This document shows, one piece after another, positions 1 through 54,010 of a stretch of DNA of 54,010 bases. Within the stretch, counting starts at the first letter, position 1; each line of letters begins with the position of its first letter. The notes under the pieces are model-generated. The model was not told the DNA's origin and did no database searches. It saw only the letters and a list, made by a program, of their open reading frames with translations. The stretch lies in contig JBAXKN010000001.1 of NCBI GenBank assembly GCA_037135295.1, positions 1 through 54,010 of the forward strand. Reading direction: 5' to 3'. The translations under genes were made by a program, and so were the position numbers. The stretch comes from Candidatus Saccharimonadota bacterium (GTDB lineage: Bacteria > Patescibacteriota > Saccharimonadia > Saccharimonadales > Saccharimonadaceae).

Positions 1-54
1 AGCGCTTCCTTGCCAAGGAAGAGGTCGAGAGTTAGAGTCTCTTCACCCGCACCA
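1..54 (+). tRNA. tRNA-Gly(GCC), 3' part only (5' part lies left of the window)
   Basis: Anticodon arm CTTCC/TTGCCAA/GGAAG (anticodon GCC). T arm GAGAG/TTAGAGT/CTCTT, acceptor 3' strand CACCCGC, discriminator A, encoded CCA ending at 54. The T loop reads TTA where TTC is near-universal. Confidence 0.75.
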
Positions 55-58
55 ATTT

Positions 59-87
59 AATAATCCCAGCCCTGTGTTGGGGTTATT
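59..87 (+). terminator. 10-bp hairpin directly after tRNA-Gly (weak putative terminator)
   Basis: AATAATCCCA (59-68) pairs with TGGGGTTATT (78-87) with one G-U. No clean T-run follows, so terminator function is uncertain. Confidence 0.35.
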
Positions 88-103
88 AAATTAGTATGGA
101 TAA

Positions 104-197
104 ACTCTAACTCTCGACCGATCCGAAGAAAATAGTCGAGAGATTTGCTCCCGCGCCTACAGGCGCCGGGAGTTCTAGAGTCTCTTCACCCGCACCA
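104..197 (+). repeat. tRNA-Gly-derived fragment: inverted T-arm copy plus displaced tRNA 3' end with an insertion in the T loop
   Basis: 176-197 is a 22/22 direct repeat of 33-54 (TAGAGTCTCTTCACCCGCACCA). 135-142 GTCGAGAG repeats 24-31. In the copy the two pieces are separated by a 33-nt GC-rich hairpin (CTCCCGCGCC..GGCGCCGGGAG) instead of 1 nt. 104-119 is the exact reverse complement of 23-38. Confidence 0.7.
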
Positions 198-268
198 ACA
201 AAGAATCGATCTATTCGGTCGGTTTTTTGATTTTTGATTCATGGTTATACTTGTAATATTTTTTACAA

Positions 269-907
269 ATGATAGAATTACAAAATATGGATAATAATTG
301 TAAGAACATAGAAGATGACGATGATTTCTTAAGGCGTCTATATAGTGAAGCTTATGGTGCTAGTCAGGATGGTGATGAATATGTGGATTACGCTACTGCC
401 ATAGCTAAAGAGAAGCACAGGGAACGTGAAGAAAAACGTCAGAGGCAAATGGCACAGAAAGCGCTTTCTGGAGAAAAACTCACGAAAATTGAACTAAAAA
501 AGATACTTGAATATCCAGACGGAAGGATAATTATCGGCGGTTTCAATATAAGTTTTTATAAGGATACTCACGGCTCTGACCCTAGCCAAACAGAGTGGCA
601 TCTTCATCTAGGAGGTAGATCTCGCAAGCAGAATTTTAATGTTTTACTCTCTGTTAATACAAATGATGATGGTGTTGAAGAGGTATACCTTGAGCCACAT
701 GGTGATAATAAAATAGCTGGAGAAAGTAAGATAAAAGATATTTTCGACTCATGCGATCAATGGTTGTTGATTAGGGACTTTGCAAGGTACACGGTTGAAC
801 AGAGTCCAATAAATGAAAAAAATAGACGCAGACATGGTGAAGGCGCAACGTTAATAGATAATGGACCAGACAAAAAGTTCGATTTCTACAATGGAATGGC
901 AAGTTGA
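269..907 (+). CDS. hypothetical protein (acidic N-terminus, K/E/R-rich segment)
   Basis: 212-aa ATG ORF with no overlapping competitor. No motif recognised. Confidence 0.55.
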   Translation: MIELQNMDNNCKNIEDDDDFLRRLYSEAYGASQDGDEYVDYATAIAKEKHREREEKRQRQMAQKALSGEKLTKIELKKILEYPDGRIIIGGFNISFYKDTHGSDPSQTEWHLHLGGRSRKQNFNVLLSVNTNDDGVEEVYLEPHGDNKIAGESKIKDIFDSCDQWLLIRDFARYTVEQSPINEKNRRRHGEGATLIDNGPDKKFDFYNGMAS

Positions 908-1009
908 TAAGTGGTTATTAGTGTGCAATACGATAGTTATCTGATAATCCGAATATGTCTATCTTTTTAAAAAACCAAGCTTGGTGATTACATCGCGTAT
1001 ACTAATATA

Positions 1010-1486
1010 ATGAACATTGCTGATTACCTATATATTTCAAATATTATTCTTTGTGCAGTATTGGCTGGTTTTATGGTATCCTACTCAATTACTCTTGGGG
1101 CATATTTTACCTATATGTTAAAAAACGGTAAATTAAAACAGCTTCAAGAAACGTATACACCGTTTAGGGAAACAACTCGTGCAAAGATGTGGTATAGCGT
1201 ATGGGTTATTGCGCAAACAGTAGTTGCACTCTTATCACTCATATTTAATGCACAGAATCATTTCTTGATTGCTCAAATATACGCAGTTGCTGTTTTTCCG
1301 TTATATATGATTTTTCATCAAATCATCGGATTTGGTAAAGTTGAAGAAAAAGTAAACAGCGGGAATAAGAACATTTCAAATATAGAGGTTAAGCTACACT
1401 CTCGTTATAATCTTACATTACATCGAATATACGCCGTACTTTACCTAATTGCAGCGATTTGGCTTATTTTTGATATAGTAAAATAA
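1010..1486 (+). CDS. hypothetical membrane protein (about 4 TM helices)
   Basis: 158-aa ORF with four hydrophobic stretches. Its stop abuts the start of the next gene (TAATG at 1483-1488). Confidence 0.6.
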   Translation: MNIADYLYISNIILCAVLAGFMVSYSITLGAYFTYMLKNGKLKQLQETYTPFRETTRAKMWYSVWVIAQTVVALLSLIFNAQNHFLIAQIYAVAVFPLYMIFHQIIGFGKVEEKVNSGNKNISNIEVKLHSRYNLTLHRIYAVLYLIAAIWLIFDIVK

Positions 1487-1950
1487 TGAAGAAGATTCGA
1501 GCTGTAAGTATAACTATTCGGAATGACGAGATACTATTGATGCATCGAATAAAGGATGGATTTGATTATTACACTTTTCCTGGTGGTGGCGTTGAGGTGG
1601 GCGAAACAGTGGAAAAAGCAGTGGTTAGAGAGTTGATAGAAGAGGCAACCATGAAGGTGAAGGTTGGAAAGTTACTTTATCACCATATTTATGACAATAA
1701 CTCCGAGCAATTTTTTTATTTATGTAAACATGTTAGTGGAGAGCCTAAACTCGGCAATTATAATGAAGCACAAAACATGGCTGCAGGTAATAATTTTTAT
1801 GAGCCTGTTTGGTATAAAATTTCAGAAATAAATAAATTAACCTTATTTCCAATAGAAATAAGGGATTGGCTAATCGAAGACCATATTTCTAAATTCGTTA
1901 ACACACCCCGTAATGCTACGATACCTGTGTCTGAACTAAGAAAAGAATAA
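1486..1950 (+). CDS. Nudix hydrolase
   Basis: Nudix box GGGVEVGETVEKAVVRELIEEATM fits G-x5-E-x7-REUxEExGU. Confidence 0.85.
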   Translation: MKKIRAVSITIRNDEILLMHRIKDGFDYYTFPGGGVEVGETVEKAVVRELIEEATMKVKVGKLLYHHIYDNNSEQFFYLCKHVSGEPKLGNYNEAQNMAAGNNFYEPVWYKISEINKLTLFPIEIRDWLIEDHISKFVNTPRNATIPVSELRKE

Positions 1951-2031
1951 AACTAATATCTCGAATTGAAAAAAAGATAACATTACTGTTATAATAATGT
2001 TAAATAATACAGTTTATTTTTAGGGGTATTT

Positions 2032-2448
2032 ATGGAAAATGAGCATAGAAAAGGGAAGAAGAAATCATATCATAAAGTAGTCTTGTTAATCATTGTATCA
2101 TTAGTTGTAATATTCTGTGTTGCAGGTATGATATTTTTCTATAATAAGTATCAAGATTTAAAAAATAATCCAGAACTAGTAGCTAAACAGCAGAATGAAT
2201 TGGTAGTTAACGAAATTGGTCAGTTGATGGTACTACCGAATGGCGAAGAACCCACTGTAGCAACTGTAACTGATAGTACTAAGCTATCTAGTCAAACTTT
2301 CTTTAAAGACTCAAAAAATGGAGACAAGGTTGTAGCTTATACAGTTGCCAAGAAAGTAATACTATACCGTCCATCAGTAAAAAAGATAATTAATATTGCG
2401 CCTTTCACGATAGATACAGGCAGCATAGAAGATTCGCAAAACAAATGA
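2032..2448 (+). CDS. hypothetical membrane-anchored protein
   Basis: 138-aa ORF: basic N-terminus, single TM helix (VVLLIIVSLVVIFCVAGMIFF), then a soluble domain. Confidence 0.6.
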   Translation: MENEHRKGKKKSYHKVVLLIIVSLVVIFCVAGMIFFYNKYQDLKNNPELVAKQQNELVVNEIGQLMVLPNGEEPTVATVTDSTKLSSQTFFKDSKNGDKVVAYTVAKKVILYRPSVKKIINIAPFTIDTGSIEDSQNK

Positions 2449-2463
2449 TAGGGGTAGTAAAAG

Positions 2464-4839
2464 GTGGCTATAAGTAGAAGAACATTTCTAATATCTACCG
2501 TAATAGTGGTTATTATAGTTTTTTCTAGTGCCTGGCTTATTAATGACGGTTTAAAGTCAAATTCCAGCAATTCAGTTTCAAATATTTTCACTGATGCTTA
2601 TTGTGGCGTATTTTCTAATGTTAATGATGATTGTATCGAAGGAATTCCAACCAAAGAGAGTAACACTATTATTGACAGTTCGCTAGATACTTCATCAATA
2701 GCACTGTCTAATTCATTAGGTGGAATAATTTCAATTGATGTTGGCGGTGGAGATGGTATTGTTGGACCTCAGGGTCCAATAGGATTAACTGGCCTAGAAG
2801 GTGATCAAGGTGCTTCAGGATCTCAAGGATTATCGGGTCAAACTGGCATTCAGGGACCTATAGGGTTAACTGGGTTGCAGGGTTCTCAAGGTTTACAGGG
2901 CGAAAAGGGGGATACAGGTTCACAAGGTGCTGATGGTATTAAGGGTGACACAGGCGCTCAAGGTATTCAAGGATTGCAGGGTTTACAAGGTATTCAGGGA
3001 GAAAAGGGTACTCAGGGTATTCAAGGACCGATTGGTTTAACAGGAGATCAAGGTATTCAGGGAGAAAAGGGTGATACAGGTTCACAGGGTACTCAGGGTA
3101 TTCAAGGACCTATTGGATTAACCGGTTCACAGGGCTTGCAAGGTGCACAGGGTGGACAAGGTAATCAAGGTATTCAGGGTATAGCTGGTGTGAATGGTCA
3201 AAGTATAGGCCAGTTATTTTGGTTTCGTGATGTAGATTCAGATATTACTGGTTATGAAAGTTTTTTGCGAGCACCAAGCGCAGGGAATGAAATAGAGGAA
3301 TCTACTGTCGCCCTAGTTTCAGATCAAGAGTATTTAATTGATTCATACGCAAGTGAATCTGGTGTGCCTGGTATTAGCAAGTTACCAGTCGGATTGTGGG
3401 AGTTTCATACTTATACTCATGTAACTGGTGGCACTGGCAACGTAATATACAGGATATATAAGAGAGATATTAGTGGAAACGAGACAGAGCTATTTAATAT
3501 CACGAGTGCTGACATAATAAATACATCTATTGACACAGAGGTGGTAACTAATTACACATACTCTGGATCAGCAGCCATGGAATCAACAGACAGAATAGTT
3601 GTTAAGATATTTGCGAAAAATAAAACCGCTGGTCAGTCTTCTGATTTTGTACATGATGGTACATCCCATGTTTCATATGTGATTACATCGTTAGGTGTTT
3701 CTGGAATAGTTGGTGCTCAAGGTATTCAGGGAATTCAGGGTACACAGGGTATTCAGGGATTGCAGGGCGTTCAAGGTATCCAAGGAGAAAAGGGGTTACA
3801 GGGTATTCAAGGACCTATTGGTTTAACGGGAGACCAAGGTATACAGGGAGAAAAGGGTGATACAGGTTCACAGGGCGCTCAGGGTATTCAAGGACCTATT
3901 GGATTAACTGGCTCACAAGGGTCGCAAGGCATACAGGGTGTTCAAGGTATTAAAGGTGACACAGGTTCACAAGGTATACAGGGAGAAAAGGGTGATACAG
4001 GTTCACAGGGCGCTCAGGGTATTCAAGGACCTATTGGATTAACTGGCTCACAGGGACTGCAAGGTATACAAGGAATCCAGGGTGTACAAGGTCTCCAAGG
4101 TGAGACTGGCTTATCCGTCGCTGGAAATGGGATTTCAATTGCAGGTAGTACTATCTCTGCAAAATTAAATGGAACATCAATATTAAACGGCGCAAGTGGT
4201 TTATCTATTAATTTGTCCAATGTTAACACATGGGCTGGGTTGCAGACATTCAACGGTGCGAAATTTGGTTCTGATGGCGTTAATTTTTCTCAATTCGAAA
4301 CTGATGGTACATTGGTTTTTGACGGCAATGCAACAGTATGGGATGATTTACGATTTCCTGCAACTGCCATAAATCCTGCAGGAGCAGCTATAGCGATGAC
4401 TTTCGATCCAGACCAAATAGGATTTATTTCAGCTGCAACAGGTACGCAGTCAATTGCTATAATCGGACAGATGCCGCATTCATGGAAAGTCGGATCTGAT
4501 ATCTATCCTCATATACACTGGAATCCAACAACTACCAATACTGGTAGTGTGCTATGGAGAATGGAATATAAGTGGACAAATATTAATGATACTGAACCGG
4601 CGGGTTTTACAACTGTTGATGTATTAGATCCGGGTGATGGAATTGCACTCAAGCACCAACTTATCGGATTCGGAGCAATATCGGGTGCAGGAAAAACATT
4701 ATCTAGTGGATTGACTATAAGAATATCAAGGATTGGTGGTGATGTAACAGATACATATACAGGCAATTCCTTGCTAAAAGAATTTGATATCCATTATGAA
4801 ATAGATACCTTAGGTTCCCGAACGGAGTCAGCAAAATGA
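2464..4839 (+). CDS. membrane-anchored collagen-like repeat protein with globular middle and C-terminal (tail-fiber-like) domains
   Basis: N-terminal TM helix. Two uninterrupted Gly-X-Y tracts (I count 50 and 46 triplets, Gln-rich, Pro-poor). They are separated by about 170 aa of non-repeat sequence and followed by a C-terminal domain of about 240 aa. The stop overlaps the next start (ATGA at 4836-4839). Confidence 0.9.
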   Translation: MAISRRTFLISTVIVVIIVFSSAWLINDGLKSNSSNSVSNIFTDAYCGVFSNVNDDCIEGIPTKESNTIIDSSLDTSSIALSNSLGGIISIDVGGGDGIVGPQGPIGLTGLEGDQGASGSQGLSGQTGIQGPIGLTGLQGSQGLQGEKGDTGSQGADGIKGDTGAQGIQGLQGLQGIQGEKGTQGIQGPIGLTGDQGIQGEKGDTGSQGTQGIQGPIGLTGSQGLQGAQGGQGNQGIQGIAGVNGQSIGQLFWFRDVDSDITGYESFLRAPSAGNEIEESTVALVSDQEYLIDSYASESGVPGISKLPVGLWEFHTYTHVTGGTGNVIYRIYKRDISGNETELFNITSADIINTSIDTEVVTNYTYSGSAAMESTDRIVVKIFAKNKTAGQSSDFVHDGTSHVSYVITSLGVSGIVGAQGIQGIQGTQGIQGLQGVQGIQGEKGLQGIQGPIGLTGDQGIQGEKGDTGSQGAQGIQGPIGLTGSQGSQGIQGVQGIKGDTGSQGIQGEKGDTGSQGAQGIQGPIGLTGSQGLQGIQGIQGVQGLQGETGLSVAGNGISIAGSTISAKLNGTSILNGASGLSINLSNVNTWAGLQTFNGAKFGSDGVNFSQFETDGTLVFDGNATVWDDLRFPATAINPAGAAIAMTFDPDQIGFISAATGTQSIAIIGQMPHSWKVGSDIYPHIHWNPTTTNTGSVLWRMEYKWTNINDTEPAGFTTVDVLDPGDGIALKHQLIGFGAISGAGKTLSSGLTIRISRIGGDVTDTYTGNSLLKEFDIHYEIDTLGSRTESAK
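2745..3200 (+). repeat. collagen-like Gly-X-Y tract 1 (coding)
   Basis: Runs from GIVGPQGPIGLTG to GIAGVNGQS. Contains recurring near-identical nucleotide blocks such as CAGGGTATTCAAGGACC-ATTGG-TTAAC. Confidence 0.9.
3703..4110 (+). repeat. collagen-like Gly-X-Y tract 2 (coding)
   Basis: Runs from GIVGAQGIQGIQG to GLQGETGLS. Shares long near-identical nucleotide blocks with tract 1 (for example around 3090-3125, 3880-3915 and 4015-4050). Confidence 0.9.
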
Positions 4840-6512
4840 TTAGTAAATCAAAACAATCTGCATTCACTATTGTCGAGCTTTTAGTGGTTATAGTGGTAAT
4901 TGGAATATTAGCAGCTATTACAATAATTTCATATACAGGTATTAGTCGAAAAGCCACAGAAGCATCATTACAATCAGACTTATCTGGCGCTTCAAGACAA
5001 TTAGAGATGTTTAAAGTAGACAACGGTTCATACCCTACCGCCCCATTGGGAGCAGGTAACTGTACAAATGATCCAAAATACTGTTTAAAACCAAGTTCTG
5101 GCAATACGTTTGACTATGCCGCAACTGGCTTAACTCCCCAGACATACAGCCTGACTGCCACAAATACTAGTAGCGGTATTAGCTATATAGTGACTGAGAG
5201 TACTAAACCTACATTGGCAGTTTCGGCTATAAATCCATTCGTAAAGGTTTACGGAGGGTCAGGTAGTGATTATGCTAGATCTTTAATTAAGACTAGTGAT
5301 GGTGGATTCGCCACTGTTGGAACCACAGACAGCTATGGCGAAGGAATGACCGATGCATTTATTGTAAAGTATAGTTCAAATGGAACAATATCTTGGAATA
5401 AAACATGGGGTGGTTCTTCGTCGGAAGCTGGTGATTCTATAGTACAAACTAGTGATGGTGGATTCGCTATTACTGGTAATACAGCTAGTTTTGGTGTTAA
5501 CGGTAGTCCTGATGTGTTTGTTGCAAAATATAGCGCTGACGGCTCATTATTGTGGGACACAACATGGGGTGATGCTAGCAGTGATTATGGCTATTCAATC
5601 ATTCAAACTAGTGATGGTGGTTTAGCTGTTACTGGGTATTTAACGAATGTAGATGGTCGTGAAGACGCAATTTTACTTAAATACACTTCTGGCGGTACAT
5701 ATTCATGGAGTAAAGCTACTAATGTCTGTGGTATATATGATCCCGATTATGGCAGGGCAATTATCCAAACTAGCGACGGCGGTTATTTAACTGTAGGTAA
5801 AGGTAGCAGGGCAAACGACGGTTTTAACGCTACAAGTAACGCTATTATAAAATACACTACTGATGGCACGGTGTCATGGTTAAAAACATGGAGCTATAAC
5901 GGATATAATAATATCGAGTCAGTTTTTCAAACTAGTGACGGTGGGTATATTGCCACAGGTTCAACGTCTAGCTATTCAAATGGGCTCAGTGTAATAAAGT
6001 TTAACTCTACTGGTGATTTGTTGTGGAATAGAGTATGGAGTGGAGGCAATACAAATTCTGATGGTGGTTATTCCATAATACAGACTAGTGATGGTGGTTT
6101 TGCAATTTCTGGATCAACCGAAATGTATGGCGCAGGTAATTTCGATGTTTTGCTTGCAAAATACAGCTCGGATGGAACTTTGGCATGGAGTAAAACTTGG
6201 GGAGGTTCTGGCTATGACTCAGGCGATTCATTAGTTCAAACTAGTGATGGTGGTTTTGTTATTACTGGCGTTACTGATAGCTATGGAACTGGAGGACAAG
6301 ACATGTTCTTGATAAAATTCAACTCCAGTGGTTCAATAGTCGGTTGTTCTTCACCTATTTGTCAAAGCCCATCAGCCAGTACTTTTAGCCCTGCAATGAC
6401 AATTCTTACACCATGGGCCCCATCGTTTACAAGTCCTTCGTTGCAAATTGGAAATCCATTAGCTATTTCAACAAGCCAACCGATTACTTCCACAGTTATC
6501 ATCGCTCCATAG
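4836..6512 (+). CDS. type IV pilin-like protein (prepilin N-terminal methylation motif) fused to a seven-repeat beta-propeller-like domain
   Basis: N-terminus KQSA/FTIVELLVVIVVIGILAAI is a class III signal/N-methylation motif. There are seven repeats of about 48 aa centred on TSDGG[FYL], resembling SBBP-type propeller repeats. Confidence 0.85.
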   Translation: MISKSKQSAFTIVELLVVIVVIGILAAITIISYTGISRKATEASLQSDLSGASRQLEMFKVDNGSYPTAPLGAGNCTNDPKYCLKPSSGNTFDYAATGLTPQTYSLTATNTSSGISYIVTESTKPTLAVSAINPFVKVYGGSGSDYARSLIKTSDGGFATVGTTDSYGEGMTDAFIVKYSSNGTISWNKTWGGSSSEAGDSIVQTSDGGFAITGNTASFGVNGSPDVFVAKYSADGSLLWDTTWGDASSDYGYSIIQTSDGGLAVTGYLTNVDGREDAILLKYTSGGTYSWSKATNVCGIYDPDYGRAIIQTSDGGYLTVGKGSRANDGFNATSNAIIKYTTDGTVSWLKTWSYNGYNNIESVFQTSDGGYIATGSTSSYSNGLSVIKFNSTGDLLWNRVWSGGNTNSDGGYSIIQTSDGGFAISGSTEMYGAGNFDVLLAKYSSDGTLAWSKTWGGSGYDSGDSLVQTSDGGFVITGVTDSYGTGGQDMFLIKFNSSGSIVGCSSPICQSPSASTFSPAMTILTPWAPSFTSPSLQIGNPLAISTSQPITSTVIIAP

Positions 6513-6600
6513 TTCGTGTGGTGTAAATTTGTAACAAACAAGTAAATAAAATTGACATAACCTTTATTTATGGGGTATTATATTATTAAAGGTTAGGGTC

Positions 6601-7014
6601 ATGGAAAACAAACAAAAAATATCCGAAGAACTAACAATTTATAATCTTGACGATTTGCCAGAACAAACCGATTATCCTGCAAGAGCAGTTTGTGAATTAA
6701 TCAAACCAGCGCTTAGAAGTATTATTGAAGACCGTCGAAGGTTAAATGATGTATATCTTGGTATTGGCGAAATCGTAAAAGATGTCGAAGTACATGGCGA
6801 TGATTCTGACCCAAGGTTGGTTATAGTTAGAAGAGAACTTGGGGGGGTCGCAATCGATACCGTAAATACAATAAAAGAACATACTGAACACAATGGATTA
6901 GGGAAAATTATTCTTGAAAGAGTTTTTGGAAAGAGCTATTCGTCAACAATCGAGGATGGTGTTTATCGCGGGCATTTATATATCAATAGGGATATTACAC
7001 TTCAAACTGAATAG
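6601..7014 (+). CDS. hypothetical protein
   Basis: 137-aa ATG ORF. No motif recognised. Confidence 0.55.
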   Translation: MENKQKISEELTIYNLDDLPEQTDYPARAVCELIKPALRSIIEDRRRLNDVYLGIGEIVKDVEVHGDDSDPRLVIVRRELGGVAIDTVNTIKEHTEHNGLGKIILERVFGKSYSSTIEDGVYRGHLYINRDITLQTE

Positions 7015-7056
7015 TAAAATGTAATATCATTTAATCAATTCTGTTATTATTGAAAT

Positions 7057-7656
7057 ATGAAGAGACAAGTATTAATAATCCATGGTGGAACAACATTTTC
7101 TAATTATGAAAAATATATTGATTATCTAAAAAATAAAATTGCGGATATTGATAAACTACAATATAGAATAGACTGGAAAGATTCAATCTCAGAAGATTTA
7201 GGTAATAAATATCAAGTCTTAGTCCCTAGAATGCCAAATAGCACAAACTCAAGATACGAGGAATGGAAAACTTGGTTCGAAAAGATTATTCCTTTATGTA
7301 AAAATGGTGTGATTCTTGTTGGTCATTCACTTGGAGGAATATTCCTAGCAAAATACCTGTCAAAAAATAATTTTCCTAAAAAAATTAAAGCGGTTTATTT
7401 GATCGCTGCTCCGTACGAAGATTTGGAGTTTGAGGAATTAGCTGATTTTTCACTTCCTAATTCACTTTCAAAATTCAATAATCAAGTTGATAATATTTTC
7501 TTAATACAAAGCAAAGATGACATAGTTGTGCCAGTGGATCATGTGTATATGTATAATAATGAACTATCAAATTCGAATGTTGTATTATTTGAAGGAAAAG
7601 CTCATTTCAAACAAGAACACTTTCCAGAATTAGTTAAATTAATCAAAAGTCTGTAG
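7057..7656 (+). CDS. alpha/beta serine hydrolase, YdeN/RBBP9-like
   Basis: About 200 aa. Starts LIIHGG and has the nucleophile elbow VGHSLGG. Late Asp and His candidates (DDIVVP, AHF). Confidence 0.6.
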   Translation: MKRQVLIIHGGTTFSNYEKYIDYLKNKIADIDKLQYRIDWKDSISEDLGNKYQVLVPRMPNSTNSRYEEWKTWFEKIIPLCKNGVILVGHSLGGIFLAKYLSKNNFPKKIKAVYLIAAPYEDLEFEELADFSLPNSLSKFNNQVDNIFLIQSKDDIVVPVDHVYMYNNELSNSNVVLFEGKAHFKQEHFPELVKLIKSL

Positions 7657-7683
7657 TGCTATTATTTCGAAGTATACTAAAAT

Positions 7684-8271
7684 ATGTTCTATAATAAAAA
7701 TATGACAGTTTTTGAAGGATACAAACAAAAGAAAAGTGTTATTGTTGTATATACAGGTGAGGGTAAAGGAAAAACAAGTGCTGGTCTGGGTTTAATGGTT
7801 CGTGCGTTGGGAACTGGTTGGAAGGTAGCATTTATCCAATTCATTAAGTCTTGGGATGTGGGTGAACATAAATTCATAAACGAAATCATGCCAATATATA
7901 AAGATAAACTTTCCTTTGACAAAGGGGGACTAGGTTTTTATAAGGCTGGTGAGTTAAGTTCCGATGCTTCGGAACAAGAACATAAATCTGAAGCCAGACG
8001 TACTTATGATTTTGCGTATGAATCTGCAACCTCTGGTGAATACGAATTAGTCATATGTGATGAAATAAACAACTCTGTTTATGATGGTTTACTATCAATT
8101 AAAGATCTAGAAAATTTGATTAGTAATAAACACCCAAAAACAAATCTATGTCTTACTGGTCGTAATTTTCCAATATCATTAATTGACAAGGTCGACATTG
8201 TCACTCAGATGACAAAATTAAAACATCATTTTGATGATAAAATATTAGCGAATGAAGGAATTGACTACTAG
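7684..8271 (+). CDS. cobO: cob(I)alamin (corrinoid) adenosyltransferase, CobA/CobO/BtuR family
   Basis: P-loop region VYTGEGKGKTSAGLGLMVRALGTGWKVAFIQFIK and a later CDEIN segment are typical of the family. The start may be the internal ATG (MTVFEG). Confidence 0.8.
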   Translation: MFYNKNMTVFEGYKQKKSVIVVYTGEGKGKTSAGLGLMVRALGTGWKVAFIQFIKSWDVGEHKFINEIMPIYKDKLSFDKGGLGFYKAGELSSDASEQEHKSEARRTYDFAYESATSGEYELVICDEINNSVYDGLLSIKDLENLISNKHPKTNLCLTGRNFPISLIDKVDIVTQMTKLKHHFDDKILANEGIDY

Positions 8272-8811
8272 TTTTCTTACAATAGCTCGATTTTTTACTA
8301 GCTGAAATGCTGTTAACGCCGCAGGTACTAAAATCAAGTTTCCGATTAGCATAGTTCTATAAAATGGTACAGCCATTACGAAACAGTCAATCAGACCTGT
8401 GATAGTTGCTGGATACCAACCCTGCAACCATACCCCAAAGTTCGTAATTACAAAGAATGTGAATGAACTAACAACTGCAAATCCGAAAGAGTACAAAATT
8501 TGTGATTTTGGTTTTTTATTAAATCTTCGTAGAAAAGTTGCACCTAAGCCAATAATTGCGAATGCCCCCCAGGTGAACATGAATATTGATGAGTTTCCGA
8601 TAAGAACATCAGAAATCACCATCGATGTTACTGGAACTATCAAGGCTGCTCGCCATCCTACTGAAATCGCAGCTATCACACTAACGGCCGTTATAATTTC
8701 AAGGTTGGGGGCAACCTGATATTTATTATTAATGATTCTCCATCCAACTGCTAAAACCACCAAGCATATTGTTAACGAGATATTTTTTATCATCATATTT
8801 TTTTTAGTCAT
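8245..8811 (-). CDS. polytopic membrane protein, DUF6580-like (putative vitamin/corrinoid uptake component)
   Basis: 5-6 TM helices. The motif pattern PNLEIITAVSV ... TNFGVWL..WYP.T..GL..CF..A.PFYR resembles my recollection of the DUF6580 family. The functional call is inference from context. Confidence 0.5.
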   Translation of the reverse strand: MTKKNMMIKNISLTICLVVLAVGWRIINNKYQVAPNLEIITAVSVIAAISVGWRAALIVPVTSMVISDVLIGNSSIFMFTWGAFAIIGLGATFLRRFNKKPKSQILYSFGFAVVSSFTFFVITNFGVWLQGWYPATITGLIDCFVMAVPFYRTMLIGNLILVPAALTAFQLVKNRAIVRKLVVNSFIR

Positions 8812-8821
8812 AATTTATCCT

Positions 8822-9190
8822 TTAAAAAGTATCTATTTTCCAAGTAATTGTTTCAGAACCTTTTGTTATATAAGTACCAGCACCCTCATTAGCTGGCTTG
8901 CCGTCAACATTAAATGACCAGAACTCTTTCTTTGCTGAATCGGCTGATACGCCATTTATACTATTAACCATACCCTCTGGACTAGCGTCTACTTTAGCGT
9001 TTTGTTTCAAAAGTTCAAGTGCGTTGACACCATCTTTACCTTTATATGATATTTCTTTTGCCTCAGTTTTTACTATGTTATCTGTTTTACTCTGTTTATT
9101 TTCATTAGACTTAAAGTAATATGCAGTTGCCGAAATACCACTTATTAATACTAGAGCCCCAATGATATATAAAATTATTCGTTTTTTCAT
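8822..9190 (-). CDS. secreted/lipid-anchored DUF4430-like protein (transcobalamin-like beta-domain family)
   Basis: Signal/TM N-terminus. The C-terminal pattern FWSFNVDGKPANEGAGTYITKGSETITWKI matches the W.[FY].VNG...G...Y.L..GD.I.W signature of DUF4430. Confidence 0.65.
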   Translation of the reverse strand: MKKRIILYIIGALVLISGISATAYYFKSNENKQSKTDNIVKTEAKEISYKGKDGVNALELLKQNAKVDASPEGMVNSINGVSADSAKKEFWSFNVDGKPANEGAGTYITKGSETITWKIDTF

Positions 9191-9215
9191 ATTGTTCCTT
9201 CAATATTATTAATTA

Positions 9216-11789
9216 TTAACACTTACTAAATCCACATAACTCACATTTTTGACAGCCTTCTATGAAACGTAAACTTGCTGAACCACATTCAGGACACATA
9301 TCAGTTAAACTTTTTGTTTTATCAGCTTCAAATAATGGAGCAGTTTCGTTTTGTACTGGCTCTTCCTCAGGTTTAACAGAAACTCTTGTTGCCTGATGTT
9401 GTTCGATGACTTTTGCGATTGCATCTGCAAGCGACCTTACTCTATCGGCTCCAAACCCAGTTGAACTGCTACCACCAATGCCGCGAAGTTGTGAAATAAC
9501 TTTTTGAGCAACTTGATCAGATGAATAATCTGATGGGATACGAAAGGCTAGTGATATCAACCGTCCGATAGCTTCAGCATCAGCAGTTATATCTGATCCT
9601 GCACGACCAACATTAATAAACACTTCAAAAATATTTCCTTCTTCATCTTCATTAATCGAGACAAAAGCGCTTCCAAGTGGTGTTGCAATTCGGTGTGTGC
9701 GACCATTTAATACACTTGGCCTCGGTTTGATAGTAATTAGTGCATTGATTGTTGTTTCAGATTTCTTAACTTCAATCGAACTATCAAGTTTATCGTAATA
9801 AGAAGATTCTTTTTTTACTTCTAGAACTTGCTTTTCACGACTACCATCTCGATATATTGTTATTCCCCTGCAACCAATTTCATGCGCCATTAAATAAGCA
9901 TTTCTTACGTCGTTGATGTCAGCAGTGTTTGGGAAGTTTATTGTCTTTGAAATTGCGTTATCGACATATTTTTGAAATGCAGCTTGAATCTTTAAATGCC
10001 ATTCAGGGCTAATATCTCCAGCAACTACAAATGTCTGACGTAGACTTTTTTGTAAAGAATCCATATTTTGGATTGAGCCACCATTTGTTTGAATTTTTTC
10101 AAGTAATTCTTCTGAATATATTCCATGTTTTTTTAGAGCCGACACAAAATACGGGCTAGTCTGGAACATCCTTTTTCCTTCAATGGTATTTTTTGAATAT
10201 GTTAAGGCGAAGAGTGGTTCACAACCACTTGAAGTGTCAGCTAACATCGCAATTGTGCCAGTTGGAGCAATAGTTGTCCGTGCGCCATTTCTAGGGCTAA
10301 TTTCTCCTGGTTTATCATAAATTGAACCTTTGTAGGCAGGGAAAACGCCACGAGTTTTTGCCAGTTTTTCAGACGCAATATCTGATTCTTTCTGAATAAA
10401 CTCCATAACCTGTTCGGCCATTTTTACACCTTCGTCAGTGTTATAGCCAATGCTCATTGATAATAGTGCATCAGCAAAGCCCATTATTCCAAATCCGATT
10501 CGTCGAATCTGACGAACCATATCACGAACCTTTTCGATTGGGTATTCATTCATATCAAGTACGTTATCTAAAAAGTGAATTGATTCATGAACTGCAATTC
10601 GCAACTCTTCCCAATCGAAATCATTTCTATCAACAAAAAGTGCTAGATTAATACTGCCCAATGTACAGGCGTCGTATGGTAGTAGTGGTTGTTCACCACA
10701 GGGATTTGTTGCTTCAATTTGGCCTAGTAGAGGTGTAGGATTGGCTCTAGAGTTATTTATTTGATCAATAAATATCATTCCTGGATCACCATATTGCCAT
10801 GCGAATCGAGTGATTAAATCAAAAACTTTCTTTGCGTTAAGGCGTCCCATAACTTCGCTATTTCGAGGGTTAATTAGTGGGTATCCGTAATTTAGATCTT
10901 CTTCGGTACACCATTTTGTAAGTTTCGCTACTGCGGCATCTAATCTGACATTCTTTAAATCCATGTCACGAGTTTGATGTGCTTCACGTACCTCAGATAT
11001 CAACGTATCAAAATCGAAATCTTTCTCATAATCATCAGCAAGTAGATCTTTGTCGATTTTTATCTGATCAAAAAACTCTTTAGATGTAGTAACCGAAATA
11101 TTAAAATTAGTTAATGAAAATTCATCGAGTTTATAAATCGCAAATAATAATATGTCTGGGTGATTATAGTGTAGTATTCCCATATTTGCGCCACGTCTAA
11201 CGCCTCCTTGACGTACTGAAGACGTAATATCGTTATACATCTGCATGAATGAAATTGGGCCTGTAGTCGTGCCACCTGATGTTGATAAAATATCATTTTT
11301 TGGTCGAAGTCTTGAAAATGCAAAACCCGTGCCTCCACCAGATTTATGAATAAGCGCCATATCTGTTGCTGACTCCAAAATACCTTCTAAATTATCAGGT
11401 ACTGGTAGTACGAAACAAGATGATAATTGTTGTTTTGGTTTTGCGGCATTCAAAAGTGTGGGTGTTCCAGGTAAAAATCGGCTAGTTGACATAAGTCTAT
11501 AGAATTTAACAGCAGTCGCTATATGTGTTTTTTCATCTCCACCGTATAATCTGTCAGCTGTTGCAATATTATATGCTACACGCCAAAACATTTCTCGGGG
11601 TGTTTCTATAGGGTTCCCAGTTTTGTCACGACGTGCATAACGAGTTCTTCCAATATACCAAGCATTCTCACTTAATTTTGGTTCTGCAAGTTTTGAAGGT
11701 GGGGTTGGTACTTCACACCCAATTTTATGAATCTCGTCTAGTTTTTTGGCCTCGTCAAGGTCTAATATCGGTTGATACACATTTTTCAT
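9216..11789 (-). CDS. nrdJ: adenosylcobalamin-dependent ribonucleotide reductase, class II
   Basis: Active-site segment NPCGEQPLLPYDACTLGSINL and C-terminal zinc ribbon CPECG...CQKCELCG. I moved the start to ATG 11789 (MKNVYQ), which has GAGGTG 5 nt upstream. The ORF-track start 11834 would sit inside the promoter and operator. Confidence 0.92.
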   Translation of the reverse strand: MKNVYQPILDLDEAKKLDEIHKIGCEVPTPPSKLAEPKLSENAWYIGRTRYARRDKTGNPIETPREMFWRVAYNIATADRLYGGDEKTHIATAVKFYRLMSTSRFLPGTPTLLNAAKPKQQLSSCFVLPVPDNLEGILESATDMALIHKSGGGTGFAFSRLRPKNDILSTSGGTTTGPISFMQMYNDITSSVRQGGVRRGANMGILHYNHPDILLFAIYKLDEFSLTNFNISVTTSKEFFDQIKIDKDLLADDYEKDFDFDTLISEVREAHQTRDMDLKNVRLDAAVAKLTKWCTEEDLNYGYPLINPRNSEVMGRLNAKKVFDLITRFAWQYGDPGMIFIDQINNSRANPTPLLGQIEATNPCGEQPLLPYDACTLGSINLALFVDRNDFDWEELRIAVHESIHFLDNVLDMNEYPIEKVRDMVRQIRRIGFGIMGFADALLSMSIGYNTDEGVKMAEQVMEFIQKESDIASEKLAKTRGVFPAYKGSIYDKPGEISPRNGARTTIAPTGTIAMLADTSSGCEPLFALTYSKNTIEGKRMFQTSPYFVSALKKHGIYSEELLEKIQTNGGSIQNMDSLQKSLRQTFVVAGDISPEWHLKIQAAFQKYVDNAISKTINFPNTADINDVRNAYLMAHEIGCRGITIYRDGSREKQVLEVKKESSYYDKLDSSIEVKKSETTINALITIKPRPSVLNGRTHRIATPLGSAFVSINEDEEGNIFEVFINVGRAGSDITADAEAIGRLISLAFRIPSDYSSDQVAQKVISQLRGIGGSSSTGFGADRVRSLADAIAKVIEQHQATRVSVKPEEEPVQNETAPLFEADKTKSLTDMCPECGSASLRFIEGCQKCELCGFSKC

Positions 11790-11836
11790 TTTTTCACCTC
11801 TATCCCCATACATTTTGTGTCTTAATTTTTGCACAT

Positions 11837-11852
11837 ACGCTATATGTTGCGT
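11837..11852 (-). promoter_or_regulatory. NrdR-box-like operator 1
   Basis: ACGCTATATGTTGCGT is a 16-mer partial palindrome. It matches the published NrdR consensus acaCwAtATaTwGtgt at about 12/16 positions and lies downstream of the -10. Confidence 0.55.
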
Positions 11853-11861
11853 GTGTTTTTA

Positions 11862-11891
11862 AGTATAGGCGCTATATATTGCGTATGTCAA
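11862..11891 (-). promoter_or_regulatory. nrdJ promoter (sigma70-like)
   Basis: On the minus strand: TTGACA (11891-11886), an 18-nt spacer, then TATACT (11867-11862). Confidence 0.55.
11869..11884 (-). promoter_or_regulatory. NrdR-box-like operator 2
   Basis: GCGCTATATATTGCGT lies 32 bp from box 1, about three helical turns, as is typical for tandem NrdR boxes. It fills the -35/-10 spacer. Confidence 0.55.
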
Positions 11892-11934
11892 CGATAATTG
11901 TTATTATTACACTAACGACAGATAATACAAAAGG

Positions 11935-12255
11935 ATGGTTATGAAAGCAACAGATAATGGTACATTTCAAAAAGATGTCTTGGAATCAAAAAAGATAGTT
12001 TTATTAGATGTTTGGGCTCCATGGTGCGCACCCTGTAGGGGTATGGAACCAGTGTTGGACGCACTTAAAGAGGAAGTGTCAGATTGGGCAGAAATTATAA
12101 AACTTGACGCATCTGTCGAGATGGAATTGGTTCAAAAGTTGGGGGTTAATAGTTTACCAACTTTCCTGATCTATAAAGACGGTGTTATTGTAAATTCTAC
12201 AATCGGTGCAACTTCAAAATCTAATTTACTAGACTTATTATCAAAATCAAGATAG
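11935..12255 (+). CDS. trxA: thioredoxin
   Basis: Active site WAPWCAPCR (CxxC) and typical length. The alternative start ATG 11941 has better spacing to AAGGA. Confidence 0.9.
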   Translation: MVMKATDNGTFQKDVLESKKIVLLDVWAPWCAPCRGMEPVLDALKEEVSDWAEIIKLDASVEMELVQKLGVNSLPTFLIYKDGVIVNSTIGATSKSNLLDLLSKSR

Positions 12256-12371
12256 TTACATACTATACAACATTACTACCAATTTGAAGGTCCGTCCTTC
12301 AAAATAAAAAAATATTATATAATGTATTATTTGCGGTCAAATATTATGCTTGTTTAAAGAATTTATTTGTC

Positions 12372-12380
12372 TGCTATAAT
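12372..12380 (+). promoter_or_regulatory. extended -10 element for the tRNA-Cys/tRNA-Leu unit
   Basis: TGcTATAAT ends 11 nt before the first tRNA nucleotide. Confidence 0.45.
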
Positions 12381-12391
12381 ATTTACGAGGT

Positions 12392-12465
12392 GGCGCGTTG
12401 ACGGAACGGTTACGTAGAGGTCTGCAAAACCTTTTAAATGGGTTCGACTCCCATACGTGCCTCCA
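12392..12465 (+). tRNA. tRNA-Cys(GCA)
   Basis: Acceptor GGCGCGT/ACGTGCC (one G-U), anticodon arm GAGGT/CTGCAAA/ACCTT, T arm ATGGG/TTCGACT/CCCAT, discriminator U, encoded CCA. Confidence 0.9.
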
Positions 12466-12473
12466 AACAATTA

Positions 12474-12560
12474 GCGTGGATGGTGGAATTGGTATACACG
12501 AGAGACTTAAAATCTCTTGGCCTCACGGCCGTGCGGGTTCAAGTCCCGCTCCACGCACCA
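12474..12560 (+). tRNA. tRNA-Leu(UAA)
   Basis: Acceptor GCGTGGA/TCCACGC, anticodon arm AGAGA/CTTAAAA/TCTCT, long variable arm (GGCC..GGCC), T arm GCGGG/TTCAAGT/CCCGC, discriminator A, encoded CCA. Confidence 0.92.
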
Positions 12561-12562
12561 AT

Positions 12563-12599
12563 ATAAATACTAGACGTAATTGTTTGGTATTTATTTTTT
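12563..12599 (+). terminator. intrinsic terminator after the tRNA pair
   Basis: ATAAATAC (12563-12570) pairs with GTATTTAT (12587-12594) and is followed by a T-run. The loop is long, so the call is moderate. Confidence 0.45.
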
Positions 12600-12669
12600 A
12601 CTCTTATTTTAATTTTATATATTTGCTATAATAATAGATATAACACGGTAATTTTTGAGGAGGAAAGTT

Positions 12670-13236
12670 ATGATTACAGCTATTTGGATTATTTTAGGAG
12701 TAATACTACTTCTGGTGATATTTTTATGGATTGCATACAATTCATTGGTAACATTGAAAATTCGTGTTGATGAAGCATGGAGCGATATAACTGTTCAATT
12801 AAAACGTCGCTTGGATTTGATTCCGAATCTAGTTGAATCAGTTAAGGGTTACGCTAAACATGAAAGCGGTGTATTTACGGCAGTTACTGAAGCTCGAGCA
12901 AATGCATTGAATGCTAAAGGTGTAAAAGAGACAGCTGCAGCTGAAAACCAATTTGAGGGTGCACTAAAAAGCCTGTTCGCAGTTGCAGAAGCATATCCTG
13001 ATTTAAAAGCTAGTCAGAATTTCGTTGAGCTACAACAAGAACTAGTAGATACAGAAGATAAAATTCAAGCTTCACGTCGTTTCTATAACGGTGGTGTTCG
13101 TGATCTAAATACAAAGATTCAAACTTTTCCAAGTAATGTTATTGCTGGAATGTTTGGTTTCAAAAATCGTGACTTTTTTGAACTTGACGAAGCTGAACAA
13201 AAACAAGCTGAAAAACCGGTGGAAGTTAAATTTTAA
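12670..13236 (+). CDS. lemA: LemA family protein
   Basis: N-terminal TM helix followed by the typical LemA sequence ([32 protein letters not shown]). I moved the start to ATG 12670, preceded by GAGGAGG. Confidence 0.9.
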
Positions 13237-13256
13237 TAAAAGTCAGTTGTTTATAA

Positions 13257-14129
13257 ATGTATAAAGCAATTGCCGCTAATAAACGTAACACTATACTTAT
13301 TATGGCACTATTCGTAGGTCTCATTAGTGCGATTGGCTGGGTAGTGAGTTATTTTTATGGTAATACAAATATTGCATATTTTGTTGTAGCTGGAGCTGCA
13401 ATTTATACGATTTTACAATATTTTATTGCCACAAATTTGACGATTGCAATGACAGGCGCAAAGCAGATTGAAAAACGCGATAATCCTAGATTTTACAGAA
13501 TTGTTGAAAATCTATCAATTACGACTGGTATGCAAATGCCAAAGGTTTATATTATTGAAGATCCTGCTCCAAATGCGTTTGCTACTGGAAGAGATCCAAA
13601 ACACGCTATAGTTGCTGCTACGACAGGTTTGATTGATATTATGGACGATAGTGAACTGGATGCTGTTATGGCTCATGAAATGGGGCATGTTCAAAACTAC
13701 GATATCCGCTTAAGCATGATAACTTTTGGTTTAGTAAGTGTAATCGGTATATTGACAGACATAATACTTCGAATGTTTATTTTTGGTGATCGAGATAGCG
13801 ACACATCACCAGTTGCGATGATAATTGGGATATTGGTAATAATCTTAGCTCCGATAATTGCTGCAATTATTCAAATGGCTATTAGTCGTCAAAGGGAATA
13901 TTTGGCGGATGCAACTAGTGCCATGACTACTAGAAATCCCAACGGCCTAGTATCTGCACTAGAAAAATTAAAAAAACAAGGTAAACCAATGAAACGTCAA
14001 AGTACCTCTTCGGCCCACTTATTCTTTTCCAATCCTTTGAAACCGGGTTTTTTAAATAAGTTATTTAGCACCCACCCACCATTAGATGAACGTATTGCGA
14101 GATTACAAAAGAACGAAGGGAAGTTTTAG
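13257..14129 (+). CDS. htpX: M48 family zinc metalloprotease HtpX
   Basis: HEMGHV zinc motif, four TM segments, and C-terminal STHPPLDERIARL. Confidence 0.9.
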   Translation: MYKAIAANKRNTILIMALFVGLISAIGWVVSYFYGNTNIAYFVVAGAAIYTILQYFIATNLTIAMTGAKQIEKRDNPRFYRIVENLSITTGMQMPKVYIIEDPAPNAFATGRDPKHAIVAATTGLIDIMDDSELDAVMAHEMGHVQNYDIRLSMITFGLVSVIGILTDIILRMFIFGDRDSDTSPVAMIIGILVIILAPIIAAIIQMAISRQREYLADATSAMTTRNPNGLVSALEKLKKQGKPMKRQSTSSAHLFFSNPLKPGFLNKLFSTHPPLDERIARLQKNEGKF

Positions 14130-15146
14130 ATGAGTTTTAAAAAGTCATACGATAAATACAAAAAAAAGACTGATACCTACCTAAAGCGCAGACCACACCG
14201 TAGTTTTCGCCGTACTAAACGACGAGATTATAATCGTTCACTAGATCTACCAGGTTATATATCTTTTACAAGGTATGTTGGAATAATAATATGGCAAAAT
14301 CGTAAAATTTTTGGAAGTTTAGCACTTTTATATGCTGTAATGACAGCTTTAATGGTCGGAATTGCATCACAGGAAACGTATTTAACCTTAACTAATACTC
14401 TAGATGCTACTAGTGGCAATATATTTGGCGGCGGATTTGGTGAAATTGGAAAAGCTGGATTGATGTTCGTTACCGCAGCATCTGGTGGTCTCTCTCAAAA
14501 TTTGACAGACGTACAACAACTATATGCTGGTCTAATTACTCTCATAACTGTATTAACTAGTATTTGGTTGCTTCGTAATATTATGGCTGGGCATGAAGTA
14601 AGGCTACGTGATGGATTATATAATTCAGGCTCGCCAATAGTTTCGACTTTTATAGTCTCATTACTCATAGTTATTCAATTACTACCACTATCATTAGCTG
14701 TCATCGGCTTTAGCGCTGCATCACTAACTGGATTATTGAATGGCGGAGTTGAGGCTATGTTGTTTTGGATTGCAGCAGGTTTGCTGACGATGCTTTCATT
14801 ATACTGGATTACGAGTACTTTCTTTGCTTTAATAATAGTAACTTTGCCTGGGATGTACCCATTCAAGGCAATAAGAACTGCGGGAGATTTAGTGGTTGGT
14901 CGTCGATTACGTATCTTACTTCGTCTAATTTGGATGCTTTTTTGCACATCAATAGCGTGGATATTAGTAATGATTCCAGTAATATTGTTGGATAAATGGA
15001 TTAAAGGTTTTTGGTCTGCGATCTCTTGGGTACCGACTGTTCCGTTTTGCCTACTTGTACTTGGGGCATTAACAATTGTTTGGACGACAAGTTATATTTA
15101 TCTATTATATAGAAGTGTAGTTGCTGATGATGCAAATCCTGCCTAA
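14130..15146 (+). CDS. hypothetical polytopic membrane protein with a strongly basic N-terminus
   Basis: 338-aa ORF that starts immediately after the htpX stop. About 6 TM helices. No motif recognised. Confidence 0.65.
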   Translation: MSFKKSYDKYKKKTDTYLKRRPHRSFRRTKRRDYNRSLDLPGYISFTRYVGIIIWQNRKIFGSLALLYAVMTALMVGIASQETYLTLTNTLDATSGNIFGGGFGEIGKAGLMFVTAASGGLSQNLTDVQQLYAGLITLITVLTSIWLLRNIMAGHEVRLRDGLYNSGSPIVSTFIVSLLIVIQLLPLSLAVIGFSAASLTGLLNGGVEAMLFWIAAGLLTMLSLYWITSTFFALIIVTLPGMYPFKAIRTAGDLVVGRRLRILLRLIWMLFCTSIAWILVMIPVILLDKWIKGFWSAISWVPTVPFCLLVLGALTIVWTTSYIYLLYRSVVADDANPA

Positions 15147-17151
15147 GATAAGAGCCAAAGAACTCAGAGTTTTACTTGCTGATTATAGTTATGAGTATCA
15201 TGTTCTTGATGATCCATCAGTTAGTGACGCTGTATATGACAGCTTATTCAATGAATTAAAGAAAATTGAACAACAGTATCCTGACCTTGTGACTTTTGAT
15301 AGCCCAACGCAAAGAGTTGGTAGTGAACTATTGGGTGGTTTTAAAAAAGCTAAACATAGTTCACGTATGCTTAGTCTAAATGATGTTTTTGATCGTAGTG
15401 AGGTAGAGGCCTGGGTGAAACGAACTGACAAATTATTACCCGGAAGTAAACATGAATTTTTTGCTGATATTAAAATGGATGGCCTAGCATGTGCTTTGAT
15501 ATATATTGATGGGTTATTCACCAAAGCAATCACTCGTGGTGATAGTTTTGTCGGTGAAGATGTTACCGAAAATGTTAAAACAATTAAAAATATACCATTA
15601 AGTTTAAGAAGCGCTAAAGGATATGAATTTTTATTATTTGGCCGTACAGAAGTGCGTGGAGAAATTGTAATACTAAAGAAAGATTTCGAAAATCTAAACA
15701 AAAAACGTCGAGATTTAGATAAGGTTGAGTTTGCAAATCCTAGAAACTTAGCGGCGGGCACAATTCGTCAGCTTGATCCAAAACTTGTATCGAAAAGGCC
15801 ACTCCATTTCAGGGCTTACGATTTGATACGTGATGAACCAGGAGAAATAAAAACAAATATGTTTGCGTATGAAGGTCTAACAGCTATTGGTATAAGCAGA
15901 AATCAACAAGCTTCTGTATTTTGTAATATCAATGACGTTATGGATTTTGTGGATATTTGGGATAAAAAAAGGCATGACCTACCTTTTAATACCGACGGTC
16001 TAGTTATAAAAGTTAATAATCGTGATCAATTTTCTAAACTTGGTATTGTAGGAAAACAACCACGTGCGGCAGTTGCATATAAATATGCACCTGAACAGGC
16101 CACAACGGTTGTTAATGATATAGTTATTAGTATTGGTAGAACTGGAGCGGCGACTCCAGTAGCTGTATTTGAACCTGTAATTGTTGCAGGCACAAGAGTC
16201 CAACATGCAAGTTTGCATAATGCTGATGAAATTTCACGTCTAGATATTAGAATTGGTGATACTGTAGTCGTTTTCAAAGCAGGTGATATTATTCCTCAAG
16301 TGCAAGCTGTGGTTTTAGAACTACGACCTAAAAATACACTCAAATTTGATTTTTTAAAAGCTCTCGCAAGTCAATATCCTGAATTAGATTTTTATCGTCC
16401 TGAAGGTGAAGTTGTTTATCGTATAAAAGGTGCGACTGGAAAAATATTACTGAAGAAGTCACTAGAGCACTTTGCTAGTAAAAGTGCACTTGATGTCGAT
16501 ACATTAGGTGAAAAAAACGTGGTGGCGTTGGTTGATTCGGGCATCGTTAATGATATAGCTGATATTTTTTCGATTAGTGAAGAACAATTATTAAAGATTG
16601 ACAGATTTGCGCAGGTTTCTGCAGAAAAGTTAATTAATGCTATATCAAATAAAAAAACCCCAACAATTGAAAAATTTATTTATGGTCTTGGGATACGTCA
16701 TGTTGGTGTACAAACGGCAATCGATCTAGTAAATACTTTTCATTCACTTTATGAGCTGCAACAAGCTTCAATAGATAAACTACAGTCGATTGATGGAATC
16801 GGAGATGTAGTTGCTGAAAGTATAGTTGCCTGGTTTGCAGATCCAGAAAACGAAGATCTATTAAAAAAGTTCAAAAAACTTGGAGTAGATCCTATCTATG
16901 AAGCCAGATTCGGTAAATTGCTTGATCAAAATTTTGTTATCACAGGATCATTAAAAAATATTTCCAGGGATATGGCGGCTGATAAAATTCGTTCACTTGG
17001 TGGAACATTCCAAACTACTATTACTCACGATACAACATACCTAGTTGTTGGCGAAAAAATAGGCGCTAGTAAATTAAAAAAAGCGCAAGATTTTGATATA
17101 AATATTATTAATGAGTCAAAATTTGAAGAATTATTGGCTACCGCAACATGA
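15127..17151 (+). CDS. ligA: NAD-dependent DNA ligase
   Basis: Adenylation motif DIKMDGLA, OB and HhH regions, C-terminal BRCT-like segment (FVITGSL...YLVVGEKIGASKLKKA). I chose ATG 15127 over the TTG at 15121. Confidence 0.92.
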   Translation: MMQILPKIRAKELRVLLADYSYEYHVLDDPSVSDAVYDSLFNELKKIEQQYPDLVTFDSPTQRVGSELLGGFKKAKHSSRMLSLNDVFDRSEVEAWVKRTDKLLPGSKHEFFADIKMDGLACALIYIDGLFTKAITRGDSFVGEDVTENVKTIKNIPLSLRSAKGYEFLLFGRTEVRGEIVILKKDFENLNKKRRDLDKVEFANPRNLAAGTIRQLDPKLVSKRPLHFRAYDLIRDEPGEIKTNMFAYEGLTAIGISRNQQASVFCNINDVMDFVDIWDKKRHDLPFNTDGLVIKVNNRDQFSKLGIVGKQPRAAVAYKYAPEQATTVVNDIVISIGRTGAATPVAVFEPVIVAGTRVQHASLHNADEISRLDIRIGDTVVVFKAGDIIPQVQAVVLELRPKNTLKFDFLKALASQYPELDFYRPEGEVVYRIKGATGKILLKKSLEHFASKSALDVDTLGEKNVVALVDSGIVNDIADIFSISEEQLLKIDRFAQVSAEKLINAISNKKTPTIEKFIYGLGIRHVGVQTAIDLVNTFHSLYELQQASIDKLQSIDGIGDVVAESIVAWFADPENEDLLKKFKKLGVDPIYEARFGKLLDQNFVITGSLKNISRDMAADKIRSLGGTFQTTITHDTTYLVVGEKIGASKLKKAQDFDINIINESKFEELLATAT

Positions 17152-17867
17152 TAATCGTACTTATAATATTTGCGGCAGTAATAAGCACCGCTTTGGGTGG
17201 TTTATTTGCTATAAAGTTTAAAGACAAATTACATCTTATTTTAGGTTTTGGCGCTGGTGCAATTTTAGGAGTTGCACTTTTTGATCTATTGCCAGAATCT
17301 TTAGAATTAACTAAAGGTTTTTTTAGTGTCCAGGTTGTCTCTGGTTTAATTGCTATTGGTTTTGCGATATTTATGCTAATCGATAGATTCTTTTCGCCAC
17401 ACGGTGATCATGATGATAATTGCGAAAACCAACATCACAAAGGTCAATTCGGAGCTTCTGCAATAATACTTCATAGTTTCTTGGATGGATTTAGTATTGG
17501 CTTGGCATTCAAGATATCACCAGCAATTGGTGGAGTAGTAGCATTGGCGGTTTTGATCCATGGTTTTTCAGATGGAGTAAACACTGTAAATATGATTATT
17601 AAAACAAAAGGCAAGCGAAAAATCGCACTTAAGTGGCTTGCGGTTGATGCGTTAGCCCCAGCATTAGGTGTCGTATCTGCTTATTTAATGAATGTGCAAA
17701 ATCAGATTCTTGGATTGGTAATGGCATTTTTTATAGGATTGTTCTTATATATCAGTGCCAGCGATTTAATTCCTGAAAGCCATCATCGTCATCCCGCAAC
17801 TTGGACTACAATTTCAACAATTATTGGAATGATAGTAATTTTCCTTGCTTCTACTATTTTGAGTTAG
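17148..17867 (+). CDS. zupT: ZIP family metal transporter (ZupT-like)
   Basis: Multi-TM protein with a His-rich loop (HGDHDDNCENQHHKG) and HSFLDGFSIGLAF / HGFSDGV motifs. ATGA overlap with the ligA stop. Confidence 0.8.
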   Translation: MIIVLIIFAAVISTALGGLFAIKFKDKLHLILGFGAGAILGVALFDLLPESLELTKGFFSVQVVSGLIAIGFAIFMLIDRFFSPHGDHDDNCENQHHKGQFGASAIILHSFLDGFSIGLAFKISPAIGGVVALAVLIHGFSDGVNTVNMIIKTKGKRKIALKWLAVDALAPALGVVSAYLMNVQNQILGLVMAFFIGLFLYISASDLIPESHHRHPATWTTISTIIGMIVIFLASTILS

Positions 17868-17899
17868 CTTCAAATCAAAAATATTTATTCGATGATATA

Positions 17900-19945
17900 A
17901 TGACGAATATGGTATTTAAAAATAAACCACCAGCCACAAAAAAAGTTTCAACAATCGAAAATTTTCATGGCTATAAAATTGCTGATGATTATCGTTGGCT
18001 TGAGGATAACAAAAATCACGATAAAAAAATATGGATTAATCAGCAGAATAAATACACAGATTCAATATTAAAAAAACAACCAAATTTTAATATTTGGAAA
18101 CAAAAAATCGAACCTTATATTCGCACGGAAATGCATAGTATGCCAGTAAATAAAAATGGTGTTATTTTTTTTAGATGCCAATTTCCAAATGATGATTTTC
18201 CAAGTTTAATAGTTGATAATGGAAGTAAAGAGAAAGTTTTACTAGATTTGGCTGAAATTGGTGGTGGCGAGTCGATAGAACTTAGTTTTTGGTCTCCATC
18301 TCATGATGGTAATTTATTGGTATATGGAATAGCAAAAAAAGGTAACGAAATCCCAACCCTAAAAGTTCGCAATGTTAATACTAGAAAAGATATCGATGTT
18401 GAAATAATTAATGCAAACGGTAATATTAATTGGCTAGATGATAATTCGGGATTTTTTTATACGAGAGGTCCAAAGCCTAATACTGTGTCTGAAAATGATG
18501 TTAGAATGCATACGAAATTATATTTACATAAACTCGGTGATAATTTTGATGGTGATGAACTTATTTTTGGTAAAGATCGCCCAGCTGATGATAAAATCAT
18601 TATCGATCGTAGATTCGGTGCACCATATTTAGCGATTAGTGTTTCAAAAGCCTGGAGTGTAAATGATGTATATTTATTCGATATAAAAAGTGGAAAAATA
18701 AATGAATTATTTATTGATAAAAATGCCCAATTTGATGTTGTACCGTTGCCCGACAAATTGGTTGTCGGTACCAATCTCAACGCTCCTAATGTTAAAATTA
18801 TTGTCATTCCAAATAATGATATAAATAATACAGCTAAACAATATAAAGAACTAATTTCTGAAAGTAATATGTTGATTGTCTCTTTTTCAATAACGAAGTC
18901 GCGAATATTCGTTAGTTATTTACATGACGCTTCTACGAAAGTCGATATTTTTGATCACGACGGTAATAAAAAAGGTAAATTACCTGCACCAGATATTGCA
19001 AATATTTATTTAAAAACTAGTTCAACTGATGACGAAATTTATTATAGGGTTGAAACAATGGTTCAGCCAGGCATCATTTATAAAATGAATACAATTAGTC
19101 TAGATTCCAAAGTGTATTTTGTCATAAAAATAAATCATAATCCTGATGATTATATTATCAAAAGAGAATGGGCAAAATCCAAAGATAAAACAAAATTGCC
19201 AATTTTTATTGTTTATAAAAAGGGTCTTAAACTGAACGGAAAGAATCCAACTATACTGTATGGTTATGGTGGTTTTAATAATATAATTTCACCATATTAT
19301 ATGTATACAAATATGGCATGGCTAGAAAGTGGAGGCGTCTATGTATTATCAGTACTACGTGGCGGTGGCGAATATGGGGAAAAATGGCATCAAGATGGTA
19401 TATTAGACAAAAAACAAAATACATTTGATGATTTTATTGCTTGTGCTGAGTATTTACAAATGAAAAATTATACCGATAAAGAACACTTGGCTATTATTGG
19501 CGGTAGTAACGGAGGTCTATTAGTTGGGGCAGTAACTATGCAACGTCCAGATTTATTTAAAACAGTCGTCTGCGCTGTGCCATTACTAGACATGATACAT
19601 TATCATAAATTATTAATAGCAAGTAGGTGGATGAATGAATATGGTGATCCAGATAATATTCAAGATTTTAATTATATTATTAAATGGAGTCCTTATCATA
19701 ATGTAGATAATGCAATAGATTATCCATCAATTTATTTTATAACTTCAGAAAATGACACACGTGTTCATCCAATGCATACATATAAAATGACAGCAAAGCT
19801 ACAAAATGTCGATAATCCAAATATCGTTTTAATGAGACTGGAACGAAATACAGGTCATTCTGGATCAAAACCTAGATCAATGATGATAGATTCAATTTCC
19901 GAGAAACTAACTTTTATTGCATGGCAATTAGGTTTAAAAGTTTAA
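17900..19945 (+). CDS. prolyl oligopeptidase (S9A family)
   Basis: N-terminus DDYRWLED, nucleophile elbow GGSNGGLL, C-terminal GHSG. I moved the start to ATG 17900. The ORF-track start 17801 overlaps the ZIP gene by 67 nt. Confidence 0.88.
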   Translation: MTNMVFKNKPPATKKVSTIENFHGYKIADDYRWLEDNKNHDKKIWINQQNKYTDSILKKQPNFNIWKQKIEPYIRTEMHSMPVNKNGVIFFRCQFPNDDFPSLIVDNGSKEKVLLDLAEIGGGESIELSFWSPSHDGNLLVYGIAKKGNEIPTLKVRNVNTRKDIDVEIINANGNINWLDDNSGFFYTRGPKPNTVSENDVRMHTKLYLHKLGDNFDGDELIFGKDRPADDKIIIDRRFGAPYLAISVSKAWSVNDVYLFDIKSGKINELFIDKNAQFDVVPLPDKLVVGTNLNAPNVKIIVIPNNDINNTAKQYKELISESNMLIVSFSITKSRIFVSYLHDASTKVDIFDHDGNKKGKLPAPDIANIYLKTSSTDDEIYYRVETMVQPGIIYKMNTISLDSKVYFVIKINHNPDDYIIKREWAKSKDKTKLPIFIVYKKGLKLNGKNPTILYGYGGFNNIISPYYMYTNMAWLESGGVYVLSVLRGGGEYGEKWHQDGILDKKQNTFDDFIACAEYLQMKNYTDKEHLAIIGGSNGGLLVGAVTMQRPDLFKTVVCAVPLLDMIHYHKLLIASRWMNEYGDPDNIQDFNYIIKWSPYHNVDNAIDYPSIYFITSENDTRVHPMHTYKMTAKLQNVDNPNIVLMRLERNTGHSGSKPRSMMIDSISEKLTFIAWQLGLKV

Positions 19946-19965
19946 TTATAATTTTTGAAAAATAA

Positions 19966-19997
19966 AATAACACCTCGATATAAAACGAGGTGTTATT
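19966..19997. terminator. bidirectional intrinsic terminator between convergent genes
   Basis: Perfect 12-bp stem AATAACACCTCG/CGAGGTGTTATT, with A-rich sequence on the left and T-rich sequence on the right. Confidence 0.8.
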
Positions 19998-20015
19998 TAG
20001 GTTTCTAGTAATTAA

Positions 20016-20357
20016 TTACCAGCTACGTTGTCGGAATGAACCGCCACCGCTGCCACCATTACCACCACCGTTGCCGCCACCACCGAAGTCACGACGAGGT
20101 CGATCTTCCTTTGGTCGAGCAAGACCAACGCTGATTGCGCGTCCGTCAAGTTCTTTGCCGTCAAGTTGATCGACTGCTTTTTGGTTATCTGCTTCATTAG
20201 CCATTTCAACAAAGCCGAAGCCTTTTGAACGTCCGCTATCACGGTCAGTGATAACTCTTGCACTTGTAACTTCACCAATTTGCTCAAAATGAGCCTTCAA
20301 TGTGTCGTCAGTAGTAGCGTATGCTAAGCTACCGATGAATAGATTTTGCTGTGCCAT
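20016..20357 (-). CDS. RRM-type RNA-binding protein with Gly-rich C-terminal tail
   Basis: RNP2 LFIGSL, RNP1 KGFGFVEM, and tail GGGGNGGGNGGSGGG. Confidence 0.9.
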   Translation of the reverse strand: MAQQNLFIGSLAYATTDDTLKAHFEQIGEVTSARVITDRDSGRSKGFGFVEMANEADNQKAVDQLDGKELDGRAISVGLARPKEDRPRRDFGGGGNGGGNGGSGGGSFRQRSW

Positions 20358-20785
20358 ATACTTTAGGTACTCTTTTCTTCTTATCTGATTCTAAATTATC
20401 GTCAGATCGACCGCTTCTGCGATTTTTGCGAAGAAGAGAGTTTACCTACAAGAGGTAAGCGCCCGCCTTTTGCCTTTATACGCGTGTGCTTCTGAACATC
20501 ATTATTTAAGCATAGTTTCATAAAAAATACTAGTATGAGCGGTATGAGCAATAAAAAAGCTTGTGTTATAAATAAAAATAAGTCATAATACTAATATGGC
20601 TGGTGCGCAAAAGGGGTAACCTTTGCGCTAAAAATAAACATAGCATTAATAAACAAAAAAAGTGCCCCGGGTGGGCGCGCAACAGCAACAATATTGAATC
20701 CGTCTGATTATTTAGACGGATTCAATTATAATAATATATATTCCCGCTTGTGCTCTAAAAGGGTGGGTGATATATTAATATCTAA

Positions 20786-21751
20786 ATGATAATCAAACAA
20801 ACATCTAAGTCCTCTGCCTTCACAATAGTCGAACTCCTGGTAGTAGTAGTAGTAATAGGCATACTAGCAGCGATAACGATAGTTAGTTATACAGGTGTAA
20901 GTAAAAAAGCTAAAGAAGCTTCATTACAATCAGATTTAACTGGAGCATCTAAACAGTTAGAGATGTATAAAGTAGATAATAGTTACTATCCAAAATCTAT
21001 AAATGGTGATAATTGTCCATTGAATTCTGGCAATATTGTTGATACTAGATATTGCCTAAAATCAAGTTCAGGTAATACATATAATTATGAACCTGGCTCA
21101 CCGGTTGACAACGCTCAAACCTATAGTCTAAATGCCACAGATCCTGGGTCAACGGTTGTATACACTATTACAAATTCTTCCGCTCCAACTATAGCTGATT
21201 TAATACCTACTGTTATAATCGGTACTCAATTTTGGATGAAATATAATATGAATGTCGGCACAAAAGTAAATGGTGGAGTAAATCAATCGATAGGACAAAA
21301 ATGGTGTTACGCAAATCTTGAAAGTAACTGTACATCTGGTGGTGGGTTGTATCAATGGGACACCGCTATGAAAGGTTCAACCACAGAGGCTGCGCAAGGT
21401 ATTTGTCCGACTGGTTTTCACATTCCAACAGATACAGAGTATAAAACACTAGAAAAATATCTTGGTATGTCTCAGGTTGATGCAGATACTATTGGTGAAA
21501 GGGGTACAGATCAAGCTACAAAATTAATCAACGGTGGATCTAGTGGTTTTAATTTATTACTTACAGGTCAGTATTGGGGGTGGTTTGATTATGTTGGTGT
21601 TTTTGGTGGGGTCTGGACTAGTTCACAATATTCGGTTGAGCCTACGGCCGCATGGTATCGTAGCTTCGATACTGGCTATTATCCAGGTTTGGTAAATAGA
21701 TTTGCGTCTGATAAGACCGACAATTTTTCCGTTCGTTGTCTAAAAAATTAA
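20786..21751 (+). CDS. type IV pilin-like protein fused to a Fibrobacter succinogenes major paralogous (Fib_succ_major) domain
   Basis: N-terminus KSSA/FTIVELLVVVVVIGILAAI. The C-terminal half has FWMKYNMNVG, GGLYQWDTAM, CPTGFHIPTDTEYKTL and SVRCLKN, all typical of the TIGR02145-type domain. Confidence 0.8.
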   Translation: MIIKQTSKSSAFTIVELLVVVVVIGILAAITIVSYTGVSKKAKEASLQSDLTGASKQLEMYKVDNSYYPKSINGDNCPLNSGNIVDTRYCLKSSSGNTYNYEPGSPVDNAQTYSLNATDPGSTVVYTITNSSAPTIADLIPTVIIGTQFWMKYNMNVGTKVNGGVNQSIGQKWCYANLESNCTSGGGLYQWDTAMKGSTTEAAQGICPTGFHIPTDTEYKTLEKYLGMSQVDADTIGERGTDQATKLINGGSSGFNLLLTGQYWGWFDYVGVFGGVWTSSQYSVEPTAAWYRSFDTGYYPGLVNRFASDKTDNFSVRCLKN

Positions 21752-21895
21752 AAATCATCAGTACATTTAATATTGTTACTTATGACGATAGAATCACAAA
21801 TCAAACAAATTGAATTATTGAAATAAGTGAAGGTAGAATAATTTCAGACAAATAAAATATAAGCAGTTCGTGTAGTGATTAAATTTATATGAAAG

Positions 21896-22270
21896 CTATT
21901 TTTTATCATCATCTTTTATAAAAATCGAAAATATCATTGTCAAAATGCTAATCATTATCGATCCCCAAAATGCTGCCCAAAATCCATCGACATAAAATCC
22001 TATATGAAACCAATTTACAGCTACATATGATGCTCCCCATAAGGTAAGGGCGTTAATAACAAGCATAAAAAGACCAAGTGTTAATATAATAAAACCTATA
22101 GAAAACAGGGAAATAAGTGGCTTCAAAACGGCGTTAACGAGTCCCAAAATAACTGCGAATACTAGCACTGCAATTATTCCATTTCCTTCTACGCGAATGC
22201 CAGGAATTACATAAGCAGCTCCTGCAATTGCTGCTGCTGACAACGCCCAACGGATTAGTATATTTTTCAT
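21896..22270 (-). CDS. small 4-TM membrane protein, phage-holin-family-4/YvlD-like
   Basis: The pattern AAYVIPGIRVEG...AVILGLVNAVLKPL...LTLGLF is typical of that family. I moved the start to ATG 22270, with GGAG 6 nt upstream. Confidence 0.6.
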   Translation of the reverse strand: MKNILIRWALSAAAIAGAAYVIPGIRVEGNGIIAVLVFAVILGLVNAVLKPLISLFSIGFIILTLGLFMLVINALTLWGASYVAVNWFHIGFYVDGFWAAFWGSIMISILTMIFSIFIKDDDKK

Positions 22271-22360
22271 TTCTAACTCCATTCTTGATATTCCATTAAT
22301 ATTTTATGGTATCTAAAGTATAGCAGTAATATTATTAAAATGATGTAAAATAGTATTTAT

Positions 22361-23776
22361 ATGATAGTTGGATTATTAACACTACTTTTTTATGTTGTTT
22401 TTGTAATTTCATTAATCAGATTAATTGCAGATAATAGAGAACCTACTAAAACAATTGCATGGCTACTTGTTATGTTGTTTTTGCCAGTTATTGGCTTCTT
22501 ACTTTATATGGCACTGGGTAGAGATTGGCGGAATGCAAAACGAAAACAAAGGGATAGTAAAAAATTAGAACATTCAAGCCGTAGAAAGTTCATGAGTAAA
22601 TTATATTCCGAAAATAAAAATTCTGGTGTTAATCTATCTAGTTGGTCAAAATCTGCAATTAAATTGACGACTTCTAATAATAAAACACAGATATTGATGG
22701 CTGATTCGGTAAAGATATTTGATAATGGTCAAGAAAAATTTGATTCATTGATGGAAGATATATCAAATGCAAAGTCATTTATCAATCTAGAATATTTCAT
22801 TTGGGAAAAAGATGAGTTAACGAAACAAATATTTGATATTTTATCGAAAAAAATAAAAGACGGTATTGAAGTCCGGATCATTTACGATTTTATTGGTTCA
22901 ATTAAATATAGTAAATCTGAACTTAGAAAGTTAAAAAGGATGGGTGCTAAAGTACATGCCCAGGCGCGTGATTTTCGAAAATTGAATTATCGTAATCACC
23001 GAAAAATTGCAGTAATTGATGGATTAATTGGCTATACAGGTGGAATGAATATGGGTCAAGAATATATCGATGGAGGCGGTCGATATAAAACTTGGCGCGA
23101 TACACATTTAAGGGTCACAGGTAAGGCAGTTTATTCATTGCAGGATGTTTTTTCTAGGGATTGGCAAAAAAGAACAGGCGAGGATTTATATAAAGACAAA
23201 TTTTTCCCTAGTGATGCAAAAACTGGAAATATCATCACACAATTATCTTATTTGGGGTCAGAATTAGAGTTTGAGGCTACAAAACAATTATATCTCTCTG
23301 CAATTACGAATGCTCGAGATAAAATTTATATTCAGTCACCATATTTTATTCCTGACGAAACATTACTTGATGCTCTTGTTACGTCAGCCTTATCTGGTGT
23401 CGATGTTAGGGTCATGATTACGGGAGTACCAGATAAAAAAGCTCCTTGGTGGGCAGCTCAATCATTTTTTGCTGGATTGCTAGCGGGTGGTGTTAAATTT
23501 TACCTATACGATGACGGCTTTTTTCATTCAAAAACATTAGTCAAAGACAACGACATGGTTTCAATTGGGACTACGAATTTTGATATTCGTAGTTTTAGCC
23601 TACAACAGGAAGATACTTTATTAATATTCGACTCGAAACTAATTTCTGAACATTATCAAATATTTAATAAAGACCTAAAAGGCTGTCGTCAGGTGACGTT
23701 AGATATAATAAAAAAAGAATCGTTTTTAATAAAATTTAGGAATTCATTATCACGATTACTAGCTAATCTATATTGA
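22361..23776 (+). CDS. cls: cardiolipin synthase (PLD superfamily)
   Basis: Two N-terminal TM helices and two HKD motifs (HRKIAVIDGLIGYTGGMN and HSKTLVKDNDMVSIGTTNFDIRS). Confidence 0.9.
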   Translation: MIVGLLTLLFYVVFVISLIRLIADNREPTKTIAWLLVMLFLPVIGFLLYMALGRDWRNAKRKQRDSKKLEHSSRRKFMSKLYSENKNSGVNLSSWSKSAIKLTTSNNKTQILMADSVKIFDNGQEKFDSLMEDISNAKSFINLEYFIWEKDELTKQIFDILSKKIKDGIEVRIIYDFIGSIKYSKSELRKLKRMGAKVHAQARDFRKLNYRNHRKIAVIDGLIGYTGGMNMGQEYIDGGGRYKTWRDTHLRVTGKAVYSLQDVFSRDWQKRTGEDLYKDKFFPSDAKTGNIITQLSYLGSELEFEATKQLYLSAITNARDKIYIQSPYFIPDETLLDALVTSALSGVDVRVMITGVPDKKAPWWAAQSFFAGLLAGGVKFYLYDDGFFHSKTLVKDNDMVSIGTTNFDIRSFSLQQEDTLLIFDSKLISEHYQIFNKDLKGCRQVTLDIIKKESFLIKFRNSLSRLLANLY

Positions 23777-24313
23777 TTACTTTTTTTGCAGTTTTATTTT
23801 TTTAATTGTGGTTATGGTGTCATTATCTTCATACCTACAAATATCAACGCAGTCAATTAAACCAGTTATATTAATCTGATTAGAATTCAGACGACTGGCT
23901 TCTTTTTTTATCAATTTCATATTTTTACTATTACCTATACCTATATGTGGCGTAAAAGGTATATCAGTCCTTAACTCTTTTTTTAAAACACCCGAATATA
24001 ATTTGTCATGTAAATTTACAATGTTTTTACTTCCAATATCAGGTACCAGGAATGTATGCCAGTATTCGTTAAAAGCATCTTTATTAATTTCGACATGATT
24101 AACGTTGAATTTTATAGTTTTAGTGTTTCGGAGCTCTTTTACTATATGATTAATAATTGACTTTTCGTCAGAGTAGTCAAAAACTGGAAAGACTAAAGTA
24201 AAATGTGGTTTTATAACACTATAATAAAGCTCGTCATTTTTTTGCCTATATTTCTGAATCCATTCAAAATCACTATTTATTAATTTTGGGTATGCTATTA
24301 CTATTAATGCCAT
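23777..24313 (-). CDS. 2H phosphoesterase superfamily protein (LigT-like)
   Basis: HFTL and HIGI motifs about 85 aa apart. I moved the start to ATG 24313 (MALIVIAYP), with AGGAG 5 nt upstream. The ORF-track start 24400 lies 2 nt from the divergent neighbour. Confidence 0.5.
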   Translation of the reverse strand: MALIVIAYPKLINSDFEWIQKYRQKNDELYYSVIKPHFTLVFPVFDYSDEKSIINHIVKELRNTKTIKFNVNHVEINKDAFNEYWHTFLVPDIGSKNIVNLHDKLYSGVLKKELRTDIPFTPHIGIGNSKNMKLIKKEASRLNSNQINITGLIDCVDICRYEDNDTITTIKKIKLQKK

Positions 24314-24402
24314 AAACACTCCTAATGACATTCTAGCAAACCCTAACCTGATTTTGGAATATATTATAGTGACAAAAAATCTTAGTATGATATTATTCAT
24401 TT

Positions 24403-25131
24403 ATGGCATATGGAATTATTAATAGCGAAAAATTTGGTACAGGTAGTTTTATAGGTGATATGCAAAAATCGGGCATCATAAATGCGCCTATTGATGAACA
24501 AGCTAGATTCACAGGTGGACGCGCAGGTTGTCCAATTGTAGAAAAATTAATAAAAGAAAGATCACCCGAAGTTATGCTTGATCGTTATATCGGTATTAAC
24601 ACTTGGTATAAATTTATAAATCAAGAAATATTAAAAGAATGTAACCCATCACTTTATGATGAGTTTACCAAGCAAATAGATCGAATTGAACCAGTTCCTA
24701 GCGATGGCTATGAGCAGCAATCTGTACCAAAAAACTACGTCGAGGCCATGGCTCCTATAAATGCTATTTACGGTTTTTCATTACCAAGGATGTTAATAAT
24801 CCAGATGGAATATGACGGTAAAAATCAGTCAGACATGCAACCAAGATTATTCGCAGGTTTACAAATTATTGAAGATTTTGCAAAAATATCTAAAACCCCT
24901 ATGGAATTAATGGCTAGAGTTGCAGAGGGTTTTGTAGGCTGTGGTGTTGATGAACCATTAATTTTAAAGCAAATATTGTCTCAGGGTTGGATGGATGAAC
25001 ATGGAGCGCAAACAATGTTTAAAGAAGCTGAGGGTTCGATAAAAGAATTCGCACCAATATTATGGGATTATTACAGCCATCTTTCCGACGACGAAAGAAC
25101 CGAACAAGGGCTTTTTGTAAAAGATAATTGA
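24403..25131 (+). CDS. hypothetical protein
   Basis: 242-aa ATG ORF. No motif recognised. Confidence 0.6.
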   Translation: MAYGIINSEKFGTGSFIGDMQKSGIINAPIDEQARFTGGRAGCPIVEKLIKERSPEVMLDRYIGINTWYKFINQEILKECNPSLYDEFTKQIDRIEPVPSDGYEQQSVPKNYVEAMAPINAIYGFSLPRMLIIQMEYDGKNQSDMQPRLFAGLQIIEDFAKISKTPMELMARVAEGFVGCGVDEPLILKQILSQGWMDEHGAQTMFKEAEGSIKEFAPILWDYYSHLSDDERTEQGLFVKDN

Positions 25132-25324
25132 AAAATTGAAATACATACCAGTTTTTGTTGTATCAAACTACGAAATTTTAGTTATAAAAAATAATTTCAT
25201 AAAAAGTAATAACAGCTTGGTGAGTATTAGTAAACAGGTTAGTAGATTCAATTAATTAGCAAAAATAACAAAATACAATCTTTCAATCATCACTTAATCA
25301 ACTTGTTAATGTATAATTGTTATT

Positions 25325-26608
25325 ATGTTTAAAACATATATCCAAAAACGGATGGAAAAATATGTAAATAAATACTTCGTAAAACATCCCGAGGTAAAGT
25401 TGATAGTTGTTACAGGTAGTGTTGGAAAAACTAGCACTAAAGTAGCAATTGCAACTGTATTATCAGAACATTTCAAGGTGCGACTACATATGGATAATCA
25501 TAATACCCACATGAGCGCTCCATTAGCGATATTAGGAATTGAATACCCCAAAAACATCAAAAAAATTGGAGAATGGTTAAGTGTATTTCGTGCAGCCAAA
25601 AAGCGCATTAAAGATCCTACTGATGTTGATATCATTGTTCAGGAACTAGGATCTGACAGAATTGGCGAAGTGCCATATTTCGGAACTTATCTCCATCCAG
25701 ATATAGCTGTTATAACAGCAGTCTCGGCTGAACATATGGAATATTTTAATACAATTGAAAACGTTGCCGCAGAAGAGTTATCTGTAGCGAATTTTTCAAA
25801 AATGGCTCTAATCAATAAAGATGATATTGATGGTGTTTACGCTAAATATTTAACAAATTCTAATATTAACACTTATGGAACTAGTGCAACTGCTGAATAC
25901 CATTTTTTGAGTGCTAACTACACTGCCAAAGAAGGACATATAGGTTTATTTATAGCCCCAGAACTACCTGATCCAATGCCAGCAACGATTCAACTATTTG
26001 GTGAACATACTCTAAGGCCTGCGATTGCAGCTGGTGCTGTTGCGTTAAAATTTGGTATGAGCACATCCGAAATAGTAAGGGGTCTTTCGCTAATTCGATC
26101 ATTGCCGGGTCGTATGAATAAACTTCGAGGATGTGATGGTTCAACGATTATTGATGATTCATATAATTCAAGTCCTTTAGCCGCAAAATCTTCATTACAG
26201 GAATTATATAAACTATCTGGTTCACAGAGGATTGTAGTATTTGGTGACATGAATGAGTTAGGTCAAACAGCAGCATTTGAACATGAAGAACTTGGAAAGC
26301 TATGTGATCCGAATCAGTTGGCTTGGGTGATAACTGTTGGACCTCAGACGAAAAGCTTTTTAGCACCTGCGGCAAAAGCCAGAGGCTGTCAAGTTAAATG
26401 TTTCGACGATGCATTATCAGCTGGAGCATTTACAAAAAGTGTTATTGAAAGTGGCGAAGCTATTCTTTTCAAGGGATCAGAAAGCGGAATATTTCTTGAG
26501 GAGGCCGTAAAAGTCGTGTTACATTCAACAGCTGACGAATCACAACTTGTTCGCCAGTCATCATATTGGATGAATCGAAAAAATAACTTTTTTTCAAAAT
26601 TCAAATAA
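25325..26608 (+). CDS. Mur ligase family protein, MurF-like with a very short N-terminal region
   Basis: P-loop VTGSVGKTSTK at about residue 31. Also DNHNTHMSAPLAILGI, DDSYNSSPLAAKSSL and VFGDMNELG, which resemble MurF motifs. Confidence 0.7.
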   Translation: MFKTYIQKRMEKYVNKYFVKHPEVKLIVVTGSVGKTSTKVAIATVLSEHFKVRLHMDNHNTHMSAPLAILGIEYPKNIKKIGEWLSVFRAAKKRIKDPTDVDIIVQELGSDRIGEVPYFGTYLHPDIAVITAVSAEHMEYFNTIENVAAEELSVANFSKMALINKDDIDGVYAKYLTNSNINTYGTSATAEYHFLSANYTAKEGHIGLFIAPELPDPMPATIQLFGEHTLRPAIAAGAVALKFGMSTSEIVRGLSLIRSLPGRMNKLRGCDGSTIIDDSYNSSPLAAKSSLQELYKLSGSQRIVVFGDMNELGQTAAFEHEELGKLCDPNQLAWVITVGPQTKSFLAPAAKARGCQVKCFDDALSAGAFTKSVIESGEAILFKGSESGIFLEEAVKVVLHSTADESQLVRQSSYWMNRKNNFFSKFK

Positions 26609-26704
26609 TATCATATAAAATTATGTCGATACTTCTTGTTTTATTCGTACCGCTTATGATAAGCTAAAATCAACATTTGCATAATTATAAAAAAAGGATT
26701 TTTT

Positions 26705-28150
26705 ATGCCAGACGAAAATAAAGATATAGAACAGCAACCTGTAGTAAACACACAAGAAAATAATTTTTCTAATGACAGCATGTCGGAAAAACCAGCGACA
26801 TCAATTGATGGCTATAGTCCAGCAGTTCAACAACCAGTTCCGGTCCTTCAAAATGACACTACTCCAATTACTCCAGTTGAACCAAGTTTCAATCCAACAG
26901 CTACACAAGATAATTCTGTTTCAATGGCAGAGCCTTTGACTAACATGGCGACTACTCAACCGATGGTTACATCTACTAAACCGGCTGGTCCAAATTGGCT
27001 AAAAAATAAAAAACTTATTATTGGTCTTGTGATTGCATTTACTATTGTCCTGATTGGTGGTGGAACAACACTTGCGTATACATCTTGGTATCAAAATCCA
27101 AAGAAAGTACTAGCAGATGCGGTAATTAATATGGTTACTGCAAAAACTTCTATATATACCGGCAAGTTTACTATGAACATGGACGATAGGTATAGTGAAA
27201 AAATGAATATCGAAGTCAATGTAGACGCTAAACAGGCTGACGCTACCGGAAGTGTCGATGTTGGTTTTAAGATTGTTTATTCAGGAAAAACATTTCAATT
27301 AAGTGGATCAGGTTTATACGACTCAAAAGGTGATCTATATGTGAAAGTTCAAGATCTGAAGAGTATAGTTGCGGAATTAAAAACAACTCTTGGATCCGGA
27401 ATGCCTCAATCGGTAATCGACGCTATTGATAAGTTCGTAAACAAGATTGATGGCGTATGGATTAGAGTTTCCAGTGATGATATGAAAACTTATAGCGATA
27501 GCTACTCAACTACTCAAAAATGTCTAAATAAAGCTGTCGACAATTTCAAGAAAAATCAAAATGACACCAAAGAAGTTACTAATTTATACCAGAAAAATCA
27601 ATTCATAGCTATCGACGATGAATTAGGTGAAACTAACGGCAGCTCAGGTTACCTACTGAGTTTGAACTACACTGCCCTAAAGTCATTCGCTAAAGGTTTC
27701 AAGAGCACGAAAATCTACACTGACCTAAAGGCATGTGATAGTAGTTTTAATATAGACGAAGAACAAATACAAGAACCAGAAAAATCTAGTGACGATACAT
27801 CAGAAGTAACTAATAAAATTTGGATAAGCACATGGGGACATCAAATAACTAAATTTGAGACAAAAGTATCAGGAAAGGGTGAATATTCAAAGAATCTTGC
27901 ATTATTGACAGTTGAACCAAAATTTAATCAAACAGTAACAGTATCAGCTCCAAAGGATTTCATCACTCTAACTGATCTACAGACCTATATTGAGGAAATG
28001 TACGATTCTATATATTCATCATATGAAGCTTCAATTAACGACACATCATATGACACAAATTCAGACTATCCTGCTGCAAGTAGTATCGATTCAACAAAAA
28101 ATGGGAATGTATTCGATATTCTATTAAATCAGTTTACAAATAAACCATAA
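26705..28150 (+). CDS. hypothetical membrane-anchored protein (disordered N-terminus, one TM helix, large extracytoplasmic domain)
   Basis: 481-aa ORF with AAAGGA upstream. TM helix LIIGLVIAFTIVLIGGGTTLAY. Confidence 0.65.
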   Translation: MPDENKDIEQQPVVNTQENNFSNDSMSEKPATSIDGYSPAVQQPVPVLQNDTTPITPVEPSFNPTATQDNSVSMAEPLTNMATTQPMVTSTKPAGPNWLKNKKLIIGLVIAFTIVLIGGGTTLAYTSWYQNPKKVLADAVINMVTAKTSIYTGKFTMNMDDRYSEKMNIEVNVDAKQADATGSVDVGFKIVYSGKTFQLSGSGLYDSKGDLYVKVQDLKSIVAELKTTLGSGMPQSVIDAIDKFVNKIDGVWIRVSSDDMKTYSDSYSTTQKCLNKAVDNFKKNQNDTKEVTNLYQKNQFIAIDDELGETNGSSGYLLSLNYTALKSFAKGFKSTKIYTDLKACDSSFNIDEEQIQEPEKSSDDTSEVTNKIWISTWGHQITKFETKVSGKGEYSKNLALLTVEPKFNQTVTVSAPKDFITLTDLQTYIEEMYDSIYSSYEASINDTSYDTNSDYPAASSIDSTKNGNVFDILLNQFTNKP

Positions 28151-28202
28151 ATATTTCACCTCTGTAGCATCTTTAAGATAGATTTGATATACTGCATTTG
28201 AC

Positions 28203-31115
28203 ATGAAGCGTTATAATCCAACAGAAATTGAAAAAAAATGGCAAGAAGTTTGGGAAAATGAAGGCACCTATAAAGTAGACTTTTCTGACCATACAAAGCC
28301 AAAATACTACGCAATGAGTATGTTGCCGGGGATTACTGGTGCTGGGATTCATATTGGTCACGGACGAACCTTTCAGTTTAGCGATATTAAAGTTCGATCC
28401 AAGCGTCAGCAAGGATATAATGCATATCATCCTATTGGCTGGGATTCATTTGGTCTTCCAGTTGAAAATTATGCTATAAAAATCGGTAAAAACCCTAGGA
28501 TTGCTCATGATGAAGCTCTAGTTAATTTTAAACGTCAATTAAAGCGACTTGGTTATAGTTATGATTGGTCAAAAGAGATTAGCACGGCTGATCCATCTTA
28601 TTATCGTTGGACTCAATGGATTTTTAATCAATTATTTGAACGTGGTTTAGCCTATCAAAAACAAAGTCCACAATGGTGGTGTGAAACGGATCAAACGGTC
28701 CTTGCAAATGAACAAGTCGAAGCAGGCAAATGTTGGCGATGCGGTAATCAGGTTGTTAAAAAGAATCTTAAACAATGGTTTTTCAAGATTACCGAATATG
28801 CTGATGAAATATTGGATGCAACAGATGATCTAAATTGGACTGAAATGGTAAAAACCATGCAGAAAAATTGGATTGGGCGCTCTCAGGGTGCCGAAGTTGA
28901 ATTCAAGATAGATGGTAGTGATAAAATTATCACTGTTTTCACAACTCGTCCTGATACTCTATTTGGTGCTACTTTTATGGTTATCGCTCCCGAACATAAA
29001 TTTGTAAATGAATTAGTTACAGAAAATACCAAAAGTTCAGTTGAGTCATACGTAACTGAATCAGCTCGTAAATCAGAAATTGAGCGTATGAATGAGTCAC
29101 GCGAAAAAACGGGAGTGTTTACAGGCAGTTATGCTATTAACCCAGCAAATGGTGAAAATATTCCAATCTGGATAGCAGATTATGTATTAGCTGGTTATGG
29201 AACAGGCGCTATAATGGCAGTGCCTGCACATGATGAACGAGATTTTGCCTTTGCCGAAAAATTTAATTTGCCAATTTGTGCAGTTATTTCAAGAGACTTT
29301 GGTGAATTTCTACCAGACTCTAAAGAAGTTAGTGGAGTTGTAGTAATTGGCTATGATTCAAAAACAAAAAAATATATGAGTATCATGAACGGTGATAGGC
29401 GTTGGTTGGTAGGTGGCGGTCACGAGGATGGAGAATCTTATGAACAAACAGCTTATCGTGAACTAAAAGAAGAAGCCGGATTTATTGATGTTCAGAAAAT
29501 GGTTACATTGGGTGATCCTGTTTATTCGTATTATTATAATAGTATAAAAGACAGCAATCGTAGGTCGTTAGCATATAATTTCCTGGTCATGATTGACGCC
29601 AATAACCAAATTGAACAACAACAAGAATCTCATGAAAATTTTTCTGTAGTTTGGTCTGATATCGATGAAATTATTAATGATCTTAAAAAAGAAGATAGTG
29701 GTGCTCATCATTGGTTAGAAATATTATACAGGGCAAAATCAGCTGTAAAGGCCTACGAAACTGGTGATGTATATAAGCCAGACATATATTGTGGCGAAGG
29801 TGTATTGGTAAATTCTAGTGCTTTTGATGGAATGGCGTCAAGTGAAGCTCGTGAGGAAATTGTTGCTTGGCTTGAACAGCAAGGCGTTGGACGTACGAAA
29901 ACTGCATACAAAATGCGGGACTGGTTAATTAGTCGTCAGCGATATTGGGGTGCTCCAATCCCGATTATTCATTGTCCCGAGCATGGTGCTGTGGCAGTTC
30001 CTAATAATCAACTGCCGGTGATTCTACCTGATATCGATGATTACAAACCAAAAGACGGTGAAACCTCAGCTTTAGCTAGCGCTACCGATTGGGTGAATAC
30101 AACATGCCCAAACTGTGGAATGCCCGCGAAACGCGAGACAGACACTATGGATGGTTATGCCTGTAGTAGTTGGTATTTCCTACGCTATTTGGATCCATTT
30201 AATAATAAGCAAGCCTGGGATCCAGAGATTGAAAAGCACTGGGGACCTGTTGATTTTTACAATGGAGCCGACCATGCGGTTGCTCATTTACTGTATTCAC
30301 GTTTTTGGATGCGATTTTTCTATAAAATTGGTCTTGTCTCTACACCAGAACCATTTAAGCGCATGATGTATAACGCCTACATAATGGCACCAGATGGTTC
30401 AAAGATGAGCAAATCTAAAGGTAATACAATCGATCCACTCGAAATAATGGATAGTGGCTATGGCGCTGATAGTTTACGTGTTTACGAAATGTTTATCGCT
30501 CCTTACGATATAGAAGCGCCTTGGGACACTCGCGGTGTGCCTGGCTCATATCGTTTTTTAAACCGTGTTTGGAATTTGACCCAGGAATACATCGAATCTG
30601 GTGATGTTGATTTAGATAAAACTGCTGAAAACGAGATATTATCAATTGCTCATAAAACAGCCAAAAAAATAACCTCTGATATCGAAGACGATAAATTTAA
30701 CACAGCCGTGTCAGCAATGATGGAAGCTGTAAATAACTATTTCAAATTAAAGGAAAAATACAAAATTGGTAAATCACCTGCCTGGGACTTTGCAATCGAA
30801 AGCTTATTGCAGGTATTGTCGCCATTCTCGCCGCATATAACAGAGGAATTATGGCATCAAATAGGTAACAAAGACACTATTCATGTTGATCATTGGCCAA
30901 AGTGGGACAATAAATATCTGCAGTCCGATGTAATGACAATAATAGTCCAAGTGAATGGTAAGTTGCGAGCCAAACTAGAGCTTGCAAAAGATACAGATGA
31001 AGAAGATATTAAAAAACTTGCCTTAGGCAATGATAATGTGAAATTATTTATAGGAAATAAAAAACCGACCAAGGTTATTTATGTTCCTGGTCGGTTAGTG
31101 AATATCGTTGTCTAG
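28203..31115 (+). CDS. leuS: leucyl-tRNA synthetase carrying an inserted Nudix domain
   Basis: HIGH variant (HIGHG), CP1 editing motif TTRPDTLFGATFMVIAPEH, AVPAHDERDF, KMSKS. Total length 970 aa. Confidence 0.95.
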   Translation: MKRYNPTEIEKKWQEVWENEGTYKVDFSDHTKPKYYAMSMLPGITGAGIHIGHGRTFQFSDIKVRSKRQQGYNAYHPIGWDSFGLPVENYAIKIGKNPRIAHDEALVNFKRQLKRLGYSYDWSKEISTADPSYYRWTQWIFNQLFERGLAYQKQSPQWWCETDQTVLANEQVEAGKCWRCGNQVVKKNLKQWFFKITEYADEILDATDDLNWTEMVKTMQKNWIGRSQGAEVEFKIDGSDKIITVFTTRPDTLFGATFMVIAPEHKFVNELVTENTKSSVESYVTESARKSEIERMNESREKTGVFTGSYAINPANGENIPIWIADYVLAGYGTGAIMAVPAHDERDFAFAEKFNLPICAVISRDFGEFLPDSKEVSGVVVIGYDSKTKKYMSIMNGDRRWLVGGGHEDGESYEQTAYRELKEEAGFIDVQKMVTLGDPVYSYYYNSIKDSNRRSLAYNFLVMIDANNQIEQQQESHENFSVVWSDIDEIINDLKKEDSGAHHWLEILYRAKSAVKAYETGDVYKPDIYCGEGVLVNSSAFDGMASSEAREEIVAWLEQQGVGRTKTAYKMRDWLISRQRYWGAPIPIIHCPEHGAVAVPNNQLPVILPDIDDYKPKDGETSALASATDWVNTTCPNCGMPAKRETDTMDGYACSSWYFLRYLDPFNNKQAWDPEIEKHWGPVDFYNGADHAVAHLLYSRFWMRFFYKIGLVSTPEPFKRMMYNAYIMAPDGSKMSKSKGNTIDPLEIMDSGYGADSLRVYEMFIAPYDIEAPWDTRGVPGSYRFLNRVWNLTQEYIESGDVDLDKTAENEILSIAHKTAKKITSDIEDDKFNTAVSAMMEAVNNYFKLKEKYKIGKSPAWDFAIESLLQVLSPFSPHITEELWHQIGNKDTIHVDHWPKWDNKYLQSDVMTIIVQVNGKLRAKLELAKDTDEEDIKKLALGNDNVKLFIGNKKPTKVIYVPGRLVNIVV
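29290..29770 (+). other. in-frame Nudix-domain insertion within leuS (Nudix box at 29412-29483)
   Basis: GGHEDGESYEQTAYRELKEEAGF matches G-x5-E-x7-REUxEExGU at every fixed position. It lies between AVPAHDERDFAFAEKFNLPI and GEGVLVNSSAFDGM, segments that are only a few tens of residues apart in canonical bacterial LeuRS. Confidence 0.8.
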
Positions 31116-31128
31116 GACCTATAATTGG

Positions 31129-31521
31129 TTATTTTGGGCTTGGGCTAATATTTTTATCTCCAGAGTTTGATTCTGAAGTGTTATTGTCAATAAACCCTTC
31201 AATATACTCAAAATCGCCTGACCCATTATCTCTAATACTATCATTTATTACCTCTACATCTATTGCCTCAGTATTGTCAATAGACCCTTCAATATACTCA
31301 AAATCGCCTGACCCATTATCTTTAAGACTATCGTGTATAATTCGTTCATTTGTAACTGGAGTTGTCGACGTGCTATCGAAGGTAATATGCGCGCACTCGT
31401 TTAGTCCTGTTCCTATCACAGCAGCTAATATCACCGCCAAACCCAGTCGCTTCATTCTTACCAGTTTAATGTCTGGTGATTTTTCTTTTGTCTGACTACG
31501 GTTTAAATCTTCTTGGTTCAT
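31129..31521 (-). CDS. small membrane-anchored protein with a tandem 30-aa repeat
   Basis: N-terminus MNQEDLNR..EKS..MKRLG plus a TM helix. The repeat DS[LI][KR]DNGSGDFEYIEG.IDN occurs twice. The N-terminus is paralogous to that of 34388..34741. Confidence 0.65.
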   Translation of the reverse strand: MNQEDLNRSQTKEKSPDIKLVRMKRLGLAVILAAVIGTGLNECAHITFDSTSTTPVTNERIIHDSLKDNGSGDFEYIEGSIDNTEAIDVEVINDSIRDNGSGDFEYIEGFIDNNTSESNSGDKNISPSPK

Positions 31522-31527
31522 ACTTAA

Positions 31528-31556
31528 ATTATACCACTAATGCTAATCGATGTCAA
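31528..31556 (-). promoter_or_regulatory. consensus sigma70-type promoter; geometry predicts a leaderless mRNA
   Basis: On the minus strand: TTGACA (31556-31551), a 17-nt spacer, TATAAT (31533-31528), then only 6 nt before ATG 31521. Confidence 0.6.
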
Positions 31557-31613
31557 TATTTATTATATATAAATTATGTTTTGAGCTTCATCTTTAAATT
31601 TCCACTGTAAATC

Positions 31614-31642
31614 TTGACATATTATAGATTCTACAATATTGT
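31614..31642 (+). promoter_or_regulatory. putative promoter of the 31653 gene
   Basis: TTGACA (31614-31619), a 17-nt spacer, TATTGT (31637-31642), then ATG 10 nt downstream. Confidence 0.4.
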
Positions 31643-31652
31643 TTAAGTTGGA

Positions 31653-33233
31653 ATGAAAATAAAACAAACAATTATTGTTGGTGCATTACTCGTCATGGCC
31701 ATTATTGGGATTTTTGCGATCCCTACGGCTTATGCTGCTGATTGTGGAGGTAAGGTCCTGAAATCTGGTGAGAGTTGCTGCGGGGGTGTGGTAACGTCTA
31801 TAGTTTCATGTAAAGAGCTTGGCTGGGGTTCTCTCGAAGACACTGGTTTGTGGGGAGTTGTTTTATTATCATTCAGTATCTTATCTGCCGGTGTGGGTAT
31901 TGTGGCCGTTGGTGGTGTAGTTTATGGATCTGTAATATATACTACAGCAGGTGGTAATCTTGAACAAACAAAAAAAGCGCGAGCAATAATAGCCAGCACA
32001 GTAATAGGTATAATAATGTATGCATTGTTATACTCATTCTTGAATTTTTTGATTCCAGGCGGTTTATTTGCAACGAATCCACCAAAATCAAAAACAATCA
32101 TTTCCAAATCTACATTTATCGATACGACTCCGCCGACTACACCAAAAAATCTATCATCACAAGGTTATGGCGGTTATACGAAACTTTCATGGGATAGCTC
32201 CACTGACAATGTTGGTGTTATTGGGTATTTTATCGAAAGATCAATCGATTCATCATCAGGCACATCAACTACGTGGGTTAATATAGGTAATGTTAGTAAT
32301 TTTTCAAAATTAGAGTTCAGAGATACCTCAATATTTAACAGTACCATCCAATATAACTATAGGGTAAAAGCATTTGATGCAGCTGGTAACGTATCATTAC
32401 CATCTAACGTTGTAGCTGGTTTAGTAATTGCCAAGCCAAAAATAATAACACCTCCAAAACCAACTACGCCTCCAAAACCAAAAACACCTCCAAAACCAAC
32501 TACGCCTCCACCTATCGTTAACCCAAATATAGTAAAAAATCTAAAACCAGGCTCAGTCAGGGTTCTAGTAATTGGAAATCAATTTGCATCTACTTCAGAG
32601 TTTAAAACTACTTTAAGTGATGTACAGTCTGCACTTACTTTAGCAGAGCCTTATAAAAGTAATAAGAGCGCATACGATTTTGTGTCTTATAGCTCTTCGG
32701 CTAACGAGTTTAAATGTATTATGGAACCACCCCCGCGTTCAACGAGTGGTCCCCTTGTGCAATGTAATAATTCATTAGTGACAGCATATCGTTCTAAATA
32801 TGGTGCTGATTTAGTATTATTAATAGATAATAAAGTAAGTTACAAATATCCAAATGGAACCGTCAGTAGTGGAGGAGCGGGTTATCCAACATTGGGCATA
32901 GCAACTGTTACACGACTGAGTCTCTCCCCATCTCCTAAGCATTTAGTCTTACATGAATTTACACATATCTTTGCTCTCTTGAATGATGAATACTTATATT
33001 ACGATAGTACGCCTGGTTCGACTACTAATACAATACCTAATAAAACGGATGATGGTAAATTCTCTAATCGTACTTGTTATGCGGGAAGAAAAACAGGTTG
33101 GACAACAAGCTGCTTATATTATAATTGGTCTAGAGAAACTTCCATAAATATTATGGCTAAGTATGGCTCTTTTGTATTTTCTCCCACACAATTTAATTTA
33201 GTAAAAGAAGCTTTCCAAAAGTATAGTAAATAA
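31653..33233 (+). CDS. fusion protein: T4SS-pilin-like (TrbC/VirB2-type) N-terminal domain, FN3 domain, Pro-rich linker, M64-like zinc metallopeptidase domain
   Basis: Signal peptide, Cys-rich segment, and two TM helices around YTTAGGNLEQTKKARAIIASTVIGII (a T4SS_pilin-like pattern). FN3-like LSWDSSTDNVGVIGYFIER...YNYRVKAFDAAGNVS. Linker PPKPTTPPKPKTPPKPTTPPP. HEFTH at 32952-32966 followed by LNDEY, as in M64 peptidases. Confidence 0.7.
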   Translation: MKIKQTIIVGALLVMAIIGIFAIPTAYAADCGGKVLKSGESCCGGVVTSIVSCKELGWGSLEDTGLWGVVLLSFSILSAGVGIVAVGGVVYGSVIYTTAGGNLEQTKKARAIIASTVIGIIMYALLYSFLNFLIPGGLFATNPPKSKTIISKSTFIDTTPPTTPKNLSSQGYGGYTKLSWDSSTDNVGVIGYFIERSIDSSSGTSTTWVNIGNVSNFSKLEFRDTSIFNSTIQYNYRVKAFDAAGNVSLPSNVVAGLVIAKPKIITPPKPTTPPKPKTPPKPTTPPPIVNPNIVKNLKPGSVRVLVIGNQFASTSEFKTTLSDVQSALTLAEPYKSNKSAYDFVSYSSSANEFKCIMEPPPRSTSGPLVQCNNSLVTAYRSKYGADLVLLIDNKVSYKYPNGTVSSGGAGYPTLGIATVTRLSLSPSPKHLVLHEFTHIFALLNDEYLYYDSTPGSTTNTIPNKTDDGKFSNRTCYAGRKTGWTTSCLYYNWSRETSINIMAKYGSFVFSPTQFNLVKEAFQKYSK

Positions 33234-33271
33234 TAAATAGGAAAAATAATTTTAATGATAGGTGAAATAAT

Positions 33272-34309
33272 ATGATAAAAAAATTTTTGGAAAGCTATAT
33301 ATTTTTAATAATCACAATTTCTTTCATTTTTTCAGGTACTGTTGCGGCAGAATCAAACAGGGGTATTTCAGTTTATGTCAATCTTAAATATTCTGATAGT
33401 TTTTCTTTAAACGCAGCAAAGATTATTGATACTAAAGTATATGAGGTTTCACGATTTTCGATTCCGAATACTGAGTTGGGTCAGCATAACATTTATTTTG
33501 TAGAGGTTTTAGATAATTCCAAGAAAGTTATTTATAGCTTCTCGGACGAAGCTGTTCTTTTTGAAGATGAAGCTATTGCTGATCAAAAAGATGGTAGTTA
33601 TGCATCCTATAATTTGCCATGGTCTAAAGATGCTAAGTTTATACAAATCAGAAAAGATACAACGATATTGGATTCAAAGCAAATACCAAATTCAATAATT
33701 GACAATACCAAAACAGCATCTTTATCTGAACCAAATAAAGAGAAGAATGTTGTAGCTGTCGATCTATTGGCAGATGAATCTTATGATATTAAATCAGCCG
33801 ATGGTTTTGTGACTTTTTCGTTTTCTTCCGGCTCATTCAAAGAGGACGTTTTTCTAGTTATAGAGAAAATTGAAACCAATATTAAATATACTAACGGCCG
33901 TATCAAAGCATCGGGTGTTTACCAAATTAGAGCAAATAATGCAGAAGGTGTAAGTGTAAGTAAGTTAGAAAAGCCTATTAGTATAAAGTTCAAAATTGAT
34001 AAAAATATCGGAAGAGTAAAATCTGAAACACAAAAAGTCACGTTTCTTGAAAATGATTTAGGAAAAGTTCAATATTTGAAATCTGAGTTTGGGATAAATG
34101 AAGTTAAGTCACAGAATACTAGTCTTGGTTTATATTTGTTAACTTCAGAAGAGGACAGTAATATTTACATATTAGGTATTAATGCATGGTATATATTAAT
34201 AGTATCAGTATCTGTCGCATTAGTAGTGGTAATAATTGTCAGGATATACATTATTAAAAAGCGTAAATCTAAACCAGAGTTTATTGACGATCCGGGTATG
34301 CTTTCATAG
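33272..34309 (+). CDS. hypothetical secreted protein with C-terminal TM anchor
   Basis: Signal peptide (ITISFIFSGTVAAES) and a C-terminal TM helix followed by KKRKSK. Confidence 0.65.
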   Translation: MIKKFLESYIFLIITISFIFSGTVAAESNRGISVYVNLKYSDSFSLNAAKIIDTKVYEVSRFSIPNTELGQHNIYFVEVLDNSKKVIYSFSDEAVLFEDEAIADQKDGSYASYNLPWSKDAKFIQIRKDTTILDSKQIPNSIIDNTKTASLSEPNKEKNVVAVDLLADESYDIKSADGFVTFSFSSGSFKEDVFLVIEKIETNIKYTNGRIKASGVYQIRANNAEGVSVSKLEKPISIKFKIDKNIGRVKSETQKVTFLENDLGKVQYLKSEFGINEVKSQNTSLGLYLLTSEEDSNIYILGINAWYILIVSVSVALVVVIIVRIYIIKKRKSKPEFIDDPGMLS

Positions 34310-34332
34310 TCAAATAATCTATTAACAAAAAA

Positions 34333-34359
34333 ACAACCAGAAGTGTTATCTCTGGTTGT
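34333..34359. terminator. bidirectional terminator between convergent genes
   Basis: 9-bp stem ACAACCAGA/TCTGGTTGT, with an A-run on the left and T-rich sequence on the right. Confidence 0.65.
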
Positions 34360-34387
34360 CATATATTTTAATTACAATAAAAATTAC

Positions 34388-34741
34388 TTAACGCTTAACA
34401 CTTTCTGGAATTACAATAGTTTCACCGGGTTGTAGACCGTCTATATAAGTTTCGGCATTATCTGGATTTGATTCAATTTCATCAACAACACGTCTAATAT
34501 CAACACTATCAATACCCTTAACATGTTCTGCAGCAGTCCAAGTACTATCGCCTGGTTCAGCAACAAATTCAATTTCTTTTTCGGAGAGCTGTGGGGCACG
34601 ATTCGCATATTTATCAGCTGCAATGCCTCCAGCAAGGGCCATTAATACTAAGGTTGAAACACCAATGCGCTTCATCAATAAATTATTACCAGTATTCCTG
34701 CTTTTCTCTTGATTTGGTCTATTCGATTCATTTTGATTCAT
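34388..34741 (-). CDS. small membrane-anchored protein with LysM-like C-terminal domain
   Basis: N-terminus MNQNESNR..EKS..MKRIG plus a TM helix, paralogous to 31129..31521. The C-terminus PGDSTWTAAEH...LQPGETIVIP resembles LysM. Confidence 0.6.
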   Translation of the reverse strand: MNQNESNRPNQEKSRNTGNNLLMKRIGVSTLVLMALAGGIAADKYANRAPQLSEKEIEFVAEPGDSTWTAAEHVKGIDSVDIRRVVDEIESNPDNAETYIDGLQPGETIVIPESVKR

Positions 34742-34747
34742 TGCTCT

Positions 34748-34776
34748 TTTATACCACTAATGGTTATGATTGTCAA
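34748..34776 (-). promoter_or_regulatory. near-consensus promoter; geometry predicts a leaderless mRNA
   Basis: On the minus strand: TTGACA (34776-34771), a 17-nt spacer, TATAAA (34753-34748), then 6 nt before ATG 34741. The spacer shares CCATTAGTGG-like sequence with the 31528 promoter. Confidence 0.55.
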
Positions 34777-34793
34777 TGTTTTTTTACGAACAC

Positions 34794-34822
34794 TTGAGCT
34801 TAAGAGTAATGTTAGATATAAT
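34794..34822 (+). promoter_or_regulatory. promoter of the rpmF-nusB-nudix-rnc operon
   Basis: TTGAGC (34794-34799), a 17-nt spacer, TATAAT (34817-34822). Confidence 0.55.
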
Positions 34823-34865
34823 AGAGCTAAGTTTTATCATTATAACCTGAAAAGGAGTTCTTTAT

Positions 34866-35015
34866 ATGGGACAACCGAAAAAGCAATCAAGTCCACGAAA
34901 AACTGGTTTGCGTCGCAGTCATCTGCGTCTTGAACTAGCCCGACGTGTTAACAAGACATCACCTGTAAAAGCACGTACAACCGCCAAAGAATCTGGCAAG
35001 GCACTCGCAAAATAG
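34866..35015 (+). CDS. rpmF: 50S ribosomal protein L32 (short form without zinc ribbon)
   Basis: 49-aa ORF absent from the ORF track: MGQPKKQSSPRKTGLRRSHLRL, which fits the L32 N-terminal pattern PK+..S..+...RR.H. AAGGAG lies 9 nt upstream. Confidence 0.7.
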   Translation: MGQPKKQSSPRKTGLRRSHLRLELARRVNKTSPVKARTTAKESGKALAK

Positions 35016-35064
35016 CGATTTGTCACTTACCTTTAAAAAATAATTAAAGAAAGAATTAAACGTT

Positions 35065-35523
35065 ATGGCATCTAATCGCCACCTCGGTCGCATCGTTGCT
35101 TTGCAAACTTTATACGAATATGAATTTCGTGTTCAATCAGCAGACATAACAGTAAATGTTGACGAAATTCTAACTCGTAACCTTGATAGGTACGAGGCTA
35201 CGATTGATGACAAAGGCTTTGTAGGAATACTCGTAAAGGGTGTTATTTCCGAACAAGCCGACTTAGATGCCAAAATCCAACCAATTGCGCCTGATTGGCC
35301 GATTGATCAGATAGCGCGAATCGATTGTAATATTATACGAATTGGTTTATATGAGTTGCTTTATCAAGCAAAACTTATTCCACCAAAAGTTGCAATTAAC
35401 GAAGCTGTCGAGTTGGCAAAAGCGTTTGGTTCCGATAATTCAAGTAAGTTCGTAAATGGTGTGCTTGGCACCGCATATAGAACGCTTGTCGAGGAAACAA
35501 CCGATGACAGCAGTAAAGTTTGA
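35065..35523 (+). CDS. nusB: transcription antitermination factor NusB
   Basis: [13 protein letters not shown] ... [25 protein letters not shown]. Confidence 0.88.
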
Positions 35524-35995
35524 GAATTTCAAAAAATACTTTAGTAAAAAAAATCAAATACAGGAAATAGTTCGTGAGCCGACCTCTGGTGGTATTATTT
35601 TTCGTCGTGATAAAAATGATGGCGTTGAGATTTTATTAATTCAAGATGGAAAAGATCGCTGGACTATTCCAAAAGGTCATATCGAAGAAGGCGAAACTGC
35701 TGAACAAACAGCAAAGCGTGAAATTAATGAAGAGGCAGGTCTTTCTGATGTTGATATATTGGGGTGGCTAGGTAAGATACATTTTCGTTATCGACGTGTT
35801 GATAAGTTAGTCCTAATGACTACTCAAATTTATCTTGTTCGTGCCAAAGGCGATACCACTGCAATTCAAAAAGAAGAATGGATGAATGGTATAAAATGGT
35901 TCAAGTTTAATGATGCACTTGATGCAATTGAATATGAAGATATTGGAAAATTAATGTTACTAGCTATGAAGCGAATTAGACAGGAGAATTTATGA
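35504..35995 (+). CDS. Nudix hydrolase
   Basis: Nudix box [24 protein letters not shown] moved the start to ATG 35504, with GAGGAA 7 nt upstream. It overlaps the nusB end by 20 nt. Confidence 0.85.
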
Positions 35996-36708
35996 GCGGA
36001 ATGCAAACGGAACCTTATCAAAATTTCGCTAGGGAAAAGTTAGGTTTTGAATTTAATGACCTGCAGCTGCTTATTACAGCTTTAACTCATCGAAGTTATG
36101 TAAACGAGCATAAAAAAAGTGTCAGCGAACACAACGAGCGCCTTGAGTTTTTAGGTGACGCTGTACTTGAGTTAGCAGTAACTGATTATTTGTATAGAAA
36201 ATATTCCGAACAAGAAGGTATATTAACTAGTTGGCGAGCAGCGTTAGTCAGAACAGAGAGTATCGGAGAAGCTGGCGTTTTATTGGGCTACGAACCTCTC
36301 GTTAGAATGAGTAAGGGCGAAAAACAAGGTAGTGATCGTGCTAGGCAACAAATTCTTGCTAATGCCTTCGAAGCAGTGACAGGTGCAATATATCTTGAAC
36401 GTGGCTATGAAGATGCAGCAGCTTTTATATATAAAAACATCATTAGTAAATTGGATGGTATCTTGGAATCAGGAACTTGGCGGGATGCAAAATCAAATCT
36501 TCAAGAAGTGTCACAGCGCATCGACAACCAAACTCCTCAATATCGTGTAATCGAAGAGATAGGTCCAGACCATGACAAGATATTCACACTAGGTGTTTAT
36601 GTCGGTAGCCAGTTGATGGGTAAAGGTAGTGGTCCAAGCAAACAGGTGGCTCAGCAACAAGCTGCACAAGCTGCATTGGATGAATATTCAAGACGTCAGT
36701 CTAATTGA
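35992..36708 (+). CDS. rnc: ribonuclease III
   Basis: Signature ERLEFLGDAVLE plus a C-terminal dsRBD. ATGA overlap with the preceding stop. Confidence 0.93.
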   Translation: MSGMQTEPYQNFAREKLGFEFNDLQLLITALTHRSYVNEHKKSVSEHNERLEFLGDAVLELAVTDYLYRKYSEQEGILTSWRAALVRTESIGEAGVLLGYEPLVRMSKGEKQGSDRARQQILANAFEAVTGAIYLERGYEDAAAFIYKNIISKLDGILESGTWRDAKSNLQEVSQRIDNQTPQYRVIEEIGPDHDKIFTLGVYVGSQLMGKGSGPSKQVAQQQAAQAALDEYSRRQSN

Positions 36709-36783
36709 CGTTTGTATGAAAACAGTGTAGAATTGGTCAAGAGTAAAAATCAATTAAAGATAAGAAAAAGGAATTTATAATTT

Positions 36784-37224
36784 ATGCTCGCAATTCGTTT
36801 ACAACGTGTAGGCCGAAAAGGTCATGCAATGTACCGTATGGCTGTTCAAGAGTCTCAACGTCACCCATCAAGTGGTCGTGTAGTTGCTTATGTCGGTACA
36901 TATGATCCACACACCAAAGACGCAAAAGTCCAAGTTGAAATAGCACAAAAATATCTTGATAATGGTGCACAACCATCACCTCGTGTAGTTAAACTTCTAA
37001 AAGATGCTGGTGTTAAACTACCAAAATGGGTAACAGAAGCTAGTGACAAGAAGTCAAAAACAATCAGAAATGCTGAAAAACTTCGCAAGAATCAACCAAA
37101 AGTTGAAGCTGTAAAAGAAGAAAAAGTTGAAGAAGTTGTTGAAAAAAAAGAAGTAGCAGAAGTACAAGAATTAGTTGAAGTTGAAAAAGCCGAAGAAACA
37201 ACCGAGCCTGCAGTCCAAGAATAA
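36784..37224 (+). CDS. rpsP: 30S ribosomal protein S16 with a K/E-rich C-terminal extension
   Basis: MLAIRLQRVGRKGHAMYRMAV ... GTYDP, then a tail of about 60 aa (KEEKVEEVVEKKEVAEVQELVEVEKAEE). Confidence 0.92.
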   Translation: MLAIRLQRVGRKGHAMYRMAVQESQRHPSSGRVVAYVGTYDPHTKDAKVQVEIAQKYLDNGAQPSPRVVKLLKDAGVKLPKWVTEASDKKSKTIRNAEKLRKNQPKVEAVKEEKVEEVVEKKEVAEVQELVEVEKAEETTEPAVQE

Positions 37225-37278
37225 ACATGGTACAATAAAATTACATAGTAGTAATGACCGAAGAGGTGAGGGGGCAAT

Positions 37279-37671
37279 ATGTCGACAATCGACCAACAAT
37301 TCGTAGAATATATCGTAAAATCTCTCGTAGGACATCCTGACGATGTTGCTGTAGAGCGTCTTATTGATGAAAAGGGCGTCCTGTTATCACTAACTGTAAA
37401 CCCAGAAGATCTTGGACGTGTTATTGGCAAACGTGGCGTGACAGCGCAAAGCTTGCGAACATTATTACGCGCACTGGGTACAAAGAATGATGCTCGTTAT
37501 AACCTTAAGATTGTCAATAATGATGATCAGCGTGAAAACTATACGACATCATCAGACAGCACTCCTAGCGAGCCTGTGGTAAAATCTACAGATGAACCTG
37601 TGGATAACGCTAGTGATTATGCAAAAACCGCTCGCCAAGAACTTGCGGAACTTGACGACTTAGATATATAA
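37279..37671 (+). CDS. KH-domain RNA-binding protein (YlqC-like) with an acidic C-terminal extension
   Basis: KSLVGHPDDVAV and GRVIGKRGVTAQSLRTLL (GxxG KH motif). Confidence 0.85.
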   Translation: MSTIDQQFVEYIVKSLVGHPDDVAVERLIDEKGVLLSLTVNPEDLGRVIGKRGVTAQSLRTLLRALGTKNDARYNLKIVNNDDQRENYTTSSDSTPSEPVVKSTDEPVDNASDYAKTARQELAELDDLDI

Positions 37672-37765
37672 TCAAAGACAGTTAGAAGTAATTTACTATA
37701 ACTGCGAGAAATTGAGCTCTATGCGAGCAAACCAACAGGGTTTGAGAGCCTTATATGTCAGAATA

Positions 37766-37790
37766 ACCACCTTTAGGGGTGGTTTTTTTG
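37766..37790 (+). terminator. intrinsic terminator
   Basis: ACCACC/GGTGGT stem followed by a run of seven T residues. Confidence 0.7.
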
Positions 37791-37815
37791 TGGCAATACT
37801 TTATCATGGACATAG

Positions 37816-38469
37816 ATGATAAAAATACAAGTTGTTACGTTATTCCCTGAAATGTTTGAAGGTGTTTTTAATAATTCAATGATGTGGAAGGCTCAAGAAC
37901 AAAAAGCTGTCGAATTTAAGACGGTCAATTTACGTGACTTTGGTTTAGGGCCTCGACAACGTGTCGACGATACTCCTTATGGAGGTGGTGATGGGATGTT
38001 GTTGATGGTTGAGCCACTGACAAATGCTATTTTAAAATGTAAAGAGTATGACTCAAATGCAAAAGTTGTTCTATTAACACCACGTGGGGAACGCTGGAAG
38101 CAGTCTCTGGCGCAATCTTGGTCTGACTCTAATAATAGTTATATTTTTGTTTGTGGACGATACGAAGGCTATGACGAGCGGATACTAAATCTTGTTGATG
38201 AACAGGTTAGTGTAGGTGATTATATATTAACTGGTGGAGAAATACCTGCAATGACGATTATTGACAGTATAGTCCGTCTTATGCCTGGAGTACTGGGTGG
38301 TGAAAATAGTGCCTCAATCGAAAGTTTTAGTGATGGCGAAACATTAGAGTTTCCACAATACACTAGGCCAGATGATTATAAAGGTCAAAAAGTGCCCAAT
38401 GTTTTATTAAGTGGTAATCACGCCGAAATAGAAAAATGGCGTTCTGAAAACTCAAAAAAATCATTATAG
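37816..38469 (+). CDS. trmD: tRNA (guanine37-N1)-methyltransferase
   Basis: VVTLFPEMFEG, GRYEGYDERI, GDYILTGGEIPAM. Confidence 0.93.
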   Translation: MIKIQVVTLFPEMFEGVFNNSMMWKAQEQKAVEFKTVNLRDFGLGPRQRVDDTPYGGGDGMLLMVEPLTNAILKCKEYDSNAKVVLLTPRGERWKQSLAQSWSDSNNSYIFVCGRYEGYDERILNLVDEQVSVGDYILTGGEIPAMTIIDSIVRLMPGVLGGENSASIESFSDGETLEFPQYTRPDDYKGQKVPNVLLSGNHAEIEKWRSENSKKSL

Positions 38470-38520
38470 ATTAAACGTTTATGTTTGTGTTTGGTCTGGG
38501 CCTCATATATATTTAACTTT

Positions 38521-38880
38521 ATGCTTGATAAAGAAAAATTTGAAATATTACCACCTGAGCTAGGAAGTCAATTTCCAGAATTTAGAGGTTTTGCAAGAAC
38601 ATTTTTCAATGACCCAGAAAAACAGGCACGAGCGATGCGTTTTATTGTAGGTTTTTATGGGTTAGTAAATTATGAATCTCACTCTAATCCAGATGAAGGT
38701 AAAATTCTCAAAGAATCTTTATCAAACATTACTGATTTTTTTGTTAAACATTATCCTGAATTTATGGAGGAAGAGGTTCAAATAGATAGCGAATGCGGGG
38801 GCGGAACATACCATCGAGAGGAAAGATTGGCACATTTTGTAATGAAAATATTATCTGAGGTTGAGACTGAAGAGGAATAA
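38521..38880 (+). CDS. hypothetical protein
   Basis: ORF with start moved to the first ATG (MLDKEKFEIL). The ORF-track start is a TTG with no RBS. Confidence 0.55.
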   Translation: MLDKEKFEILPPELGSQFPEFRGFARTFFNDPEKQARAMRFIVGFYGLVNYESHSNPDEGKILKESLSNITDFFVKHYPEFMEEEVQIDSECGGGTYHREERLAHFVMKILSEVETEEE

Positions 38881-38886
38881 TCAAGG

Positions 38887-38913
38887 AACCCCGCCATAAT
38901 AGCGGGGTTTTTT
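38887..38913 (+). terminator. intrinsic terminator
   Basis: AACCCCGC/GCGGGGTT stem followed by a T-run. Confidence 0.8.
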
Positions 38914-39085
38914 GTTGTGGTGAATATCATAGAGCGATCAGTCACAACATATGTTTTTTTTGGAGTTATGTTTGTTTTTGTAACTTTCGCTGAATGTACT
39001 TTAAGTTAAAAATATAAAAAGCGCAAGCATAATAACAAAAATAACAACGTTTGTGCTTTATGTACTCAGGTTGTATCCTAGTAAT

Positions 39086-39592
39086 ATGAACTTAATAGTC
39101 AAAGCTCTACCAGCAAAAAAACCTAGAACTCTTGAATCACAAAAAGTTTCTTATATGTTTGCGGTAATATTAATAATATTCTTACTTAGTCAATTATATT
39201 CATTCGATGAATTTTTATTATTAGTTGAAAGCTTTTGGATCCCCGGTGGTTATGTCTCTTCCCAATTATTGGCAAGTATCATTGTCACAACCGAGTTATT
39301 TGCCCTTCCATTTTTATTAGGTATGTCGCTTAGTCCTTTAATGCGAATATGCAGTATGGTTTGTTGTTGGCTTGCTCCGACTATTTGGTTATTATTATCA
39401 ATATGGCTAAACGTAACGACAAACGCAGTTTCAAATATTGGTTTCCTAGGTACGACGGTTAGCTTAATCCCAGGTTGGTGGACAATGTTCTTTAGTTTTG
39501 CATTAGTTATGTTGTCGATATGGGCTAGTTGGGGATTGTGGCCATTTCCAATAAGTAAGGGCCATTTGTCAAAACAAAAAGCCGAAAAATAG
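39086..39592 (+). CDS. hypothetical 4-TM membrane protein (possibly MauE/DoxX-like)
   Basis: Hydrophobic ORF. I moved the start to ATG 39086. The family guess is weak. Confidence 0.5.
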   Translation: MNLIVKALPAKKPRTLESQKVSYMFAVILIIFLLSQLYSFDEFLLLVESFWIPGGYVSSQLLASIIVTTELFALPFLLGMSLSPLMRICSMVCCWLAPTIWLLLSIWLNVTTNAVSNIGFLGTTVSLIPGWWTMFFSFALVMLSIWASWGLWPFPISKGHLSKQKAEK

Positions 39593-39654
39593 TCGCTCCT
39601 AGTTGCGTTCTTTATTTCATGGGTTTATTATGAAATTATAAGGGGGATAATATT

Positions 39655-40200
39655 ATGGAATCAATACGTAAATTAGAAAACGTAATTGGAGGATGGTTAA
39701 AACCACTTCCACATTTGCCGGATACTTGGCGAAAATGGTTATCGGAAAATATCTGGTGGTTAACATTAATAGGGGTAATTTTAGAGGTTATTGCAATATT
39801 CATGCTAGTTGCTGCAATATTTGCTGCAATGGCAGTTGTTAGTACTACAGATGCATTTCTAGGTGCGTATTACAGAGCATCAGTCACAACATATTCTGGA
39901 ATGTGGTATTTTTCATCGATTGTATCAATAATTTTTATTATCGCAACAACAGCTATCACAGCAATGGCTATTAAACCTTTGCAGGGTATGAAGAAAAAAG
40001 GTTGGGACTTGTTATTTATAGTATTTCTATTAGGTGTTGCTTCGTCAGTTGTTAGTGCTGCCCTAAGTCTTACTTATAATGCGTATGGTCTAATACCAAA
40101 CATTGCCTCGGCCATCATTAGTGCTGTTATAGGTGCATATTTCTTATTTGAAATAAGATCACATTTTAACGCTGCTAAAGTAGTCAAAAAAGAAAAATAA
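39655..40200 (+). CDS. hypothetical 4-TM membrane protein
   Basis: 181-aa ORF with AAGGGGGA upstream. Confidence 0.6.
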   Translation: MESIRKLENVIGGWLKPLPHLPDTWRKWLSENIWWLTLIGVILEVIAIFMLVAAIFAAMAVVSTTDAFLGAYYRASVTTYSGMWYFSSIVSIIFIIATTAITAMAIKPLQGMKKKGWDLLFIVFLLGVASSVVSAALSLTYNAYGLIPNIASAIISAVIGAYFLFEIRSHFNAAKVVKKEK

Positions 40201-40250
40201 AATCAATACTTGAGCCGTCACCCTGATTAGTGTACAATTTGTATTGTTAA

Positions 40251-40395
40251 TGGGGTGTCGCCAAGTGGTAAGGTGAGAATTGCCAGACGGCAATTCGCAA
40301 GGCCGGAAGTGCGACGGCACTGAGGCGGGCTCGCGAAATTTATCCCCAGATAAATATTTGTGAGACGGGTTTTGGTCCTGGCACCAAAGCTGTAG
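40251..40395 (+). pseudogene. tRNA-Gln-derived 5' fragment (acceptor 5' strand, D arm, 92-nt insertion, degenerate UUG anticodon arm)
   Basis: 40251-40273 is 23/23 identical to 40434-40456. 40366-40382 matches the anticodon arm of the intact gene at 14/17 positions, including the loop TTTTGGT. The insertion starts with the hairpin GAATTGCC-AGAC-GGCAATTC. TACAAT lies 12 nt upstream, the same spacing as at the intact gene. Confidence 0.65.
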
Positions 40396-40415
40396 AAAAT
40401 TACAGCACTTTAAGA

Positions 40416-40421
40416 TATAAT
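40416..40421 (+). promoter_or_regulatory. -10 element (TATAAT) of tRNA-Gln
   Basis: Perfect TATAAT 12 nt upstream of tRNA nucleotide 1. Confidence 0.45.
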
Positions 40422-40433
40422 TGTTCATTGTAA

Positions 40434-40508
40434 TGGGGTGTCGCCAAGTGGTAAGGCACCGGCTTTTGGTGCCGGCATTCGGGGGTTCGAATCCCTCCAC
40501 CCCAGCCA
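40434..40508 (+). tRNA. tRNA-Gln(UUG)
   Basis: Acceptor TGGGGTG/CACCCCA (U1-A72), D arm GCC/GGC, anticodon arm CCGGC/TTTTGGT/GCCGG, T arm GGGGG/TTCGAAT/CCCTC, discriminator G, encoded CCA. 75 nt. Confidence 0.93.
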
Positions 40509-40511
40509 TAG

Positions 40512-40546
40512 AAAAAAGTCCTAGGTTTTTATCCTAGGACTTTTTC
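40512..40546 (+). terminator. intrinsic terminator of tRNA-Gln
   Basis: AAAAAGTCCTAGG/CCTAGGACTTTTT stem plus a T-run. Confidence 0.8.
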
Positions 40547-40582
40547 TATAACTGAGCTGTAGTGATTCGATGCCCCGAGTGA

Positions 40583-40703
40583 GCATTCGGGGGCGAAAAC
40601 TGCCAAACGGCAGTTTGAGAGAAACCTTTCAGATTATTAGCTGTGCTAATAGTATGTAAGTTTCGGGGTCGCGGAACGTGACCGAATCCCTCCACCCCAG
40701 CCA
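40583..40703 (+). pseudogene. tRNA-Gln-derived 3' fragment with a 90-nt insertion in the T loop
   Basis: GCATTCGGGGG (40583-40593) equals the variable loop plus T-stem 5' strand. GAATCCCTCCACCCCAGCCA (40684-40703) is 20/20 identical to 40489-40508. The insertion starts with the hairpin AAACTGCC-AAAC-GGCAGTTT. Confidence 0.65.
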
Positions 40704-40705
40704 AT

Positions 40706-40735
40706 AAAAACGCAGACCTTTTGGTCTGCATTTTT
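40706..40735 (+). terminator. intrinsic terminator after fragment C
   Basis: GCAGACC/GGTCTGC stem, TTTT loop, and a downstream T-run. Confidence 0.7.
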
Positions 40736-40744
40736 ATTGCCGTG

Positions 40745-40885
40745 GTCGGGATCCGAATCATCGGTTTTGTGAAACAAAACATCGCGGGGTTCGGCGAAGC
40801 GATTGAAGTGAAAAAGTGTTTACATTTTTTCGTGAATGAACGGAGAAGCGACACAAAGTGAAGCGCTATACCTCCACCCCAGTCA
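40745..40885 (+). pseudogene. second, more degenerate tRNA-Gln 3' fragment
   Basis: A degenerate T-arm-like stretch TCGGGATCCGAATC is followed by about 110 nt of hairpin-rich sequence. It ends with CCTCCACCCCAG (12/12 match) then TCA instead of CCA. Confidence 0.5.
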
Positions 40886-40888
40886 ATC

Positions 40889-40917
40889 ATAAGCACTCTG
40901 TATGAAGTGCTTATTTT
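40889..40917 (+). terminator. intrinsic terminator after fragment D
   Basis: 9-bp stem ATAAGCACT/AGTGCTTAT followed by TTTT. Confidence 0.7.
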
Positions 40918-40979
40918 ATTGCATTTAATGCTAATGTTTGTTTAAATTAGATTAAGTTTAATTTTTAATAGGATAAATC

Positions 40980-41618
40980 ATGAAAAAACAAATATACAAG
41001 TCAGGTTTTGCCCCAATTATTATAATAGTAGTCATAGTCGGTATGGTCGTAGTTGGAGTTTCAGGGTATTTATTTTATAAAAATTTTGTACAGAAAAAGT
41101 CTAATAACTCAATAGCCGGAACTAGCGCAAAACAAAAGTCAGATAATAATGTATACTCAGATAATAATTTAAGTTTTGAATATCCTAAAACAGGGTGGTC
41201 AACCACCACTAATACAAGAGATGATCCTTCTGGCTATGGTTTTAAGTACCACTCCGTATATTTACGTAGTGACGATTTCAAGGAGAGTGGTGATGGTAAT
41301 CCAGGTTCTTCAGCGAATATACTAGAGGGCACACAAATTTCTATTGTAAAGAATGGGCCAAACCCAGCTGGGGATAATGGTCCGAGAATCGATACAGAGG
41401 TTAAGTCTGCTGCCGACAGAGACTACTATACTGACGTTAACACTATAATGGTTGATGGATATAAAGCCTATAGTTACATCGATCAGTTTGGGTCACCTGT
41501 TACTAGATTTGCAAAAACTAATTACGAATATGGGATAGCAATTTTTCGTTCAGACAAAAAATACGACATGTATATGGCAGTCTATGATTTAATCAGGTCT
41601 ACCCTGAAGGTAAAATAG
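40980..41618 (+). CDS. hypothetical membrane-anchored/secreted protein
   Basis: 212-aa ORF with an N-terminal TM helix (FAPIIIIVVIVGMVVVGVSGYLF). Confidence 0.6.
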   Translation: MKKQIYKSGFAPIIIIVVIVGMVVVGVSGYLFYKNFVQKKSNNSIAGTSAKQKSDNNVYSDNNLSFEYPKTGWSTTTNTRDDPSGYGFKYHSVYLRSDDFKESGDGNPGSSANILEGTQISIVKNGPNPAGDNGPRIDTEVKSAADRDYYTDVNTIMVDGYKAYSYIDQFGSPVTRFAKTNYEYGIAIFRSDKKYDMYMAVYDLIRSTLKVK

Positions 41619-41756
41619 TTTTCCTGAAACACGACTACTAATCTTAGACAGATTGACGTTATATATTATTTATATGATAGTATTTCATCTAGAAAGTATT
41701 ATGAAAAAACGCTATAATAAGTAGTGGTATATTAACCAACTAAAGGAGAAGCTAAT

Positions 41757-41948
41757 ATGGCAACAGGATACTGCGTTAAATGCAAAGAAAAAGGAGTCGA
41801 TTTGTCGGCACCAGAAATTCATAAAACAGCAAAAGGTGGCTTCATGGCAAAAGGTAAGCATGAGAAATGCGGAACAACTGTTTGCGCAATGATGTCTAAA
41901 GAAACCGCTGAAAAAGCCCTAGAAGACGGCGCTAAAAAATCTTACTAA
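41757..41948 (+). CDS. small zinc-ribbon protein (DUF5679-like)
   Basis: CVKC ... CGTTVC cysteine pairs. AAAGGAGA lies 8 nt upstream. Confidence 0.6.
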   Translation: MATGYCVKCKEKGVDLSAPEIHKTAKGGFMAKGKHEKCGTTVCAMMSKETAEKALEDGAKKSY

Positions 41949-42014
41949 ATAATTTGATTTTTGATGGGTATAATAAACGGCTTAGACCGACTTACCCAGC
42001 CAAGATTAACACCA

Positions 42015-42046
42015 AAGGTGACCCGAATGGGTCATCTTTAGTTTTT
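42015..42046 (+). terminator. intrinsic terminator
   Basis: AAGGTGACCC/GGGTCATCTT stem (one G-U) followed by a T-run. Confidence 0.7.
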
Positions 42047-42171
42047 ATTAGTATATCGAGATTCACAAAAATACTGTTATCTGATACAGTTCGTCTGTTT
42101 ATTTTAAAATGTTAAAATTATAAAAAAGATATAATCAATTCGAATTTATATGGGCATGCTATAATATATTT

Positions 42172-42867
42172 ATGGGCGCCGGCTATACAGTTTTTTCATT
42201 TGGTCCTGTTATATTCTTTTTAATTTGTGCCATCTCTTCGGTTGCTTGGCTCACCTTGGCGATGAGCATTGCAATTAAGGGAATCGTAATTGTACCAGAG
42301 AAGAAATCTACTTTTATTAAGCTGTTTTACGTGGCAGCTATCTTTGCTGCTATCTTCTTTTTTGCAGTGGTAAAGTACGAGTGGCTTGGTGGCACTACTT
42401 CTTATGACGGTTTATATCATTCAACGGGTTTTATAGGTAGTATTATAATTGGCATAGTCGCGATTAGTATTAGAGATAATAATAAATTAAGGTCTTTTGG
42501 CGTAGGGTTACTGCCATTTTTCGTGGCAATTGGGTTTTTAATTGTTAATGCAACATTCACATCTGGCGCTTCTGGGGATTTAAATTCCTTATCGTACGTT
42601 ATTGGTTTCTTTTTTGCATCAATTCAGGTTATATACCCGTTGGCCTACTACTTTTACATTAAACAGCCTAGTAATATGCAAGCTGCTATTGATAAACGAA
42701 ATGCAAAAATAGACAAAAAAAATGCTAAAATGGGCATCGCAAACTCAAATCAAATGCCATCTGCATCTACACAACCTACCTATATGCCTCCAACGCAAAC
42801 TGCCGCAACACCACAAACTCAGTCAGAGCCTCTGAATGCCACGCAAGATACTACTAACAGGCAGTAG
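42172..42867 (+). CDS. polytopic membrane protein with a Q/T/P-rich C-terminal tail
   Basis: About 6 TM helices. First gene of the plus-strand half of the lipid locus. Confidence 0.65.
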   Translation: MGAGYTVFSFGPVIFFLICAISSVAWLTLAMSIAIKGIVIVPEKKSTFIKLFYVAAIFAAIFFFAVVKYEWLGGTTSYDGLYHSTGFIGSIIIGIVAISIRDNNKLRSFGVGLLPFFVAIGFLIVNATFTSGASGDLNSLSYVIGFFFASIQVIYPLAYYFYIKQPSNMQAAIDKRNAKIDKKNAKMGIANSNQMPSASTQPTYMPPTQTAATPQTQSEPLNATQDTTNRQ

Positions 42868-45004
42868 ACATTTTGTTGCATTAAAAGAAGCCCGAATACT
42901 TCATGATTCGGGTTGTGAAGTATATACGGCGGATAGTGTAAATTTTGACTATACGATGTATTCTAATGCAGTCAAAAAGCATTTTCTCGTTCCATCTGTA
43001 CGTTTTGAGGAAACGAAGTATATTGAAAAACTTTGTGAAATCATAATAGAGTACAAAATAGATGAGGTTGTAGCTCTTGGTGAGGAAACATTTTACCTAT
43101 CGAATAATATACAAAAGATTCGACAGTCATGTTCCGATGTCTGCATAAAACTAGATAGTCTTGATAAACTTTCCACATTACATAATAAATGGCTCTTTTA
43201 TAAGCTTTCCATGTCTTTAAAATTTACTGTACCGAAAACCGCACTCGTAAAATCACCAAGTGAAATTGCTAAGTTGCAACAGTGGTCATCACAACATAGC
43301 GTGATAAAGCCAATATATTCTCGATTTGGCTATGAGGTAAAAGAACTTTATGATATCAACATGACTGTGCTTGAGAGTCTCGATTGGGACGACGAGGATG
43401 GGTATATCATTCAAGAATATATCAAAGGTGAAGACATATCTTCTTTTTCAATGTCAAGCGATGGGAGTGACATCATCACGTATAAAAGTGCACTAACGAC
43501 TAGTGCACCGGGGGCAATGGCAGCTGCAATAAGGGTAGAAACACCGCAACAAGTGCGTGATATTGATATAAAAATACGTAAAGCGCTTAACTATTCTGGC
43601 CAACTGGGTTTAGATTTTCTATTAACGCCTGATGGTGAAATAGTTCTTCTGGAAGCAAACCCGCGAGCAACAATCGGACGAGTATTAATGCGACAACCAA
43701 AGATTCAATTTAGAATCATGATGCTACATCAGTTTTTAAATGGTTTAATACCGTTACGCGCGTGGCTAAAATATTTTTGGGTAATGACTTGGTATCCTGA
43801 TATGGTATGGAGTTGGAGAGATATTCGTCCGGCTTTTATGAGTCAAATTATGTGCAAGGGTCTTGGAACATATCTGCGTTTTTTGTCACGTCATTCTGGA
43901 GTTAGTTTTCAGGCATACAGCACCTATGACATGGAATATAATGGCGATAAAGTTATAATTTCCAAAGTTGAAAACCCTACAAAAAATGATGATAAAACCA
44001 TATTAAGTTTGTTGGAAGGCCTATCAAGAAAAGGTATGTTCTATTTAATTTATACTCGTCGTCCATCGCCACTACTATCATTTAAACATGAGCAAGCAAA
44101 TATCGGTGTGATAAAAGATAGTCGACAGGATATAAAATACATGTGCGCCTGCTCACATGACGAATACTATATTAACGGAAAATCTTGTGGGTTGGGGTAT
44201 TTGAGCGCAGTCCGGAAAAATCCAACTTTTCAAGGATTTATTGACTGGAGAATGCCATTTTTTAATTATTTTAGCGAAAGAAACTATTTTTTTTCAGTTA
44301 TGAAAAGTAACTCCCGTGCCATTCAAGCATTTACAAGACCCCACGAGTCACTCGTGCTATCAAGTCTGGTTGCAGACTATAATATTATGATCATCAACGC
44401 TCGTCGGATTGCTGTGCCACATCATAGTAAATGTATATTCAAAAATACAGTCGGCATTAATCGGGCAGAGTTGTTGGAATTTATTAATAGGGAAGGACGC
44501 AAATATAATTTCTTTCCGGTCGTGAACGAATATCTGCTTCAGCGCCTCGACATAACGGACAAAAACAGTTTTGTGCTATTGCGTGACGGTAACATAGTTG
44601 GTTTTGCTGGACTTGTAGATCAGAGAAAATGGAAGCAATTCATCATTGTTCGCTATGCGTGGATATTGCGTTTTATTCGAATCCCATTTAATTTGTTTGC
44701 TAGACGCTTAAGTTATATCTCTATTCCAAAACAAGACAAAACAGTTATATGTCCAACGGCGACTATTTTTGTGGTTTCCGAAAACGATCAGAATCTGTAC
44801 AAGGAGTTGTTATATGGTCTTTCTTGTGAAGCTAGAAAGAAAGCTGATATATTCACGTTGGCCGTAACAACAAAAAGCCCACTCTACAGATCGCTCCAGA
44901 CAAGATATAACTTTGCGATTGAAAATAATCTATATATTCAGGAGATAAACGGGCTTGCGGTTGACGGTAAGCAAGTATATGTAGATGCCCTTATGCTATA
45001 CTAG
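42836..45004 (+). CDS. 722-aa fusion: ATP-grasp ligase N-terminal half plus a large C-terminal domain of GNAT/Fem-like character
   Basis: Pre-ATP-grasp ILLTGSRHFVALKEARILHDSGCEVYTADS. ATP-grasp core KW..YKL...VPKT..V....E......VIKP..SRFG, IIQEYIKGEDIS, GLDFLLTPDGEIVLLEANPR. The C-terminal 340 aa have no motif I can name. The GNAT/Fem-like idea is inference. Confidence 0.7.
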   Translation: MPRKILLTGSRHFVALKEARILHDSGCEVYTADSVNFDYTMYSNAVKKHFLVPSVRFEETKYIEKLCEIIIEYKIDEVVALGEETFYLSNNIQKIRQSCSDVCIKLDSLDKLSTLHNKWLFYKLSMSLKFTVPKTALVKSPSEIAKLQQWSSQHSVIKPIYSRFGYEVKELYDINMTVLESLDWDDEDGYIIQEYIKGEDISSFSMSSDGSDIITYKSALTTSAPGAMAAAIRVETPQQVRDIDIKIRKALNYSGQLGLDFLLTPDGEIVLLEANPRATIGRVLMRQPKIQFRIMMLHQFLNGLIPLRAWLKYFWVMTWYPDMVWSWRDIRPAFMSQIMCKGLGTYLRFLSRHSGVSFQAYSTYDMEYNGDKVIISKVENPTKNDDKTILSLLEGLSRKGMFYLIYTRRPSPLLSFKHEQANIGVIKDSRQDIKYMCACSHDEYYINGKSCGLGYLSAVRKNPTFQGFIDWRMPFFNYFSERNYFFSVMKSNSRAIQAFTRPHESLVLSSLVADYNIMIINARRIAVPHHSKCIFKNTVGINRAELLEFINREGRKYNFFPVVNEYLLQRLDITDKNSFVLLRDGNIVGFAGLVDQRKWKQFIIVRYAWILRFIRIPFNLFARRLSYISIPKQDKTVICPTATIFVVSENDQNLYKELLYGLSCEARKKADIFTLAVTTKSPLYRSLQTRYNFAIENNLYIQEINGLAVDGKQVYVDALMLY

Positions 45005-45009
45005 GCATT

Positions 45010-45690
45010 ATGAAATATCTAATTAGTTTACTTAGTGACAAAGTTAACCCATGGGTGTTTGGGTTCTTCGCAATAGGGGCGCTTCTACTACTATTAATAT
45101 CAAGTTATTACTTGTGGCATAAAAAAAATAAAACTTTTCGATTATTCGGTGTTGGACTTGTACTAACTGGACTAGCTTTTACATGTTGGTCGTATGTAAC
45201 AGGCTTTCATCCAGAGAACATCGGGTTATATACAAACATAGGCGTGCTGCTTTTTCTAGGGGCATTGATTTCGTTCTTCCTTTCATATACAAGTACTATT
45301 AAGCGCAAGAAAGCGCGCATAGCATATTGGGCTGTTGGAACAGTCGCACTAGTGGCATTTATAACACTCCGATTCGTGCTACATAAGTCTAATCCTGGAT
45401 TTTCAGAAGACGGCTTTTTTTCTTTCAATATAGACCAATTGGTTGTTTATGCTTATGTTGTTCTGATTGCATTTTCTATGGTACCAGCTGCATATGGAGT
45501 TGCGGCTATAACAAAGAGCGCTCTTTTAGCGGGCGTGACACGGTTTGGTTTTTCGTTAATTACTATCGGTACTGCTATTCTAATCACTAGCCCCGATAAC
45601 TACATGCAAATCATTAATGGTACGGGCATGGTGGTTGGTATTGTTATGATCGCTGCAACACATATTTTTGTGCCGCTGGAATCTAAATAG
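45010..45690 (+). CDS. hypothetical 7-TM membrane protein
   Basis: 226-aa hydrophobic ORF starting 5 nt after the previous stop. Confidence 0.65.
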   Translation: MKYLISLLSDKVNPWVFGFFAIGALLLLLISSYYLWHKKNKTFRLFGVGLVLTGLAFTCWSYVTGFHPENIGLYTNIGVLLFLGALISFFLSYTSTIKRKKARIAYWAVGTVALVAFITLRFVLHKSNPGFSEDGFFSFNIDQLVVYAYVVLIAFSMVPAAYGVAAITKSALLAGVTRFGFSLITIGTAILITSPDNYMQIINGTGMVVGIVMIAATHIFVPLESK

Positions 45691-45692
45691 AA

Positions 45693-46244
45693 TTGTTTGC
45701 TCTTCAGACCTTAACGCTTATTTTACCAGTTTCGGTGTCTGGTGTTATGCTGATTATCTGTCTAAAAACGGGTGCCTTTTCATCGTGGGACATACCAGTA
45801 GATCACGGTATTTTATTTAAGGGTAAATCACTATTCGGTCGAAACAAAACCTACCGTGGTGTGATTATATATATAGTTGGATCTTTGGCTACTACAGTAT
45901 TGCTATGGTCATTACGTCTGAATGGTGAGATGTGGGTTCACTGGGTCTTTGCATATAACCCAATTGTACTGGGTTGCCTTTTTGGTCTTTCATACTCACT
46001 GGGCGAATTGATCAATAGCTTTATTAAACGTCGCCTTGGTATTAAACCGGGAGGTGTAAATTCACATTTTACCGAAATTCAATATTTTTTTGATCTTGTG
46101 GATGGACCGGTTGTAGTAACTATAGTTTTGATTGTTATTTATGGCTTTAGTTGGCAATCTTTGGCGGCCCTGTTTTTTGGGGTTTTAATCCACTGGTTTG
46201 CCGAGTTTGCCATGTATAAGTTAAATCTTAAAAAGAAGCATTAA
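45693..46244 (+). CDS. CDP-archaeol synthase (CarS, DUF46) family CTP-transferase-like membrane protein
   Basis: 183 aa, 5 TM helices. Motifs KGKSLFGRNKTYRG, GELINSFIKRRLGIKPG and a C-terminal YKLNLKK resemble the conserved G(D)GKTWRG / SFIKRR / LNLK blocks I recall for archaeal CarS. Confidence 0.65.
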   Translation: MFALQTLTLILPVSVSGVMLIICLKTGAFSSWDIPVDHGILFKGKSLFGRNKTYRGVIIYIVGSLATTVLLWSLRLNGEMWVHWVFAYNPIVLGCLFGLSYSLGELINSFIKRRLGIKPGGVNSHFTEIQYFFDLVDGPVVVTIVLIVIYGFSWQSLAALFFGVLIHWFAEFAMYKLNLKKKH

Positions 46245-46832
46245 GGCTGTAGCCGCTAGAGGCACAGTAAGGTTATCACTCCCAAAAGGCGAGAAACGTT
46301 CTACTACAGTAACCCCAAGGGCAACTCCCATGGCCATTAATAGCGGTGAGTTTGTACATAAAATTATTACTACACTTGCAATGGCAAAGAAAACAAGTGA
46401 GCCTGCTATCGTCTTCTTGTTTTTATTTAGTAAATATACCGTTAAACCTGCGCCACTATCGGCAAGAGTTAAAATTAAAATACTGGCAACATAAATATAG
46501 GGCGTATGAGACACAAGTACGAGGGGTGCGAGTATACCAATTGGAAGGAACACTTCTCCGTATGTTGGCCGTTTAACGCCATTTATAGATGAGAGTAGTT
46601 TTTTCCGAAATGAGATTGCGATAAACAAAGCCAGAATTGATACAATAAATACATATAACCAGATGGGACCTTCAATAAATCCCAAAGTAGCTACTATACC
46701 TAGTGTTATATGTACAAGTTTACGCGTTATTTCGGGAGAGACACGAAATTTACGACTGGTATACTCGATTACAGTAACGATGACAATTGGTAAAAGTATA
46801 AGTATTGCCGAAATAATAGGACGTCTAATCAT
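46221..46832 (-). CDS. polyprenol (dolichol/phytol) kinase-like protein, CTP-transferase 1 family
   Basis: ITRKLVHITLG and ADSGAGLTVYLLNKNKKTIAGSLVFF patterns are as in SEC59/VTE5-type kinases. I moved the start to ATG 46832 (MIRRP), which forms an ATGA overlap with the upstream GNAT stop. Confidence 0.6.
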   Translation of the reverse strand: MIRRPIISAILILLPIVIVTVIEYTSRKFRVSPEITRKLVHITLGIVATLGFIEGPIWLYVFIVSILALFIAISFRKKLLSSINGVKRPTYGEVFLPIGILAPLVLVSHTPYIYVASILILTLADSGAGLTVYLLNKNKKTIAGSLVFFAIASVVIILCTNSPLLMAMGVALGVTVVERFSPFGSDNLTVPLAATALMLLFKI

Positions 46833-47305
46833 TTTTTCGCCAATCTGACTATATAGATTGCTTGTCGTTTTGCTAAATGACTGGCAACTCGTAGGCATGA
46901 ATGGACGCGTTTTGTAATAAATTTACCTCGGCTTAGTGACGTAATTTCTAAAAGTGAGGATTTATGATAGCCATGGTTGTTACAGAAATGATTGATAATA
47001 TATGGGGAATATGAAGCCACAACGTAAGTCTGGTTTTTTAGAGTCAATTCATCAATAAGTCGAGAAAAAATTCCTTGACGTCGATAGGATGGGTGAATAT
47101 ATGCGCCACCTATTTCGTAAACATTACTACATAAATGCTCAGAGATTAGCCAACCAACAATCTTGTTTTCATCTCGGGCAATGGCGATCTTGTTCGATTT
47201 TAGTGAAGCTTTTGATCGAGGAGTTAGTTCGTCAGTTTCATTAAGTAAGCGAATGATTTCATCTAGGTCTTTTGCGGTGGGATCAGTAGTGACGGTTATA
47301 GCCAT
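46829..47305 (-). CDS. GNAT family acyltransferase
   Basis: Acetyl-CoA-binding motif YRRQGIFSRLIDEL. 158 aa. Confidence 0.75.
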   Translation of the reverse strand: MAITVTTDPTAKDLDEIIRLLNETDELTPRSKASLKSNKIAIARDENKIVGWLISEHLCSNVYEIGGAYIHPSYRRQGIFSRLIDELTLKNQTYVVASYSPYIINHFCNNHGYHKSSLLEITSLSRGKFITKRVHSCLRVASHLAKRQAIYIVRLAKK

Positions 47306-47898
47306 ATGAATCCAATGATGCCAATTATTATCGCTACTGGTGCCCAGAATAATAAGGCGCCTGACTTTCGAGTTTTTATATTAGACAATTGGAGAAGAGC
47401 AAATATTGAAATACAACCGGCAACAAGTAATTGTGGTAGTTGTACTACATGTACAATAATTAAAAATATAAATGTAATTAGTGATAAGTGGCAAGTAATT
47501 AAACCTCGGTAGTAAGTGATGCCTTTTTTCTTTATGTAGCCTTCTTGGTTAAATCCTGCAAGTCGAATTATGCCAGTGGCAATTACAATAAAGCCTACGA
47601 TTGCGCCGAGTGTTCCTGGTAAAATTTCTTTCCAAATGACTAATGCTGAAAGTAGAGAGTAGTTGAATGAATCGACTATACTGTCGAGCTGACGACCGAA
47701 TTCGCTAATAAGATTTAGTTTACGCGCAACGAAACCATCAAGACTATCGAGTAAAAATGCTCCAACCGCCATAACTACACTGGCTTTAAGATTGTTCGAG
47801 AGTAATAGTAAAATTGCTATCCATGAAAAAAGCAGGCTCATCAATGTAATGGCGCCAGGTATATGTAGTTTATTTATTATCTGTTTTGCGTTTTTCAA
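47296..47898 (-). CDS. CDP-alcohol phosphatidyltransferase (phosphatidylserine/archaetidylserine synthase-like)
   Basis: Complete family signature DSLDGFVARKLNLISEFGRQLDSIVD (D-x2-DG-x2-AR-x8-G-x3-D-x3-D) plus about 6 TM helices. Confidence 0.85.
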   Translation of the reverse strand: MKNAKQIINKLHIPGAITLMSLLFSWIAILLLLSNNLKASVVMAVGAFLLDSLDGFVARKLNLISEFGRQLDSIVDSFNYSLLSALVIWKEILPGTLGAIVGFIVIATGIIRLAGFNQEGYIKKKGITYYRGLITCHLSLITFIFLIIVHVVQLPQLLVAGCISIFALLQLSNIKTRKSGALLFWAPVAIIIGIIGFIWL

Positions 47899-50185
47899 GT
47901 ATTATTTCTCCTGATAACCCGTCCATTATAACAAAATCACCATTTTTGTAACGGGTTGTTGAGTCTTGAGCGCCAACTATAGCCGGAATACCAAGCTCGC
48001 GAGCGACGATGGCAACATGTGATAGGGCGTTACCACGTTCTGTTATTACACCCACAGCTTGCGTAAATAGTAGTGTCCAACCCGGATCAATGTGAGTAAC
48101 AACTAAAATTTTACCCGATATATCTAGGTGCGGGTTAAAAGTCGTTGCAACAACAATATATCCGGATACTTTTCCGTTTGAAACACCTGTTCCGAGTTGA
48201 AGTTTACCAGACGGCTTTTTTTCATTAACTAAGTGGATTGGAGCGATTTTGCCCCGCCCTGAAACAAGCAACGACATAGTGCAAGATTCATACTCTTTTA
48301 TTTTATTTTTTCGACTAGTTACTAAATATTTGGCGTTGTAGTCCAATGTGTGACCATTGATAATCTCTTCAATTTCTCGTTCGTATAGATAGTAAATGTC
48401 ACGTGGGGTATCGATAATACCTTCGTCGGAAAACCTCTTGCCAATAACCAAATAGGCATCGCTTGCCATGCGGAATACTTGAGCCCTGTTAAATCTAAAA
48501 CTTTCGCGCCAGTCGATAGCTTGGCGTGTATTTTTTGCAAGGTAGTGTATCAACAGTCCGTGGGTAGAGATTTGCGTTCCGCTATTAGGTGGTGAATTGT
48601 AGTTTGAACCGTTGGAATGGCTAGCGAGTATCATGATGTCTTCTATATTTTCTGTAATAGGAACACTCTCAAGTTTAAGTTCGTCTGGAGTTCTAGCGGA
48701 ATATTTCTTGGTGTACGCCATTGTTTTATCAATACACTCCTGCCATGACTCAGTATTCTTTAATAAATCAATCGTAGTCACATTCTGTTTTTTTATTTGA
48801 GAATTTATAAAGTCTCCGAGTTCTTGAAGCGCTTGAAGTGGTTTAATACTCGCTCGTTTTGTTAAACCTTGTAATACCTGTAAGTACTCTTCGTGACTAT
48901 ATCGCTTGAGAAGTTGTTTTTTTAGCATACCGTGAAATACCATAGTACGAAAGTCATTAAGCACTGGCATAGCCCATAATTCAAGCAAACTACTCTTCGT
49001 TTGTTGGATATTGTAGAAAATAGTGTTGGCATTCACGTTATCAGGTATAGCCTGATGAAGAGCACCGTACCGTTGTGAAAATAGGCGAGTGAACTTTCGA
49101 GAAATTCTAGGAGAATTGAGTATTACCCATATAAACCTGGCTATCGCCATAGTAGATCTTACATCCATTCGTGTAGTGTTCTTTAAAGCACCACGCTTTT
49201 TAACTGGATTTAACATAGATTCAAAATAGACCTGGTTATGTCGACCTGGGATCAACTCGACCAGCTTGTACCAGTTTGAAATACGATAATACACATGACC
49301 ATTTAGATATCCCAGCATATTTTCAAACACGTCTGATTTTGCGTTTAAGATATTTTTATTTATACCGATTATTTGCAAAAACTCTGGGTATACTTGTGCA
49401 TATATCGAACGAATAAATGAATAAGTTAGAGGTAATGTCGTACCTGGGTAGTTTTCTGAAATATTAGTACTATCCCAAACTAGATCATAATCAAGATTTG
49501 TTGTAGTTTGAGGCCGCATTTGCAAGTACACAAGGCTTTTGCCGTCATATGACCACTCAATATCAAGTGGCATATTAAGTGTCTGTTCTAGTCTACTTAC
49601 TTCATTAGCGAGTTTCCGCATGTGGCTAGGTGCTACGCTATTGGCGATGCTAATTTTTGGAACCAAATATTGCTTAGCAGACTCATTCTCTACAACGGCG
49701 TTCTTCCATGAGTCGGTGTAGACAATGTGCATATTACCATTACCGTCTTCACTAAAAATAACGCCACTCTGTTTTCCATAAAACATCTCTTGAACGATCA
49801 ACGAACCACCAGCTTTTAGCTCTAAACCATGTTTACACGCATATTGTCTTACGCCTTCGCTGAATGTACTTTTATAACAATCAATAATGTATTTTTTCAG
49901 TGCTGTTTTTGAATATGTGATGTCGACAAATGACTTGTATTGACCAGCAAATGAAGAGCGCTCACCGTCTTCTTGAAGCGCCGATGTCCGAAAACTTACC
50001 TTGCCCCAACCTTTTTTTTCAAGCTCGAGGTGTACCTTGTCTATAGCTGCATTATTAAGGGTTATTATGTCCGTCTTGCGATTTTTTTCAATGGCTTCAT
50101 CGAACGGTATAATTAAAAAATCTGGTACCGAAAGCTGGAACTCGTCTCTCAATCGAATCAAATTATTCGCTTTGTTGCCTATCAT
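47870..50185 (-). CDS. three-domain PEP-utilising-enzyme-family dikinase (rifampin-phosphotransferase-like architecture)
   Basis: N-terminal PPDK_N/ATP-grasp motifs (GNKANNL, SFRTSALQEDGERSSFAGQYKSF, LIVQEMF..QSGVIFS). An unassignable central region of about 430 aa. C-terminal swivel His domain ERGNALSHVAIVARELGIPAIVG. I moved the start to ATG 50185 (MIGNKANNL), which overlaps the UbiA stop as ATGA. Confidence 0.8.
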   Translation of the reverse strand: MIGNKANNLIRLRDEFQLSVPDFLIIPFDEAIEKNRKTDIITLNNAAIDKVHLELEKKGWGKVSFRTSALQEDGERSSFAGQYKSFVDITYSKTALKKYIIDCYKSTFSEGVRQYACKHGLELKAGGSLIVQEMFYGKQSGVIFSEDGNGNMHIVYTDSWKNAVVENESAKQYLVPKISIANSVAPSHMRKLANEVSRLEQTLNMPLDIEWSYDGKSLVYLQMRPQTTTNLDYDLVWDSTNISENYPGTTLPLTYSFIRSIYAQVYPEFLQIIGINKNILNAKSDVFENMLGYLNGHVYYRISNWYKLVELIPGRHNQVYFESMLNPVKKRGALKNTTRMDVRSTMAIARFIWVILNSPRISRKFTRLFSQRYGALHQAIPDNVNANTIFYNIQQTKSSLLELWAMPVLNDFRTMVFHGMLKKQLLKRYSHEEYLQVLQGLTKRASIKPLQALQELGDFINSQIKKQNVTTIDLLKNTESWQECIDKTMAYTKKYSARTPDELKLESVPITENIEDIMILASHSNGSNYNSPPNSGTQISTHGLLIHYLAKNTRQAIDWRESFRFNRAQVFRMASDAYLVIGKRFSDEGIIDTPRDIYYLYEREIEEIINGHTLDYNAKYLVTSRKNKIKEYESCTMSLLVSGRGKIAPIHLVNEKKPSGKLQLGTGVSNGKVSGYIVVATTFNPHLDISGKILVVTHIDPGWTLLFTQAVGVITERGNALSHVAIVARELGIPAIVGAQDSTTRYKNGDFVIMDGLSGEIILEKRKTDNK

Positions 50186-51006
50186 ATAAACAACAATAAC
50201 CCTTGGATTGCCAGTGATATGCCAAACGCTGCTTGTATCAACTCGAATTTTCCAGAATAAGTAAATAATACCGAAATCAGAGCTAATATTAAATGCCAAA
50301 TATTACCAGTTATAACAGATAGAAAAATACCGATAAATGACACCATTGTTATAAGTAGTACAGTTGTAAAAGGCGCACCCCATACGGCAGGGTAGGAATC
50401 TTTAACGATCTTACCATGTGTATTATGACGATATTCTAGTTTTCGAATAATTTCGAATACAGACATTGTCATTACGAATGCCAGACCGCCGAGTAGCGCC
50501 CTAAGGTTTAGCTGTACGCCAAAAGTTATAAAACCCCACATAGCAAACACGACAAATATCATCTGATGAGTAATAAAATATATAGTAAAGTGTTTATTCA
50601 GCCATGATGATATAAAAAATTCTTTTGCTGTCAACGCAGAGTATACTAGCACCGGTATGTAAAATATGACTGCTTTAGGGTTGATAATATACAATGAGCC
50701 GAGTTCAATAATAAGTGAGATTACTCCAATGCCAATTAATTGCCGTGAGCTGATTGCTCCGCGTTGAAAAGGACGGTTGGGGTAGTTTTTAGAGTCATGA
50801 TCTATATCTTTGAACTCATCAGTTACTCGAAGTCGTAGTAGGAATGCCGCAAATGATAAAGCTACTAGCCCTATGATTACGAAACTAGTCGCAGTACCAG
50901 TAAGATGACTACATACACCCATAATCATCAAGCTGTAGCTAAGCGACAGTAATAAGACAAGTTGGACTGGAAAACGTTCTTTAAAGTACAGGATGATTGA
51001 ATTCAT
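50182..51006 (-). CDS. UbiA-superfamily prenyltransferase (divergent)
   Basis: First Asp-rich motif TDEFKDIDHD followed by NRPFQRG. 8-9 TM helices. The second Asp-rich motif is poorly conserved. Confidence 0.7.
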   Translation of the reverse strand: MNSIILYFKERFPVQLVLLLSLSYSLMIMGVCSHLTGTATSFVIIGLVALSFAAFLLRLRVTDEFKDIDHDSKNYPNRPFQRGAISSRQLIGIGVISLIIELGSLYIINPKAVIFYIPVLVYSALTAKEFFISSWLNKHFTIYFITHQMIFVVFAMWGFITFGVQLNLRALLGGLAFVMTMSVFEIIRKLEYRHNTHGKIVKDSYPAVWGAPFTTVLLITMVSFIGIFLSVITGNIWHLILALISVLFTYSGKFELIQAAFGISLAIQGLLLFI

Positions 51007-51167
51007 CTCTCGATTATATCACTCTTATAACTATGTGTTGGATTATGATGAAAGAATCAATCAATATAAAATTTATCGACTTGTTGAGTTCTTTTTCGGT
51101 AATCTTTTTTTATTAATATATCGACATTAACAAAAATACTTCCAGATTCTTAAAATCTGACAATATT

Positions 51168-52322
51168 TCACTTTACTGTTACGTTATCAGATGAGTTATC
51201 AATTTTCTCTTGATCATTTCTTGTTGATATAAATATATCTGATGTGGTAAGTAGTAATATGACAATTAATGGTCCGTAAACTATCCCTATTGTACCAAAG
51301 TAATATAATCCACAAAAAGTTGCTAGTGTGGTTATGGCAGGTATTACGTTGGCCTTTTTCGGAATTAAATGTGGCCTCATTACAGTGTCAAGGTTGCATA
51401 TTAACCCCAGATATATCACAAGGCTCCAAATGGCTGGCCAAGTATTACCTATAACCATTTGAATAATTATTATAGGTATAACGACTATCCCACTGCCGAG
51501 TGGTACCATACCTAGAATTGTAAAGACGAATACAAATAAAACAAAAAACTGCATCATTCCAAATGCAATACCTATTAAAAGTGCCGAGCTAATAGCTGTT
51601 ACTAACGATATAATAAATTGGCCTCTTAAACTAGCCGCAACAATAAGACCAGACCTGTTTATGTATTTATTACTGATATCTTCATCAAAGGGACTTATGT
51701 TCCTGATGTACTGCTGTAGAGATTCATTGTGCTTTAGTATGGCTAGAAATATAAAAGTATAGACTATTACTGATGTAAATAAATATGGAATATTGGAAAG
51801 AAAGTTAGTTATTCCCTTGGTCATCTGATTAATAGTTAAGGGTAAAAGTTTATTAAAAAAATCCGCTAATGAATCTGCGTTAATTAATGAATTATTTCCA
51901 AATGGGGCTAGTAGACTATTTATATTCGATACTACCGAGCCATTAATTATTCTTGTAAATGTTTGTGAATCAAAGTTTACTCCTACTAACGTCTTTGAAA
52001 AGTTAACTAATTGACTAAACGCAGATACGGATAAGACCGCGATAGGAATAATAATAATCAAAGAACTGATTAAATAAACAATAACCGACGATATATTATC
52101 TGGTAGATATTTTGTCGATTTCCGGTAAAGCGGTAACCAAAGGAAAGCCATGAGTGCAGCCAGACAGATTGTACCGATGAAAGGTGAAAAGAATAAGAAA
52201 GCAACTACGATACAAACAGCGCCTATAATAGTCCAGTTAGGCTTTCTTTTATTTATTACCTTTATGTTTTGCTCCTTATTAAATATATTTTGTATTATGA
52301 CTCTAACAGGAGCGTGCGTCAA
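51168..52322 (-). CDS. AI-2E (PerM/UPF0118) family transporter
   Basis: 384 aa and about 8 TM helices, with the size and topology typical of the family. The family call rests on general resemblance only. Confidence 0.6.
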   Translation of the reverse strand: MTHAPVRVIIQNIFNKEQNIKVINKRKPNWTIIGAVCIVVAFLFFSPFIGTICLAALMAFLWLPLYRKSTKYLPDNISSVIVYLISSLIIIIPIAVLSVSAFSQLVNFSKTLVGVNFDSQTFTRIINGSVVSNINSLLAPFGNNSLINADSLADFFNKLLPLTINQMTKGITNFLSNIPYLFTSVIVYTFIFLAILKHNESLQQYIRNISPFDEDISNKYINRSGLIVAASLRGQFIISLVTAISSALLIGIAFGMMQFFVLFVFVFTILGMVPLGSGIVVIPIIIIQMVIGNTWPAIWSLVIYLGLICNLDTVMRPHLIPKKANVIPAITTLATFCGLYYFGTIGIVYGPLIVILLLTTSDIFISTRNDQEKIDNSSDNVTVK

Positions 52323-52365
52323 CTTTTTTTAATATTTTACACCTGATGAATGCAGAAGAGTATAG

Positions 52366-52605
52366 TTATGAATCTTCTTTTTTATGGTCGGCGCTATTAT
52401 AATCATTAATAAGATTCAATGTCTTATTAATCATGGTCATACGTTGTTCATTAGCCACTTTACCATCTTCTGTCATTTTTTTTGTGTCTTTTATGATTTT
52501 GCGGCTACTATCGATTATTTCTTGATGAGTTGTGGGATGTAATTGATTTACTTCCAAAACATCTTCTCCTTCTGCTTTTGATTGATTTTGATTTTCTATA
52601 GACAT
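52366..52605 (-). CDS. small hypothetical acidic protein
   Basis: 79-aa ATG ORF with GGAGAA upstream. Confidence 0.5.
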   Translation of the reverse strand: MSIENQNQSKAEGEDVLEVNQLHPTTHQEIIDSSRKIIKDTKKMTEDGKVANEQRMTMINKTLNLINDYNSADHKKEDS

Positions 52606-52756
52606 AATTATTCTCCTGATTGCATGCTTATATTATAAAACATAAATATTACAAGATACAATACTCAAGAATCATTTTTATGGAACCAGACCGACAGGTT
52701 TTCAGCTAAATAACGATATTCATACCGTCTATTCATTACTGTAGTATTATATTTAT

Positions 52757-53185
52757 ATGACAGTTAATAAACAAAATTTGAATAAAAAGCAGGAACTATT
52801 CCGTAATATGTTTGTAGGGATTTTACTTTATTCTGTTGTACTTGGTTTTTTTAATGACTATACTAAAATTTTGCACACAGGCACGTACTCTATAACTTTC
52901 TTGATGGCGATAGTTATGCAGATTCTGACGTACTTAACATACTTGGTAAAAGACAAATTTGTGGACTGGTTTAATAATCGCAAGGAGCCAAAAAGCAAGC
53001 TGTTGTTAGTGTTTGGTGTTTGGTTGGTAGTTTTCTTGTCGAAGTTTGTATTTTTATGGGTTATAGATTTAGTATTTCGTGGTACGGTTGAAATTAGCGG
53101 TTTCTTGGGATTATTGCTCATGATTGTAATATTGACCATCATTCAGAAACTAGCCGAGATTGCATATTCCAAGCTCGGGAACTAG
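52757..53185 (+). CDS. hypothetical 4-TM membrane protein
   Basis: 142-aa hydrophobic ORF. Confidence 0.6.
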   Translation: MTVNKQNLNKKQELFRNMFVGILLYSVVLGFFNDYTKILHTGTYSITFLMAIVMQILTYLTYLVKDKFVDWFNNRKEPKSKLLLVFGVWLVVFLSKFVFLWVIDLVFRGTVEISGFLGLLLMIVILTIIQKLAEIAYSKLGN

Positions 53186-53223
53186 ACTCAGATGTTTAGA
53201 TAATAATATGATAAACTACACTT

Positions 53224-53532
53224 ATGAATAAAAATAAAAAAACACTTATAATCATCGGATTGGTATCATTCTTTGTTGTTACTGCGGCTGTATTAGGATA
53301 CTTAATAATTAGTCAGCCTCATGGTAGTAAGCTTATAATTGTAAAATCAAAAAAATATAGTTGTAAAGTTGAAAATTGCCCCGAAATGAACGGTAAAACA
53401 CTAGAGGGAAGTGTCGATGTTTACTATGGAATTAAATCAGAGGAAGAATGTAAAAGCCTAGAAGGTCATCCAATAATAGTTTACTTTGGATTTGTCGGAG
53501 AAAGAGTCTACTTGGACTGCGGCGTGAAATAA
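53224..53532 (+). CDS. small hypothetical membrane-anchored Cys-containing protein
   Basis: 102-aa ORF with an N-terminal TM helix and four Cys residues. Confidence 0.5.
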   Translation: MNKNKKTLIIIGLVSFFVVTAAVLGYLIISQPHGSKLIIVKSKKYSCKVENCPEMNGKTLEGSVDVYYGIKSEEECKSLEGHPIIVYFGFVGERVYLDCGVK

Positions 53533-53552
53533 TAATCAACTTTAAAAATTTA

Positions 53553-54010
53553 TTAATATCCCAAGAATTCTTCAATTAAAATACTATGCTTGTTGATGCC
53601 ACTTTCGATTAGCATTTTACGTATTGATACCACCATAGATTTTGGACCAGTAACATAGTAATTAGGCTTAGTAGAGTCTGTAATATATCTTTCAATCATG
53701 TCGCTATTAACGCGACCTATTTCTGCTCCACCGAGCTTTTCAATTGGATCGGTTATTGTAGGTATGAAATGAAAACAGTCATTCTTTTTAGTATATTCAA
53801 AAAAATCATTTAAAAATACTGCTGAACCTACAGTTTTATTTGAATAAAATAAATACATTTGTTGGTTAAGTTTGTCGTGTGTAGCTTGCGAAACGATACT
53901 TCTTACTGGAGTCACGCCGATTCCTCCAGTTATAAAAATAGCTGGTTGTGAGCCCTGTTTTAATGTCAGCTTTCCATTAGGTCCATCAAGCTTAATTACT
54001 GACCCAATTT
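53553..54010 (-). CDS. ferredoxin-NADP reductase-like oxidoreductase, C-terminal NAD(P)-binding part (5' end beyond the window)
   Basis: The reading frame stays open to the window edge. The translation ...GPNGKLTLKQGSQPAIFITGGIGVTPVRSIV... shows the FNR-type GGIGVTP motif. It ends ...EEFLGY. Confidence 0.75.
   Translation of the reverse strand, partial: IGSVIKLDGPNGKLTLKQGSQPAIFITGGIGVTPVRSIVSQATHDKLNQQMYLFYSNKTVGSAVFLNDFFEYTKKNDCFHFIPTITDPIEKLGGAEIGRVNSDMIERYITDSTKPNYYVTGPKSMVVSIRKMLIESGINKHSILIEEFLGY

Follow-up and report, generated by a model that had tools for sequence, protein, structure and literature searches.

Convergent CarS-like and kinase-like genes with an in-register coding overlap in a rare predicted lipid gene cassette of Saccharibacteria and actinobacteria

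Overlapping convergent transcription units are known in bacteria from the "excludon"-type loci, from overlapping 3' UTRs that are processed by RNase III, and from bidirectional terminators. In plants, the phytol kinase VTE5 and then VTE6 act ahead of a UbiA-type prenyltransferase. The usual view of Saccharibacteria and other ultrasmall bacteria is that they rely on their hosts for membrane lipids. Two described systems for the CTP-dependent activation of lipids are pertinent to the locus considered here, namely the recycling of phospholipids via CdsA/CDS in bacteria and eukaryotes (PMC7018664), and the CDP-archaeol synthase CarS (Pfam PF01864; reviewed in PMC9385802).

The window analyzed here is a stretch of 54,010 nucleotides from a Candidatus Saccharimonadota bacterium (contig JBAXKN010000001.1), whose 796 kb genome (G000) is 97.5% complete. 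Two genes in this window converge tail-to-tail: a plus-strand gene (45693-46244) coding for a CarS-like protein of 183 amino acids with a TTG start, and a minus-strand gene (46221-46832) coding for a protein of 203 amino acids, which we term kinase-like. The TTG start of the former is favored over the ATG (45747) chosen by the gene caller because homologs of 178-186 amino acids align across its first 18 residues, and residues 2-26 of its AlphaFold model form a confident first TM helix.

Affinities of the CarS-like and kinase-like proteins

The CarS-like protein matches PF01864 with an E-value of 7e-12 (46.1 bits, the curated gathering cut-off being 22 bits) over model positions 6-172 of 175, and the same match was recovered in a whole-genome profile search of G000. 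It also matches the sequence of PDB 5GUF, CarS from Aeropyrum pernix (phmmer E 3e-6), and its AF2 model (pLDDT 93.1, with five long helices) has 5guf as the sole match with E <= 0.001 in a Foldseek search of the PDB (E 3.8e-4, prob 1.00, TM 0.55/0.63). Like that enzyme, it displays a five-TM fold of ~180 amino acids, has a CDP-alcohol transferase as a genomic neighbor, and retains the characteristic motifs PxDxG, GxNKTxRG, GE..NSFIKRR (shared as SFxKRR), FD..DG (shared as DxxD) and the histidine in the last helix. These catalytic motifs, together with the sequence and fold matches, uphold the description of the plus-strand gene as CarS-like in an earlier note on this DNA. G49, K52, G94, S109, K112, R113, D134, D137 and H167 are invariant in 26 CarS-like sequences, the roles of individual residues being deduced from such conservation.

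The two proteins nevertheless differ in several respects: they are only ~22% identical, and the window protein has an insertion of 5-7 residues before the DxxD motif. Furthermore, the aspartate of GD...SFxKRR is replaced by glutamate (E105), the FDQxD signature has become FDLVD (D134, D137) through a Gln to Leu change, and the PAGxAN motif of TM1 has been lost. These three alterations suggest that the substrate of the CarS-like protein may differ from any known one. In an IQ-TREE phylogeny whose archaeal sampling consists of one sequence fragment, a split with support values of 100/96 separates ApCarS, P0011/P0012 and the archaeal-like "type A" proteins from the clade that holds the window protein, which also includes fusions to PlsC and fatty-acyl-reductase domains. 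Thus, the CarS homolog, for which the earlier note had suggested a phylogenetic comparison with archaeal sequences, falls outside the archaeal-like clade, and by its sequence it is assigned to a divergent bacterial subfamily of PF01864 that we designate "type B". The same note had regarded a CarS-family gene as unusual in a bacterium, a view that is contradicted by a survey of 301 genomes of the same order, 177 of which carry PF01864, mostly of the archaeal-like type; such genes are the rule and not the exception there. With a type-B profile, G000 alone among these 301 genomes scores highly (304 bits, the others reaching at most 86).

Membership in PF01864 and the 5GUF-like fold, along with the occurrence of a UbiA-family protein and an archaetidylserine-synthase-like transferase in the same cassette, might be taken to indicate a true CDP-archaeol synthase in a pathway to diether lipids of the archaeal type, leading from DGGGP via CDP-archaeol to archaetidylserine. 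This reading appears highly improbable in light of the tree split and of the score of 55.9 bits against the NCBIfam CarS equivalog NF003114, far below its cut-off of 148 bits (49.3 for the Agreia ortholog and 132.4 for the other Saccharibacteria type). Moreover, the PlsC and acyl-reductase fusions suggest acyl chemistry, the UbiA protein matches DGGGP synthase models only weakly (22 bits), and a search of G000 for the substrate-forming enzyme GGGP synthase (PF01884) found none.

The closest homologs of the kinase-like protein are likewise 203 amino acids long. Searches against Pfam and NCBIfam yielded no match for it, PF01148 being absent even at E <= 10. However, phmmer searches with E-values scaled to 5.8 billion sequences recovered proteins annotated as "COG0170" (P0021, 3.1e-34), "dolichol kinase" (P0026, 9.5e-29) and "diacylglycerol/polyprenol kinase family" (P0037, 1.2e-5), and PF01148 is matched by 5 of 26 aligned members of the family (best 7.2e-9). 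A SEC59/VTE5/COG0170-like affinity is thus supported through transitive homology only: the earlier identification of the minus-strand gene as SEC59/VTE5-like stands as far as its named and PF01148-matching relatives are concerned, and fails with respect to a direct Pfam match. The AF2 model of the protein (pLDDT 90.4) gave no Foldseek match in the PDB at E <= 0.001, a profile search of PDB sequences with the family found nothing, and hhalign comparison with the CarS-like profile produced a weak match (prob 12%).

With the CTP-dependent prenol kinases, typified by SEC59/dolichol kinase, the VTE5 phytol kinase and FOLK (COG0170), the kinase-like protein shares the N-terminal RKxxH...G, the (A/S)D..A.G and the C-terminal E....GSDNLTVP signatures and a topology with multiple TM helices, and like them it occurs together with a UbiA prenyltransferase. 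R37, H41, R88, G92, D125, G144, E178, G184, D186, N187, L188 and P191 are invariant in the family, covering the motifs RKxxH, D125, E178 and GSDNLxxP. Unlike these kinases, the kinase-like protein has no direct Pfam match. In the cassette subgroup, to which it belongs, 11 residues are deleted and the K(S/T)xEGS segment has lost its Glu, as is evident upon comparison with the distant canonical-looking members P0030-P0038. The 11-residue gap and the replaced "EGS" Glu raise the possibility that it may not be a kinase.

The cassette and its phyletic patterns

The kinase-like gene belongs to a minus-strand operon, the first conserved gene of which codes for a UbiA-family prenyltransferase (50182..51006; PF01040, E 9.8e-12). 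This is followed on the same strand by a rifampin-phosphotransferase/PEP-synthase-like dikinase (47870..50299; PPDK_N and PEP-utilizers domains), a CDP-alcohol phosphatidyltransferase of the PssA-/archaetidylserine-synthase-like type (47296..47898; PF01066, E 4.9e-16; 62.8 bits against TIGR00473 pssA, under its cut-off) and a GNAT acetyl/acyl-transferase (46829..47305; Pfam Acetyltransf_7 and Acetyltransf_1), whose stop codon overlaps the ATG of the kinase-like gene by 4 nt. The dikinase, the phosphatidyltransferase and the GNAT protein are all conserved in a cassette in which the CarS-like gene converges on a run of genes for the kinase-like protein, the GNAT protein, the CDP-alcohol transferase, the dikinase and UbiA, in this order. 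The plus-strand operon begins with a membrane protein without an assigned family (42172..42867), upstream of which lie a terminator-like site (42014-42039) and promoter-like sites (42062-42110). It continues with a 722-aa ATP-grasp fusion (42836..45004), which is peculiar to the Saccharibacteria-type loci, and a polytopic membrane protein of no assigned family (45010..45690), separated by a 2-nt gap from the CarS-like gene. In Micrococcales a homolog of this polytopic protein is encoded on the other operon, after UbiA (L042, L048).

Carriers of the cassette comprise Saccharibacteria-type contigs, a genus mate of G000 and, among actinobacteria, Rhodoluna, other Micrococcales MAGs and three Agreia genomes, including at least one culture-collection strain; the genes upstream of the CarS-like gene vary among these actinobacteria. 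A. pratensis VKM Ac-2510 and Agreia sp. Leaf283 are among the Agreia carriers. Within the order, one of the 301 genomes has the type-B CarS-like gene, which always occurs inside the cassette; among Microbacteriaceae genomes it was detected in 3 of 251. A literature search recovered no description of the cassette, or of CarS in Saccharibacteria/CPR bacteria, and the cassette is a rare, so far undescribed lipid gene set. The Agreia and Rhodoluna carriers also encode a canonical CdsA (182 bits), and this retention of the normal CdsA implies that the cassette constitutes an accessory pathway.

This accessory status bears on the proposal that the CarS-like protein is a housekeeping CDP-diacylglycerol synthase replacing a missing CdsA, with the kinase-like protein serving as a diacylglycerol kinase that recycles scavenged host diacylglycerol. 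In its favor, G000 lacks a canonical CdsA and has the CarS-like gene as its sole PF01148/PF01864 match; it further codes for two additional strong CDP-alcohol transferases, no PlsC was found in it, and some relatives within the type-B clade carry a fused domain of PlsC, the acyltransferase that forms phosphatidate. In a genus mate, moreover, an archaeal-like type A CarS adjoins a DAGK_cat kinase. We nonetheless consider this substitution rather improbable given that the type-B gene is confined to the cassette in a single genome of the order, that actinobacterial carriers keep their own CdsA, and that genus mates at least 96% complete possess 2-3 such transferases with neither CarS nor CdsA. 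The last observation also led us to reject the idea that the CarS-like gene feeds the other two CDP-alcohol transferases of G000.

The flanks of the locus are variable within the genus, the gene at 40980-41615 being present in 8 of 30 genomes and that at 52757-53182 in 2 of 30; since these flanking genes are themselves variable, no empty insertion site is definable. A search of these flanks recovered no integrase. Trees of the cassette clade did not settle the order of its subclades, and hence do not show which way the cassette would have passed between Saccharibacteria and actinobacteria.

The convergent junction

Both reading frames are present as the earlier note had described them, and overlap by 24 nt (46221-46244, on both strands) in exact antiparallel codon register with both TAA stops inside the overlap, the CarS-like tail LNLKKKH* being encoded opposite LMLLFKI*. 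Its remark that the junction leaves no room for terminators also holds: a scan for terminator-like hairpins gave none at the junction or close to it, and none was found within ~900 nt downstream on the plus strand or ~2 kb on the minus strand. RNA from either strand of the junction folds no more stably than shuffled sequences (z about 0), as is the case for the intergenic gaps in Agreia, and a search for conserved RNA structure at the junction found none.

Convergent gene pairs in G000, counted from a crude ORF-based gene call, place this overlap in context: 24 of the 95 pairs (~25%) overlap, 10 by 24 nt or more, and in 57 (~60%) the stops lie within 20 nt of each other. Within this genome, the CarS-like/kinase-like overlap is no more than expected by chance and does not stand out from the background. 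Furthermore, a tail-to-tail overlap is also seen between housekeeping relatives of the kinase-like gene and an unrelated P-type ATPase gene. The earlier interpretation of the overlap as a sign of special regulation is undercut by both of these observations, and in compact genomes a tail-to-tail overlap by itself is no evidence for regulation.

A comparison across genomes reveals a distinct pattern. Among 23 tabulated loci, the window included, which are related and hence not independent of each other, the length of the overlap is a multiple of 3 in 20, namely the window and 19 others, which come from Saccharibacteria-type contigs, Micrococcales and other Actinomycetota MAGs. In these 20 low- to mid-GC loci the overlap measures 9, 12, 15, 18, 21, 24 or 33 nt, and the tails are complementary, one being rich in Lys and the other in Leu/Phe. 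The only exception is the high-GC Agreia, with gaps of 22 and 26 nt and one overlap of 14 nt. The convergence and a 9-nt overlap persist even when the CarS-like protein carries a fused PlsC acyltransferase domain. The recurrence of the junction across genomes exceeds chance, and the junction, which stays in codon register, is among the rare convergent coding overlaps with conservation across phyla.

The codons for the cytoplasmic, Lys-rich tail of the CarS-like protein are complementary, in a single register, to those for the last helix of the kinase-like protein at its Leu/Phe-rich end, which suggests that the junction was inherited in register, with the stops shifting by whole codons. The junction is likely to be ancestral to the cassette, and the overlap itself probably reflects genome compaction combined with inheritance. 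Selection on expression could be an alternative cause of the common register. A rival reading, which goes back to the reciprocal regulation proposed in the earlier note, holds that the overlap is a selected regulatory device, whereby terminator-less convergence generates antisense RNA over the last gene of each operon, and transcriptional interference or duplex cleavage by RNase III renders the CTP-activating enzyme and the remainder of the pathway mutually dependent or exclusive. Consistent with this, terminator-like sites are absent over the distances given above, Rho was not found in G000, RNase III is encoded in the window (36034-36681), and the overlap is retained across two phyla. Likewise, the CarS-like gene is on the opposite strand in all cassettes examined, despite its variable upstream neighbors and the strand-switching of other cassette genes. 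Read-through antisense RNA over the junction is indeed physically likely and could have a regulatory role; yet a selected device seems unlikely when a quarter of the convergent pairs of G000 overlap and 60% have no room for a terminator, when the housekeeping kinase-like genes show a comparable overlap, when two of the three Agreia cassettes have lost the overlap while keeping the cassette, and when conserved RNA structure is lacking at the junction.

A predicted accessory lipid pathway and its counterparts

Given the above observations, it is on balance probable that the two enzymes act one after the other in a rare accessory pathway for membrane lipids, each using CTP, and that the overlap of their genes was inherited as a junction locked in codon register. 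The kinase-like protein, as a trimmed relative of the CTP-dependent polyprenol/diacylglycerol kinases, would most likely phosphorylate a lipid alcohol. The CarS-like protein would then most likely combine the lipid phosphate, which might be phosphatidate-like and possibly prenyl- and/or acyl-bearing, with CTP to form a CDP-activated lipid, to which the neighboring CDP-alcohol phosphatidyltransferase is predicted to add a head group. The UbiA prenyltransferase, the dikinase and the GNAT protein, and in some relatives the PlsC domain, may build or tailor the lipid. Hints regarding the substrate come from the PlsC and fatty-acyl-reductase fusions in the clade and from the polyprenyl synthase and UppS encoded by G000.

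In this preferred reading, G000, which has neither CdsA nor PlsC, would yet possess a complete-looking predicted module to phosphorylate, CTP-activate and add a head group to a lipid, combining a divergent enzyme of the CarS type with a trimmed relative of polyprenol kinases. The presence of the same module in Agreia, with its at least one culture-collection strain, and in Rhodoluna-type freshwater actinobacteria makes knock-out and lipidomics feasible in an ordinary laboratory organism, and the in-register junction can serve as a synteny marker for the cassette. A bolder scenario, which we hold to be speculative and rather doubtful, is that the register-locked junction is a selected device coupling expression of the CTP-activating enzyme to the rest of an undescribed prenyl/acyl hybrid phospholipid pathway, which has moved between epibiotic Saccharibacteria and the Micrococcales that host them; were it true, both the lipid and its regulation could be put to the test in the culturable Agreia carriers.

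The predicted pathway parallels the recycling of phospholipids by diacylglycerol kinase, CDP-diacylglycerol synthase and a phosphatidyltransferase in its sequence of conversions, from lipid alcohol to lipid phosphate, CDP-lipid and head-grouped lipid. It differs in relying on CarS- and COG0170-type enzymes in place of DgkA/DgkB and CdsA, and in being an accessory system that coexists with CdsA in actinobacteria. It likewise departs from the VTE5 route in that the second phosphorylating enzyme would be the RPH-like dikinase and not a VTE6-type protein. As in the excludon-type convergent loci, the transcripts at the junction must overlap unless terminated, and RNase III is present. However, in this locus, as read from the DNA, it is the coding regions themselves that overlap with no detectable terminator, and the tail-to-tail arrangement is common throughout the genome of G000.

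The convergent gene pair and its products

The ORF listing and direct reading of the sequence confirm the two convergent genes described in the earlier note, whose coding regions overlap by 24 nt (46221-46244). The CarS-like gene (45693-46244, plus strand) begins with a TTG codon 2 nt past the end of the membrane-protein gene before it and specifies 183 aa, while a gene caller's alternative start (ATG 45747) would give 165 aa. The 183-aa form is the real one, because homologues (178-186 aa) are alignable over its first 18 residues and residues 2-26 form a confident first transmembrane helix in the structure model. The kinase-like gene (46832-46221, minus strand) encodes 203 aa, as do the genes for its nearest homologues, and its start codon lies in a 4-nt overlap with the end of the upstream GNAT gene. 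Each TAA stop at the junction is read as a TTA leucine codon on the opposite strand, so that the overlapping codons lie in exact antiparallel register. The claim that no room is left for a terminator also holds: a consensus scan found no terminator-like hairpin at the junction, with the nearest downstream candidates about 0.9 kb (plus strand) and 2 kb (minus strand) away. The scan showed no excess of terminator-like sites over the region as a whole, and RNA folding energies across the junction were no better than those of shuffles on either strand.

The CarS-like protein matches the Pfam family PF01864 (46.1 bits, threshold 22) and the Aeropyrum pernix CarS sequence (ApCarS; PDB: 5GUF; E 3e-6). 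Its AlphaFold model (pLDDT 93.1) consists of five long helices, and 5GUF is its sole significant PDB fold match (E 3.8e-4, prob 1.0, TM 0.55/0.63). Alignment with ApCarS and family members reveals retention of the polar motifs PVDHG, FGRNKTYRG, GELINSFIKRRLG and FDLVDG and of the last-helix His, with G49, K52, G94, S109, K112, R113, D134, D137 and H167 (numbering of the CarS-like protein) invariant in 26 sequences. It departs from the archaeal-like type in that the Asp of the GD..SF motif is replaced by Glu and the Gln of FDQxD by Leu or Thr, 5-7 residues are inserted ahead of the latter motif, and the first-helix PAGxAN motif is lost. On the NCBI CDP-archaeol synthase equivalog model it scores 55.9 bits, below the cut-off of 148.

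The kinase-like protein yields no Pfam or NCBIfam match even at E 10, and neither Foldseek nor profile searches recovered PDB relatives; its structure model is confident (pLDDT 90.4). A search of 5.8 billion proteins returned homologues source-named "COG0170", "dolichol kinase" and "diacylglycerol/polyprenol kinase family", and 5 of 26 aligned family members match PF01148. The SEC59/VTE5-like label proposed earlier is thus sustained as remote homology, not as a direct family match. Invariant in the family are R37 and H41 (RKxxH), R88, G92, D125, G144, E178, G184, D186, N187, L188 and P191. Relative to distant, canonical-looking members, the subgroup found in the cassette lacks 11 residues and has lost the Glu of the "EGS" motif; as judged from these sequence features, its activity is uncertain.

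Two types of CarS-family gene

The suggestion in the earlier note that a CarS-family gene is unusual in a bacterium is contradicted by the distribution of PF01864, found in 177 of the 301 genomes sampled from this order (146 of 247 high-quality genomes). Nearly all of these genes are of an archaeal-like form, here termed type A, with PF01864 scores of 85-132 bits; one example scores 132 bits against the archaeal equivalog model. A CDP-alcohol transferase and a PHP phosphoesterase gene lie upstream of the type-A gene in several genomes, and in one case its neighbour is a DAGK_cat kinase. Type-A loci include L012-L021 and L024 (genomes G019, G026, G030-G039), two of which, as annotated, contain the three-gene row CDP-alcohol transferase, PHP phosphoesterase, CarS (L018, 1489-3339, and L020). 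Canonical CdsA was detected in just 2 of 40 relatives, implying that a CarS-family gene is the normal CTP-transferase of the order, and type-A CarS looks like its standard route to CDP-activated lipids. The window's own taxonomic family departs from this pattern: a CarS-family gene occurs in none of 12 other genera and in 3 of 24 genus mates. Four near-complete genus mates (G002, G005, G010 and G023) encode 2-3 strong CDP-alcohol phosphatidyltransferases (~100-118 bits) and no CdsA or CarS-family protein.

The window copy belongs to a divergent bacterial clade, type B, separated in the tree with support of 100/96 from a grouping of type A, two metagenome CarS proteins and ApCarS. Over the order sample the type-B profile scores high only in the window's genome (304 bits), all others being type-A genes at 86 bits or less. 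Among 1.84 billion cluster representatives it detects 1888 matches at E <=1e-3, 881 at <=1e-10 and 54 at <=1e-30. Several are fused to a PlsC-type acyltransferase (P0072, P0073, P0078, P0081, P0104, P0157 and the gene at 982-2145 of locus L059) and one to a fatty-acyl reductase domain (NAD_binding_4; P0076). Judged by domain architecture, these fusions point to acyl-bearing substrates for the type-B clade. A strictly archaeal role, in which the CarS-like protein would convert DGGGP to CDP-archaeol, is disfavoured by these acyl-type fusions, by its equivalog score, by its separation from ApCarS and type A in the tree, and by the failure to find GGGP synthase in the window's genome, where CdsA and PlsC were likewise not found.

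The cassette and its carriers

The conserved unit comprises the CarS-like gene converging on kinase-like, GNAT, CDP-alcohol transferase, dikinase and UbiA genes. The contig of one PlsC fusion has the same cassette, in which the convergent kinase-like gene (32% identity, E 3e-18; 9-nt overlap) is followed by an unknown gene, a CDP-alcohol transferase, a dikinase, a ferritin-like gene and UbiA. Actinobacterial loci have unrelated and variable genes ahead of the CarS-like gene (alpha/beta hydrolase, NMT1, DoxX or transhydrogenase), and the Agreia cassette adjoins the rpoA/ribosomal cluster. In loci of the Saccharibacteria type, the CarS-like gene closes a plus-strand operon that also encodes a 7-TM protein and, in most cases, a 720-aa ATP-grasp fusion; in two Micrococcales loci a 7-TM homologue occurs on the other strand, after UbiA. 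The single constant of the compared loci is the CarS-like gene facing the kinase-like gene. A distant type-B gene in a Bacteriovoracaceae MAG (L006/L007, 4533-12556) occurs without a kinase-like partner in a different lipid cluster, with an HMG-CoA-reductase/APH fusion, an RPH-like dikinase, a methyltransferase, PlsC, a thioesterase and fatty-acid desaturases.

Among species-representative genomes, the cassette was found in a single Candidatus Saccharibacteria MAG, in numerous MAGs of Rhodoluna, Micrococcales and other Actinomycetota, in three Agreia genomes and in a 1.1-Mb MAG labelled Gammaproteobacteria. The last (L040 in G333; 37% G+C, "uncultured Gammaproteobacteria") has the cassette and no canonical CdsA, and its label may be wrong, given that its size and content resemble a CPR-type genome. 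Canonical CdsA (182 bits) is also present in the Agreia and Rhodoluna carriers, indicating that the CarS-like enzyme is more than a stand-in for CdsA. The cassette is rare: it occurs in 3 of 251 Microbacteriaceae genomes and, within the window's genus, in 2 of 31 including the window's own genome. The lipid locus follows closely on a tRNA-Gln gene (40434-40508); small flanking genes (40980-41615 and 52757-53182) are rare in the genus (8/30 and 2/30 genomes), placing it in a variable region, and no integrase was seen beside it.

The seven-member Saccharibacteria-type clade that includes the window copy (100/95), the Rhodoluna/Micrococcales clade (95/95) and the Agreia clade (100/99) together form a single clade (100/99). 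Transfer of the cassette between the phyla, in either direction, is likely on this tree. Cultured Saccharibacteria are documented to live on Micrococcales (Leucobacter) hosts (PMC9894109), making such an exchange plausible.

The junction in context and a candidate lipid pathway

The two families are tail to tail in every related locus with enough sequence. Exact stop positions give overlaps of 24 nt in the window, L003 and L038 (genus mate G012), 15 nt in L001 and L002, and 9 nt in L004 and L008. The overlap is 9 nt in L059, whose CarS-like gene carries a C-terminal PlsC domain, and 12, 15, 18, 21 or 33 nt in 12 Micrococcales/other Actinomycetota MAGs and the "Gammaproteobacteria" MAG. Its length is a multiple of three in all 20 low- and mid-GC cases (the window included), which are not independent events since the loci are related. 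The only exceptions are the three Agreia genomes (65-67% G+C), one with a 14-nt overlap and two with gaps of 22 and 26 nt. The two C-terminal tails are of complementary character, a basic L-K-x-K in the CarS-like proteins against L-L-L-F/L in the kinase-like ones (e.g. LSLKKKQS* and ALALLLF*), and in the majority of loci the stop codon of the kinase-like gene is complementary to the conserved Leu codon in the C-terminal "LK" motif of the CarS family. Both tails fall inside the conserved length of their families, so the overlap did not arise by recent stop-codon loss. These loci are most simply read as sharing a single ancestral junction, in which the stops later shifted by whole codons.

The overlap is not special within the window's genome (796 kb, 78 contigs, 97.5% complete). 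Among 95 convergent pairs in a crude ORF-based gene call, 24 overlap, 10 of them by at least 24 nt, and the stops are separated by 20 nt or less in 57; convergent pairs in these genomes normally have no room for a terminator. The window itself contains a further convergent coding overlap of 27 nt (7684-8271, plus, with 8245-8811, minus). Housekeeping relatives of the kinase-like gene, which 232 of the order's 301 genomes possess, usually converge on an unrelated P-type ATPase gene (L027, L029, L030, L032 and L036), with overlaps of 4, 11, 11, 18 and 20 nt that keep no fixed register. No Rho factor was found in the window's 97.5% complete genome, and 60% of its convergent pairs lack room for an intrinsic terminator.

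Given the lack of a terminator-like site, the failure to find Rho and the presence of RNase III, transcripts of each side probably run into the opposite gene. That the junction is a selected regulatory device is nevertheless unlikely: the tail-to-tail geometry is common to most convergent pairs of the genome, and a gap has opened in two Agreia cassettes. The strongest point in favour of function is that the CarS-like gene always keeps its opposite orientation, but an overlap unbreakable without damage to two proteins would also explain the persistence of the pair.

A literature search found no published description of the cassette or junction. New here are the division of the CarS genes into types A and B and how often each occurs, the connection to Micrococcales and Agreia, the co-occurrence with CdsA, the variant fused to PlsC, the junction kept in codon register, and the genome-wide control by which the overlap itself is ordinary.

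The gene identities, conserved catalytic motifs, cassette linkage and accessory status are established by these analyses. In the pathway that we propose from them, the kinase-like protein would phosphorylate a lipid alcohol, the CarS-like protein would convert the lipid phosphate to its CDP-activated form, and the CDP-alcohol transferase (nearest models PssA and archaetidylserine synthase, both below cut-off) would add the head group. UbiA and the dikinase would supply or modify a prenyl part, and GNAT, or PlsC in the fusions, would add an acyl or acetyl group. A polyprenyl synthase and UppS are present in the window's genome. Plants salvage prenols through VTE5, VTE6 and a UbiA-type transferase, a route that the proposed one resembles. 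It likewise resembles the sequence of DAG kinase, CDS and phosphatidyl-transferase (PMC7018664).

Follow-up and report, generated by a model that had tools for sequence, protein, structure and literature searches.

A 771-aa protein encoded at 47870..50185 (-) of the window, as we call the whole analysed stretch of 54,010 nucleotides from a Candidatus Saccharimonadota bacterium, is, judging by its sequence and structure model, an RPH-type dikinase with three domains and a histidine swivel, predicted to be working. Its gene lies directly 3' of a UbiA prenyltransferase gene in membrane-lipid operons of many bacterial and archaeal groups, and this location points to a lipid pathway. We tentatively propose that the dikinase may phosphorylate an isoprenoid-lipid intermediate of the UbiA step. 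No published description of a UbiA-dikinase lipid pathway was found in the literature.

The longest open reading frame of the dikinase (47870..50299, -) begins at an upstream TTG and would encode 809 aa. Counted from the ATG at 50185, the protein has 771 aa and the N-terminus MIGNKANN; this ATG overlaps the UbiA stop codon as ATGA, as the initial annotation had stated; the public gene call for the identical sequence (P0001) is likewise 771 aa, and the relatives start at the same motif. The PPDK_N-type N-terminus and the C-terminal histidine swivel that had been recognised by eye were both confirmed. The ATP-grasp domain (approximately aa 1-232, 49490..50185, -; Pfam PPDK_N, E 2e-24) is missing a helical insert, some 30 aa long, that actinobacterial relatives have (alignment columns 64-93). 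It is followed by an all-helical central substrate-binding domain (approximately aa 245-640, 48266..49453, -) and by the phosphohistidine swivel domain (47870..48208, -; PF00391, PEP-utilizers, aa 691-759, E 1e-23). The latter carries the string NALSHVAIV at 48005-48031, with the His723 codon at 48017-48019 (translation checked).

The AF2 model of the dikinase has a pLDDT of 78, and the central region is helical by secondary structure. Foldseek aligned 750-900 columns only with the RPH structures 5hv1, 5fbs and 5fbt (E 7e-30); for PEPS and PPDK the alignments did not exceed about 330 columns and were confined to the ATP-grasp or the swivel domain. Together with the lack of a PF02896 (PEP-utilizers_C TIM barrel) match in the Pfam search, this bears out the earlier view of an RPH-like enzyme rather than a PEP synthase. 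The accompanying claim that the central 430 aa or so match nothing was wrong: they align lengthwise to NCBIfam NF004881 (aa 181-763 against profile positions 265-889, 388 bits, less than half the cut-off of 883) and have the fold of the RPH rifampin-binding domain. In a profile-to-PDB search RPH scored 234 bits, with the first half of the central domain left without a sequence alignment to it. Pfam PF27448 (Rph_4th) is present in relatives, and an exhaustive search of 1.84e9 representatives returned 1540 with E<=1e-3. The window dikinase falls, with other proteins of Actinomycetota and CPR, into a separate clade.

His723 aligns with RPH His825 and is conserved in 78 of 79 relatives. R560, E561 and R564, within the stretch R560-E561-S-F-R564 (48494..48508, -; alignment to 5fbs, translation checked), are invariant in the 79 relatives and are the counterparts of Arg666, Glu667 and Lys670, which constitute the phosphate-transfer network of RPH-Lm (PMC4844700). 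In the ATP-grasp domain the counterparts of RPH Lys22 and Arg117 are K5 and R66; conservation among the same relatives is 95% or more for R66, D208, E210, Q222 and R224. Given the conserved domain order, catalytic histidine and Arg-Glu...Lys/Arg network, dikinase chemistry converting ATP to AMP and Pi can be presumed. About 35 central-domain residues, including W237-D238-..N241-..E244, are at least 95% conserved in the 79 relatives over both operon types described below, which suggests one common acceptor. Since the central domain is only about 18% identical to that of RPH, pocket specificity is not transferable from RPH.

The UbiA-superfamily prenyltransferase (274 aa, 50182..51006, -; PF01040, 45.1 bits, cut-off 34.2) represents a distinct subfamily with the conserved motifs Y.ERFP and R..DE.KD...D......RP..RG. 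Its best NCBIfam match, PRK13592, reaches 45.7 bits, far under the cut-off of 443; in the profile comparison with solved structures DGGGP synthase (6m31, E 3e-6) comes first and chlorophyll synthase second. The same subfamily was found nearby in 70 of the 80 related loci, nearly always directly upstream of the dikinase; these loci come from many bacterial phyla, one Woesearchaeota and one Halobacteriales MAG, so the conserved UbiA linkage extends far past close kin. It is absent from four other DPANN-labelled loci. A PlsC-like acyltransferase motif was seen in DPANN loci by eye, in ORF translations alone. The 4-nt UbiA-dikinase overlap is possible in 38 of 69 loci examined. Structure comparison and UbiA linkage were the two tests preset to refute the earlier reading, and both favoured it.

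The related loci fall into two operon types which share UbiA, the dikinase and a dolichol-kinase-like (COG0170-like) membrane protein. The short type, found in the window, Saccharibacteria, Microbacteriaceae and other CPR, has additional genes for a CarS-like enzyme, a PssA-like CDP-alcohol transferase and a small GNAT. The long type occurs in many phyla, and there the additional genes encode instead a BtaA-like DUF3419 protein, an acyl-CoA ligase and a GNAT-domain protein larger than that of the short type; HMG-CoA reductase is present in 18 of 46 long-type loci. In both types the order is UbiA, dikinase, head-group enzyme, and two independent dikinase-DUF3419 fusion proteins were found. The six-gene operon of the window recurs from Saccharibacteria to Agreia and Leucobacter at a dikinase identity of 39-47%. 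Some otherwise identical operons encode dikinase variants of 550-560 aa without the ATP-grasp domain, and no separate ATP-grasp gene was found near these variants, so an ATP-driven reaction would there need a partner acting in trans.

In the window the dikinase is followed by a CDP-alcohol phosphatidyltransferase (200 aa, 47296..47898, -; PF01066, 59.9 bits), which starts with TTG 29 nt inside the dikinase gene. The overlap had been noted in the initial annotation, and independent gene calls in relatives give overlaps of 29, 59 and 14 nt. The letters of LDSLDGFVARKLNLISEFGRQLDSIVD directly show the motif D-x2-DG-x2-AR-x8-G-x3-D-x3-D. The protein is closest to PssA and archaetidylserine synthase (TIGR00473 pssA 62.8 bits, arch_ser_synth 55 bits, both under cut-offs). 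Its co-occurrence with the dikinase is kept within the window's own clade, in essentially all short-type loci with sufficient flank. A small GNAT acetyltransferase (158 aa, 46829..47305, -; PF13508 and PF00583), also kept across short-type loci, has a start overlapping the transferase stop by 10 nt; its orthology to the 340-aa long-type GNAT could not be demonstrated by hhalign (probability 2%).

The GNAT stop overlaps, again as ATGA, the start of the COG0170-like membrane protein (46221..46832, -), which probably has 203 aa counted from M23 of a 225-aa ORF, the length of public gene calls. The protein resembles dolichol, phytol or diacylglycerol kinases and carries the motifs RKxxH, LTFAD..AALVG, KS.EGS and G.DNL.IP. 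Its homologues are named "dolichol kinase" or COG0170 by the sources, and a distant one is a "diacylglycerol/polyprenol kinase family protein" (PF01148). Among 19 members PF01148 was matched in two, and DUF92 weakly in two. It corresponds to the N-terminal half of the long-type protein of about 440 aa (hhalign 99.8%). This second candidate lipid kinase of the operon had been missed in the initial annotation. The gene for the CarS-like cytidylyltransferase of the CDP-archaeol-synthase family (183 aa, 45693..46244, +; PF01864, 46.1 bits, cut-off 22; NF003114, 55.9 bits, under the cut-off of 148) is convergent with the operon, the 3' ends overlapping by 24 nt; the gene and its convergent orientation are kept across short-type loci.

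Two further genes are located next to it. An accessory membrane protein (226 aa, 45010..45690, +), without a significant match in the Pfam search and without a family assignment, has homologues in the cluster (L005, L014 and L002) or just 5' of UbiA in Rhodoluna-like loci. An ATP-grasp ligase (42836..45004, +; aa 1-290, PF02655; NF005315 PRK06849, 184 bits) is fused to a C-terminal region of about 430 aa without a match in Pfam and PDB sequence searches; the fusion is present only in the window and the Saccharibacteria MAG L005/L001, as a lineage-specific addition to the cluster.

On top of the observed fold, conserved catalytic residues, operon anatomy and conserved linkage, a reaction sequence can be proposed, in which we infer what the acceptor is, in which order the steps follow and what the COG0170-like protein does. 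His723 on the swivel domain would take the beta-phosphate, AMP and Pi being released, and the swivel domain would then carry the phosphate to an acceptor bound within the central helical domain, beside R560, E561 and R564. This acceptor would be a hydrophobic intermediate of isoprenoid-lipid type, linked with the prenyltransferase translated just before the dikinase. The likeliest candidate is the free hydroxyl on the prenylated alcohol that UbiA would make, and its phosphorylation would yield a lipid phosphomonoester. CarS-type enzymes (CDP-archaeol synthase) require such a phosphomonoester; here the CarS-like enzyme would activate it with CTP, the PssA-like CDP-alcohol transferase would couple the activated lipid with serine or a similar alcohol, and the GNAT may N-acetylate the head group as the last step. 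A lipid or head-group substrate, as proposed in the initial annotation, is consistent with all context evidence, and ATP-dependent phosphorylation of a prenylated alcohol is our leading hypothesis. Several observations speak against it. The COG0170-like putative CTP-dependent lipid kinase could itself supply the CarS phosphomonoester, some variants lack the ATP-grasp domain, and GGGP synthase and G1P dehydrogenase are absent from the window cluster. Furthermore, long-type operons keep the dikinase in the absence of CarS and the CDP-alcohol transferase, and the enzyme on which DUF3419 is modelled, BtaA, uses a free hydroxyl; feeding CDP activation can therefore not be the only purpose of the phosphate.

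That the phosphate goes to the donor side of the UbiA reaction instead is unlikely in our opinion, and the idea has a parallel in plants, which salvage phytol by way of VTE5 and VTE6 for transferases of the UbiA family. The dikinase together with the COG0170-like kinase would convert free prenol to prenyl phosphate and then to the prenyl diphosphate used by UbiA. These are exactly the three components common to both operon types, the COG0170, PF01148 and DUF92 affinities of the membrane protein fit the VTE5/VTE6 families, and such a role is consistent with the tight UbiA-dikinase translational coupling and with the presence of the operon in host-dependent CPR and DPANN lineages, thought to be lipid scavengers. 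However, the HMG-CoA reductase genes of long-type loci suggest de novo isoprenoid supply, free-living Actinomycetota and cyanobacteria make prenyl diphosphates anyway, and the dikinase is fused with the head-group enzyme DUF3419, not with UbiA. The superfamily is known to phosphorylate hydroxyl or enol oxygens, and for a phosphate monoester as acceptor there would be no precedent. We find it rather improbable that the phosphate is a transient leaving group on a hydroxyl or carbonyl oxygen which drives a condensation, for example of a lipid with another moiety. PigC, RedH and HapC of the same superfamily act via a phosphorylated intermediate (PMC13534948), the dikinase scores just as well with the PigC model (156 bits) as with the RPH model NF041857 (141.8 bits), and retention of the dikinase in long-type operons without a CDP-activation step would be accounted for. 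Yet the score is an order of magnitude under the PigC cut-off of 1300, the feature for binding a second substrate is not demonstrable in the dikinase, and the CarS-like and CDP-alcohol transferase genes of the window favour a stable phosphomonoester.

Inactivation of rifamycin by an antibiotic-resistance RPH has hardly any chance of being the function: the three-domain fold and catalytic residues are shared, but the NF041857 score compares with a cut-off of 999 and that of NF000283 (86) with 1700, identity in the structural alignment is low, sequence alignment to RPH fails over the first half of the central domain, and in many phyla the dikinase shares a conserved operon with five genes for lipid enzymes. 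Orthology to RPH or PigC was rejected, as the scores are far under the cut-offs of both models. That the protein is simply a PEP synthase or a pyruvate phosphate dikinase serving central metabolism has a probability close to nil, and this candidate was already refuted by domain content. It is suggested by the legacy names of the best NCBIfam models and by JGI labels such as "pyruvate, water dikinase", but the TIM barrel is missing, the histidine domain stands at the C-terminus and not in the middle, where the fold is helical, PEPS and PPDK match the terminal domains only, and the TIGR01418 score of 116 bits falls short of its cut-off of 740. Pyruvate is not used by enzymes of the RPH type (PMC4844700).

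Among characterised systems, RPH-Lm (PDB 5FBS/5FBT/5HV1; Stogios et al., 2016, PMC4844700) has the same domain order as the window dikinase, with ATP-grasp, helical substrate-binding domain and C-terminal His swivel, and is its only full-length structural match, at about 18% identity. The window enzyme differs in its shortened ATP-grasp domain and in its location within an overlapping lipid operon, while RPH-Lm is a stand-alone resistance gene; rifamycin is a very unlikely substrate. The best sequence-family matches, NF004881 and NF004882 (PRK06241.2 subfamilies with the legacy name "phosphoenolpyruvate synthase"), yielded no characterised member. Relatives near the NF004881 model (L055, 790 bits), 26-31% identical, occupy a sister operon directly after the UbiA gene, in which DUF3419, acyl-CoA ligase and HMGR stand in place of the CarS and CDP-alcohol transferase of the window.

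The prodiginine-condensing enzymes PigC, RedH and HapC are members of this three-domain superfamily too, and their hydrophobic small-molecule substrates receive phosphate from a histidine (PMC13534948). There the phosphate is a leaving group in condensation, and no prodiginine genes were found in the window. The split aryl/phenol kinases of the PEP-synthase family (HpeI, PDB 9GOJ; MarK) transfer phosphate onto a hydroxyl by an ATP-grasp and His-domain phosphorelay. Phenylphosphate synthase is another such split kinase. They set a precedent for a separately encoded ATP-grasp part, as the 550-aa dikinase variants must have, but their substrates are aromatic, their contexts catabolic, and only their ATP-grasp part matches the dikinase. 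The late archaeal phospholipid pathway leads from DGGGP synthase (UbiA family) via CarS to archaetidylserine synthase and, to our knowledge, includes no RPH-type enzyme. The window cluster lacks GGGP synthase and G1P dehydrogenase, has the dikinase, COG0170-like kinase and GNAT in addition, and its three corresponding genes are all under equivalog cut-offs; all three families of this archaeal pathway are present in the window operon, in a bacterium.

The open reading frame of the dikinase, a rifampin phosphotransferase (RPH)-type protein, spans 47870..50299 on the minus strand and would give 809 aa if read from an upstream TTG. We rejected this start, as the homologues and the public gene call begin at MIGNKA and the extension falls within the UbiA gene. 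The ATG at 50185 yields a 771-aa product (47870-50185, minus strand) with the N-terminus MIGNKANN; the public call for the identical sequence (P0001) is likewise 771 aa long, and all relatives begin at the same motif. Pfam finds a PPDK_N domain (PF01326, E 2e-24) and a PEP-utilizers swivel domain (PF00391, E 1e-23) at aa 691-759, that is, C-terminal and not central, and no match to the PEP-utilizers_C TIM barrel (PF02896). The phosphohistidine context, checked in translation, reads NALSHVAIV, with the codon for His723 at 48017-48019. Pfam, the translation and the public gene call all agree with the initial annotation, which had described a 771-aa frame with a PPDK_N-type N-terminus and a C-terminal His swivel domain.

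Among NCBIfam models, this protein is best matched by the PRK06241.2 subfamilies, whose legacy name is "PEP synthase". NF004881 (PRK06241.2-2) aligns with aa 181-763, central region included, at 388 bits, not reaching the cut-off of 883; a Brevibacillus relative scores 790 bits against the same cut-off. Three functional assignments were tried and rejected. The models for rifamycin-inactivating RPH give 141.8 bits against a cut-off of 999 (NF041857) and 86 against 1700 (NF000283), and those for the prodigiosin ligases PigC and RedH give 156 and 134 bits against 1300 and 1350. For PEP synthase/PPDK, PF02896 is missing, the His domain is C-terminal, and TIGR01418 and TIGR01828 give 116 and 41 bits against 740 and 843.

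By sequence, the closest solved relative is the Listeria RPH, which the family profile matches at 234 bits, with the ATP-grasp domain and profile positions 503-801 (RPH 555-865) aligned. An AlphaFold2 model built on 18 relatives (mean pLDDT 78) has an all-helical centre (approximately aa 245-640). In a Foldseek search of the PDB, 750-900 columns of this model were aligned with RPH entries only (5hv1, E 7e-30); the best-matching ones (5hv1, 5fbs, 5fbt and 5fbu) have TM values of 0.45-0.49, for which domain orientation is probably the limit. The matches of the model to PEP synthase, PPDK and Enzyme I are confined to the ATP-grasp or swivel domains. A newer Pfam family, PF27448 (Rph_4th), is annotated on some of the relatives. 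The earlier impression that the centre matches nothing is therefore contradicted by the NF004881 alignment, the RPH fold match and PF27448 in relatives, while the proposal of an RPH-like and not PEP synthase-like architecture holds: the central TIM barrel was looked for and is absent, and a helical RPH-like domain takes its place. The window protein is an intact RPH-type three-domain His-swivel dikinase of the PRK06241 superfamily.

RPH-type dikinases convert ATP, an acceptor and water into AMP, Pi and the phosphorylated acceptor. In the Listeria enzyme, His825 passes the phosphate, Arg666 and Glu667 hold it with Lys670 nearby, and the ATP site is served by Lys22 and Arg117 (PMC4844700). H723 of the dikinase is aligned with His825; R560, E561 and R564 are the counterparts of R666, E667 and K670, and all three are invariant in 79 relatives. 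K5 and R66 are aligned with Lys22 and Arg117. H723 and, in the ATP-grasp domain, R66, D208, E210, Q222 and R224 are conserved at 95% or more in the 79 relatives, and K5 is kept by 90% or more of the sequences in an alignment of 18. Judging from these residues, the machinery for the dikinase reaction appears intact in the window protein.

The dikinase gene lies among five minus-strand genes that overlap one another, coding for a UbiA prenyltransferase, the dikinase, a CDP-alcohol transferase, a GNAT protein and a membrane protein. The UbiA and dikinase genes overlap by 4 nt (ATGA at 50185), the dikinase and CDP-alcohol transferase genes by 29 nt, and the CDP-alcohol transferase and GNAT genes by 10 nt; the GNAT and membrane protein genes share an ATGA. 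The overlaps at both ends of the dikinase gene had been noticed in the initial annotation and are borne out, the one at the 3' end by the TTG start of the CDP-alcohol transferase 29 nt inside the dikinase gene and by similar overlaps in independent gene calls of relatives. The dikinase gene is embedded among those of a set of lipid enzymes, with which it is co-translated.

The UbiA prenyltransferase (50182-51006, minus strand) scores 45.1 bits against the Pfam gathering threshold of 34.2, and its first Asp-rich motif, R60..D63-E64.K.D67...D71, is invariant in 22 sequences. Among solved structures, DGGGP synthase is its nearest relative (E 3e-6) and chlorophyll synthase the next. On sequence criteria it is a distinct subfamily, which we leave without an assigned function because no equivalog cut-off is reached. 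The CDP-alcohol phosphatidyltransferase (47296-47898, minus strand, TTG start; PF01066, 59.9 bits) carries the full catalytic motif D-x2-D-G-x2-A-R-x8-G-x3-D-x3-D (LDSLDGFVARKLNLISEFGRQLDSIVD). It most resembles PssA and archaetidylserine synthase, with scores below the equivalog cut-off of either. Three plus-strand genes converge on the operon, coding for a 722-aa ATP-grasp protein, a 226-aa membrane protein and a CarS-like cytidylyltransferase (45693-46244; PF01864, 46.1 bits against 22). The CarS-like protein scores 55.9 bits with the CDP-archaeol synthase equivalog NF003114, below the cut-off of 148, and is a PF01864 family member and no more than a candidate orthologue of CDP-archaeol synthase.

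The last gene of the operon (46221-46832, minus strand) codes for a membrane protein, most probably of 203 aa, starting from M23 of a 225-aa frame. The sources give its relatives the label COG0170 or "dolichol kinase", and a distant one is a "diacylglycerol/polyprenol kinase family protein" with PF01148. The motifs RKxxH, LTFAD..AALVG, KS.EGS and G.DNL.IP are conserved. The window protein itself has no Pfam match, and PF01148 is matched by just two of its 19 relatives, at 2.6e-5. Profile comparison (hhalign) of its family with the CarS-like, CDP-alcohol transferase, UbiA and 226-aa membrane protein families was negative throughout, and the family profile found no match among PDB sequences. Its model (pLDDT 90, nine helices) found nothing at E<0.7 among PDB folds, CdsA and CarS included. 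As a confident model has no PDB match, the evidence for a kinase is weak and comes from sequence; we tentatively treat the protein as a candidate COG0170-type lipid kinase.

The 722-aa protein (42836-45004, plus strand) has an N-terminal ATP-grasp domain of the PRK06849 kind and a C-terminal part of about 430 aa, the last 423 aa of which have no match in Pfam or among PDB sequences. Only the window and a related Saccharibacteria MAG have this gene attached to the lipid cluster; it may code for a lineage-specific ligase decorating the head group. The remaining window genes are ordinary chromosomal ones, e.g., those of ribonucleotide reductase, LigA and LeuRS. LeuRS (28203-31115, plus strand) has an unusual insertion behind its editing domain, namely a NUDIX hydrolase domain (aa 402-499, E 7e-12). 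At 2464-6512 (plus strand), a 791-aa protein with six stretches of collagen triple-helix repeats is followed by an overlapping 558-aa protein with a type-IV-pilin N-terminal methylation motif and DUF5122 beta-propeller repeats; both may serve an epibiont at its surface or in attachment. RNA genes include a 3' tRNA fragment cut off by the window start (1-51), a tRNA-Cys/tRNA-Leu pair (12392-12560) and tRNA-Gln (40434-40508). The latter is overlapped by a mechanically called 116-aa frame (40159-40509, minus strand) which is probably not a gene.

The closest relative of the dikinase (74% identity) belongs to a Candidatus Saccharibacteria MAG with an identical eight-gene arrangement, and the window probably derives from this lineage. 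At 35-47% identity, the operon of UbiA, dikinase, CDP-alcohol transferase, GNAT, membrane protein and convergent CarS-like genes (short-type operon) is widespread in freshwater and soil Micrococcales (Rhodoluna, Agreia, Leucobacter, Conyzicola, Demequina) and occurs in one gammaproteobacterial MAG. In a Komeilibacteria locus (31% identity), the operon recurs with no detectable GNAT, and a Peribacteria contig, which ends just past the dikinase gene, has UbiA and the dikinase only. Full-length relatives of 26-31% identity are found in Cyanobacteria, Verrucomicrobiota, Planctomycetota, Bacteroidota, Acidobacteriota, Chloroflexota, Firmicutes, Proteobacteria, Melainabacteria, one Halobacteriales MAG and DPANN archaea. 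Among the 80 best loci, 70 contain a homologue of the window UbiA subfamily, which nearly always immediately precedes the dikinase gene on its strand. In 38 of 69 loci examined, a dikinase start is available that overlaps the UbiA stop codon by 4 nt exactly; the script takes the start nearest the UbiA stop, which favours small distances, although an exact 4-nt overlap is still specific. The UbiA linkage, whose absence in relatives would have counted against the initial reading, is conserved over many phyla.

The other arrangement, the long-type operon (46 loci), consists of HMG-CoA reductase (18/46), then UbiA, then the dikinase, with DUF3419, the family of the betaine-lipid synthase BtaA/BTA1, in 36, a 340-aa GNAT in 35 and a fatty-acid CoA ligase in 26 loci. 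The N-terminal half of its approximately 440-aa membrane protein corresponds to the 203-aa window protein (hhalign probability 99.8%). Among the 80 best loci, the genes specific to the long type are absent from short-type loci, and the reverse. Orthology of the short GNAT to the 340-aa one is not supported (hhalign probability 2%), so the GNAT is left out of the common core. This core therefore comprises UbiA, the dikinase and the COG0170-like protein, while the head-group module is swapped. About 35 residues of the central domain of the dikinase are conserved at 95% or more across both operon types at an overall identity of roughly 28%, which argues for one common acceptor.

In a neighbour-joining tree, itself crude and subject to possibly wrong MAG taxon labels, the short-type dikinases form one clade, with the window protein nested among freshwater Microbacteriaceae. 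A MAG labelled Akkermansia muciniphila has dense reading frames in all six frames, a feature associated with GC-rich DNA, and a "Gammaproteobacteria" MAG with a GC content of 0.37 carries the actinobacterial/CPR-type operon; the labels of some of the MAGs used may be unreliable. Five DPANN contigs (Woesearchaeota and Nanoarchaeota; L040, L044, L052, L064 and L065) have the 340-aa GNAT after the dikinase and two paralogous, divergently oriented membrane proteins of about 175 aa before it. A PlsC-like acyltransferase, read from an IIAANHP motif only, lies beside the dikinase in three of them (L044, L052, L064), and UbiA and DUF3419 are near it in L052 only.

The central domain, used by itself in an exhaustive search, returned 1540 representatives at E<=1e-3. 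Of the top 150, about 25 lack the ATP-grasp domain and have lengths of 520-580 aa. Such variants in five metagenome contigs (L085-L089; e.g., L088:5390-7042) have 550-562 aa and consist of the central and swivel domains only. All three that were looked up lie in the short-type operon (UbiA/CDP-alcohol transferase/GNAT/CarS-like). A complete UbiA gene call runs 4 nt into the start of two of them; the contig of the third breaks off within the upstream gene, for which Pfam gives no call. None of the three contigs has a PPDK_N gene near the variant. These variants must draw either on an ATP-grasp partner in trans, in the manner of split phenol and aryl kinases, or on another phosphodonor. Fusions of the dikinase with DUF3419 (BtaA-like) also occur, of 1336 aa (L090:7001-11011) and 1206 aa (L091:7001-10621), both within a full long-type operon and with a second UbiA gene a few kb downstream.

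From this context we infer that the acceptor of the dikinase is an isoprenoid-lipid intermediate of the UbiA step. The reading we tentatively favour, at somewhat less than even chances, is that the dikinase phosphorylates a hydroxyl of the UbiA product. It is suggested by the gene order UbiA, dikinase, head-group enzyme in both operon types, by the fusion of the dikinase to a head-group enzyme in some genomes, and by the need of CarS-type enzymes for a lipid phosphomonoester. We count as weak points the second candidate lipid kinase in the operon, the missing CDP activation in long-type operons and the variants without the ATP-grasp domain.

That second candidate kinase is central to the main rival, two-kinase salvage, in which the COG0170-like protein and the dikinase would together make a prenyl diphosphate for the UbiA enzyme, much as plant UbiA-family enzymes are supplied by VTE5 and VTE6. 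We consider salvage unlikely, since HMG-CoA reductase in 18 of the 46 long-type loci suggests that prenyl donors are made de novo; the same gene speaks for phosphorylation of the UbiA product. Transient activation of a substrate by the dikinase, as in PigC, is still more improbable, the protein being far below the PigC cut-off. A resistance enzyme of the RPH kind or a PEP synthase, despite the legacy family name and the RPH-like fold, is essentially excluded.

More broadly, the operon might represent a membrane-lipid pathway for which we found no description, distributed over many bacterial phyla, CPR bacteria, DPANN archaea and at least one haloarchaeal MAG, although as a whole this proposal is doubtful. 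Its product would be an isoprenoid-anchored amino-acid lipid, with the RPH-type dikinase acting as a lipid kinase. Two interchangeable modules would supply the head group: a CTP-dependent one (CarS-like and PssA-like) giving a phosphoserine-type head group, and a SAM-dependent one (BtaA-like DUF3419) leading to a head group of the homoserine type. N-acylation would come after either module. Saccharibacteria would have exchanged their copy with actinobacterial hosts.

An entire dikinase clade is tied to UbiA and head-group enzymes through gene overlap, synteny across many phyla and fusion, and the breadth and tightness of the UbiA linkage can be expected to surprise a lipid or enzyme specialist. 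If the proposed role is true, it would be the first physiological role of the family in membrane-lipid synthesis and would define an unknown class of bacterial isoprenoid amino-acid lipids, and it would point to lipid genes common to Saccharibacteria and their Actinomycetota hosts. It would also bear on the "lipid divide" between bacteria and archaea, as the operon uses DGGGPS-like, CarS-like and archaetidylserine synthase-like enzymes. The role is directly testable, since the operon is carried by organisms in culture: Agreia pratensis VKM Ac-2510, Leucobacter coleopterorum HDW9A and Brevibacillus laterosporus.

Database names for the dikinase family are either legacy ("PEP synthase") or generic. 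To our knowledge, only antibiotic- or drug-inactivating and pigment-condensing RPH-type members have assigned roles. RPH-type dikinases have been called a "large unexplored" group of enzymes (PMC4844700). Searches of the searchable literature turned up no description of the operon or of a lipid role for RPH-type enzymes; the Lipocone paper deals with a UbiA-containing operon, which is a different one. The enzyme family itself is familiar; the clade, its gene context and the predicted substrate class are new.
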